Assembly (NCBI GenBank): GCA_030167865.1
Contig: JALAGF010000277.1
Span: forward strand, 62,001 to 117,784
Length of the DNA: 55,784 bases
DNA from: Craspedostauros australis
Lineage: Eukaryota
Direction: 5' to 3'
Shown: positions 1 to 55,784 of the stretch, piece by piece
Numbering within the stretch: the first letter of the stretch is position 1
Layout of the letters: every line of letters begins with the position of its first letter
The notes under the pieces: generated by a model
Database searches by the model: none
Told to the model about the DNA's origin: nothing
What the model saw: only the letters and a program-made list of their open reading frames with translations
Made by a program: the position numbers and the translations under genes

Positions 1-2
1 CC

Positions 3-152
3 TCCAGAGAAGAAGAGGGCAAGGAGGTCATGAAGGAAGTCATCTCCATGCAGATGGACCTCGATAAGGAGACCGAGAAGCGAAAGGAGGAGGAGACCGC
101 GCGACTCAAGGAGATGGCCGCGAAGGCAGCCCAACCAACAACCACCGAGTAA
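3..152 (+). CDS. 3' end of a gene truncated by the window edge (charged, coiled-coil-like C-terminus)
   Basis: Frame 3 is open from the window start: SREEEGKEVMKEVISMQMDLDKETEKRKEEETARLKEMAAKAAQPTTTE, TAA at 150-152. Codon bias (GAG/AAG/ACC) resembles the other genes. Confidence 0.7.
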   Translation, partial: SREEEGKEVMKEVISMQMDLDKETEKRKEEETARLKEMAAKAAQPTTTE

Positions 153-2350
153 GCAATGATTTGCCGCACTCGTATGTGGGCGATAATTGATTCAACTTGT
201 ACGCGTTCGCCTTCGACTTCGAATCAACATGGTACCATACGATTCGATGCACAAATTGAATCCGGTTTATTCCGATGATCCACACAGCTACGTTGCCGGG
301 CTTGGCTTCTATCGTAGCACCAAGGAGTCATGCGCATGGATGGGCCGAGCTTGGCTGAAGTTATGAAAGCGGCGTGACAGCGAAACGGAAAGGAGGAAGC
401 TACTCCACTCCGCTCGATGTACCATGCACCGATCTCGCGGTGTGAGGGACTTTTGGCGACAAATATCGCACTCCAAGAAACGTTACTATAGAACCTTGCA
501 AGAACACTTTCATTGTCAAATACTCGTTGGTTGATCGCTTCGTTGATCGTGCTGAGTGCACGAGGAGCTCGTATGCATGTACGCACGGCGCGTGTATGCC
601 TTCTCTGACTTGGGGTTGAGTGCGATGACGAACAAACTTGAATGCGCTTCGACTTTGGGATGTGGATTGTTGCTTCCAGACGCGACTGACGTTGATCGCA
701 CCGTGCCTTCTTCGTTGACGTCGAGACTGGTGTAATCGTGATCCGAGTCGTCGCTGCCGTATCTCCTTCAAGAAACTGTCGTCAACTATTGTTGCCGAGG
801 AGCCTTTGAATTGATAGCATTCTCCATCGCATCCCTGCGAATGATGCGCGATCTGGTTCCGCATCGCATTCTGTTTCTCTTTGGCACAACCCCTCGCGCA
901 TTCCAAAATGATTGAGACGCGGAGACGTTGATGATCGCAGATGCGACTTGGAATGATCGCACGCGGTCGAGTGCTACGATCACAATGCTGTGGACACCGT
1001 TGGAGCAAATGAAACGACAAGAAGTGGCGCGAACAAACATGAACGTGGGAGTATACCAGAGTCCATGCCTGCATGGCAAACAGACTGTGCGATCAGGCGG
1101 AGTGCGATGCAGAACAAAAGCTGAATAGAAATACGGTAATCACAGCAAAAAGAGTGGGGTTTAGAACACGCATCGTCTTCGGGATGAAACAGGCTCACTG
1201 ACGTGTGATGCAATACTTTGGTTGAGGTTGAGGTTGAGGTTCATGCAGACGTTGGTGATGTTGCTTGCTTTTGTTGTTGGCGTGCGAGTGTTGTGAGGTT
1301 TGGGCGATGCTGGCATCGCCATCTTGTTCCGGACTGAATCGAGAAGGTATCTTTCATTGATGAGTCTTGGAACAAGCCCATAACCCGAATTCACTCGTCT
1401 CCGCCAATCAGAAGAAGCCATTTGGGAGGGTTACGTCAGTATCGTGTCAAAGAGATACTACAACCATTCCGGCAAGTTGGCAACAGCTGTATCCTTGCGC
1501 TTCAAATTCCAATCAGACACATCAACCAAAGACGACGGATCCGAACGATGCGCACATGAGCCATCAACAAGCCACACCAGGAACAGAGAGACACCACCAA
1601 CCAACAAACGCGCATACCAATACTTCGTGTGGATGAGAAACAGATCTCAGCGCGCCGTGATTGTTCCTACATGATTCCCATCGGCATCAGCTCCTACACC
1701 AACAGCCTCACCCCAGAAAGGCGATCCTTGCAGTTGCAGCAACCAACTTCAAGCACACGTGACGCCCTACAAACACGAGCGTAGGTACGTAAATGCGAGA
1801 GTATGGCGCAGATAAGCGCGAGCGTTGGAATAATGCTCGCGAAGTCGAGTCCCCTCAATTAGTGGAAGTATGCCCCAGATAGAGTGCGCACAGTTGCCAA
1901 AGGAACATAACGTGCCCAGAGCGGAGGTAAGTATCGCAGCCATCAATGCCAAGAGTGCGATCAGTTTCCTCATCTCCTTGTATCGTTGCAATTGTATCGC
2001 CTACTGAGACGACCAAAGTTGCATCATCAGTTGTGAATCGCACCATCGGCCGAGTGCAAACTTGTACCATGCTCTACGACAGGTGTGCAACGCAGAAGCA
2101 GCCTTGACCAGCAACAACCACAAGTGATTGTTTGGAACATTTATCTCACGCACCACCTGTTACACCTGGCAAACGTCCACAAACTACTCCACTTGTCGCT
2201 GTCATCATCGTCATCAATTGGGCCTTTGACAACTCGGCAATCCTCCTCCTCACAAAAAACGCAGCCAGACCAACTGATCCAGCCATCCATTCATCTCCCC
2301 GCCAACCTTGACCTCTCTTCGCATTCAGTCAAACACTCTAGAGAAACACC

Positions 2351-5300
2351 ATGAAGCTCTTCAACAGCATGCTGCTGCCCGCTTGCGCACTTCTGGCAAT
2401 GGGAGCCACCCTAGTCCAAGGAACCACCATGAATGGAGCCCCAGCCATCAAGAACCTCCCACGTGCTCACGGTGAGTACTATATCGATGCTGGCCATGAT
2501 GCCGATGATGCTGCGTGTCCTGTCGATCTGAGGACGGCACAGCCATGCCCAACACAACATGCTCTGCACAATCGTTCTACATGCTCTTCCTTTGCTTCCA
2601 CTTATACCTTCGTCGTTTGCACAACTCAACTTTGATGGGCTTCCTTTGCATTTGTTCTTTCGCATCTTTGTTCTGACCGTACGCACTTGTTGGCCTACGT
2701 CCTTCGTTCCTCCGTGTCTTTCTTTGTTCCTTCGACTTTCATCAAATCACCACCCCCGCACCAACAGCCAAGCAACTCGATATCGTGAACGACGAGTTCG
2801 ACTACATCCTTGCCGGTGGCGGGTTGGCCGCAACCGTCCTCGCGGAACGTTTAACGCGTGACGGAAAGAAGGTCCTCATCCTCGAGGCAGGTGACAAGGA
2901 CTACAGGAACATCTTCATCCGCATGCCCGCCGGCATCTTGCGTCTCTTTCGATCCAAGTTCGATTGGCAGTTCGAATCCCAAGGAGAGAAAGCATGCAAC
3001 GGGCGCAACATCTTCCTTCAGAGAGGAAAGGTGCGTGCAAACAGCTGTGCTGTGCTCTGTCGTGTTGTGCGTGCCACTCAGTGAAGGTGGCGTGTGAGGC
3101 AGAATAGAGTAGAGGACAGCACTGTACCGTGCCGTACCGAACTCTATTCTGATCTCCTCCCATGCCTGCTGAACCATGGCCCCATGAATGATTGGAAATT
3201 GGTGCCTTCAGCTTGTACTGTTCCACATGTCGGCCATCATCTTCGTGTGGATGTTCTCGCGTCGAGCAGAGCAGAGTACACCGCTTGCAACATGCAACAG
3301 ACACATGGGAAACATGCATGCATGAGAATGACTGACATGTGTGCGAAGTCGATTCGCATCTGGAGTACTCTGGTATCTCACCCTGCATTATTCTTGTGCC
3401 GTGCCCGTGGCAACACTCCACCTGGAATTCAAACCAATCCATCATGCAACAGGTCTACGGTGGCTCCTCATGCACCAACGTCCTTCTGTCGCTCCGTGGA
3501 TCTGCCATGGACTACGATGCCTGGGGCGTCCCAGGCTGGACCGCAGCGGACGTCCTTCCCTTCTTCAAGGTCACCGAAAGGGACATGACCGGCCGTTCCC
3601 CCGAATGGCACGGCAAGGAAGGCGAGTGGGTGGTGGACGATGTCCGATACCAGAACCCGCTCTCCAAGCGCTTCCTCGAGGTCTGCGCTTCGGCTGGCGT
3701 TGGCCTCAACGATGACTTCAATGACTGGTCCCGCCCACAGGATGGTGCTGGAAGATTCCCGGTCAACGAGGACAACGGTGAGCGATGCCATGGAGGCAAG
3801 GCCTTCCTCGACAAGGCCCTGCGACGCAAGAACTTGAGCATCTGCACCGGCACGATGGCTCGAAAGATCATTTTTGATGATGACAAGACCGCCGTCGGAG
3901 TGGCCTACGACTTGATCGGCGACGACACTTGCACCGTAAGTTGCAAACCATGATGCTTGTTTTGTCGCTGCTGCTGCTGTTGTCGTTGTTGTTGTTGGTG
4001 GTGGTGGTATGGCTTATTGTATGATATTGGATGTGGATAAAGGCGCATACTCTGCTACGGAGTATGTTTGGTCTCCAACGATGCGTGAACAACCCAAACG
4101 AGTCACACCGATCATTTCTTGCATGTTCGCACACTATTCACCCATCCATCCTTTCTCTCACACCTCAATTCCATGCTCTTGCCCCCAATGCACACACCCT
4201 ACAACTATGACCAAAATCACCACCGGATGCGCATTCGCATTCAATGCCATCCATACTATCGTATGCATATACGCTTTCACATATGTGCACCTGCAGCGAT
4301 TCGATGCGCGCCTCAAGGAAGGTGGTGAGGTCATCTTGACGGCGGGAGTCGTCGGTTCGCCGCAGCTGCTCATGTGCAGCGGAGTTGGACCCAAGGATCT
4401 TCTCGAGGCAAATGGCATCCCTGTCGTTCACGACAACCCGAGCGTGGGGAAGAATTTCCAGGACCATCCTGCCATCGTCGTCTCCTTCCGAACACCAAAG
4501 AAGGGAGTCAGTGTCACATCCCTCCTCCGTTTCTTTGGAATGACAAACCCATTCCCCATCCTTCGCTGGTACCTCTTCAAGAGCGGACTCTTGACATCAA
4601 CTGGCTGCGATCATGGTGCGTTCGTCCGTACATCCGCATCCACGGGACAGCCAGACCTCCAGATCCGTTTCATCGCCGCAAAGCCCCTTGGGGCCGACGG
4701 AATGACGACCTACACCCAATTCCGCAACTCCAAAGCTCCTGTAAGTATGACACCACACTCTGGTCTATTCCATTCGCATTGGCGTGCTCCTGCATACGAC
4801 AGTGAAATGAAAGACAACTATCTGGCGTGTATCGAGTTGGATCAGTGATTGGTTTGTGCACAGGTATCGCAGAGTGAGATGCAACAAGCAGCAACAACTG
4901 CACCAACCGCATACCCAGCCGGATGTTTGGTCGTTGTCGCCTTTCCGTCACATCTACCTCTCTGTCCTTTCCGCGCATCGTATGATCTCACTAACACGCG
5001 CATCCCTATCGATCGTACTCGATCTACCCCACCGTGTCTGTCCTTTCCTTTCTTCTTCCCTCCGTGTGACTCCACCTGGCTCCCCTGTATTCAATCATCG
5101 TGCCGCAGGAGGATGGATACACATTCCAGCTGATTGCCGTCCGACCCAAGTCAAGAGGCGAGATCCGCATCAACTCGTCCAACACCCACGTGAAGCCGTC
5201 CATCGACATGGGTTACCTCAATAACTCTGCCGACGTCAGAACCCTGACCGAGGGAGTGAAGCTCGCACGACAGCTTGGAAAGAACGTGGGCTGGGAGGAG

Positions 5301-5672
5301 TACCTCGGCGAAGAGGTCTACCCAGGAATCGACGTCCAGAGCGATGCCGAAATCCACGAATATGCCAAGAACACTGTGCACAGCGCCAATGCAGGTGTTG
5401 GAACGTGCCGGATGGGCACTGGCAACGATGCCGTCGTCACGCCATCGCTTGAGGTCATCGGCGTGAAGAATGTCCGGGTCGGTGATTCTTCGGTCATCTG
5501 CACCATCCCAGGTGGACAGACCGCCACCCCAACCGTGATGATCGCCGAGCGTTGCGCCGCCTTCGTCCGCAGCATGAAGAACAAGATCCCAACAGCCTTC
5601 CATGTGGAGAAGAAGAAAATCACGTCGTCCTCTTCCTCCAAGAAGGCAACAGCGGCAGCCGGGACTGCATAG
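2351..5672 (+). CDS. FAP: Fatty acid photodecarboxylase (FAP)-type GMC oxidoreductase, 624 aa; exons 2351-2471, 2768-3030, 3453-3935, 4297-4740, 5109-5672
   Basis: Four GT-AG introns join in frame (1875 nt). FAD-binding motifs: DYILAGGGLA, LEAG, RGKVYGGSSCTN. FAP-clade motifs: DFNDWS, LTSTGCDHGAFVRT, PDLQIRF, DGMTTY, HSAN, IPGGQT, VMIAER. Hydrophobic N-terminal signal peptide. Confidence 0.9.
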
Positions 5673-6533
5673 GACAATCGCAGGCAGGTCAGCGCATGAA
5701 GCATCCTCATCGGAGCGAAGAAGGCACAAAACAAGAAACATCACAACGAAAGTCAACGCAGAGAAGAGAAGAGCAGAGCAGTACCAAGGAGAACAGGAAG
5801 AGAAACAAATGCGATGATGGTCCTGTTGCCGTTCATCGTCCATCGCTTGACGAGTCAACCGCATCCATACGTACTGCGATACTCAGCTGTCGTTTCGATT
5901 CGAGCGCACTGACGAGTACTCTACTCTACGGGTGGACTCTAATACATGTTTGCAACTTACGAAAACAGTACTCTGCCATACTCTCTAGAGTGCAACATTG
6001 TTCACCACATCCGAAGAAGCCCACCGCTTCTCTTGTTTGCATTGTTGCGGAGGGGGGAAAGATTACTCCGCTCAAGTCCATTCTATTCTAGCGAGGTTGC
6101 GACAGTGTTACTCTAGCTTTGCCTGACGAAATGATTCCTTCGAGCGCAACATACGACTCAGTCGATCAATTTGGTTTTGAAATCGAAGTGTTCGTCTCGA
6201 CTTTGTTCTTGATTGTAATTCGTGTTTGAACGGATACAAGACTCGCCGGATGAGGTTGATGTTCCGCCAATCAACCTTCCACCAAAGATCATCACGGTGA
6301 TGGTTGGCGGCGACTGTAATACACGGTGATGGCACACGAAAGAAGTTGCGCAAGAGCGCGACAAGTGGGGGTGCGTCGCTGCGGGATTGGAAGATTGGTG
6401 GGTGGCACATTGATGGTCGGAGGCAGTTGATTCCGACTCTCACTTCATCCATACTCGTGTTCGTACTACGAGCTACGAGTGCACACCCAACATCGTCCAC
6501 GTTTTTCCTCTTGTGTGCATCTCCCTTCCGAAC

Positions 6534-7526
6534 ATGTTCATCGCTCTTCGAGTTCTGACTCTGCTGTGCGGCGTTGGGATGGCCATTGGCTTTTCCGCAT
6601 CTCCGCTGTCGTTTCATCAACGAGTCAGCCAGCCGAGGCAGGATCTTTGTCTCCAGGCATCCTCCGATGGTGATGACACCAGCAGCGACGCAGAACTGCG
6701 GCAGGTCGTTGATTGGGCAAAGTCCGAGCCGCTGGATTCATTGCTTCCCCGCGACGACGCCAAGTCCATCCTCGCCGAGCTGCTGTCGTCGGATTCGCTG
6801 ATAGACGACAGCGAGGCCCTTGTTGCCATCAACTGGGAGAAGATCGAGGCAAGGTTGAAAGCGGAAGATCGGTCCATCGCGCAGCTGCTCGGAGACGGAT
6901 CCACCGATTCCGTGCTGAAAGCCGTAGGTTCGATCGAGGGGTACGATTCCGATGCCGTCCGTGCGTTCCTCTCCAGCGACGCTATCAGCAGCCTCTTCAG
7001 CCGCATTCTGTATGACGGCATCTTCGAATTCTTCCAAAGGATCGACGTGTTTGGCAACATCGTCAACGGCCTGCCCATCATCGGGCCCATCCGCAAGCAG
7101 ATCGTGACAGAGACCAAGAAACAGCTGGACCGGTCGCTGGGTCCGCTCGTGCAGAACTTCCTGTCCACGTACACCAAGATCGCCGTCGTGCAGGCAGGCG
7201 AGTACGTGCTGTCGCCCAGCAATCGCAAGTCCTTCGCCAGCGCCAACGTGCGTCTCGTTTCCAACATCCTGGAACGCCCCATCAATTCCGTGCTGCCGCC
7301 AGAAGATCTCACCGACAAAGTTCAGGAGGCGTCGTTCGATTTCTTGCGGAAGCTGGAGTCGGACAAGGTCAATGAGTACGTCGATGTGGTGTACGATTTT
7401 CTCGGTGACAAGAAGCTGGAATCGGCCGTCGACGTGGACAAGGTATTGGACGCGTCGCCCACTCTGGAAGCGTCGCTCGTTCGGATACTGGAACGATCCA
7501 GAGCGACGTCTGAAGCATCCAAGTAG
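6534..7526 (+). CDS. Hypothetical helical protein, probably plastid-targeted (330 aa)
   Basis: Long ORF with strong codon bias. Signal peptide MFIALRVLTLLCGVGMAIG followed by F-SASPLSF transit-like region. No family recognised. Confidence 0.8.
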   Translation: MFIALRVLTLLCGVGMAIGFSASPLSFHQRVSQPRQDLCLQASSDGDDTSSDAELRQVVDWAKSEPLDSLLPRDDAKSILAELLSSDSLIDDSEALVAINWEKIEARLKAEDRSIAQLLGDGSTDSVLKAVGSIEGYDSDAVRAFLSSDAISSLFSRILYDGIFEFFQRIDVFGNIVNGLPIIGPIRKQIVTETKKQLDRSLGPLVQNFLSTYTKIAVVQAGEYVLSPSNRKSFASANVRLVSNILERPINSVLPPEDLTDKVQEASFDFLRKLESDKVNEYVDVVYDFLGDKKLESAVDVDKVLDASPTLEASLVRILERSRATSEASK

Positions 7527-8200
7527 AGCAGAATACCAATAGAGTTGAGTAGATCGTGCTCCAATGGATTTGAGTTTATGCCAGTACAAATGGTACGGCT
7601 CTATGATGATATTCCAATGTCATGACACCGTGTTCCGCAGCAGTCGCAGTTGCATGCCCGCGAGCTACGCCATGTGATACATGGAATACTCGCGAAAGAG
7701 AGAGAGAGAGTTGCTTCACGCTCATTGTACGAGTACCGTGGCTACTTGTAGTCTTGTTGCCATGGAGACGGCGGAGCTGCTCCTTCAACACAACAGTAGT
7801 GCTAATGCGGTACAGGAGGCGCACTTCAATCACTATTCCATTTCACGAGTATTGGTACTCACGAGAATTACTACTCCACCTACTCCACTCCACTCTGCTC
7901 CACTCTACTCAGCTTCATCGATTCATGTTGTGTATATTAGATGATGAAGTGCAGACATGGCAACGCCTCAATAGATGAAGTTGCAAATCAAATAGGCCAA
8001 AGAACTTTTGAGTACTCTGGGGAGTACTTTGCAAAACTGTATCGCGCTGCCACACACAATCTCATGTTGCGATTGCTTCCCTCAATTCTTGCGTTATCGT
8101 TACTATGACTCCACAGGATAACATACGCACAGAAGAGCATCCAGAGATCTATGCCTCCTTGCATCATTCGAAATGGAAGAAGTTCTCTCTCTCTCTCTCT

Positions 8201-10219
8201 CTAGTCCTTCTGTCGACGAGGTTTTGTCATCTTGGCATTCATCTTCTTGTTCTTGCCGCCCTTCTTGGATTTGGACTTCTCCGAGGCTGCGGCCTTGAGC
8301 TTGGATGGTGGGACGGAAAGCTCACCCTTTGGCTTCTTCTTGGGTGCGGGCTGGGCCTTGTCATTCTTTCGTTTCTTCTTGCCGCCCTGAAGTTTGCGCT
8401 TGCCACTAACATCCTTCTTGTCATGCTTCTTCTTATTGCTGTTGCCGTTTGCCTTCTTGTCGGACGCATCGGTTGCCTTCTCTTCACCAGTCGCCGTGCC
8501 ATCATCCACGTTCTCGACTTCTTCGCCGTCCTTGCCATTGTTCTCCCCTTCGGCCTTCTTCGGTTCATCGCCGGGACGACGATCGCTCAGCTTCTTGATC
8601 TTGCACACGTAGAATCCGTCCATGTTGTGCACGTGCGGGTAAAATCTCCTCGTCAAGGCGACGGAGGAATGGAAGCGCTTGTTCTGATACCGCGTGAAGC
8701 CGGGCTTTCCAAACTCGAGACCGGCATCGATGATCTTGATGTCGCGTTTTTGCAGGGCGTAGTTGACGACTTCCTCATTCTCCGCCACGCTGATGCTGCA
8801 CGTCGAGTAGACCATGATGCCGCCCGTCTTGCTCTTTGGGTTCAGCGTGTCGATGGCGGCCAGAAGGAGCTCCTTCTGCAGGTGTCCGCATTTGAGAATG
8901 TCCGCCATGGTGCGCTGCACCTTCACGCTGGGATCTCTGCTGATGACGCCCAGTCCGGAGCACGGTGCATCGAGAAGAACGCGGTCGAATCGGTACTGCT
9001 TGAAGTGGTTGCCGATCTTGCGTCCGTCGTGCACGCAGGCGATCACGTTCTTGACACCGAGACGGTGCATGTTGGCCACCGTCGCCTTTTGGCGATCGGG
9101 ACGCAGGTCGTTGGCGAAGATGACACCAGTGTTGCGCATGAGCTGTGCGATGTAGGAGGTTTTGCCACCCGGCGCTGCGGACATGTCGAGCACCCTTTCG
9201 TTTGGTTGCGGGGACAGCGCCAGGATGGGGCACATGGATGCGGCGCTTTGCAGCATGTAGTGCCCGGATAGGTATTCGGGTGTGGCGCCGACGGGGACGG
9301 GACTCTCGATGATCTTGAGACCGACCTTCGACCAGTTGGCCAGCGGATCGAGAGACACGCCGCGCTTCATGAGGGCCATGGCAAGGTCCTTCCGCCTCGT
9401 TTTCAAGGTGTTGGTACGCACGACCATCGGCCTTGGCTTGTCTGAATACTCGACGAACTCCAACGCCTCCGCGGGGCTGAACATCGTGAGGAAGTACGCA
9501 ATGAGCTCTGGCAGGTAACCGAAAAGATCGGCAACGAATGCAGCCAAGGCCTCCATGTAGTCGCTGCGAGGCCGTCCTGGTTCGCGCAGCTTGCTGAAGT
9601 TGGCAAGCACCTCGAGGATGGATTCGACGTGTTCGCGGATCTCCGATGGCGGGATGACACGGTCGATGTCCTGCTCCAGCTCCTCCTTGGTCGGCAGATG
9701 GTAGATCTCCGTGTGCTGTGCGATGGTGTCACGCATCTCGCGCTCGGCATCCTCCTCCTCTGCCAATTTCTCCGCGTCCAAGAACCGCGACTGCCGTTCG
9801 ATCTCCAATTCGTCATCGCTGTCATCGCCATCATCGCCATCACCACTGGCATCACCACTGGCATCATCATCTTCATCATCACTGGCATCATCGTCGCTAT
9901 CATCATCATCATCCGATGACATGAGCTGCGACTTCTTCTTTGGAGCCAGCTTGAGCCACTTGGCATTTTCATCTGAGAATGCCTTGCCCTTCGTGGCTTC
10001 ATCACCACTGTCGTCATCGTCGCTGCTACTGTCCTGATCGGATTCGTCGTCATCGTTTGTGGCCTTCATGAGGACCTCTTCGTCGGAACTTTCATCTGAG
10101 ACGCCATCGTTGGTCTCTTCCTCCACTAACTGCTTCTTGCGGTTGTTCTTCTTTGCTGGCTCATCCGATGTGGATCCCTTCGATGAGCGGCGCCCCTTTC
10201 TTGATTTGCTTGCCACCAT
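8201..10219 (-). CDS. NOP2: NOP2/NSUN1 25S/28S rRNA cytosine-C5 methyltransferase
   Basis: Acidic N-terminus; RTNTLKTRRKDLA, GATPEYLSGHYMLQ, LDMSAAPGGKT, DRVLLDAPCSG, VYSTCS, RRFYPHVHNMDGF; Lys-rich tail. Confidence 0.96.
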   Translation of the reverse strand: MVASKSRKGRRSSKGSTSDEPAKKNNRKKQLVEEETNDGVSDESSDEEVLMKATNDDDESDQDSSSDDDDSGDEATKGKAFSDENAKWLKLAPKKKSQLMSSDDDDDSDDDASDDEDDDASGDASGDGDDGDDSDDELEIERQSRFLDAEKLAEEEDAEREMRDTIAQHTEIYHLPTKEELEQDIDRVIPPSEIREHVESILEVLANFSKLREPGRPRSDYMEALAAFVADLFGYLPELIAYFLTMFSPAEALEFVEYSDKPRPMVVRTNTLKTRRKDLAMALMKRGVSLDPLANWSKVGLKIIESPVPVGATPEYLSGHYMLQSAASMCPILALSPQPNERVLDMSAAPGGKTSYIAQLMRNTGVIFANDLRPDRQKATVANMHRLGVKNVIACVHDGRKIGNHFKQYRFDRVLLDAPCSGLGVISRDPSVKVQRTMADILKCGHLQKELLLAAIDTLNPKSKTGGIMVYSTCSISVAENEEVVNYALQKRDIKIIDAGLEFGKPGFTRYQNKRFHSSVALTRRFYPHVHNMDGFYVCKIKKLSDRRPGDEPKKAEGENNGKDGEEVENVDDGTATGEEKATDASDKKANGNSNKKKHDKKDVSGKRKLQGGKKKRKNDKAQPAPKKKPKGELSVPPSKLKAAASEKSKSKKGGKNKKMNAKMTKPRRQKD

Positions 10220-11179
10220 GTTGATCGTTTGTTAGATGGCCGAGAATGTTGTGGATGCAGCTGGGCAGTGAAGTAGAGCAGAGTATTGCGTGGCGATGCG
10301 GTACGCGTAGATGTACTTATTCCATCCGCCATGTATGAGTACCATGGGGTGATGTGTGTCGGATTGTTGATGTTCACATGTTTCTTTCTTTGGAATTACT
10401 CTGTTTTTCGTTTTGGTTTGGTGGTTGCGACTTTGCAACGAACGAATGCCAGACGCATTTCTAGTCTGAATGGAACAGGCTAAGACGCTCGCACAAAACG
10501 GGAACAGTTGGCGTTGAATTTTGGGAGGATTAACGTGTTTGTCCACGATCTCGTCAACGACGTTGGCTCAACATCAGCAAACATGGGGGCTGTTCTACCA
10601 CTTCCGACCGTTTGTATGGTATCGTTGGCACAGACACGGGCATGGATGCCGATTCTGATGGTCAAACGGATACGGATGCGGAGAAGAAGGCGAAGGCCGC
10701 TGCAGTTTGGCACGATCACTTGATGAAGCTGTATTGTATAGTAATGCTGTTGCGTTTATAAGTGTCTGTATTGTATGGTACATATGACATTTAGGATGGT
10801 ATTGTACTCAGTATATGCTTCGCAGGTCGAACTGTGGTGCAGTGGAGGGTGTTGTCGATTCCGTTGCTGTGGTGCAACCTTGAACCACGAATGGTCCCAA
10901 CCAAGTGCTGTCCCGAGAGTCCCCTTCCGTGTTGTCAGGCGTGTGAGTGTGACTGAACGAATGAGAGACTGGTCAAGTGGCACTTCGGCAACAGTCCCTG
11001 AGATCTCGTTCGTGGTGCTTCCGTCTTGTCGGCAGTTGCGATGACGCTTGGGCACATCTTCCAGAGAAGCTCGAAGGCGTCGCATGCCTCTTGGATAGAG
11101 ACTTCGATGAGTGGGCACGAGTGCGAGTGTGTGCACTCTACGTGTTGTTGCCATCTGGACACATTCACTGGTTAAATGG

Positions 11180-12004
11180 CTACCTGGTTGCCGAGCGCAA
11201 GTGACGTTGATGCTTTCGTGTGCGGCGATGGACTGGATGCTCAGCCTGCCCAGTTTGCTCGTTCTGCACGAAGGCATCGTCCTCTGTTGCCAAGCGCCAG
11301 TCCCAGCCATCGGCTGCGAACTCGATCGTGTTTCTGCGTGCATTCCTGTGGATCTCCTGCAGGCTTCCCCACATTGTCCTCTTCATCCATTCAGGGTACT
11401 CCTGGCGGTTGGGGATGCGGAACACGCGGACTTTGTTGTAGAAATGGATGAGCTTGCCGCTTCTCGAGGGTGATGAGCCTGCTGGAGCAGCTTCGCTGGA
11501 TGCAGGCGATTGCTGTTGTTCCTTGTCTTCCTCCTGTGTCTCTTGAGAGTCGCACGATGGTGCTTCAGTGAGCGAGGGGCACTGGCTTGAGCCTGCGCTG
11601 CTTTGTGACACGTCCTCATCGTCAGAAACTTCCAACGATGGTGGTGCCGATGATGACAGAGATGATGGTGTGCCAGTGATTGTGCACAATGCTCGTTTCC
11701 GGAGGATGGACACTGGAGCGGAAGGCTTGAAGTAGTGCTGTGGCTGTAACTGTGCTTGCGTTTGGTGTGGATCAATGCATCGCACGTCACCGACATCACC
11801 CACGTAGCGGCGCTTGACGCTCCTGAAGTCATGCTGGTGATGCTGTGGCCCACAAGGATAGTGTGTTTGTGGTTGTGCCTGGTACTGCTGATGTTGATGA
11901 TGCTGTTGATGGTGCTGCTGTTGATAGGAGTAGTGGTAACACTGCTGCTGGTGCTGCTCGAAGTGTCGCTTCTGTCCAACGGTCGGTGATGCCGAAGTGC
12001 TCAT
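11180..12004 (-). CDS. Gln/Ser-rich hypothetical protein with a C-terminal RVxF-type (candidate PP1-docking) module
   Basis: First plausible ATG at 12004 (MSTSASP...), 274 aa. Low-complexity N-terminus, then KLIHFYNKVRVFRIP...MW...EIHRNARRNTIEFAADGWDWR. Confidence 0.75.
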   Translation of the reverse strand: MSTSASPTVGQKRHFEQHQQQCYHYSYQQQHHQQHHQHQQYQAQPQTHYPCGPQHHQHDFRSVKRRYVGDVGDVRCIDPHQTQAQLQPQHYFKPSAPVSILRKRALCTITGTPSSLSSSAPPSLEVSDDEDVSQSSAGSSQCPSLTEAPSCDSQETQEEDKEQQQSPASSEAAPAGSSPSRSGKLIHFYNKVRVFRIPNRQEYPEWMKRTMWGSLQEIHRNARRNTIEFAADGWDWRLATEDDAFVQNEQTGQAEHPVHRRTRKHQRHLRSATR

Positions 12005-12053
12005 CGTGATACTGCTGATTGCAAACGTGGTCGTGGTCTTACTAGTAATCGGA

Positions 12054-12100
12054 GTTGTTGTTGTCGTAGTTGCTGCTGTTGTTGTTGTTGTTGTTGTTGT
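12054..12100. repeat. (GTT)n-type imperfect microsatellite upstream of the 11180-12004 gene
   Basis: gttgttgttgtcgtagttgctgctgttgttgttgttgttgttgttgt. Confidence 0.85.
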
Positions 12101-14550
12101 GACTGATGCTGCTTGGAATGGATTATGAGAGATGAGTGAGTGATGAACAAGGCGTTGCAGATAAGTTGTTGCTCTGTGCAGTTTGTGTGTGCCTGAGAAT
12201 GGAGGATGTGAGCGTTGCGTTTTCGTTTTTAGTTTCTTGTTGGTTGGTTTTGTGATGTTTGGTGGATTGGCTTTTGTTGGTTTTGTTTCTTGCTGGGTCG
12301 GGATGAGCCAATTTGCTATGTTGTGCGGAAACGGATGGTCACAACTCCCCAACGACTTGCTCTTGTTGCGCTTTCCTTGCACTTCGAACTCTTGGCTCTT
12401 CTGTCTGCTCAATCGGTGTTTGAGCTCAACGACGTGGTTTCCTGTTTGTGGTCGTGCCCTCTCTCTTGCGCTCGCACACCTGGCTTCTGTGTTGTGTTCA
12501 CTCGGTTGTTGCTCGTTGGGTGATTTGAAACCCTGTTCGTTTGGGATGTCTTTGAGTGCCAACAACGGAGGCTGATGTCACGAAGACCGCTGGTCGCAAG
12601 TCAGCGGCAGCGCTGTCTCTCGTGGCTGGAACTGTTGCTTGTCGTCGTTGTGGGGGCTGCTCTGATGTTGTCATGTTGTGTGACAACTGCAACGAAAATT
12701 GAACGCAAGCACATGAAAGAGCCACGCACCCGAAGTCAAACTCCCGCTAATTTGTTGGACGATGACGTTTGCTGAAGCGCGGAGTCTTGTCTGAGGTTCT
12801 TGGTGGGAGGATGCCAGACCATCTTTGAACATGTGACTCCTAAGTAACACACAAAGACGTTACGCGAGCCGATTTCCCAAGATGACACCTCACTCCGAAC
12901 GGTTGTTTCGCCCTACGGCGGACTGACTATTCTCCACATCTGGCTTCCGTGTGAAATTCTGGCGATGACTCACGATTGAGCCACGATTGCTGTATCCCAC
13001 AAAGTCAAACCGCGGAGAAGAGATGTCGATGCCGTTGATCTTGTTCTGCGAGTTGTCTGATCGTACGAGTGCGCAAGTACGACTACGGCTGTGCAGGAGT
13101 TGCCTGTCTAACAATCGTAGCTCGTACAAATACTGCACGAAGTATCACCTATCATACGAGCTACGCTGTGCATAATTTATGCTACATAGTACGGGCTCAA
13201 TAGCATCATTGGAGGCGTCGTTCCTCGTCGAGCTGGCAACCTCCAACTTCAATGAGACGAAAAGAGAACATCACCATGTCTCATTCAAATTTCAAATGCA
13301 ACTCAATCGTGACAATGCCAACAGCTATCTTTCTGACTGCATCCACGCTTTCCGCGATCGGCGGAGAGTCCATGGTTAATAATTGACGCAGCAACATGTT
13401 CACTCCGTCTGTCTCATTGGTCACATCTGGAGCCGCTGTCGCAGAAGCAGTCGCTCCGTCTTGCCATCCGCTTCCCTCGCGCAACGTCGTCCTTTCCGTT
13501 TCTGTCCACTTCCGAGATGTCCATGGGGTGCACTTTGCTCCACGATCATGATCGAATTTTTTGGTTTGGGGAAGAGCAGACTATGTACAGCCTCGTGTGG
13601 TCATTGTTGTGGTTAAACTGTGGTTACCAGCGATCTATTATATTCTCCTATTATGCAATATAGTACATATAGTACTATGACGACGAGATACGAGTGTTCC
13701 ACTCTACTCTCTCTCAATACTCAAGCCAGTATTGGAGGATGTGTGCAATGCCAATGATTCCACCAATGTCCCCAACGCGATGACGCCAACGCCGATGGAG
13801 GCAGACATACCTCGTGGAGTTGTTCATGAAATAGCATTGATCCGAACACCCCCAACGGCGATCCAACAACAAATGACGAAGCCATTCACCACAAACGACA
13901 CGAGCCCCTCCAGATTATAACCGTCAACTTTCGAAGGGATCTTGGAAGCGCTTTTCCGCAGCCGTATCATCACTGGGCACACGTGCCACAATGTGGCTGG
14001 AACAACAACAACAACAACAACATTCAGTATCGGCACGAGCACCAAATGACAATGTGTGTTGACGTGGCAGCCACTATTCCGAATTGAGTAGAGAAGTTAT
14101 CTTGCGCTACCTTCGCTGGAGAGAGAGAGAGGGTGGGCACGGAGGGCACGCCGCATCAGGTCGGAATCAAATGAGGATGACAACGACGGTGATGGTGCCG
14201 ATGACGATCTGTTGTTGGGTCTCAGAAATGAAAGGAGGCTTTGGCTTTCTGCACTTTCAGCCATGTTCTCGTCTGCTCTTTGGATTGATTGGCACTTCGC
14301 GATGCAATGCGTTGTCAGTGACTGTCCAATGCGCATTTCGTCTCCCGCTTCCGCTCTCACTTTGTCATCTTTGGCAATGTTCGGTTCCTTTCTTGTCCTT
14401 TGTCCTTGTTCCTGCACATACGTACGTCCCCATGACCTTCTTGGATGATGTTGGGGAGGGCAGTTGGATCCCCATTTCTCCAATCCGGCCACAGCCATAG
14501 CTGCCGTTACCATCGCCGTTATCGTCGTCACGTGCAAGAGATTGCTCTCC

Positions 14551-16377
14551 TCATCCGATGATGCCGCCGAATGTTCGTCGTTCTGGTGATCTCGTCAACG
14601 CCACACACCCGCGACAATCGCATCGCAATGTGCCTTGCGCCTTCGCATCTGGGCTCCACGGTATGGTCTGATGCAGTTCCAGCCTCCACTCACCATCCTC
14701 CGCATCTGGGCGGGTCCACTTTTGAACGGCCAGCAACGTTGCGGAGTCGATACCCGCGTTGGCAGGGAATTCCACATTCGTAGTGTACGCCGTCGTTGGC
14801 GAGACGATGGTGGAATCCGCACCTGAGACCTGCATGCCTTGCGGCCTGGCACCGTCTGCCAAGCATGCATTCCAATCATCGATGCGTCCACCTGCCTCCA
14901 CAACCTGCCACGCAATTTATTTCAATCCAATGCGATTTGGGCAGAGTGGGTTGGTAGACGCATGGTAAGCGTTGGGTTGTGAAAAGGATGGAGAAACATG
15001 GAGGGAAGAGAAGACAGCAATGGTGAGCCCAAGGTCATTGAGATGGTGTGATGGTCCATGAGTGGACGGGATGCTTTGTACTCTAGCTCGTACGCAATTG
15101 CGCCCCTTTCGATTCAATCCAATTCAATTGGTTTCGATGCCACGCGATGCCATGCCATGATGGTACCATCGTTGCCTTGAATACTAATGCAAGTATAGTA
15201 TAGTACGTTGAGTTCGTCGTTGCCAATGATCTGCGTGTGTGTGTCGGCCACACTCTTGAGCACTTACCTCTGACACTTGTGGTGATGATGATGGCGAACA
15301 CACTTGCTCCATGAGTTCTTTGTTGCCTTGGATCAAGGCATCATAGAATCTTTGCTGACTTTCCAGGAGGCTCTTGTTGTCGGCATCAATGATTTCGGAC
15401 GCATCCGATTCATCAAGCAGCGACGTCGGCCGCAAATGCTGTCCCAATAACTGGATCCACTGCGGAATCTCATCCTGGCCCGATCCAAACGAGCGACCGT
15501 TCGAGTTCAGACCGAACCAACGGAACGACGAGGCGTTTGTCGCCTCATCATCGGTGAGATCGTCAAAGTACTGCGTCCACGTTGCCGTATCGTAGCAATC
15601 CGCAAGCCACTGAGTGTCCTGCGCTGCTTTACCTGCGAATGGATCGTACCCTCTCACCGTGGAGATTGGCACGACGTACACTGTGGCCTGCAAAAGCCGC
15701 TTCGACAGCACCGACAGTCCCTGCAACGCCTCTTCGAGCTTGTCTTGCGTCCCGCAGATGGCGATGATGCGCGGCGGATTCGACAGCGCCCGCAGCTGCT
15801 GCAACGTCGCGGCATCCGTGAAGCGCTTATCCGCCAGCACGTTGGTCGGCAACCGCACCGGCAACGTCTCCGTGTTGAGCTCCTTCTCCATGCGCAGCAG
15901 CTGGTTGTTGCGACGCCGGCATTCGCGCAGGAACAACCCCGCGCTGCCCACGGCCGCGATCACGGACAGGACGGACTGAGGCAACGCCATCTGGTCGTAT
16001 CCGATGGACTCGCTCAGGCTCGGCGCCGCGAGGAAGGTGAAGGCCAGCAGCGCGTACAGGCTGATGCGGATGGGTTCGCTCTGATTCAGCGCGTTGTATC
16101 GCACCAACGCATCTCCGCGGACCGTGCGCAAGGCCAGCAAATCAAAGACGGGACGCGAGATGTCGAACTTGTTGCTGCCGGCCATGCGCAATGCCACTCC
16201 ACGTTGTTGAGGTTCGCGCTGCGATCTTCCCCATGCCTCTTGGACACCATTGCGCGCTGATGCTGTGCTACCATGCCTCGATGAAGCGGGCAACGCGAAC
16301 GAGGCAACCCGTTGCGCCTTGGAATCCAATACCAACGCAACGCACAGAACCACGCTGCAAAATCTCATTGTGTTCAT
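14551..16377 (-). CDS. LPA1-like (DUF3493) thylakoid protein fused to a SnoaL/NTF2-like domain, 487 aa; exons 16377-15268, 14904-14551
   Basis: Phase-0 intron GAG|GTAAGT...CAG|GTT joins two ORFs. Signal peptide then VAS-F. Two TM helices, then QLLRMEKE..LPVRLPTN..LQQLR..RIIAICG..VVPI and GLNSNGRSFGSG..PQW, as in the LPA1 C-terminal domain. Then QQRFYDAL..G...AYTTNVE...GEWRLELHQ (NTF2-like). Confidence 0.75.
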
Positions 16378-17055
16378 CTTGCTCGGCAATGTATCGAAGT
16401 ATCGTAAACGGTGGGTCCTGTTGTTTCTTCTGTGCTATCTTTGTCCTCCGATGTCCTCAACCGACAGGCGTCACGTCCGCCTCGAGTATGAGTAGGGTGG
16501 AGTAGGGTGTGTTTGGCATCTTGAAGATCCGATCGGCGTCTCCTTTCTCCATCACACACGTGTTGGTCATCGTGTGGTGCGTTGTCTTCATTTCTGATGT
16601 TTCTTGGCCAGCCAAGAACGCATTCTTCGGGAGGAATGTGTGACGTCACGGAACTGAACCACGACCTGACTGGACGGACCAAACAACATCACAGCAATCC
16701 AGTCCCATCCAGAAGATGAGTCGTGGATTCGAAAAACATGATTCACCAATCATGAAGCGACAACGCAAAATCGCGTTTTGATTCGGTTCGGTTTCTCTTC
16801 TTTCTCATGTCTTCTCCTTCCGTGCGGACATCACCAACAACAGACTGCACAGATCGCTGTCGACACGCAACGTGCTGGAGCGCAACGGAAGGATCCGTCA
16901 TAAAAGCGGACTCTGAGATTTCGAGAACGACCGCACCACTGACAACATCAACGTTCGCAGCGAAGCAAGGAACCAACGACGACACAAACGTCCGCACGAC
17001 ACCACCACCAACAGACGCAACAGAACCAACAAGATCCAGAGATCAGCAAGCAAAG

Positions 17056-19209
17056 ATGAAGCTGGAACTCTCCCTTTACGGCAAGGACCTGAAGAATGTG
17101 GCAGGAGCATTCAAGGGTGAGTCAACCCCTTTGACGTCGGCGAGCTCGTGCGAGCTTGCGCTCGCATCTGCTCTGCGATGATGAAATCGGACTACTGCCG
17201 GGTTTGATTTGCTGTCTCTGCCATCATCATCACGAATCTCACATCCCGCGACCAATTGCATTCTTCGTTCCTCTATTGCCTCCTGCGAATGGCGCCGCCT
17301 CCACCTTTACCTCCATCGCAACAGGCACATCCGACCCATTTGCGGTCGTCACGAAGCTCAGCTCCTCCGACGGCCCTGGTGCCGAAGTGCTGGGCAAGAC
17401 GGAGGTCATCAAGAACTCCCTCGATCCGCAATGGGTCAAGGTGTTCTTCCTTGACTACAACCTCGGAACGCCCCTCAAGGTGGCCGTCTCCATCTTTGAC
17501 GAGGTTCGCAAGGGCGACAACAAGAGCATGGGATCCGCGGTGTTCGACATCGGCGAGGTTCTCGGAGCACGCGGCAACACCAAGGCCAAGAAGGTCAGGG
17601 GAGGTGGAACGTGAGTGTGTGCTCCAACTTATCGATCGCTAAATGAATGCAAATGTATCGTGCAATGCGCATTCCAGTGTTTTGGCTACCTGGCTGGCTG
17701 GCTGGTCTGATTTGCTGTCATGCACGGCGTTTTCTGCGTTTTGCGTTTGCACCAACATACACCCCAAAGCATATTCCGGGATTCGCGTCACAACCCGCCC
17801 ATTCACTCGTGCGCTCATCGCATTTCTTCTGCAATTGCTGCCACTTCGTAATGCCGCTATGGTGGATATTCAGCCTCTTCGCCAACGTCCGAAAGAGCGT
17901 CGGAAAAGGCGTGCTGCGACTTGCCATGAGTGGAATCAAACTCTCCAACACGGAAGGCTTCCTGCGAAAGAGTGATCCGTTCTACGAGCTCAACCGCAGA
18001 ATGGACAGCGCAGGTGCAGCCACATGGGATAACGTCCACCGATCGCAGGTCGTCAGCAACGACCTCAGCCCGACCTGGAAGGAGGCGACCTTGGAGCTCA
18101 GCGTGCTTTGTGGCGGCGACCTGGATCTCCCCATCGAGGTCAAGGTGTACGATCACGAAAAGAAGGGAGACCATGTCCTGATGGGAGAATTCGAAACCAC
18201 TGTCAACCAGCTGGTGGCTGCTGAGTCCGACACCATCGACCTAATGAAGAACGGCAGCAACACCGGCAAGATCAAAATCAACAAGGCCCAAGTCGTCGGG
18301 GCCGAGACCGTCATGGAGCAACGCACCGAGTACTCAGCTGCAGCAACAGCCCCACCGCCAGGCGTCCCCACCTTCGCGGATTACGTCAGCGGTGGCTGCG
18401 AACTCAATGTTGTCGTTGCCGTCGACTTCACCGGCTCGAACGGAGATCCACGGCAGCCGGGAACTTTGCATCACATTGGATCTGGATTGAATGACTACGA
18501 GAAAGCCATCAAGTCCATCGTCCCCATCCTCGAGCAGTTCGATTCCGACAAGCAGATCCCGTTCTTGGGATTCGGTGCCAAGTACGACGGCGTCGTGCGC
18601 CACGCGTTCCAAATCGGAGACAGCGAAGAACTGGACGGCGTCCGAGCCGTGCTCGATGCCTACCGCGGCGTCTTCGCCACCCGGCTCATCATGTCCGGTC
18701 CCACAGTGTTCGAGGAAGTCATGCAAACCGCAGCCGCAAAGGCGCAATCGCGATTGGAGGCAGCGCAGGCAGAGGACAAGCAATCCTACACCATTCTGCT
18801 CATCTTGTCGGACGGAGCCGTTTCGGATGTGGAGGCAACGAAGGCCTGCCTGGAGTCGATCAACGAAACACCGCTTTCAGTCGTCATCGTGGGCGTTGGT
18901 AATGCGGACTTCTCCTCCATGGAGTTCTTGGATGACAGTCAGTCGTTGGGCGAGCGCGACATCGCCCAGTTTGTGCCATTCAACGAGCACTGCAACAGTC
19001 CCGCAGACCTGTCCGCTGCGACGTTGCAGGAGATCCCAGAACAGCTCGTCAGCTACTTCCAAAAGCATGACATCCAGCCGCGCGACCAAATGACCGTCGA
19101 GGATGAGGAGATCATCATCGAACCGGAGGATGAGATCGACCTGTCTCTAGATTTCGGAGACCAGGAGATCGTGGTCTCAGGAGGCGGAAGCGTGGCCAAT
19201 AGTTGGTAG
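17056..19209 (+). CDS. Copine (two C2 domains + vWA), 560 aa; exons 17056-17116, 17325-17610, 17874-19209
   Basis: In-frame GT-AG introns. C2 motifs GTSDPF..KTEVIKNSLDPQW and KSDPF..NDLSPTW..VYDH. Copine vWA motifs VAVDFTGSNGDP, GFGA, SGPT, LLILSDG, PLSVVIVGVGNADF, RDIAQFVPF, EIPEQL. Confidence 0.95.
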
Positions 19210-19554
19210 ACAGTGAAGTGTGTGCCATATCAGTGCACATGGGCGCTTGTCTGTAGTGTGCCATCGCCAAGGCATGATATTCAGTTATTGATGCGAATGT
19301 CCTTGGTTCTTGCCACATCTGCAGCCAATGCAAGAAAGAAAACGTCAAGAAGTTACACACATACTCGTAAATGTTGAATATTGGTAGCAATTTATAATAC
19401 TTCATTGTGAAATATAAGAGGACGTTGCTAGCATGTCGCAGATCTGCCGTCCAGTGTGCCGCATCAAATAGAATGGAGGTACTGAACTACTCGTGCCGCA
19501 GGAGTTTCCAAATTGTCAACTAGCGAAATGGTCCACATGCCGCCGTCGACTACT

Positions 19555-20670
19555 TCAGAGCCTCGAACGAGGCGGCCGCTCGCGAGGTCCAACATCCTCC
19601 TCCTCAGCAGCAGCAGCAGCAGCACCGTGATTGCCCACAACTCCTGCAATTGACAAGAAGTTGTCAATGCTTGCATTGTACTCCTTGGGATGAACCTTGA
19701 GATGTCCGCAATGTTTCGATCGCTCCCAACACTGCGACAACACCGGCCCCTTTCTCCTCGGTTTGCCGTGCACGCCGTTGCTCCTCGTATTCAATTGGCG
19801 TAAATTGTGAACAACTTGCTCAATGTGCTGCGACGAGGCCAGCGGATCGTCGTGGCTATACACGAAGAGCTTGGTAACATCGATGGATGCATCATTCTGT
19901 AACGTGTCAAATAGTTTATGGCAACGTTCTGCAGACGAGGATGCATGGTCGTCTCCGTGCACAACCAAGTCCGGTCCGAACGTGCGCAAGATGGAGACCT
20001 TCTCCTGCCATTCGCACTGCTCCAACGCTCGGTTCACATCGGCACCGGTGACGGTGAAAAAGCAGGGACATGAATCGAAGACGATGCCGTTGACACACGA
20101 TTTGAGCCCAAGGACAATCCGCGCCGTGTCGATGGAGGGATCCGATGATGTCATTGATGCCAACGATGATGCTAACGATGGACTTGCTGTCGCTCTTGCA
20201 ATGCCATCATCCGCCCACTGGAATATGCGCTGAACTTCCTCCCAGATGAAGCACCCGCCGTTGGAGAACGCATGAAAGACGACTTGCTGCTTCCCATCGC
20301 ACGCGTAGTAAGGCTCACGCTGCTGGTGATACAAATCGGCCAGCAGCTTCCATGCAATCTCGTGCATCGACAGCGACCCGGTGTCCTCGTCAAGGCACCC
20401 ATGTGATGGCCAGTCGGGGGGAGCACAGATGTCGGCGTACGTCAGCACCGTGTCGTACAGCATGCGCGGTGCAGCGATGTAGGACCACACGTCGCATCCT
20501 TTAGCGACATAGAGTCGGCGGAATGAGTTGAGGTGGCGTTCCTGACATCCCAGCCAACCTAGCAGGATCACCACTGGTTTGGTTGGTCTGATTGATTCGA
20601 TTGGAGCCAATGGTGTCGATACCTGCGGTGACGCCAGTCGTTTCGCCTGCGGCGAATGTTGATCGGACAT
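19555..20670 (-). CDS. TMEM53/DUF829 family alpha/beta-hydrolase-fold protein
   Basis: VILLGWLGC, VFHAFSNGG, GIVFDSCP, LFVYSHDDPL, WERSKHCGHLKVHPKEY. Confidence 0.88.
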   Translation of the reverse strand: MSDQHSPQAKRLASPQVSTPLAPIESIRPTKPVVILLGWLGCQERHLNSFRRLYVAKGCDVWSYIAAPRMLYDTVLTYADICAPPDWPSHGCLDEDTGSLSMHEIAWKLLADLYHQQREPYYACDGKQQVVFHAFSNGGCFIWEEVQRIFQWADDGIARATASPSLASSLASMTSSDPSIDTARIVLGLKSCVNGIVFDSCPCFFTVTGADVNRALEQCEWQEKVSILRTFGPDLVVHGDDHASSSAERCHKLFDTLQNDASIDVTKLFVYSHDDPLASSQHIEQVVHNLRQLNTRSNGVHGKPRRKGPVLSQCWERSKHCGHLKVHPKEYNASIDNFLSIAGVVGNHGAAAAAAEEEDVGPRERPPRSRL

Positions 20671-21334
20671 GGTGAAAGCGGCAGCTGCGATGATCTTGCA
20701 ACGCAGACAGTTATTTGCAGAGAGTAGAGCTTGTTGTGGCGAAGTGGATGTTGTGGGTGGCAGGATTCTCGAGAGTATTCGCGAGCATGGTCCTGTATCG
20801 GTCTCTATCGTACGAGTATTGTTGGTGTCTCAGAACATGAGGGGCGTTGCATCTCTTGGCAGTCGCCGTGGCGATGTTGTTGTACGTCTGCGGAAGCGAA
20901 CGATGGAGATCTTTTGCGATCTTTCATGGTGGGTTGGATCACGAGCGAAAACCGTGGGTGGGTATGTACCATGCGAGCTACGGCTATGATACGTATGAGC
21001 TACTCGTAGTGTAGACGCCTTATCACTGGAATGCAACTGCGGGAAGACCAAAGACTGCCTCGTTGTATCCATTCTGAAACGTCATGCAATCATACGAAAA
21101 TAATGCTAAGATAGGATTTGCAACTAACTGTGTCAATTTCGATAGGAGAATAATTGGTATGGTCGACTTCATCACTGTTCGCTGGCCTTCGATCACTCCG
21201 CAAGGCCCGGGTGCGGCATTCAATTCCATTGGATCAAGACGGCCATTGTATTGATGAATGACCCATCTGTACTACTCCACTATGTAATATATAAAATAGT
21301 ACATCCAGTACATTCGATACCCAATGCTCGACGT

Positions 21335-22933
21335 CTACGTCACGAGATCGAGACCTTTGGTCACAACTTCGTCGATTGCAGACTCGCTGAGCTTGTACAG
21401 TTCGGTCACCAACAGAACTTGAAGCCAAAAAGTCTGTGTCCTGTGATCGCTATCCACACTGTCGAGGATGGTGGCGCGTTTGTTGTCGATGCCAATACCA
21501 CGGTTGGTAATGATAGCACTTGCATCCCTGACGTTTGCTTGATCTTTTGTATCCATTGGATCAAAACTGAATTCATCAACGGTGCCATCGTATCCATCAC
21601 CAGACAAGGCTGCAGCTGTTGTATCGACCCGTTTTTTATTGAACGCATCGTTTGGGTCATTGCTTGATGATGCCGTCATCGACAAGACTGCTGCTAACAG
21701 CAGCATCGCGCTGTCATGCCCAATGCCCGCGCTTGTGATGACGTTCGGACCTGTCTCCCAGATCGGCATCCACGCATCGTACGCACCGCCAACCAGCAAA
21801 CCGGCGCCGCCAACGACGAACGCAATCCACTGCAGCCATGTCATGTTGCTGGTATTGGCGCCGGCTGATTTGCTCCCGAATACTTGGCTTGGAAGGTATT
21901 GTTGCATGGACAGCGGCGAGCTCGCTGCATTTTGTGTCCCTGTTCTCGATGGCGACGATGATGGTGATGACAATGATTGTCGTTGGGATGGTGCTGGGCT
22001 TATCCACCTCCTCCTTGTGCCATTTCCGATGGCACCGCCAATGGCATTGGCAGCTGGACTCACTGTACCAACATGCGGATACAACCCGTCAAAGACAAAC
22101 ACGGCCCCAACCAATGGCCAGAAGTATCGCCAAGCCTGGAACCATTCAAAGTTCAACAGCATCTCGCCCACGATCCAGCTGGACAATGTGGCTGCTCCCG
22201 CCAACGCCAGCATGTTGGAAATCTTGGAGAATGTTGGTGATGTGTCCATGATGCCAAAAGATGGCGTGTCGTCATTTTCGTTCATGACGAGCGACGATGG
22301 TGACGATCCCACCGAATGTAGTGTCTCTACGATCGCCTTCTCGATTCCATTCTCGGCGTCGAACACAGTCCTCTCCAACCGTGTCTGAATGATCTTCAAT
22401 CTGTCCATCGAACTGAAATTGAGGCCGGTCTCAATTCTGACATCGCTTGCGTGTGGCAGCGGCGTTGCAGGATCGTCCTGGCCAACATCCTCTTGCGATC
22501 CATCCAGCCGAGTGCTCATCTTGCCTTTGCATGTGGTACCGTAACGATTCGATCCACCACCCGACGTCGTTCTTCTTCGTCTCCTCTCCATCGAGAGAGG
22601 CTTGACACTGCTCCTGCCGGCGCACAAGCATGCGGCATCATCGCAAAGCAAGATCGCGCAGAGGAAAAATATGGTCCGTCGGGGGCAGCGATGATGCGTG
22701 CGGCGTTGCTTTGGACATCGTCGTTGCAACGATCCTCCCTTCTGAGTGCTAGTATGATGCCGCATCCTTCCGTCCTTCCTTGTTGATGTTGTTGGTGCTG
22801 ACACGAATTCTGTTTCGTTCCACGCTGGATGTCCACGCTGCCATTGATCCTTTTTGTGGAGCAGATTTTGGCGCGCCGTTTCGGTGGCTCCAAGAAATGA
22901 GATCAACCAAGCGTGGCGGACCACTTCATTCAT
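21335..22933 (-). CDS. Hypothetical multi-pass membrane protein (start uncertain: 22933 or 22765)
   Basis: 532-codon ORF with 4-5 hydrophobic segments and compact motifs WFQAWRYFWPLVG and GGAYDAWMPIWETGPNVITSAGIG. Confidence 0.7.
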   Translation of the reverse strand: MNEVVRHAWLISFLGATETARQNLLHKKDQWQRGHPAWNETEFVSAPTTSTRKDGRMRHHTSTQKGGSLQRRCPKQRRTHHRCPRRTIFFLCAILLCDDAACLCAGRSSVKPLSMERRRRRTTSGGGSNRYGTTCKGKMSTRLDGSQEDVGQDDPATPLPHASDVRIETGLNFSSMDRLKIIQTRLERTVFDAENGIEKAIVETLHSVGSSPSSLVMNENDDTPSFGIMDTSPTFSKISNMLALAGAATLSSWIVGEMLLNFEWFQAWRYFWPLVGAVFVFDGLYPHVGTVSPAANAIGGAIGNGTRRRWISPAPSQRQSLSSPSSSPSRTGTQNAASSPLSMQQYLPSQVFGSKSAGANTSNMTWLQWIAFVVGGAGLLVGGAYDAWMPIWETGPNVITSAGIGHDSAMLLLAAVLSMTASSSNDPNDAFNKKRVDTTAAALSGDGYDGTVDEFSFDPMDTKDQANVRDASAIITNRGIGIDNKRATILDSVDSDHRTQTFWLQVLLVTELYKLSESAIDEVVTKGLDLVT

Positions 22934-23121
22934 GTTTTAATCGAGGTTGTCGTCTGCGTTCGCGCCACAAAAATGGCGATTTTCGCCATCTCGTCTCCGT
23001 TTCCTTTCGTCCAACCGCAAAATCAAGCGCTCAAATGAGATCGTTCAAAGAACAGCTGCGGATACGACCAACGGAAGAGCTGTGGAACAAGCAATGCAAG
23101 CAAAGCAGGGAAGAAACGGCG

Positions 23122-24636
23122 ATGATGACATCTGAAAAGGTCGCAGGTGAAGAGCTGCAGATGCAGAAAGGGTCACAAGATGATGTTGCATCCAATGGAT
23201 TCGTGACGACGTTGGAGGAGCGTCTCCAGCAGCGTTCTGATGAGATGGAAGAATTGCACATGGAAGCTGCCATCAATGCGGCGATAGGAGACGAGGGCGT
23301 TTCCGAGGAAGCGCAGGCGGTGGACGATGCCGTCGTTCCCAACTGCCTGAGTCCGTACGTTCCGACCAAGGCAGCGCACATCCGAGCGCTTCTGCAATTC
23401 GCAGATGTCACTGGGGCGGATACGATGCTGGATATCGGATGTGGCGATGGGCGGGTCTGCATCGTGGCTTCCAAGCTTTCAGGTCAGTTGCTGCTTGATG
23501 TCATCTTTTGCGATGTATAATAGTGATGATCAACTGTGCGCTATCGTACCATTCGCGACACCACTCCACAAAAGGCTGTGTAGTGCTGTCCAATGCAATG
23601 CCGTTGCCATGATTCAAACAATCCACTGAATGGTGCTGTGTTGCTTTTGTTCTCATGCATCAAAGTCACAACACGCATCCCTGGCGCCGCGCATGACGAT
23701 TACGATGAGAAAAGGGTGCAGCTGTGCCGTAGCAAATCCATACTCGTTGGCTATTTCGGCTGGGCTCTTAGTGTACTCGTACTCTACTTGATTGTAATTC
23801 ACTCGATAGGCGAGCATGGTGAACGATACGTTGTTTCAATCCATGCAAGGACAGGCGACGAAGGTTGCTAACGCCCTGCCTTGCCTCGCTTCATCTCGTT
23901 GGCTCTGTGTCACCCATCTCATCACTATCATGCTCCTTTTACGCCTGCGCAACGACTTGCCGATGCCCTACTCGTACATGCGACATGTCTCTCTCTCTCT
24001 CTCTCTCTCCAGGCTGCAAAAGCATCGGATTGGATGTGTCTCCCTTGTGCATCGATATGGCGCGGGATGTTGCGAACGAGGAGGGGCTTTCCCCAAACCA
24101 TTGTCGATTCGAGCAGGTGGACGCAACTGCGGATCCGGATGACGTGCTCAAACGTGAGTCCACACCTTGTCATTGTCGCATTGTTGCTGCTACTCCACCG
24201 TGGGTTACCCGTCCACGAAGCTTATTCGAGGAGAAGTGCGCTCGATTGGAAGTTTGAATTGGATGGGGCCTTTTCTGACATCTCGTATCTCTTGTGGAAT
24301 GACCTGAACGAACGCATGACACACACTCTCACGTTCGCACATTCACATCATTGCAAAGTCCGCAAAGCAGACGCAATCGAGTCATCCGATCCATCGCACA
24401 CAACCGACTTTGCGGAGATGCAGATCTCCCAAGTTCTGCGAAATGTGACAGTCGTATATCTCTTCACATTCCCAACTCTCCTGATCAAGCTGGTCCCGCT
24501 GCTTGCCAAGATGGAATCAGTCGGCCGATTGCGCTGTGTCGTGACGCAAACCTATCATCTACCTGCAGAAACCGCCACGGTGAGCAAGGTTGATGCCGAA
24601 TTCGATTTCAAGATGTACGATTCCATCGCATCGTAG
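23122..24636 (+). CDS. SAM-dependent methyltransferase, FAM173 (ATPSCKMT/ANTKMT)-like, 255 aa; exons 23122-23482, 24013-24153, 24371-24636
   Basis: SPYVPT, motif I LDIGCGDGRV, SIGLDVS, FEQVDAT, VTVVYLFTFP, VVTQTYH. Splice phases are consistent (768 nt); the exon 3 acceptor is less certain. Confidence 0.8.
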
Positions 24637-25791
24637 CATTGCGTGAGCGCGGTGCTGATTGGGCACTGATATGTATGGTGCGGAATGAAAGTACATGTGC
24701 GGATGCATGATGGAGTTGAAACGCCAACACACGAATGAAGGACCGAAGCCCGGCACGGACGCATCCAACGGATGAGCGGAGCGACGAATGAAGTTGTCGA
24801 AGACATAGTGCCCGTATTGTATGGTGTGCGGAATGAGTGGAACAATGAGTGAGACTACCTCCAGTGCTACAGTCACGCCACAACGACAGTTGATGCAATT
24901 TCCGCAATTGCACAATACACAGAAGCACGCACGATTTGACTCGAGTCATACTCTTCCTATCAAAACACACATTTCTTCATCCGCGCAGACTGACGGGCCT
25001 TTGTCTGCTGGTCTTGAACAAAGCGCGCTGCTTTGAGCTTGTCACTTGGTATCCTTGCGTTTTGCAATTGAATACTGCGACAACAATTGCGATGCGCAAG
25101 ACCGAATTAGCAAACCAAGACCCATCAGAGATACCTGCGCTAGTGTAGCCGTCAGCGTGTTCTTATTAGAATCATTCTCGGATCGTGGTCCTTCTTGGTG
25201 TGTGCATGGAGGCTCTTCTGCGTCCGTTGGATGTACGCAGTCTGTTGCGGTTATTGGAACCCCAGCGGTGGACGTACCGATTGATAGCGCGATAGCATAT
25301 GTGGCACGATCCACGCGCAGGTCATTGTAAAGCGAAGGAAAAGGAGACACGATCGTGGACAATGGTTCAACGCGGCGCCATCGTCATCATCATCATTGGA
25401 GTACACTTGTCTTCGCTTCCATCTTCATCTGTGATGTGGTCTTCATCAGAAAGACCGCGGGCGCTGTTGTGAGTTGGCCATGGCACCATCTTCTTCATCC
25501 GCTCTGAACCAGTCATCGTCTCCGCGTCGGTCGCGCCCATCATTTTTGGTTGGTGGTGGTTTGATGTCGCAGAAATTGGCGCCACGCCCGTTTCTCAGAT
25601 CGTCTGTACATCCATCCGTCATGGTGCCCACACATCACGCATCTCCCACCAACATCATCCACAGGAGATCTTGTGTCTCTTGGTGACACCACAATTGTTC
25701 CTCCAATTTGGGACAACGAGTTCGAACAGGAGGAGCACCATAGGTCACATAATAGAATACAACACTGGAGTGGCAGCTGGGAGATGATGGG

Positions 25792-27333
25792 ATGGACGGA
25801 TTGAGCGTTGATGAATTGAGCAAGATCGCCGCAAGACGGCAAATCGTTGCCCGTGCGATTCATGGAATCTGGACGGAGGATGGATCATACCCCTCGGGAT
25901 TGGCGGACAAGCTCCTTGATGGTCGCATCGACTTGATTGGTGAATATACTATGCTTGCCGACTTCCACGCTGCCATCGATCCATCCGAGCGGTCATTCTC
26001 GCGATGCGGGCCAAGGGCAATCCCATCTCGGGATTGTGGCACGCTGTCTGTTGATCAATTCCGCAGCCAATACATGTTTCCCAATCTACCTGTCATGATC
26101 ACTGGGCTCACGGCCTCCTGGAAGGCCAATGAGTGGCTGGGAGCATCGCCACTACCGACACCAGCAGCACAAGCAGCAGCCATGCAACCGGACATGGATG
26201 AGATGGAGCTTCAGTTTGGTCCAGAAATTGTCCCCGTTCATGAGCAGCTGTCGTCCGGTTTCACATTGCCCCGTCCGCTTGTGAACGAGATGACCTTCTC
26301 TGAGTATGCGGCTTGGTGGAGGAAGCATCAGCACGACCAACATAATCCGCCGCGTGATAATGGAGATGCCGTGCCCTCATCCTCAGTACAGGAACACGGA
26401 GACGTCGATTGCGACCAGACTTTGTTGTACTTGAAGGATTGGAAGTTCGTGGCGACGCACCCTTCCTTGCGCGCGTACGAATGGCCCAAGTACTTCCGCG
26501 ATGACTGGTTGAACGGTGCCATGGGATCTGCGTACAAATTCATCTACCTTGGTCCCAAAGGAACCAGCACGCGCCTTCACGCAGACGTGCTGCAATCTTT
26601 CAGCTGGTCTACGAATGTGTGCGGTAGAAAGCGATGGTACCTGATCCCGCCAGAATGCACCTACCTCCTCATGGATTGCTTCGGGCAGCATCTGGCACCT
26701 CACTTGCATGCCGACCTTGATTTGGGACTGGAATGCTTGTATCCTGGACTCAAGCATGCTCGCATGCAAGCCATGGAAGTGATCCAAGAGGCAGGCGAGA
26801 CCATCTTCGTTCCATCCAAATGGCACCACACGGTTGAGAACATCGCCGACACGCTCTCCATCAATCACAATTGGCTGAACGGGGCGAATATCCGGCACAG
26901 CTGGGACAAGCTGAAGAAAGAACTGCTTTCGTATGACTGCCAACCAATCGGTTCTGACGTCGTTGGAAATGGAAGCGCAGATGGCCAATTGAATGGCATT
27001 GGTGACAGCACGAAGACAAACACGAACACGAATGGCCAAACAGCACCGAGCGACAGCACCGGGGCCAAGGATACTTCGCAGGCAGCCGACGACCTCGTCC
27101 TGCTGTGGATTGTTGTGTCCAAAAAGGCAGAGCACATCTTGGCGCAATCAGGAGGATCCGTGGATGATTCGTCGAGCAACGACCTCAAGCAGATCTTGCT
27201 CATTTTGCGAGGTATCCAAGACGTCATGCAACAAGGCAAGGATCAAGGCTTATCAGGGCGATGCCGTGTGGACTTGGAGCCTCTGATGCACACAGTTGAG
27301 GATGCATTATCGTTGGCGGAAGCAAGCGAATGA
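25792..27333 (+). CDS. JMJD4: JmjC 2-oxoglutarate/Fe(II) dioxygenase, JMJD4-like
   Basis: PNLPVMITG, LLYLKDW, YFRDDWLN, FIYLGPKGTSTRLHADVLQSFSWSTNVCGRKRW, QEAGETIFVPSKWHHTVEN, SINHNWLNG; HxD...H triad intact. Confidence 0.9.
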   Translation: MDGLSVDELSKIAARRQIVARAIHGIWTEDGSYPSGLADKLLDGRIDLIGEYTMLADFHAAIDPSERSFSRCGPRAIPSRDCGTLSVDQFRSQYMFPNLPVMITGLTASWKANEWLGASPLPTPAAQAAAMQPDMDEMELQFGPEIVPVHEQLSSGFTLPRPLVNEMTFSEYAAWWRKHQHDQHNPPRDNGDAVPSSSVQEHGDVDCDQTLLYLKDWKFVATHPSLRAYEWPKYFRDDWLNGAMGSAYKFIYLGPKGTSTRLHADVLQSFSWSTNVCGRKRWYLIPPECTYLLMDCFGQHLAPHLHADLDLGLECLYPGLKHARMQAMEVIQEAGETIFVPSKWHHTVENIADTLSINHNWLNGANIRHSWDKLKKELLSYDCQPIGSDVVGNGSADGQLNGIGDSTKTNTNTNGQTAPSDSTGAKDTSQAADDLVLLWIVVSKKAEHILAQSGGSVDDSSSNDLKQILLILRGIQDVMQQGKDQGLSGRCRVDLEPLMHTVEDALSLAEASE

Positions 27334-27619
27334 AACAATGATGAGAACTCCACATTGGCGCGAATTGACGGAAATAACGAATAGAGAGCTTCTTCTATTC
27401 GTATCACGCACTCATTCAAGGGTGACTGCAACCACCATGCTGCTAAACTTTTGCCATCTAGAGTGTTTCCTGGCATCATGACCCGATTGTGATTGCAGGG
27501 TTCGTGTCCCTTGCGTTGCATGACGTTACATGCGTTGAACTGATTCAGAACAGCGGATCAATGCATCAATTCATCAATGTTCCTACGATGTTCCTACGAT
27601 GTTCCTCTCTGCATCAAAA

Positions 27620-28805
27620 TCAATCGACCAACATCTCCTTTTGGATCTTGTCTCGTGTCTCCTTGCCGAACAGCTGTTCTCCGAGCTCCAACGCAAATTT
27701 CAACGCCGTGCCAGGACCCTTCGATGTCGTCAGCTTGCCGGTGACGACAACTTCATCGTCCGATGGCTTGGTGAGCAATTCGCGGAACTGCGGCGCCGGG
27801 TAGCACGTCGCACCCTCCTCCAAGAGACCCTTGGGCGACAGCGCCACAGCAGGCGCTGCGCAGATCGCGGCGTACAGCTTATCATCCTGCTTCTGCTTCT
27901 CCAAGATTGTGCTCAATGCGTCGGAATCACGCAGGTGCTTGGCGCCTGGTAGTGATCATTGCCGTCATGTTCACATGCGTCATTGTATTGACACCAGACG
28001 GGAAAGGGAAGAGTCAGTATTCACAATCCAGTGAGCACAACCGTTTGAAGGACTGAATATGAGTACGATGATACCAATCCACATTACAACAGCAGTGCCC
28101 ATAGCAGCACCCACACCATACAATGCTTCAGCATATTGTCAAGCAAGCTAAACCTTTCTGGGCTGACACCACCGAGCGCACGGCACATTAAGCATCGGAC
28201 TTACCTGGCATACCACCTGGCAGTGCGACGAGATCCCACTCCTCCTTGGCGGCATCTTCCACCGACATATCCGCGATCACCTGCGGAGCAAGCGCGTACG
28301 AGCATAGAGCAGTGTCCGACAGGTAGAGGCAGAGATGGAATGGGGCAGTTCGTGTGAGGCTCTGGTTTCATGGTGATGTACTGTTGTATGGGGTGCTTGT
28401 CAACTGACAAAAGAACTCCCGCCACTGCAATCAACCATTGTGTACTCGTATTTGCGTCACCGGCAACTATTATTGTCAAGCTCGTACCTTGATGCCTCGG
28501 CTCATCGTGCAAATGAGCTCGCCATCCATGACGGAGGCAGTCTTCACCTCCGCGCCGAATCTCGTGAGAGTGTCGGTAATGCATGTAGTCTCAATCTCCT
28601 CGCTGCCATCACCGATGGGAACCAGAACGCGCTTCGACATGGCCAGATCGCTCGCAGTGCGTCCGAATGATCGACTTGTTGCTGCTGCTGCCGCTATCGA
28701 TGTTCTTGGGAAGGTTGTGGGAGACAAGGAACGGAACGCTCCTGATGTTCGTCCGAGAACGAGAATGGCGCACAAGCTTTTGCGGAAGGACCTTGTTGAG
28801 ATCAT
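27620..28805 (-). CDS. DJ-1/PfpI (YajL-like) deglycase/glyoxalase, 239 aa; exons 28805-28488, 28280-28205, 27945-27620
   Basis: KRVLVPIGDGSEEIE, DLVALPGGMPGAKHL, AAICAAPAV (catalytic Cys), ATCYP, LTTSKGPGTALKFAL. In-frame GT-AG introns (720 nt). Confidence 0.93.
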
Positions 28806-29023
28806 GTCTGAGGGCTCTGCACGAGTACGTGTGTTGTGCACCAAGCGTGTACCGGTGTGGTTCGAGCTATTGCAGAAGCACGTACGGTGTGTTTGTGTTC
28901 GCAGCCCTCTCCGCTCTGTTCTCTGCTCCATGCTCTGTGTCATGTCCTCTGTGTCCAAGGAGAGAGAGAAGTTGCACACGCGAAGCGCACCACAAGGTCG
29001 AAAGATACGAGAGTTCGCTTTCG

Positions 29024-30300
29024 CAGATGGTGTCATGATCCCACATTTCCAAGCAACTCATTCATGAGTGTCACAGGAGTCATGATTCAGCTGTGCTCGA
29101 CTTGCAGCTCATAGACTCTCTCTAGCCTGTAGAAGCAAGTTGGGACAGACTTGACCCAGGACTGTGTTGGGACCCACCTGCCCAGTTGTGTACATCATGT
29201 TTGGTACATCTACCCACCTGTGGGATGGGATGCTACCAGATGCATGGTGTGCAGCTTAACTTGTGAGCTGAACTTTGTGAAGCCTGAAGCCCATCAGCAG
29301 CAGTTGCATGAGTGACCAACCATCTTGCCCCAAGGGAACAAGTGTGTGTTCAGTGGCATCATGTACAGCAGCCAGTGGAGCAGCCAGCAATGCAAGCAGC
29401 TCAAGAGGAGGATATCAGAATCCTCTATCCTCTCTCCTTCAAGGCAGACAACAAGCCAATCAGGTTTATCAGCGCAACGCTATATATCTCTAACAGTAGT
29501 GACACCCATCAACCAATCAGAAATCTTCACATTTCTCACATTTTCCGTTCGGAACCGAAATTTTGGTCGAAATTCCGTTGTGTCAAATTTGTGTCACATT
29601 TTGCGTCGCAAGAACTGTTTTCTTGTCATCCACAGATTTTGGATGACATGGAGTGAATTTCTTGACAAGATGATTCCGGCGAAACACCTCTCGTCCAATC
29701 AGGGACGACCTTCCTTCTTGGTCGGGAGAGTGTGAATGACAATGACCTTCTCAAGCGAATGACGATCAATCATGTGATTGTACAACTAGCAACATCATGA
29801 GAGGACAAAAATTCGCAAGACAGGGTATTGTAGTGTTTTGTTCATCGACTTTTGCCAATTCTACTTCATGCAGTAACACGCACATTTTCGTTTTGTCTTC
29901 GTGTTAATTTCACTTGCAAATGCATGAGGCCTGTCATGTCTCTCTCATGCTCACAGTTCCAAGAAATCAATCTTGTGAGCTTGCCTGCATTCCAACTACT
30001 CATACAAATACTGCAATAACAAACACTCTCCTCACCAACAACAACAATCTGATCACTCTATGTTCTCAGCGTGGTATCCTTCAAACCCATCTAAGATTGC
30101 ATTCTAATAACCACCAACAACGTCGTCCACAGTCGCAAGAGTATCCGTGGGCAGACCTTGCCAATGGAATTGTGCAAGAGACACGTAGACCTAACTAAGC
30201 TTGTGCACTGCAGATCACAGAGCATTTGCAATCCCCCCTTCATGCTCCAGCATGGATATGGGTGGGATGTACACAAAGCCACATCACTTCTCCTGAATCC
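29024..30300. other. CpG-depleted intergenic island with a palindrome-rich core (possible methylated/decayed transposon remnant)
   Basis: No CG at 29100-29472, 29902-30069 or 30186-30299, while flanking DNA is CG-rich. Several short inverted repeats at 29543-29785. No transposon ORF found. Confidence 0.45.
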
Positions 30301-33300
30301 GCTTGATTCCAGCGGAAAGGCCCCCAGGAGGAATGTTTCTCAACCTTCGCATTTCCTCCACTCTTGAGATTAACCAAGGCGCCAACTCTTCCCTCCTGTT
30401 CTTGAACTTTGGCATGTGCTTGATCAGCCTGTAGTGCTCCCAAATGGCCACACAATCGTAGTACAAGTTGATGGAGCGTTTCACTTCCATTCTATCCTTC
30501 CACCGAGGATCATTCATGATGAAAAACATGACAAGTTGGAGGCTGTCAAAGAAGTCCTTGCGGTTCTGGAATCCCACGCCACGCTTGACTCCAGGAGGCA
30601 TGCAATAGATGTCATTGGGGCGATTCCCCCTTTCGATGGTCCAGCCTAGTTCATCCTTCAAGCAAGGCCATATTGTGCCCCAGAATATATCCGCCTTGAG
30701 GCGAAGCTTTGAGCTTCTCGACATCTCGACAATTGGGTTGCTTGGCTTGGGTTTCCGCTCAGATTGTGCATTGGACTCCTGCTTGTATTTCCGCTTGGAA
30801 GTGTTGGCCCGCACCATCTCCATGTGATCGATCGTGAGCTTTGTGATGCCTTCGGTGACAAGAGGCTTTACAAGTTCGGCATCTACGCCGACCGTTTGGC
30901 ACAGTTTCTCAATCGTGTAAATGCCGATCTCACCGAAGTATCGCTGGCAGAAGCAGTGCACCACGTAGATCACCTGCCAGACGATGTACCATTCCTCTGC
31001 AAGCTGCTTTGTCGACATGGGCTTGGAGCGTGCAGCCTCAGGACGGCCCTCCATCGTGGATGCTGCTGTCGGTCGGATCGACCTCGTGGCTGTCATCACA
31101 GTTTCCTTGGGGACGGACATGTTGAGTATGTTAGGATCGAGGCAGCACTCGCCAGAGAGGGACACTGCGTCCTTGTACGCCTGTAAATCAAACATGGCAG
31201 CCAGCAGTCCCTTGGATGCAGTTGTATGCTTGCCCAGCATCGAACGGGAGAAGCCACTGTTGGTTATCATGCTGTCGAGATCTTTTGCTCTGATGGAGGG
31301 CAGGTCATCGTTTTGTGTTCCGTCGAAGGCCAGGAATCGGTAAATGGAATCCATGCTGCTCGCATTGCCCTCTTTACTTCGGATGCACAATTGGCGAATA
31401 AGTGTAGCCGCTGAGCGAGCCCTATTCAATATCTTCCCCAGCAAGACCGCTTCCTGCGCTTTCTGTTCGTGGGTCAGTGCCTCATTGGATTCGCCACCAT
31501 GTGACGAGACGGGGGCAGCCTCCCGCCGTTCCATGAACGTATCGAAATCGATGCACATATTTGTGATTAGGTTGCGTCCAACACCGCACCAAATGCTCTC
31601 GTCCAAGGGCTTGACCAATTTATCCTGGAGGGGGTAGCATTGCTCGGAGATGCGTTCACGTCTTATTGCATCCTCGAGGTTAACACCCGCTGCATCGCGC
31701 AAACCCGGATGCCTGCGAAGATATGCAAGGAAGGGCATCGCCGATGGCCATTTGAATGCATCAAACCATACCTGTAGCTGCTGCTTCATGTCGGCCAGCC
31801 AATTGGATTGGGCGAAGATATTGCGATGTTGTCCGGCGCACAACAGGGTCACATGATCGCTGAACATCTGCCCCAACCATGCGATGCGCCGCAGAGCGAT
31901 GAGTTGGCGAGCTGTGATGGTAGCCGCCGGTTCGTCGCTTCTATGGCTGCTCTCGCCGTTCAGCACAGCTTGTATCATGCCCATGATGGCTTGCCGAGTT
32001 TCCACCTCGATTATTTCAACGAGAATGTACAACTTGTGGAAGGTGAGAGAGGAAATCATTCCCTGGAGCTTTTCGCGCTCTTCGAAGTCCCTCGAAATTT
32101 TGTTCCCCAGACGATCATCTGACTTCACCTTGCCATGGATGTTGACGATGCCGTAGCCCTTACGCTCGCGCACATCCTCGTACAGATCCTTGTAGTCCAC
32201 AAGTGCTTCGAATGTGTCACCAGGCTTCATCTCGTGATCGATTAGCAGGAAGTACATCACGGTGCGCCCAGCACCACATTGGAGGGCATGCACTGTCTGT
32301 TTGCATTTCGGATCATGGCCAACTTCGTTCACGTACATGGGGATGTTCCTCCTTGCAATCTCATGAGGCTCACCCGTCACATCGGACGTGATGTCGGCGT
32401 ACTGGACCTTCCCAAGTAGTGCCTCCTCCACCGCAAATCCCCACTGTCGCGTCGTGTCACGTCGCAATATGCGGTGCAGGTATCAGTTTGCATGCCATTG
32501 CATCGTAAAAAGGCACGTCGATGCAATGAAAAGGCGTACGCCGCAAGGTAGAGTAGAGCAAACGAGATTATATACAATACACGAGGATTTGAGAAAACGA
32601 AAAAGGAGAAGAGATGCCGGTGGAGAGCGCAAGGAACGGGTTAGTGCTGTATGCGATACGGGACCCATGCAGTGACGTGTTGGTTCTTCCGGTTCCTTCC
32701 CAGATGCCACGCGAAGTCGCTCGCCGGCTACCTGCAGTGCAGCGCAGTGGACATAATCGGTGAGTTTCCCTTTCGCTGCTTCCCGTTATTATCTTTTTCC
32801 GTCACAGATGTGCTTCACTTACATCTCCAGGCTCGTTGTCGAAAATGAAAGACTTCACGTCGAAGTGATGGTCTGTTTTTCGATCTACTCGTACCAAGCG
32901 GTGACAGAGTGTCATCAAGCCAACACGAATTCATCGAGAGTGGTGGGAGCGCAATACAGTGGAATGCAATGCAACGTTCATCGGTCAGTACAGAAATGGC
33001 GGCTGAGGATGGCGAGCAGGGGACGGCAGAATCCAGATCAGCAGAAACGACCGGAGAGATCGACAGACAGCACCATGTCTGCCAGTGCCCGCATTCGCCA
33101 CAACAGCGTCCATGAATGTAGGGCAATTCCAGCAGAGGCAAGAGCAAAGCACTATTGCTCGTATGCCCGTTATTCGCATTCATCTCTCCATGTATCCATG
33201 CATTCGCACTTTCGATCATTCTTTGCGATTGCGAACACGATTACAACAGCACAAAGCGTACCTTCCTTCCGAAATGGACCGTAGCGCCCAATGTTGACCA

Positions 33301-36300
33301 AGCCACACCCCTTGTTCAAGGAAGAGAATTTGATTGAAGGATCTGGAATGAAATCCTTCGCTTCAAACATTCCCGTCGATTCTATGGCCTTTTTGTCTCG
33401 GATGCGTTGGAGTGCTGCGCTCAGTCCATCGTACCATAATGATCGGTCGGTCGGTTGGTTGATAGGTTGGGGTGAACGGGGGTGTGATTGATGTTTGTGT
33501 GATGTTGCAAAAACAAATGGACAGTCGCAAGAGTGAGGGTCTGCCAAGTGTGTTGGTTGGTTGCATTCGCGAAATAAACAGTGAGCACAGCCAGCAAGGA
33601 ACGCATGTGCTCTCATTCATCGAGCGAAAGAAAGCCCAGCACTCGGCAGTGGATTTTGGTAAGGCTGTCACTGAAGCCATCACGATGCTGGAGCAACTTA
33701 CCTCGAAGCTCTTCGTTGGTCAAGGGCAGTTGTTGCTTGTGAGGCTTGGCGTCTGCATCATGTTCTGTATGCCCCAGCGTAGGCGCAGACGCAGACGCAA
33801 GCGCAGACGCATCCTCCTCGAAGGATCCTGTGCCTGTGATCTTCAGCGAGACACCGAATCCGTGAGGATGTTCATAAGTGAGCGACGGTTCCTCTGGCTT
33901 TCTGTGGATCCGGCGCTCCAGATATCTGTGATACTTTTCCTGGTTTTCTTTTGTAAGTGTCCGAGCACCTTGGAATGTGACGAAGACACCATGCCCTGAG
34001 GATGCAAATTGGAGAATTAATCGCAATCAGGGCGGTAAAAAAGATGCCCACGCCTCGGGACGGAGTATTGCGTGCGGAGCAGACGCACGAAAAGAGCGTA
34101 GATTATAGAAGAGGAAATCAGTCAGATCATGTTGGTTACAGTCGCTGTGAAAGGACAAGGAAAAGCAACAGGAAGAAGCAACGATGACGGCATTACCAAG
34201 AACGAGACGGCCGGCACTCTGTAGGAAAAGCATCCAGTCAAGTATTCACCATCATCGACGTACCTGCGTTTGGAATGTTTGATGTCTTTGCTTCCACCTT
34301 GAAGAAGTAAAGGATGTATTCGGGCACACCTTTGACACATAGAATCCGGATGGGGAGCCCATCTTTCGTGTATTCCATTGACGACAGGCTCTCGACGATG
34401 TCCATGCCATGAAAGTCATCCGTATTGTACAAACTGCGGTTTGGTCTGAGATGGGCATACCGTTGTCGCAATTTCATGTTGTCGGATAGATTCTTGGGAT
34501 CGCCATACACGAACTGGTCCTCTGTTCCACCGCTCACAGTTATGCACCTGCTACCCTTCTTGTGCTGCATGTATCGGGCCTTTTTCTTTTTCTTTCGTTT
34601 GCTTCGCACCTTTCCTTCTTTCCGCTTCTTTGATGTCGGTTCTATTGCAGCGGCTCTTGCACTGCGCTTCCTCTTCGCTGAGCGCACAAGTGAAGAATCG
34701 TGTCCCGATGCTGCTGCGTTGCCATGGGTTGGTTTCACTGTGACGGCTGAATTGGCAACCAAATTGTTTAGCACTATCGGCAGACTTGGCTGGGGTCGCG
34801 TCATGTTGCTCTGCCGATATCCTGTCACTCCCACTGTTTGAGCTGCTCGTTGTGGTTGCGAAATACCTGACTGGCCGAGGTGGGCGTGTTGGCGAAGATT
34901 AGCAGCTCTGCTCGCATTCCAGATTTGTTGCTGCTGCTGTTGCTGTTTGAGAAGGTGTACTTGTTGGATACGCTGGGCCAGATTCTGTTGCTGCTGCTGT
35001 TTGAGAAGGTGTACTTGTTGGATACGCTGGGCCAGATTCTGTTGCTGCTGATAAATCTGTTGGTATTGCTGCTGATGCTGTTGCTGTTGCTGCTGTTGCT
35101 GCTGATGGTACTGTTGTCGGTAGTGCTGTTGATACTGTTGCTGGTATTGCTGCTGGTGGTGGTGGTGCTGTTGCTGCCGTTGTTGATGCGGAGGCGGTTG
35201 GGCGGGTGCCTGCGAAGGATGCGACTGCTTCTTTTTGTTTTCAAGAATCTTGGAGCGTTGTTGTTGATGGCGAGGTCGCTGCTCCTGAGGTTGCGGGTGC
35301 GCAGGTGCCCCCACCTTGGCATTTGGCGCAGCTGGTTGCTTTTTCCGCACTCGACCTTTGCTGGGATCTGCGGTTGCATTGTGTTCTACCTGCGTCTTCT
35401 GTGGTTTATCTGACCGATTGATTGGAAGTTGCTGTTGCTGTTGCCGATGTTGCTTCTCTGGGGGGCGTGCTGCTTCCGCCGGGTCCAACGTTCTCGGAGT
35501 CGGCTGTTTTTGCTGCAGCAGAGTTTTGGCTGGAGCTGTGTTGAGAGGGCAGACTACTGGAGCTTGCTGTGACGGCTCCGTTTGTTGGGGTTGCGGTTGG
35601 TGTCGCAATTCGTGCTGTGGTTGCTGTTGATGTTGCTGCGGCGGCTCCTTTTGACACTGTGTTTGAACATGTGCCGTGGTGGAGACGGAGGCAGGCGTGG
35701 ACGTGGAGGCCTGCAGTGGCTGCCGCTGAGGCGCTGGTTGCTGCGTCACGAGTTCGTTCTGCTGCCTTTGCGCGGACGCGTTGGTCGCCAGATCTTGCGA
35801 CGTGGCGGTGGCATCGGTTGTGACGGGAGCGTCTTGTGTTCTTTTTGGCTGTCTTTCGAGGATCGCCGCCGTCTTCCTTGCGGTTTGTTTGATCCGTTTG
35901 CCGCCGACACTTGGATTAGGCGGGGGATGTAACGATGGCAATCCCCGGCCTCTTTGCTTTGCATCATCTTCCGAGGCGTCAGAAGCTGCGGACGTAGAAT
36001 CCGAATCCGAACCGGAGTCAGGGTCGAAGATGGTGCGCTTTGCTACGTATCTTGACGATGACCCAGCCTCCTGGGCTTTGTCTTGAGGCGGCAGATTCTG
36101 CTGTTGCGTTTTTCTGCTGACGCTGTCAGCGCTATTGTACTCCTCCATGCTGTCATACTTGCCGTCGCCCGGAAGCACCATGTGATTGGAATCATTCATG
36201 TCGGCATCGACATTGGCTTCTTGTTTTGCGACTTGCAAGCGTGCACTATCGCCTTGTCCTGCGGCACCGTCTCCATCAGTCTCGCTAGCGGTCTCGCTAT

Positions 36301-37390
36301 CCCTATCGCTGTCATCGGACGACATGAGGAAATCAAGGCGGAAAGACCTCGGCGCTCTGCCAGACGAGACGGGCCTTCGAACGTTGAGAAGCTTGGGATC
36401 GGAGAAGATGAAGACATCGCTGTCGCTGTTGCTGTCGCGACCATCATCGCGGTCTCGTGAATCGTCCGGAGACGATGAGTCGCCTTCATCGGATGATGAC
36501 AAGATCTCGATGCAGCTGACAAAGGTGTATGCGTCGCTGTCTGACGTACCGGCACTGGCGTCATCTTCACCCTCCGTGCGGGCATGAGCATCTTCATGAG
36601 ATTCTGCCTGGCCACGTTCACCGGCAGGATGTAGGGGACGACGAGCGTCAACGCTCTCTTCTTTGGCAGTCTTGAGATGCTGTGTATCCGTGGCGTTGTT
36701 TTGGGACACCGTGCTGCCGTGCGTCGTGCTGTCTCTGTGGCCACGGCCATTCGCATGCGCATGTTCGTTCTGCGCCTCGCGGGATGAATTAGTCCCATTC
36801 GTACCACCCGCAGCTGCGGCGTTCACTTCCGTTTTAACCTTCGTTTCTCTCTCGATGTTCCGGTTCGTTGGCCTTGCCTGCGTGCCAAGCGATTGCCCAG
36901 ATGCATCGACAATCTCGATGTCGCTGTCCGAGTCCATCTGATTCGTGGTCGAAGCCGCGATAGGATGTGTCGGAGCTGATGCCTGTGCTGACCGTGAAAT
37001 GCGGTCAACAACCACTGCATCGCTGTCGCCATTAATGTCGCTATTGATATCGCCGAGGCTGCCACTGTCGTTGCCTCTTTCGCGTGTGTGGTCATTGCTG
37101 TTGGCAGTCTTATGACTGGTGTCCGAGTCCGAGTCGCTCAGGAGATCGATGGTCTCGATGGTCCCATGCGCTGTCGAAGATGGCAGCGCAGCTTGAGTTC
37201 GTCGCTGCTGCTGCTGCTGGCTGCACGATTCCATTCGCGATGCTTGCGTTGGGTCAACCTTCACGCTCCTCATGTTATTCGTGCGTGTTGTGCTGTGATG
37301 ATGGGAATTCAATCGCACCGCGGCTTCAACTCCTCTCCTTGGCGTCGTACCTCCAGCAATCGCGTCGCAGCCACTTGTCGGGTTCACCAT
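30284..37390 (-). CDS. ~1931-aa protein: disordered/polyQ N-terminus, divergent SET-like domain, C-terminal Trp/Gly (MBD-like) motif; exons 37390-34264, 33995-33702, 33414-33262, 32884-32823, 32443-30284
   Basis: Four GT-AG introns join in frame (5796 nt). Splicing creates KVEAKTSNIPNAGHGVF (SET GxG-like), followed by IGRYGPF, PMYVNEV and PGDTFEALVDY..YE..RERKGYG. Basic NLS-like run KRKKKKKARY. Start codon uncertain. Confidence 0.78.
34941..35048. repeat. 54-bp tandem duplication inside the polyQ coding region
   Basis: Unit tgctgtttgagaaggtgtacttgttggatacgctgggccagattctgttgctgc at 34941 and 34995; encodes QQNLAQRIQQVHLLKQQ twice. Confidence 0.9.
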
Positions 37391-37730
37391 AACGCAGCGG
37401 CGTTGCCGTTGTTTCTCTCCTTGTCGCTGAGCTGCGGGCGTCGAATCGCCACAGCGTGTAAATGTAACTGGTGTTTGGAACGGTGTCCCGCCGCTTTGAT
37501 GTCCACTCGCAAGCGATGTCAAGCAGCGAAATCTTGTTTGGCGTGACGGAATCGAAGGCGATGGAATGTCCACGTTTTCGGAGAGGAAGTACGATGCTCC
37601 AAATGTTTGTGGCTCCTACTCGGGGAATCCAAGATCCATGTCTCTTCAAGCAGGTGTTTGTGATTGTATGCGTTTGTCTCCTGTGGTCTTCGATTGTCCT
37701 CTGGCTACCTCCAACGCCTCTCTCTTCCAA

Positions 37731-37819
37731 GACAACAACACCAGCAGCAACAGCGGCAACAGCAGCAACGACAACACCAACAACACCAACAACACCAACA
37801 ACACCGGCAACAACAACAG
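37731..37819. repeat. Imperfect (ACA/CCA/GCA)n trinucleotide-type repeat, intergenic
   Basis: gacaacaacaccagcagcaacagcggcaacagcagcaacgacaacaccaacaacaccaacaacaccaaca... Confidence 0.75.
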
Positions 37820-38227
37820 ATGGCTCGTGAAACTTGAAGCCGACGATGAAGCCACAAGCCAAACAAAAAAATTCCTCGAAGAAACCCCGCGAAACGTTAT
37901 TTCGACGTTCACAAACATGTGCTTCACTCTGCCAAAATAATCGAGTGGGTCATCATCGTACTACCAGCGGAAGTGTAGCCCGTAGGAAGAGCATGGACAC
38001 CATCGATTACGAACTATTCCTCTTGATTGGATCACACAGAATGACCACTCCATCTACTCTACTTTGCTTAATTCTGATCTCTTTTTTATAATGGTTGGGT
38101 GATGTGCTCGTATTGTATTGTATAATACTTACATTATTGTCCACTTTCGACACAAAACTGCGTCGAGTTTGCGTGGTCGGATACGGCTGACTCAGCATGG
38201 CAATCGCAAATGTAGAGCGAGTACCGA

Positions 38228-39523
38228 CTACTTCCGCGTCAAGGCAACGCGTGCCATCTCCAAGGCCCCCTCGAAGGTGTCGTTTCCGCCGATGAAACCC
38301 GCAGCGTGCACGAAGCGGCTGCCTGGGATCTTCGTCACCGACTCCAGGTCGCTGTCACGCACTCCCCTCCATTCCTCCGGCAAGCTGAGGCGGTTGACGA
38401 AACCGCGTCCCTCCACGGTGACGGCCTGGATGCGCCACATTCCACCTTGGTCAGTGTACAGAACGAATTTGACGAGCGGATCGACGCCCAGCTCCTTCTC
38501 CAGATCATACAGGTGCCCGCGCCACGGCAGGCCGCCGCTTTCCAGCTTGAGGATCTCACCCGATTTGTCGACATCGAGACGCGCCTTGACGGCACGTTCC
38601 ACAAACTCGCGCGCTGGGATATCGCTCTCGATGATCTTCGTCATGGCCGCGACGAATTCTTCACCGCAAATCTTCGATGCGACTTCGAATCGTTCGTCGG
38701 GTTCGGGCTTCTTGCCCGTCTGCGCGTCGATGTCTTCGTTCCAACGCGGATTCAACCGAGAAACGCGGCTGGCCAGTCCGGTGGAGTCCTTGTAGAGCAA
38801 CTCGACGCCCTCCGGCGCCATCTCGACTCCGGTGTCGATGGCATCCAGCGCCTCCATGAGGCTGTTGTACAGCTTGGTGTAGGCCAACTCGAGGTTGTCG
38901 TCGGAGAGCTTGGGATAGAACTCGCGGATGACGTCCTTGCCGTAGTGACGATACACCAACCCCGATGCGCTGAGCTTGGTGCACCGCTCCTGGGTGGCAT
39001 TCTCGTCGCTGCTGTTCTTGTCCTTCTTTGGATGAAAGCGCTCGTCGTAGCCGCGCTGGTGGTGGTCGTACCGCAGCTTGGCGTGGTCGTAGACACCGCC
39101 GACGTCAATGACAATGTCCAGCGGCTCCAGAACGGCAGGATCACGCGATCGCACGCACTTGGAGTTGCGGTACGGCGCGGTCTGACGCAGCATCCACACT
39201 CCCATGGCCTCGTCGGCCTGGAAGGTGCCGGAATGGGTTCCGATGACCTTGGAGCTCTGGGTGTCCTCCAGTTTGACTCGCTTGAAGGCGGATTCGTTGG
39301 TATCTGTGGTGGCGGACATGCTGAGGATGGTGGCGATGATGCTACAGCGGGTGTTGCTATTGTTGCTGTTGTTGTTGCTGCTGAAAGAGTTGAATGTTCT
39401 GAGATGGCTGCGCGATGTGGAAGCGAATCGAGGTGATTGGAACGAATGGACGGACTCTGGACCCAGGAGGAAGATGGAACGCAAGAGCACTGCCGCTACG
39501 GTTGCTGTTCGTCTCTGATGCAT
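38228..39523 (-). CDS. MYG1: MYG1 family (DHH) 3'-5' RNA exonuclease
   Basis: VIGTHSGTFQADEA, RSRDP, DIVIDVGGVYD, YDHHQR, TKLSASGLVYRHYG, DAIDTG, LNPRWN, WRIQAV, LPEEWRG, FVHAAGFIGG. Second Met at 39319. Confidence 0.95.
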   Translation of the reverse strand: MHQRRTATVAAVLLRSIFLLGPESVHSFQSPRFASTSRSHLRTFNSFSSNNNSNNSNTRCSIIATILSMSATTDTNESAFKRVKLEDTQSSKVIGTHSGTFQADEAMGVWMLRQTAPYRNSKCVRSRDPAVLEPLDIVIDVGGVYDHAKLRYDHHQRGYDERFHPKKDKNSSDENATQERCTKLSASGLVYRHYGKDVIREFYPKLSDDNLELAYTKLYNSLMEALDAIDTGVEMAPEGVELLYKDSTGLASRVSRLNPRWNEDIDAQTGKKPEPDERFEVASKICGEEFVAAMTKIIESDIPAREFVERAVKARLDVDKSGEILKLESGGLPWRGHLYDLEKELGVDPLVKFVLYTDQGGMWRIQAVTVEGRGFVNRLSLPEEWRGVRDSDLESVTKIPGSRFVHAAGFIGGNDTFEGALEMARVALTRK

Positions 39524-40779
39524 CAAGTCAACACGTTCGCGAGTGCGAGGGTAGTTCTCTGGCTGGGAGGGTGGAATGCAGTCGAGTACGTAGTATTATA
39601 TAATAGAATAGTACTCTATTCTGAAGCTTTCTGGAAACCCTTGCGTCCTTGTTGTGGGGGGTGCATCTGAGGCAAACGAAGGTGATGCCGAGGATGGTGG
39701 ATGGATTTTGGCTGATGGGTGTTGACGCTTTTGTGTTTGATGTTGTTGTGCGCGATCTTCAACTTTTGTTGTTTGGTTGTTTGGTTGGTTGGTTGTTGTG
39801 CTTTGTTTGGCGTTTCTCTTCTTCCGTGATTTGATAATGAAGGTCTGTCACGAGTGGGTTCGAGGCCAAACTTGGTTTCTTGTCGGCGTATCTTTTTGTC
39901 TCAAAGTGGGACACACTGAATAGCAAGAACACGATTGTTGCATTTTGGGAGATGCGACAAGGTCGCCCCCAGAAAACCATGTCTGAACAACGAATCCCAC
40001 GATCAATTGCAAACGTGGACACCATCTGGCTCGCGGAGGCCACTCAAATTTGATTGGTGCAAGACCAACGCGGAGACGGGCATAGCCTACATGTGCGTGT
40101 GGTTGTCCGCGTGCAACGTTTGTTGTGGTTGAATGCCTTTGAGTGCGCGCTGTCGTGTGCGGCGCCACGTTTGCGAGCAGAGAGACACAGAGACTGACGC
40201 GTTGGTTGGTGTTGACAAAAACATCTTTTTTGGTGTTTTTTGATTGAGATCATCATCTTCCACTTCGTGCCCTCTCCGTCTCTCTGTTGGATCCGTTGTT
40301 GATGTTGGTGGTGATTGCGATTGAACCATCATCATACGAATGAGTAATCGTGCTCTGCGCACTCTCTTGCCCTTCCACGCCCTGCGACAAGCTGCAATCC
40401 TACCAAGACGCGTTTGTACTGCTCTCACGCTACGAAATTTTGCCAAGCATAATAGAATACCAACCAAGAAGCGACTGCTGCTCTCTTTCGTGGCTACCCA
40501 TCTCAGCGCATTGCTCATCCATCAGCTCCGACAGATCATTCATCCGTCTGTCGGGAAAGCAAGCAAGCGAGCGAGCGGGTGGAGGACGAGGACTGGTCTC
40601 AAGAGAACGAAGGAGAGCTGAAGTGTCATTTATTTCATTGCGAAGAGAGCGTGCCACGGTTCCGCGCTTGGATCACAGGGAGTACTCCACTGCGTTCCAC
40701 TCCGCTCCGCTCTATCAGCGCCATAGCAATACCGAAGTCCATGGTCGATGGACGACCGGCGACGTCTGTGTGCTGAACG

Positions 40780-43700
40780 ATGGCCAAACCAAGACGATCA
40801 AGGGCGGGCCCCAAGTCCAGCGGCAATGCCCGCAGCAACGCCAACAAGAACGCCAAGAAGCATGGCGGCAAGAATGGCAATAGCAGAAAGTCCGCGACGA
40901 AGAACAAGGACAACGCAGCAAGCAAGATGGCGGCGGCGTCGCGGGAGACGAATGAACCTGCAAGAGCTGCGCCCATGGACGATCAACCAGCAGAGGCGGT
41001 TGGCAGGGGAGTCAACGCCAACGTTACCATGGATGTGGAGGCTGACATGATCAACGCGTTCTTCTTGCCAGGAGGCATTCTGGACCCGGAGGACATGCAA
41101 GATCAGGCGCAGCCCCAGCCACAAGCAAAGATACTGCCCCTATCGACCGATTTTCTATCATCGGCATCGCAACCAACACAACTGCCACCACCAACATCGA
41201 TGTCGACATCGGCTTCAGCCAACAGTGATGCTGCGGCTCCTGCTGCTGCTGCTGCTGCCACAGTCCCGTTGCATCGGTTCGGCGTTGGGTGTGTTGGAGA
41301 TGCGGTCGGCACTCCGAATGCGCGTAACACTCAAGCATCTCGGTATGGATTCAACCATGACTTGTTGCCGCCCTGCTCACCGTCAGCATTGTCGGCATTG
41401 CCAGCCCCGCAAACGCCAGACAGCATCAGCAGCTACGCTAAGAACAACGAGGCGAGCTGCTTCATGTACAGCGGAAGCAGGGACACAAACAGACACTGCG
41501 CCAACAGCACTGGCACCCATCGCTCGCGAAAACTGTCGGACAACCCGTGGGATGCGGATCACGGCAGCGCTAATCCTGACGATGGATACATGGATCTCTT
41601 TCATCCCACTTCGACATCGTCACCAACATCTTCACTTCCAACAACAGGCCTCACAATCGCATCATCTGCCCAACCGTCTCTGCCGATGTCGTGGCCGCGG
41701 TCCCCGTCGAACTTGCTGCAGCAGCCTGCGCCGTCAGCTGATATCATGGGCAATGCGCGGAAACGCTGTGCTTTGTCGCCTTCGTTTGCCAATTCAAATA
41801 TCCGGCCTCCGCCTGGTCTCGATTCTGGATCAACTATCTCAGGCGCGAACAGCCCACTTCATGTGTCACCATCCCAAACGTGGGGATCCAACAATCTGCT
41901 TGCCGAACGCAGAATGCTCTTCAAGCCGCTGGACTCATCATCGCCCACTCCACCTTTGCCAACGATCGAGAGCATCAACAGCAACGGCAACGGCAACGAA
42001 GATGGCGGTCGCAGCAATGACAATACGGATAGTGAAGGCCTGTGGAGTACCAAGCCCCAATCACTATATGCGCCACGTGCGACCAGTAAAGCCGTATGCG
42101 GCACTGGAACAGGCGCGCGGTCAACGAGCCCTGCGACGTCCTGCACAAGCGAACACAACGCTGGCGTTTCTCCATTGGCGCCGCCGCCCGGATTGAAGAG
42201 ACTGCGCAACGCTCCCAACAACCGAGCTGCTGTTGGTGGCAAGGATTCCACATCCGCAAGCAAAGCGACAAAGACGAACGCAAGCGCGAGCAAGGCAAAT
42301 AGCTCTGGCAAGAAGAACAAGCAACCCAAAGACAAGCCGAACAAGCGCAATACGGAAACCAGACGTCTCGATAGCACGAAGCGAAGAACCAAATCGCCGT
42401 CCTCTGCACCGTCGACCCAATCCGCTGCTGGTCCTTTTGTCGCGGCCCAAGACAAGCAGCACAAATCCAAGCAACCGAATGCTCGTGCGCCTGCTGCCAA
42501 GACCAAGGTCAAAGATTTGAAGCACACGAAGAATCAGAAGGATACCATCTTTGGGTCGCAGCCTGGGACCTACACTCCTACCTCCAAGCACAAGCGACCT
42601 TTCGGATCAGATCCAGCGAAAACTAACAGCAACCCTTCGCGTACCGTCACGGTCAGAAATAGCAATCAGGCCTGGCGCAGCAAACAAAGAGATCAGTATT
42701 CGTCGTCCGCGAATTCATGGTCATCGCTTCGCACCAATGAGGCCAGAACCCATGCCCCCTCACAACCACAACTACATGCAAAGACAGCACAGCGAAGGAC
42801 TCAATCCAAGCCGCGTGCAAGCTACAATGCCAAACACGGACATGGCAAGCAACAACAACAGCAACAACGCAAGTATCAACTGCGGCCATCATCACCAGTG
42901 GACCAAATCTCGTCCATGACGCAACCATCCAACACCGCGAGACCAAGCGCACCCAAAACAACAAAGCAGCGCAAAAGCAATGACTCAAGACAGGCACCTG
43001 CTGGTCAGTATGCACAACTGAACGCAGCTGGAGGCGCCGCAGAATGGCAGGCTACCGATGGGATGGCCCGTGCTGCACCAGATCATGAAGATCGCATCGC
43101 CGTCAGCCGTAGCATGCTTCTGGATCAAAAACAGCCTTCGTCCACTGCAACCGATTTCACCCAAAGCAGCGACTCAATCAACAATGATGGTGATCATGAT
43201 GATTATGGAACATCTCAGGTCGTCGCCACGGATACAACCACATCCCAGCCCAAACAAGCTGGCAATCCAACTGCAACGGACAGTGCTCCTGTTTCGAGCC
43301 AGCACCATTCTCAGAACAACAGAGACGGGCAGAATCAGCTTCACATTCCGTGGCTGCAAGAAGCCGTCGCCCAGGTTGCGCAATCGCAGCTGGCCCAGGT
43401 ATCTGTGCGCCAGCTCCATTCCATCGAAGAAGCCACGGCGACCTGGATCCGCTGGCTGACGGAAGTGAACATGATCTTCGCACACGTCGCGTCCGTCTGC
43501 TTGCTCGTGGCAAAATTCGTCCTGCTCTCCGTCACGAAGGTGCTGCTGCTCGTCGCGTCGTTCTGCTTCCTCGTTTGGAAATACTCCATTGTCGAGGCGA
43601 TGGAGGAGAACAACGTGGCCATATGCTACGGTTTCTTCTACTTCATGCCAACGATCTGCCGCATGATCACCGACTTTGCAATTCTGCCACACTGGACATC

Positions 43701-44397
43701 GCATCTACTCACCGCGGTCGTGGTCTTCACCATGTGCCATCAGATCCAGTCTCCGCCGCTCCATGACGGCTCCACTCTGTTCGGGCAGCTCAAGGATTCT
43801 GCCTGGGGATACGATGCCCTTGTCCCATGCAACAACGCAAGCAACAACTCTTCGAAGATCGCAGATTCGTCATCATCAGTCACAGCAAAAACGACGGTGA
43901 AGGAAGATGCGTGCACAGCAACAACAGCAGCTGCTGCTGCTGCAACATCGACGAACAAAGACTCCATGCGCCCCATATCAGCACACACGTCGGCAACAAT
44001 CGGTGCTCGTGACCGACGCATGATCAACGCCTACCAGGCCGTTCGCGCACGCGACGAACGTGCCTGCAGGTCCATGCTCCGCATCCTGCGCATAGTGTTG
44101 CCGCTATTCGTCATTGCCGATGGCTTCTCCGCCGAACTGGGCACGATCATCGGCGACAGAGGATCCAGCCGTCTTACCACGGCCTTCATGATGTCCCTCG
44201 TACGCAAGAACCTGATCTCCTCTCCCATCGGTTGGATCAGCTGGGCTGTGCAAGTCCTGATCGCCACGTATTGTCCGGCGGGAGGATCGGTGCTGGATCA
44301 GGTACTTCTGGTCATCGGACTGGCGTCTATCCGTCTCGTCCGTTACTTGGAGATGCAGCGCATCGACAAGATCAATTCCAGAGTCAAGGCGCAGTAA
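40780..44397 (+). CDS. 1205-aa hypothetical protein: long disordered N-terminus, multi-TM C-terminus
   Basis: Single long ORF. S/P/T/K/Q-rich for ~860 aa, then about 6-8 hydrophobic helices. No family recognised. Confidence 0.8.
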   Translation: MAKPRRSRAGPKSSGNARSNANKNAKKHGGKNGNSRKSATKNKDNAASKMAAASRETNEPARAAPMDDQPAEAVGRGVNANVTMDVEADMINAFFLPGGILDPEDMQDQAQPQPQAKILPLSTDFLSSASQPTQLPPPTSMSTSASANSDAAAPAAAAAATVPLHRFGVGCVGDAVGTPNARNTQASRYGFNHDLLPPCSPSALSALPAPQTPDSISSYAKNNEASCFMYSGSRDTNRHCANSTGTHRSRKLSDNPWDADHGSANPDDGYMDLFHPTSTSSPTSSLPTTGLTIASSAQPSLPMSWPRSPSNLLQQPAPSADIMGNARKRCALSPSFANSNIRPPPGLDSGSTISGANSPLHVSPSQTWGSNNLLAERRMLFKPLDSSSPTPPLPTIESINSNGNGNEDGGRSNDNTDSEGLWSTKPQSLYAPRATSKAVCGTGTGARSTSPATSCTSEHNAGVSPLAPPPGLKRLRNAPNNRAAVGGKDSTSASKATKTNASASKANSSGKKNKQPKDKPNKRNTETRRLDSTKRRTKSPSSAPSTQSAAGPFVAAQDKQHKSKQPNARAPAAKTKVKDLKHTKNQKDTIFGSQPGTYTPTSKHKRPFGSDPAKTNSNPSRTVTVRNSNQAWRSKQRDQYSSSANSWSSLRTNEARTHAPSQPQLHAKTAQRRTQSKPRASYNAKHGHGKQQQQQQRKYQLRPSSPVDQISSMTQPSNTARPSAPKTTKQRKSNDSRQAPAGQYAQLNAAGGAAEWQATDGMARAAPDHEDRIAVSRSMLLDQKQPSSTATDFTQSSDSINNDGDHDDYGTSQVVATDTTTSQPKQAGNPTATDSAPVSSQHHSQNNRDGQNQLHIPWLQEAVAQVAQSQLAQVSVRQLHSIEEATATWIRWLTEVNMIFAHVASVCLLVAKFVLLSVTKVLLLVASFCFLVWKYSIVEAMEENNVAICYGFFYFMPTICRMITDFAILPHWTSHLLTAVVVFTMCHQIQSPPLHDGSTLFGQLKDSAWGYDALVPCNNASNNSSKIADSSSSVTAKTTVKEDACTATTAAAAAATSTNKDSMRPISAHTSATIGARDRRMINAYQAVRARDERACRSMLRILRIVLPLFVIADGFSAELGTIIGDRGSSRLTTAFMMSLVRKNLISSPIGWISWAVQVLIATYCPAGGSVLDQVLLVIGLASIRLVRYLEMQRIDKINSRVKAQ

Positions 44398-44669
44398 CGT
44401 CGCAGCACTTCACTTCGCAACGCGAGTAGAGCACCGCAAATAGACAATAGATAGAAACAGAGAGACATCTATCCTTGCTCCATCTTGACTTGCTCTTGGT
44501 TCGACTTCATGTGCAACTTATCAGGGGAAGTTCGCTGTTTGGAATCTATTATACGATAGACTCTGTGTACTATTCTACTTGTACTCGAGCACTTTCCCAT
44601 CCCCCCACATGTCTTCCATCTACGTACGTATGGACAGCTTCACCACAATAGACATGGACTACCATCAAT

Positions 44670-45119
44670 TCAACCATGATGCAGCTCTCGTTCCAACTGC
44701 GCGATGATCGCCTGCGATGCCTCCATGTGCGATCCGATGTCCTTCATTCTGAGCTTCAATTTCTTGAGTTTGTGCGTCTCCAGAAAGTCCATGCGCTTTT
44801 GGACAAAGTCCAATGCCTCCGGTATCGCGAGCTCCACATGAAATCCCATGCCGGCATGCACGAAGACCTTGCTGTTGGCAGGATCCCGGACGACGGCACG
44901 GCAGAACACGGCCTTGTGACCCAGATCCACGTCGGTCTCAAATACCGGCGGTGCCTGTCTCTGCACTTGCCGCAGTTGGCCACGCAGATCGCTGTAATCG
45001 TCGATCTCGTCTTGAACCTTCTTTGCCGCGTTCCTCTCGACCACGAATTGCGGATCCAGGACATCGTCAATGAACTTGGAGTACTCCGCCAGCCTCGACT
45101 TGATGTCCTCGATGCTCAT
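44670..45119 (-). CDS. Prefoldin alpha-type subunit, UXT-like (149 aa)
   Basis: EYSKFIDDVL coiled coil; VDLGHKAVFCRAVV and VFVHAGMGFHVELAIPEALDFV beta-hairpins; C-terminal coiled coil. Confidence 0.85.
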   Translation of the reverse strand: MSIEDIKSRLAEYSKFIDDVLDPQFVVERNAAKKVQDEIDDYSDLRGQLRQVQRQAPPVFETDVDLGHKAVFCRAVVRDPANSKVFVHAGMGFHVELAIPEALDFVQKRMDFLETHKLKKLKLRMKDIGSHMEASQAIIAQLERELHHG

Positions 45120-45162
45120 GTTCGCGAGAATGTCAACCGCGAGGTCTAAGCACTGGCTCTGT

Positions 45163-45196
45163 TGCTTGTACTGCTTGTACTGCTTGTACTGCTTGT
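45163..45196. repeat. 9-bp tandem repeat (TGCTTGTAC), about 3.7 copies, upstream of the UXT-like gene
   Basis: tgcttgtac tgcttgtac tgcttgtac tgcttgt. Confidence 0.8.
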
Positions 45197-46065
45197 GTTC
45201 TGGTCTGCGTGGATGCCCATACCCGTCGTCACAATCGTGATCGTCGATGTCTTGGAATGCCCCCACAAGTGGAAGGCATCACATGGACATCACCTGCGCT
45301 GTGGACAAGAACCTCATCACTCTTCCATGTCAGCTGTGGATACCATTTCGTGTTTGCGGCAGTGTTTGGACCGACAAGTTCTTGACTTTTTCGCGCCCAA
45401 AACGTGTTTTTCTTGGATGATTGTGTAGTCAATCGAGTCGAGCCTCTGTGCACAGACAGACCACATCACGGAATTGATGCTCCCAGTCCCATGCAGTATT
45501 CGTTCACGGTCTACGCCGCCCATAAATTCCAAGCAAATCACCTCGTTCGCCATGACACTCACGCGACACGGTTTCAATAAAATTGATCGCTCCCGATTTC
45601 GATAATTCTTGCCGCGACAAAATGCCACATCACGATCGATTCACAGGAGGGCAACATTGCATGCACTTCAAGGACAAGAGGATTTATGGATCTTCATTCG
45701 TTGCGCCGCATTCGATTGCACAGATGCTGGGATGGTCATTGGAGGAAGGAATCGATGAGAGAAGACGGGCAACACCATAACACTCCTGGTCACTTCTGTC
45801 GGGGAGTCGACAAGATGCGGATCTCCCAACACAAACGCAACGCACAATCGCACGAGGTTGTCGCTGTGGCGGTGCCGCCACTTTGACCGCTGTTGCTGTC
45901 GTCTTTGTTGCCTTTGTTGCCTTCCTGTCAGATTCCTCTTCTGCTCATAATCAGCAACTGCTGCAAAATTCACTCTTCAACCAAAAGTCCCAACAGTGTT
46001 CACACCATCATCAACAGCGACAACGTCCGCAACACCAGACACTCACTCCGCCACTCTTCTGCGCC

Positions 46066-49000
46066 ATGGCTCGAAAATCATCCAAACGCTACGGCAGCGT
46101 AGACACTGTCCCAGACACGGCCGCCGACAATGGCAATGGCAGTCGCAATGGCAATGGCAATCACGATGCCAACCGCAATGGCGCAGCTGATGCCATCACA
46201 TCGCAGGCAGCCTCCAACTGCGACGTGACGCCTCACCTTCTCCTCTCGAGTTCGTACAAGGATCACTTCACCCTCCAGGCATCATCGTGCATCATCCGTT
46301 CCGGTTGCAAGAACAAATGCTCGCGAGTATTCCAGATCCCCGGCGCCCAGCTCGTTCTCGAAGAAACGCACAACCCAGATACCAAGAAGACCAACTTCAG
46401 GATGAAGCACCTGAAGACGGCCACGAAGAAGCTGCAAGGGGTGCGTGCCGTTTACACCGCCGTCGCCGTGCTCTTCACGGGCTTCGTCTTCGCCTTCTTC
46501 ATGCAGATCCTGCTCAACCTCGTGCTGGACCTGACCCTGCAGTCCGGTCAAACCTCCGTTTCCAGCAAGAGCAGCAAGCACACCATGGTCGGTATCATCC
46601 TCGCCATCGTCGGCTTGATCAAGGCATTCTCTTCCACCATGGTCATCGCAGGCCGATACTGCGAGGAGCTCTGGACAGGTCACGTCTTCTTAAACCAGTA
46701 CTTCTACTACGGCAATGCCAACTTCAACAACGCAACGGCCGAGTGGTTCTTCTCCAGCTTCATGCTGCTCATGCCTCTCATCGTCCTCGCCGGTACGCTC
46801 TTGCTCAAGGTGCAGGACTTTTGGAGGATCAGCTCCCTCTTTTGGCTGTGTTCGGTCGCCGTGGCCTTCCTGATCTTCATGTTCAAGCTTGTCTACTTCG
46901 AACTCAACGAGGCCATTGAATTCATGAAGGGATGGAATCGCAAGTGCGACAGTGACCATGCCGTTGCTACCGCTGCCACCAATGGAGGCAACAATGGCAA
47001 TACTGACCATGCCACCAGGTCCAACTGGAGCGAGACCTTCAGGGCCATCCACGACTGCATCATCATGCGCCAAGTCAGCACCTACAGCGACCAACGAACC
47101 CGCATCGTTCTGCACCGGTCCGACTACAACAAAGCCGCTCGACGCACTGGCGAAGGACGTGTTGGCGTTGATCACATGGAAGACGACTGGAACCGCTTCC
47201 GGCCTTGGGGAACCTCCATCATGAAGTCGTCCTGGTTGCAACCAGGCGGGCTCGGTCTCTTCCATCAGCTCGAAACGCCGAAGCACGTGAAGAGCGTTGA
47301 CGATGTCCGTGAATACCGCCCGTTCCTCGTCAAGTCGTCGTGGGGACTGGAGCGCATCTTCTGCCGCCCGGCCAAATCCCGATACATTGGCATCGTCAGC
47401 GGATCCGGCGCTCTCGACAAGGTCCAGATCAACAGCAGCTTCTACTTCTACGTCCTCGCCACCGCAATCTGGATGACTCTCGGTGTGGGAGTCCTGGTGT
47501 GGTTCAACATCCACATGACCATCATTTTCACTGCGATCTTCTGCATGATCGGAATCGCATTCTTATCCTTCGTTCGCACAAGCAAATTGGCCGACTTCGT
47601 CTCCAAGCAGACGACGGAGGCCAACAGGGGAGCAAACGTCGATACCTCCCAGTCGGGCGCAAGCATGGGGTAAGTGTCATTTGCATTTCGTTGTCGTATT
47701 GGTGTGTACCCACGAACGAGTGGAAGTCCGAGGTGGCAGTCACATCACATGTCTAACCACCAATGTTGCCTGTTCCTTGATTTTGAATCGCATTCTCCAC
47801 AACAATCTCGATCAATCGATCAATCGCCCCATCACTCAATCATCCCTTCCATTACTCGTCCCCACAGGGTCTTGTGGGAGTACAAGTGCGTCAGAACGAC
47901 CGAACCAACCGAGCGCATGTGCTGGATTCTCTTCGTTGTGGAGAACTTCGTCTTCATCGTCTACCCTTTCCTCACTCTTTGCAGCCTCGGCAACACGATG
48001 ATCGCGGGGATGTTTCTCGTCGCCATCATCGTGTACGGCACGAGGTACTACTTGGATGTCGCCATGGCCATCGAAGAAGCAGGTACAATCGAGCATGCCG
48101 CCGCGCCGGGCAGACAGCATGAATGGATGAAGCAATCCTGCCTGTCAAACACGGTTGGAAAGATCAGCAACGACGAGACCAGAGTGCTCTGGTCTCGCGT
48201 CTTTTGGGCAGTCGGCTTGATCTACATCTACCTCTCTGTGGTCACCACGGACACCAACCCAGAATCGAAGCAGATGGTGCAGCACATCTACTTGGACGAT
48301 TTCATGTACGAGCCACCGTCGGGCAGCATGATGACGCCAGTCTGCAGCCTCATGGGAGTCAACGACGTCTTCGGGGAGGGCTCCACCCTCCTCGACTATG
48401 TGTAAGTTCCAATTGCGTTACGAAAGAAGATCGAGCGGCCCTGGCTGCGAGATTTCAGCAGGAAGAAGAATCAGTTGCATCGACCATCTCCGACTACACC
48501 TGTCGCCTTGCTTTACCGTGTATCGTCTCGCATACTGACTGATTGACTGACTGAATGACGACACTTCGCTCCATCCTCTTTTTTGCTCGTTCTATCTCTG
48601 CCTTCGTCGGTCCCTTCCTTCGTCTCCGCATTCCTCATCGACGCACTCGACGCCGTGTGGGATAATGCCACAATGCAATCATGCCATTCCGATCGCAAAC
48701 AGTTTCCTTGCTGGACTGGCATACAACACGAATGACACTACAACCAGCGAGCTGGATGGCTGGTTCCGCACTGGCCTGCCGGCGGCCTACCACCCAGCTG
48801 CTGTCATCGACTACAAGAAACGCACCAACAATGTGAACAGCGCCGCAAGCTTCAAGCTCTTCACCATCGACGACACAAAGACTGCCATCGTTTCCATCCG
48901 CGGGACACAGAACGCATTCGATGTCCTTGCCGACAGCCAATTGTGGTCATCGGCCGTGATCGTCCAAGGAATCCGCCTGTTGCTCCCCTTCGGAAACATC

Positions 49001-49911
49001 TGGACGCCAATCTTGGAGAGTGAGTGCGATGCTTCAGATGTGTTGCGGAATTGGTTGCATCGCGATGACGTGCACTGGGCATCCCTTGCACCGACTACGA
49101 GTACCAATGCCCTTCCAATTGTCCGAGTACGCACCAGCTCCAGCTCACCTCCGCTACTTTTTTCTATTCCTTCTCTCTTTGTCTGTACCACCACTTCGTG
49201 CTCATCTGTGCACACCCATCATACTGTACTCTCTCAACTTCCCACCTGGTCTCTTCTCCTCACGCAACAGCCCTAGTCGCTGCCATGAACATCATGGAAT
49301 CGAAGGCCGTCCAAGATGTTTCCTTTGACACGGTGATCACACCGTTCATCAAGGAACTGAAGGAGAGCGGCAAGTACGACCACGTTCAGGTCACGGGCCA
49401 CTCGCTCGGCGGAGGTTTGGCGATGATCACTGGATCGCAGGCCAAGGTGCCCGCAGTCGCCGTGTCTGGACCAAACGCCGTGCTATCTGGAGCATCCCTG
49501 GCAAACAAGGTGAACCAAAAGGAGCTCAACAAGTACACTTTCAATATCGTCCCCGACCGAGACATCGTCCCCCGCATCGACGATCTGGCCGACAACTTCA
49601 AGCGCATCAAGTGCAACGCCCCGGTCAGCGATTTCATCGGCTGTCACGATTTCACCCGCGCTTTGTGCGAAATCGCGACCACCTGCGGATCCGCTAACCG
49701 ACCGGTGCTGTGTGCCTGTCACACTAAGTTTAACTTCCCATTGCCGGTTCCGAAGCCAGGAACCAAGCGCACCTTCGAAGAGGCATGCGCCGACGATCCC
49801 AACAAGCCAGTTCCTGAGCAAGAGGGCATGACCACGGGAGCTGCCGCAACTGCGCAGACCGCCAAGATCGTCGACAGGATCATGGAAAGCTTCAGCGACG
49901 GGGATTTCTAA
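46066..49911 (+). CDS. Multi-pass membrane class 3 lipase, 1031 aa; exons 46066-47669, 47868-48401, 48703-49019, 49271-49911
   Basis: In-frame GT-AG introns (3096 nt). About 9 TM segments, then IVSIRGT, VTGHSLGGG (nucleophile), DRDIVPRID (Asp) and GCHD (His). Cys-rich tail. Confidence 0.88.
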
Positions 49912-50632
49912 ATGTCGAAAACACACACAATACCCATTGGTTCGTGAGCTGTGTTCCAAGCCTGTTTCATGGAACATCGATAACAGCACTTTATACTCCT
50001 ACTCTAATCATTAAATACTCTTTGTGATCACAATGCTTTCATTGGGTGGCAGGCAGGAGGCGCAGCAAGCGCAGTAGATGTACCGCACAGTAAAGTAGCA
50101 TTCCAACGCTGCTCTCATTTCCATAACCCCAACTCGCGCCTGTTGCTTTCATTAGAGACGTTGCGTGGTTTGTATAATAGGACCTATGCAGAGCACCAAC
50201 ATTGCTCCTCCAATCTCGATTGAGCTCGTAGAATGGATCGATGGTATCCTTCTTGTTGATTGGTGATGCCGCCCATTTTGGAGGTATTGTTTTCTGATAC
50301 TCATTGTTTAGTACCACATTGTTTCTTCAACAAAAGATACTGGACGAACGCGGAATGCCTCCACGCAACGAGTTGTTTCGTGACGCCTCGTGTTTCTCAC
50401 GGTTCGCACCGATCCACCATGTCGCGAAAGTCAACCCAACCCAATTCATCACAACCCAAGAGCGTGAAGAGAGATTCGAGCAGAGCAGAGAAAGCACCAC
50501 AAAGGATCACTCCACTTGACCTCATTCGAAGTCGCGCGATTGCCAACAGGAAAGCGAGCAGCATCAGCATCAGCAGCAGCAGCAGCAGCAGCAAATAAGC
50601 GGAATAAGGAGCGTACTCGCAGGACATTCAAG

Positions 50633-51646
50633 ATGAGGGAACTCCCACAGGAAAAGATCATCGTGTACGTTGTGTCAGTCGCGTTGGTGGTGGCCATCGC
50701 CCCGTTCCTCGGAAAGCTGAAGCGCACGAGAGGCAAGAACCTCATCTTTCACGGCATCTACGTGGCCGCCTGCGTCGCGTCCCTCGTCTTCCTCCCTGAC
50801 TTCATCCAGGATGAGATCTTCACGCCGGGCGGAGTCATCGTGATCGGCACCATCCTGCCCGTCTACGAGAGCATCGAGGCCATCTGCACGCCAGGTGAAG
50901 AGGACGACACCGTCTGGCTGCAGTTCTGGATCGCCTCCGGAACGCTGTCCTACACGACGGAGTTCATCGACGACATCCGCCACATGTTCCCGTCCGGCGG
51001 CGAGCACTGGTACCAGTTCGAGTTCTTCATCACCATGTGGCTCATGCTGCCCTTCACGGACGGCGCCACGCTCATCTACGACCTCTTCACGGAGCCCTAC
51101 CTGGCCCCCATCGCCATCAGCATCAAGTCCAAGACCGAGGGATGGATCCACCTCGTCCTCACGGCCGTCAACACGTCCTACATCTGGCTCATCTGGTTCA
51201 CCTTCATGACGTTCCCCGAGGAGCAGCGGCGGTTCATCACGGTCGCGGTCGGCACCGTCTACCCGCTGGCCGCCAGCACGGTGGCCATCACGACCAAGTC
51301 CGACGGCACGGACGACACCTACTGGCTCACGTACTGGTGCAGCTTCAGCCTCCTGTTCCTGGCGATGGATTACTTGGAGAACTTCGTGGGCCACATCAAG
51401 GGATTCTACAGTCTGTGCCTCGTGGCCACGGTCTACCTCTTCCTCCCCATGTTCGAGGGTGCCAACGTCGTCTTCCGCCGCGTGCTCGTGCCCCTGTCGG
51501 GACAGTACGAGAACATGCTGCTCCACGATGCCTTCCTCGTCCGCAGAGGCATGGAGGCCAGCATCGCGCCGGAGTACCATGACGATGTCTTCCACAAGGC
51601 CGCCAAGGTCTTCACCAGCACCGCCACCAACAAGAAGAAGGAATAA
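50633..51646 (+). CDS. HVA22/TB2-DP1 (REEP/Yop1) family protein with two tandem domains (337 aa)
   Basis: IGTILPVYESIEAI..DDTVWLQFW..WLMLPFTDGA and VGTVYPLAASTVAI..DDTYWLTYW..YLFLPMFEGA. Confidence 0.9.
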   Translation: MRELPQEKIIVYVVSVALVVAIAPFLGKLKRTRGKNLIFHGIYVAACVASLVFLPDFIQDEIFTPGGVIVIGTILPVYESIEAICTPGEEDDTVWLQFWIASGTLSYTTEFIDDIRHMFPSGGEHWYQFEFFITMWLMLPFTDGATLIYDLFTEPYLAPIAISIKSKTEGWIHLVLTAVNTSYIWLIWFTFMTFPEEQRRFITVAVGTVYPLAASTVAITTKSDGTDDTYWLTYWCSFSLLFLAMDYLENFVGHIKGFYSLCLVATVYLFLPMFEGANVVFRRVLVPLSGQYENMLLHDAFLVRRGMEASIAPEYHDDVFHKAAKVFTSTATNKKKE

Positions 51647-51860
51647 ATGCAGGAATGCGTCGAGGTACGTCGCTATCCTCTGAAGTTTGTCCGCTTCCAA
51701 TAGTACGTACTCCAGAGTACACCACACATAAATGAATGTAGCACCGTCAATAGCAAATCATGTTGTACGTTTGGGGCGTCTGTTTCAGTGTGAAGGCAGT
51801 TATTCGTTATGTGTCTGTTGTGTTTCTCTATGTTGCTGTCATTGTTTTCCCATACATTGC

Positions 51861-53873
51861 CTATCGCAGCCTCTCCAAATGTAGCTGTCGGTCAAACTGG
51901 AAGGCGTTGCCGACGCCGAGACCCTGGCCCTTGGGATCCACCAGCATCTTGAGGACGGGATCGCGAGTTCCGCCCTCGTGCTGCACGCGGAGGGCGCTGG
52001 CCGTGTTGAGGAAGCTGGTATCGTAGGTCCAGTTGTGCCCATCTCCGTGCAGGTATAGGAGGGGGTACTGGCGGCCGAGCTCGTTGCGGACGATCTCCTT
52101 GAGCGGATCGAAGAAGTTCGCGTGCTTGCCTCTGTTGGGTGTGGCGTGCGCCATGACCACGACGCCAAGCGCCTTGTTGGGGATGTTCTGCTTGACGAGC
52201 TGCTGGATCCACCAGATTTCAGCGGCGTGGCGTCTTCTCCATTCTCCACGATCGTGGACGTTGCCACCCACGACCTTGAGGCCGATGAACAGGGTGTGCT
52301 TGTGGATGAACGCGAAGTTCTCCGGGTATTCGGCGTGTCTGACAACGCCAAAGTTGTGGCTCCAATTGTCCTCCAGGCGCATGAAGTTGGTCTTCCACCG
52401 TCTCCAGGCCAGATCGACGCCGGCCTGGTTGCCGCAATCATTCCACTCGTTGTCTCCGGGGACGATGAAGACGGGGATAGCGGAATTGATGAGCATGGCG
52501 CGCACCTGCGTGAACTTGTTGCCATCACATCTGTCCGCCGCCGACATGATATCACCGAGATGGATCATGAATTCGCAGCCTCCCGTCTGCTGCGCTATCT
52601 GGATTGGTAGATCGATCTCCTCGTCATCGAAGTACGGGACGTCGGCGATAACGCAGACTGTGGACAGCGTCGTTTGATCCAGCGGATCTCTGGGCGTGGG
52701 CAATTGTCCAATTGGTTCGTACCCCTCTGCGGTGGGGTTCGAGGTTGGGTTGCCCGTTGTGGGTGCCTGCGTCGGTGCACGAGTTGGGGTGCTGGTTGGC
52801 CTGGCTGTTGGGGTGCTGGTCGTTGGCGTTCGTGTTGGGACGCGGGTTGGAACGAAGGACGGCAACGTTGATGGCTGAGGGCTCGGTGGCTGAGATGGGG
52901 TCGATGAAGGCGGCGCACTGGGCACCGAGGATGGGATCGATGAAGGCGGCACGCTGGGAATCGAGGATGGTTTTGATGACGGGAGCTCGCTGGGAATGGA
53001 ACTCGGCCGAGATGTCGACGGTGTGATCGATGGCATACGAGATGGTAGCGACGTGGGCACGCTGGTTTGGAACTTGTCAAAGTCAAAGCCATTCGAGCCG
53101 TTGCTGTTTCCGCTGTTGGACGACATTCCGATCATGAGCGCGACGCCTAACGTGATACCCAGGGTCACAACACAAATCATGGCAACCAGAATGGCCACCT
53201 TGCGGCGTCTGGGCATGGGCTGCTTTCCCATGACGCCAGAGGTCGAGAGAAGCGAGCTGCCGCTGGGATCCATGCCGTCGCCTCCTTCTGCACCGCCAAC
53301 GATAATGCCACCGCCACCAGCAGCGCTGGTTTCGCCGCTGCATGCATCGGATGCGGTGGATACCTCCATGTCAAAGCTGTTGGCAACAGTCGATGCCTGT
53401 TTGTTGGTCCTCCAGGATCCGAGCGGTGCCGTTCCTGGAGTAGACGAAGACGCTTTCGGTATCGAAGCCTTCACAAGGGTGCTCATTGTGAGGTCGGAAG
53501 TGTTGGTCTCGTTCGCTGGGTTCTCGTTGTTGTTGCTGTTGGGAGTGTTGCTGTTGTGAGTGATGTTGTCATTGTAGAACCCGCTGCCGAAGACGTTGTC
53601 GAAGCCGTCGCCGTTGCTGCTCGCTTCAACACCATCTGTTGCGCTCATCCTCGGCATGCCATCCCCGTTTTCGTGGCCGTGGCCGTCCTGTGACACATCA
53701 TCGTGATTGGCGGCATGATCGTCATCAGCACCAAGCGTTGTATCACCCACCACAAGGCCTGTGACTTCGTCCTGATCCCCGTAGCAGTCCATGGATTCCT
53801 CCAGGTTGTCATACTGCGCGCCGTCTCGGTTCTTCCCCATCGCGAGTGATCGTCCGAAGCCTTGTATTCTCAT
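51861..53873 (-). CDS. Type II membrane calcineurin-like metallophosphoesterase with a Pro/Ser/Thr stalk
   Basis: RRRK followed by one TM helix; PSSxPS/PTxxPT stalk; motifs VIADVPY, IHLGDI, VPGDNEWNDC, VMAH, YLHGDGH. Confidence 0.88.
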   Translation of the reverse strand: MRIQGFGRSLAMGKNRDGAQYDNLEESMDCYGDQDEVTGLVVGDTTLGADDDHAANHDDVSQDGHGHENGDGMPRMSATDGVEASSNGDGFDNVFGSGFYNDNITHNSNTPNSNNNENPANETNTSDLTMSTLVKASIPKASSSTPGTAPLGSWRTNKQASTVANSFDMEVSTASDACSGETSAAGGGGIIVGGAEGGDGMDPSGSSLLSTSGVMGKQPMPRRRKVAILVAMICVVTLGITLGVALMIGMSSNSGNSNGSNGFDFDKFQTSVPTSLPSRMPSITPSTSRPSSIPSELPSSKPSSIPSVPPSSIPSSVPSAPPSSTPSQPPSPQPSTLPSFVPTRVPTRTPTTSTPTARPTSTPTRAPTQAPTTGNPTSNPTAEGYEPIGQLPTPRDPLDQTTLSTVCVIADVPYFDDEEIDLPIQIAQQTGGCEFMIHLGDIMSAADRCDGNKFTQVRAMLINSAIPVFIVPGDNEWNDCGNQAGVDLAWRRWKTNFMRLEDNWSHNFGVVRHAEYPENFAFIHKHTLFIGLKVVGGNVHDRGEWRRRHAAEIWWIQQLVKQNIPNKALGVVVMAHATPNRGKHANFFDPLKEIVRNELGRQYPLLYLHGDGHNWTYDTSFLNTASALRVQHEGGTRDPVLKMLVDPKGQGLGVGNAFQFDRQLHLERLR

Positions 53874-55784
53874 TGCGAGAGTTGATTCTTACTTGTTGGT
53901 TGGGTGGTTGAATACGGCTGCCTCGTTGCTCGTGTGTTTGCTGAAGACTTCTTTGTTTGGTGTTGCTGTTGTTGATGCTGTTATTGTTGGTGTTGTTGGT
54001 GATGTTCGATAGATTGCTGCTCTTTGTTGATTTGTTTCTTGATTTATGGGAGGCGGAGTCTCCTCTTCACAACTTACACACACAGAAAGAAAGAAAGAAA
54101 GAAACAGAGAGAGTATACTCGTGCTTGAGCTGTGTCTTTGTGATGTATGTGTTGTGCATGTGCTATGGATGTGCGGTGTACGTGCTGTTTTGCAGTGTGA
54201 CTCTCCGTCTACCGACACGTTGTCTTGTCTTGTATTATACCAGAGTAGTATAGTTACTATACGAGTATATGTGTGCAAACCGTGGTTGATGAGTTTGATT
54301 TGATTGATGGCTTGTGACTTATCTTGCCAAGATCGGTCAGATGTTGTCTTTGGTTTCCTTCGCTGGCGGATGAGTTGATGAGTGGATGAGTTGAAGATGA
54401 ACAATGCAATGAAGGAGTGGCAACTCAATCGGCAAACTGATGGGTCAGTGGAGGAGTTGTATTGCTTCGTTTCTTCGCCTTGTGTCTGGTGGAGGTCGAT
54501 CCGGTTCCGTGTGGATGATCGCTCGTGTGGTACGATCGAGTGGAAGCATGAATCGATCAGTCGAAATCAGGCGTGGGCCTCTCTGTTTCCGTCTCTCTCT
54601 CTTTGTCTTTCTCTCTTTGTCTTTTGTCTCTCTCTCTCTCAGTTGAGTTGAGTCGAGTTGCTTTGGCGTCTCCCCTTGTTGGCTTGCGTTTTGGCAGCGC
54701 TTTGTGGGTGGTTTGGTTCGTACTCTGCCTAACTCTTTCCTGCGCGAATCTTGTGTTTGTCTGTTGACTTTTGTGGCTTCCGACTTTCGGAGATGCGTGC
54801 CGATGATTTGTCGCGACTCTTCCAGTGTTCTCTTGCCCGTGTGTGGCTCTGGATGGTCACGCTCTGTCTGATGCCAAGCGCGCACGCTCGAATTCAAAAT
54901 TCGTCGGCCGTTGCGGCGCGACATATTTCTAAAGAATCTACATTATGATAACATACATATCTTGATACTATATATCATCATGCATAGCAATTCGTGAGTC
55001 TTTTTCAAGACCTCAGTCAGTCCACTCCAACCAATGGCTTTCAAACACATGAACGCTGGGCGCGATGCCTGTGACTCTATTTGTCCGGTTTCTCGTCACG
55101 CATCTTCGGACACACAATTCTTGAAAGGTGCCCCAAATCCGAACTATTTTGCACTGCCACAACCTGCGTTGTTGTGCTCTGTGGTGCTCTGTGGTACTTA
55201 GTGGTTTTATGGGCGTGCTGCATTTTAATTGCGCACGAACCGTGCTGCCTTTCGATACCATCCACTCGTTCATCCACTCAAGCATCGCATGATCGTGATC
55301 GCAATCACATGCACTCGTACTACTAGAGGATGCATTGCAGTGCTGATGACCTTAGCAGAATACTATATTGCCTCTCAAGAATATAGTAGTACTACTCCGA
55401 CCGGAAAGGATTCAGCCATCACGCCGACCAGGCGGAAATGTGTCCGCCGGCCATGCCCAACGGACAAAGCAGCGGTAAAATACAACATTCGTATTAATGT
55501 CTCTTTTCGTCCAACAGGAAAACTAGATCCGGGTTCTTCCCATCAAATGACATCAATCCCGACGTCGGTTTCAGTTCTATCGGTCTTGTAGGGTATGCCT
55601 TCATGTCAGTATCTTGTGTTGTCTTGTTAGTCTGTCTGGTAGTTTGTGTGTGTGTCTGCAAAGCGGTAGTGCTCCTTCATCTTGCGGAAGAGAAGTGCGT
55701 GGCGTTGACTTCAGTAGAGTGCGATTGTGCAATGCAGTACTATTGTAGACTCTACTACAGTGTCATCATTGTTCGCCATCTATT

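What the first reader, a model, noticed from the sequence alone, without database searches (positions are those of the whole stretch)
2351..5672. The GMC oxidoreductase is a fatty acid photodecarboxylase (light-driven hydrocarbon-forming enzyme)
Seen: the spliced 624-aa protein has TSTGCD, PDLQIRF, DGMTTY, FQL, HSAN and GGQT. Known: these match the Chlorella variabilis FAP residues C432, R451, Y466, Q486, H572/N575 and Q620 as I recall them, which separate FAP from choline dehydrogenase-type GMCs. Inference: an active photoenzyme that automated pipelines could label 'choline dehydrogenase', with the model split over five ORFs.
Basis: partly seen in the sequence, partly recalled or inferred. 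Interest (0 to 1): 0.72.

Follow-up and report, generated by a model that had tools for sequence, protein, structure and literature searches.

The report
Diatom light-driven hydrocarbon enzyme (FAP) gene
This is a diatom's copy of a known algal enzyme that uses blue light to turn fatty acids into hydrocarbons; the gene itself is ordinary, but its address tag lacks the usual chloroplast signal, so in diatoms it may work in a different part of the cell.

Summary
Confirmed. Five exons joined at four GT-AG introns give a stop-free 624-aa protein; intron 4 is bridged by a public contig. It is the single fatty acid photodecarboxylase (FAP) orthologue of a photosynthetic diatom. CvFAP is the best structure match of exons 3-5. 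CvFAP C432, R451, G462, Y466, Q486, H572, N575 and Q620 are kept. It sits in the CvFAP/CrFAP clade at 100/100, and grouping it with other GMC enzymes is rejected (p-AU 4e-45). FAPs are known across algae, so this is a new member of a known family; activity is inferred, not measured. Two additions. The protein is the most divergent of 49 diatom-group FAPs at conserved columns, including a rare A457P in the substrate tunnel. Also, 0 of 30 scorable diatom FAP presequences have an aromatic residue after the signal peptide (1 has Leu), whereas Triparma and several brown-algal FAPs have the plastid-import Phe. Diatom FAP may therefore act outside the plastid stroma (about 0.5). No assay or localisation of a diatom FAP turned up in 10 paper searches.

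The parts
2351..2471 (+). Exon 1: start codon, signal peptide (aa 1-24, 2351-2422, cleavage inferred at VQG|TTM) and start of the conserved diatom N-terminal segment
   Evidence: in-frame TAG at 2339-2341 just upstream; cleavage site set by alignment to homologues, not by SignalP
2472..2767 (+). Intron 1, 296 nt, GT..AG, phase 1
   Evidence: homologues continuous across it; no transcript cover
2768..3030 (+). Exon 2: FAD-binding Rossmann start (GGG motif)
   Evidence: Pfam NAD_binding_8; NCBIfam GMC families
3031..3452 (+). Intron 2, 422 nt, GT..AG, phase 0
   Evidence: no transcript cover
3453..3935 (+). Exon 3: GMC_oxred_N, flavin-side loop (CvFAP T169-L173; Val at the A171 position)
3936..4296 (+). 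Intron 3, 361 nt, GT..AG, phase 0
   Evidence: no transcript cover
4297..4740 (+). Exon 4: catalytic Cys393 (4606-4608, CvFAP C432), Arg413 (4666-4668, R451), tunnel residues G424/M425/Y428/F431 and the rare Pro419 (CvFAP A457)
4741..5108 (+). Intron 4, 368 nt, GT..AG, phase 0
   Evidence: skipped exactly by a public contig
5109..5672 (+). Exon 5: GMC_oxred_C with Q444 (Q486), H528 (H572), N531 (N575), Q574 (Q620), a Lys/Ser/Ala-rich tail and the TAG stop
5673..6007 (+). Probable 3' untranslated region (minimum extent)
   Evidence: The intron-less contig runs on to 6007; contigs cannot show the true end

Best explanation
The gene encodes this diatom's single fatty acid photodecarboxylase. Shown here: gene structure, orthology, kept catalytic residues, single copy, photosynthetic host. 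Inferred from CvFAP: the protein enters the ER by its signal peptide, binds FAD, and holds a free fatty acid in a narrow tunnel with the carboxylate on Arg413. Blue light excites FAD, which takes an electron from the carboxylate; CO2 leaves in about 300 ps; back-transfer of the electron plus a proton (Arg413, Cys393, water) gives the Cn-1 alkane or alkene. Likely substrates are C14-C18 acids such as 16:0 and 16:1, giving C13-C17 hydrocarbons (inference: the tunnel Gly424 is kept; V453I, G455A, V463M and A457P may shift chain preference). The compartment is open: about 0.5 outside the plastid stroma (ER, chloroplast ER or periplastid space), about 0.5 stroma/thylakoid by atypical import.
For: Best PDB match of exons 3, 4 and 5 is CvFAP (E 4e-27, 2e-26, 4e-35; next-best non-FAP 1e-16, 2e-16, 2e-21). 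Spliced protein: 42% identical to CvFAP and CrFAP, 28% or less to the five other GMC genes of its genome. Tree of 37 rows: 22 FAP-type rows form one clade at 100/100, and the AU test rejects placing it with the 15 non-FAP rows, p 4.4e-45; trees of 103 and 73 rows agree on the FAP clade. Of 361 proteins aligned, C432 plus R451 occur in 222 of 224 that carry N575 and Q620, and in 4 of 137 that do not. Papers: C432 and R451 are FAP-specific (10.1101/2020.06.23.166330); mutating their equivalents abolished hydrocarbon output of two brown-algal FAPs (PMC13521276). Val at A171 also occurs in Ectocarpus fasciculatus and Dictyota FAPs (Table S1), which are among six reported functional. The conserved GMC active-site His of the bacterial rows aligns to Ala532 here and their Asn to Gln574 (its catalytic role is recalled). 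An AlphaFold model of homologue P0001 (68% identical) matches CvFAP at 1.6-1.7 A, E 2e-73. The genome has PsbO and 59 light-harvesting matches and one FAP-type copy.
Against: No activity was measured, and no diatom FAP assay was found in the paper searches. The protein departs at 28 columns that are at least 90% conserved among 48 diatom-group homologues (their median 7, maximum 25), and its end branch is 0.31-0.39 against 0.07-0.13 for its nearest rows. Pro at A457, a residue close to bound palmitate (10.1101/640474), occurs in 0 of 48 diatom-group and 1 of 176 other FAP-type sequences. Junctions 1-3 lack transcript support. The folded model is of a homologue, not of this protein.
Confidence: 0.87

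Rival explanations
1. Location variant (compatible with the best explanation): diatom FAPs were re-addressed. The signal peptide is followed almost at once by the mature fold, so the enzyme stays in the ER/chloroplast-ER lumen or periplastid compartment, or is secreted, and decarboxylates fatty acids leaving the plastid rather than thylakoid lipids.
For: Of 49 rows examined (window plus 48), 30 had a scorable full presequence: the +1 residue is T 21, I 5, S 2, L 1, N 1; none has F, W or Y within 2 positions. The ASAFind rule classes proteins without F/W/Y/L at +1 as not plastid (PMC4329603). Triparma FAPs have Phe there, as do 4 of the 6 brown-algal rows seen in Table S1 of PMC13521276. This genome uses the normal motif: 9 of 12 fetched light-harvesting loci show A-x-A-F, several being near-identical paralogues and 3 unreadable. 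The 18 residues after the cleavage site are 55% identical between homologues against 27% for the signal peptide, and residues 32-42 of P0001 fold as a helix at pLDDT about 97, leaving about 10 residues for a transit peptide.
Against: Cleavage sites were set by alignment, not SignalP. 3 of 30 have Leu within 2 positions, including Leu at +1 in the Coscinodiscus cluster. The window's first 20 residues carry net +3 and no acidic residue, as stromal transit peptides do. My hand-rebuilt ASAFind 2 periplastid score is 0.34 here and under the 0.49 cut-off in 30 of 30, though that predictor finds only 25% of true cases. Triparma's F-led region is just as short. The ASAFind training list includes a plastid protein with Gly at +1. 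FAP is thylakoid-bound in Chlamydomonas.
Confidence: 0.5
2. A FAP orthologue under relaxed selection in this lineage: it still folds and binds FAD but has weak or shifted activity, for example a tunnel reshaped by Pro419.
For: 28 departures at conserved columns, the most among 49 sequences; long end branch; A457P nearly unique.
Against: All catalytic positions are kept and the frame is intact over five exons. Many departures are conservative or match CvFAP/CrFAP (A62, V189, S529). A correctly spliced contig exists. No dN/dS or genome-wide rate control was run, so the whole lineage may simply evolve fast.
Confidence: 0.1
3. An ordinary GMC oxidoreductase (choline dehydrogenase or alcohol oxidase type) that oxidises an alcohol in the dark.
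For: Pfam gives only GMC domains; the best NCBIfam match is choline dehydrogenase, and database labels of homologues say the same.
Against: NCBIfam scores of the four exons (72-135 bits each) are far under the 605 cut-off even when summed. The GMC His/Asn pair is replaced. The tree rejects it. The genome's other GMC genes, which lack the FAP set, can fill that role.
Confidence: 0.02

Closest known systems
Chlorella variabilis FAP (CvFAP, A0A248QE08; PDB 5NCC, 6YRU) and Chlamydomonas CrFAP
   Same: Same clade (100/100), 42% identity, C432/R451/G462/Y466/F469/T484/Q486/H572/N575/Q620 kept, same fold for a close homologue.
   Different: A171V, T172L, V453I, G455A, M456K, A457P, V463M, G622A and a 2-residue shorter loop at D396; ER signal peptide instead of a chloroplast transit peptide; activity untested.
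Brown-algal FAPs (Ectocarpus, Dictyota, Saccharina; PMC13521276) and Nannochloropsis FAP
   Same: Stramenopile FAPs with demonstrated activity; Val at the A171 position in the Ectocarpus and Dictyota rows seen.
   Different: Most carry a clear bipartite plastid presequence (Phe at +1 in 4 of 6 rows seen); this protein has Thr at +1 and a short, conserved segment. They were not in my trees.
Uncharacterised diatom FAP orthologues (Psemu1 model, Seminavis, Grammatophora, Leptocylindrus, Epithemia and many unnamed records) and Triparma FAPs
   Same: 58-69% identity; shared V171, A455, M463 and N-terminal helix; the window groups with Psemu1, P0018 and P0026 at 97/95.
   Different: Most have Phe at Y466 (40 of 48) and Ser at T484 (42 of 48), where the window keeps Tyr and Thr; the window is the most divergent at conserved columns. 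Triparma keeps Phe at +1.
Bacterial choline dehydrogenase BetA and related GMC oxidoreductases
   Same: GMC fold, FAD binding.
   Different: Lack the C432/R451/Q486/N575/Q620 set and keep the active-site His; outside the FAP clade.

Membership tests
Fatty acid photodecarboxylase (EC 4.1.1.106) | GMC oxidoreductase N and C domains with an FAD-binding Rossmann motif | tested here: met
   Pfam PF00732 and PF05199 above cut-off
Fatty acid photodecarboxylase (EC 4.1.1.106) | Falls in the algal FAP clade with CvFAP and CrFAP | tested here: met
   100/100; AU p 4.4e-45 against the non-FAP placement. Red and brown algal FAPs were not in the tree.
Fatty acid photodecarboxylase (EC 4.1.1.106) | Catalytic Cys432 and Arg451 | tested here: met
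   Cys393 and Arg413
Fatty acid photodecarboxylase (EC 4.1.1.106) | Flavin-side and tunnel residues Q486, H572, N575, Q620, G462, Y466 | tested here: met
   All kept; Y466 is variable in the family (PMC11664916)
Fatty acid photodecarboxylase (EC 4.1.1.106) | Single copy in a photosynthetic alga | tested here: met
   One FAP-type match among six GMC_oxred_C matches; PsbO and light-harvesting genes present
Fatty acid photodecarboxylase (EC 4.1.1.106) | Plastid/thylakoid location (typical, not catalytic) | tested here: inconclusive
   Signal peptide present, but no F/W/Y/L at +1; periplastid score under cut-off; SignalP and ASAFind themselves were not run
Fatty acid photodecarboxylase (EC 4.1.1.106) | Light-dependent conversion of Cn fatty acid to Cn-1 hydrocarbon | not testable with these tools
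   Needs expression and GC-MS
Choline dehydrogenase (BetA, TIGR01810 / PRK02106) | Score above the curated cut-off and the GMC active-site His/Asn pair | tested here: not met
   Exon scores 55-135 bits against cut-offs of 605 and 732 (exons scanned singly); His replaced by Ala, Asn by Gln

The most novel reading that the evidence does not exclude
Diatom FAPs form an untested subfamily that lost the plastid-import Phe after the split from bolidophytes and work outside the plastid stroma (ER, chloroplast ER, periplastid space or cell surface). Light-driven hydrocarbon synthesis in diatoms would then act on exported fatty acids and serve a role other than tuning thylakoid membranes; this copy, with a rare tunnel proline, may also have a shifted chain-length preference.
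Probability: 0.45. Interest if true: 0.62.

Novelty: new member of a known kind. Interest (0 to 1): 0.35.

Why it matters
As an annotation it corrects a common mislabel and adds one candidate to a small class of natural photoenzymes used for fuel and synthesis work. No diatom member was found assayed in the library searched, and diatom-group members differ from CvFAP at tunnel and flavin-side positions that engineers mutate (A171, V453, G455, A457, Y466, G622). The presequence pattern matters more. The current view ties FAP to thylakoids and its physiological role is stated to be unclear. If diatoms put FAP elsewhere, that view is not general, and one GFP fusion plus a knockout in a tractable diatom would test it. 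It would also bear on which enzymes make diatom hydrocarbons in the sea.

Tried and rejected
Host is a colourless diatom keeping a photoenzyme: rejected, PsbO and 59 light-harvesting matches are present. Second FAP copy: none; the other GMC matches are 41-45% identical over short stretches of exon 4 and lack the residue set. FAP together with a CER1/3 enzyme in one genome: one weak CER1-like_C match lies in a protein without a fatty acid hydroxylase hit and with a flavin monooxygenase domain, so it is not a standard CER1/3. Gene cluster for lipids or hydrocarbons: neighbours scanned (upstream ORFs read) show none; a lipase-domain ORF lies 43 kb away. RNA evidence: no RNA holder listed; the one contig laid leaves exons 1-3 uncovered, which proves nothing. 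Phaeodactylum FAP in the ASAFind 2 tables: not found by name, KO number or short motifs; long files may be cut. Periplastid prediction: rebuilt score negative and not informative. The exact place of the protein within diatoms is unstable (basal, with Psemu1), so no genus is claimed. Earlier scan notes: nothing. The journal version of Moulin et al. is not held. A TTM-containing Guillardia periplastid presequence is in another register and was discarded. No complex prediction was run.

Full report
Observation. The stretch 2351-5672 is one spliced gene. Exons 2351-2471, 2768-3030, 3453-3935, 4297-4740 and 5109-5672 join at four GT..AG introns into 624 codons and a stop. The six motifs are present, and five are unique in the six frames of the window. 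Eight diatom-group homologues align through junctions 1-3 without length change. One contig of the one run laid skips intron 4 exactly and continues to 6007; its RNA origin is a guess and it may be the source sample. Junctions 1-3 rest on homology alone.

Identity. Exons 3, 4 and 5, searched singly against the PDB, each find CvFAP first, ten or more orders of magnitude ahead of other GMC enzymes. The spliced protein is 42% identical to CvFAP and CrFAP. It keeps C432, R451, G462, Y466, F469, T484, Q486, H572, N575 and Q620. That alignment used the C432S record; wild-type Cys is seen, and the wild-type record was used from then on. In a 37-row IQ-TREE tree the 22 FAP-type rows form one clade at 100/100, and forcing the protein among the 15 other GMC rows is rejected at p-AU 4.4e-45. 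The rows were chosen by me from search hits; red and brown algal FAPs were not included. Larger trees agree on the clade. Nearest named relatives are diatom proteins. The genome has PsbO and 59 light-harvesting matches, one FAP-type gene and five other GMC genes without the residue set.

How diagnostic the residues are. I aligned 361 fetched proteins of 480-800 aa and split them by N575 plus Q620, so counts for those two are circular. C432 with R451 occurs in 48 of 48 diatom-group, 174 of 176 other FAP-type and 4 of 137 remaining proteins; those four look like truncated FAPs (one is labelled FAP) and were not checked further. Y466 is not diagnostic: Phe in 40 of 48 diatom-group proteins, Lys in red algae (PMC11664916, parts 1-2 of 5 read). 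The His that bacterial GMC rows hold near the flavin aligns to Ala532 here and their Asn to Gln574; that this pair drives alcohol oxidation is recalled. NCBIfam offers choline dehydrogenase as best match, far under cut-off, which explains the database labels.

Mechanism. Inferred from CvFAP: excited FAD takes an electron from the bound carboxylate in about 300 ps, CO2 leaves, and back-transfer with a proton from Arg gives the alkane (PMC12177928, passages). C432S and R451A/K variants have little or no activity (10.1101/2025.10.10.681628, passages), and the equivalent changes abolish output of two brown-algal FAPs (PMC13521276, part 1 of 7, passages and supplement part 1 of 4). Val at A171 is shared with Ectocarpus and Dictyota FAPs in that paper's Table S1. 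An AlphaFold model of homologue P0001 (pLDDT 93) matches CvFAP at 1.6-1.7 A; the window's own protein was not folded. I put activity at 0.87. The likely products are C13-C17 hydrocarbons (inference).

Against. This copy is divergent: 28 departures at columns at least 90% conserved in 48 homologues, whose median is 7 and maximum 25. Pro replaces A457, a residue near bound palmitate (10.1101/640474, passages), in 0 of 48 diatom-group and 1 of 176 other FAP-type proteins. No rate control was run, so lineage-wide fast evolution is as likely as a change of function.

The presequence. The protein starts with a 24-residue signal peptide followed by Thr, not the Phe of diatom plastid-import signals. 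Of 49 rows examined, 19 were dropped: fragments, truncated models, three Triparma proteins and two with other N-termini. In the 30 left, +1 is T 21, I 5, S 2, L 1, N 1; none has F, W or Y within two positions, and three have Leu. Triparma FAPs have Phe, as do 4 of 6 brown-algal rows seen, and 9 of 12 light-harvesting loci fetched from this genome show the normal motif (12 of 59 matches, several near-identical). ASAFind's rule calls such proteins not plastid (PMC4329603, passages), and loss of the Phe is the main mark of periplastid proteins (PMC12136025, section 7 part 1, passages, supplement searches and parts 12-13 of file 9). The next 18 residues are 55% conserved, and part of them folds as a confident helix in P0001, so little room is left for a transit peptide. 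Against re-addressing: cleavage sites were placed by alignment; the window's segment is basic and acid-free like a stromal transit peptide; my rebuilt periplastid score is under cut-off in 30 of 30, for a predictor with 25% recall; Triparma's region is equally short; and exceptions to the rule exist. I put a location outside the stroma at about 0.5.

What is known. Moulin et al. (10.1101/2020.06.23.166330, parts 1-2 of 7 and passages) report about 200 putative FAPs across algae, activity in red, brown and eustigmatophyte members, thylakoid location in Chlamydomonas, and the plastid motif in Ectocarpus and Nannochloropsis. Its supplements (Fig. S4, Tables S1-S2) were not seen; they may list diatom FAPs and their targeting predictions, so the presequence point may not be wholly new. 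A Phaeodactylum paper names FAP only in a pathway figure legend and its abbreviations (PMC6231261, passages), and a biofilm preprint mentions it in discussion (10.64898/2026.08.30.748109, passages). Ten searches gave no assay or localisation of a diatom FAP. Most hits were seen only as listings, and the library lacks most subscription journals, including the original structure papers.

Surroundings. The neighbours are unrelated to lipids as far as scanned: a diatom-type unknown protein, a Nop2-like RNA methyltransferase, copine, DUF829, JmjC, MYG1, a lipase domain and HVA22. CER1/3 enzymes are the alternative route to hydrocarbons in green algae (PMC13326499, passages). The only CER1-like match in this genome is an odd fusion without the hydroxylase domain.

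Verdict. It is a new member of a known family. The reason for a further look is the clade-wide loss of the plastid-import Phe in diatoms, which is cheap to test. Interest 0.35; 0.62 if re-addressing is real (probability 0.45).

Noticed in passing
G000:C6555, L012:3694-7770, minus strand (outside the window): A 1358-codon open frame joins a hydrophobic N-terminal region, a weak CER1-like_C/WAX2 reductase-type domain (E 1.3e-5, under the whole-protein cut-off) and a flavin monooxygenase domain (E 1e-10); no fatty acid hydroxylase hit. Possibly a reductase-monooxygenase fusion; a speculative candidate for FAP-independent lipid chemistry such as the unexplained C21:6 route of brown algae.
   Followed up: partly
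window 6534-7526, plus strand: 330-aa protein with a signal peptide apparently followed by Phe (plastid-type), no Pfam or NCBIfam match; nearest Atlas cluster is an unnamed, mostly diatom family (score 0.95, 91 members).
   Followed up: partly
window 8201-10231, minus strand: RsmB/Nop2-type RNA cytosine methyltransferase (PF01189, E 5e-67).
   Followed up: partly
window 17647-51646: Copine (17647-19209 +), DUF829 (19555-20829 -), JmjC (25756-27333 +), MYG1 (38228-39595 -), lipase class 3 domain (49069-49911 +), HVA22 (50468-51646 +); long ORFs without Pfam match at 30284-32482, 34238-37615, 40777-44397, 45781-47673 and 51861-53888.
   Followed up: no
L001, L003-L006 (G000:C4961, C3401, C6401, C4949): Five non-FAP GMC genes in two close pairs plus a single gene, whereas most algae were reported to have no GMC gene besides FAP.
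   Followed up: partly
P0207, P0326, P0332: P0207 is a diatom/bolidophyte-type FAP joined to a CpeT/CpcT domain (possibly a chimeric transcript); P0326 and P0332 hold three and two tandem GMC units.
   Followed up: no
P0212-P0259 group, e.g. P0226 (Amphidinium): Many FAP-type proteins of the clade holding the Amphidinium record begin with one or two long hydrophobic stretches rather than a cleavable bipartite signal, suggesting a membrane anchor and another targeting route.
   Followed up: no
window 2429-2431: A second in-frame Met (residue 27) lies just after the signal peptide, as in 12 of 29 homologues; several database models start there. It could allow a cytosolic form or be a prediction artefact.
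   Followed up: no
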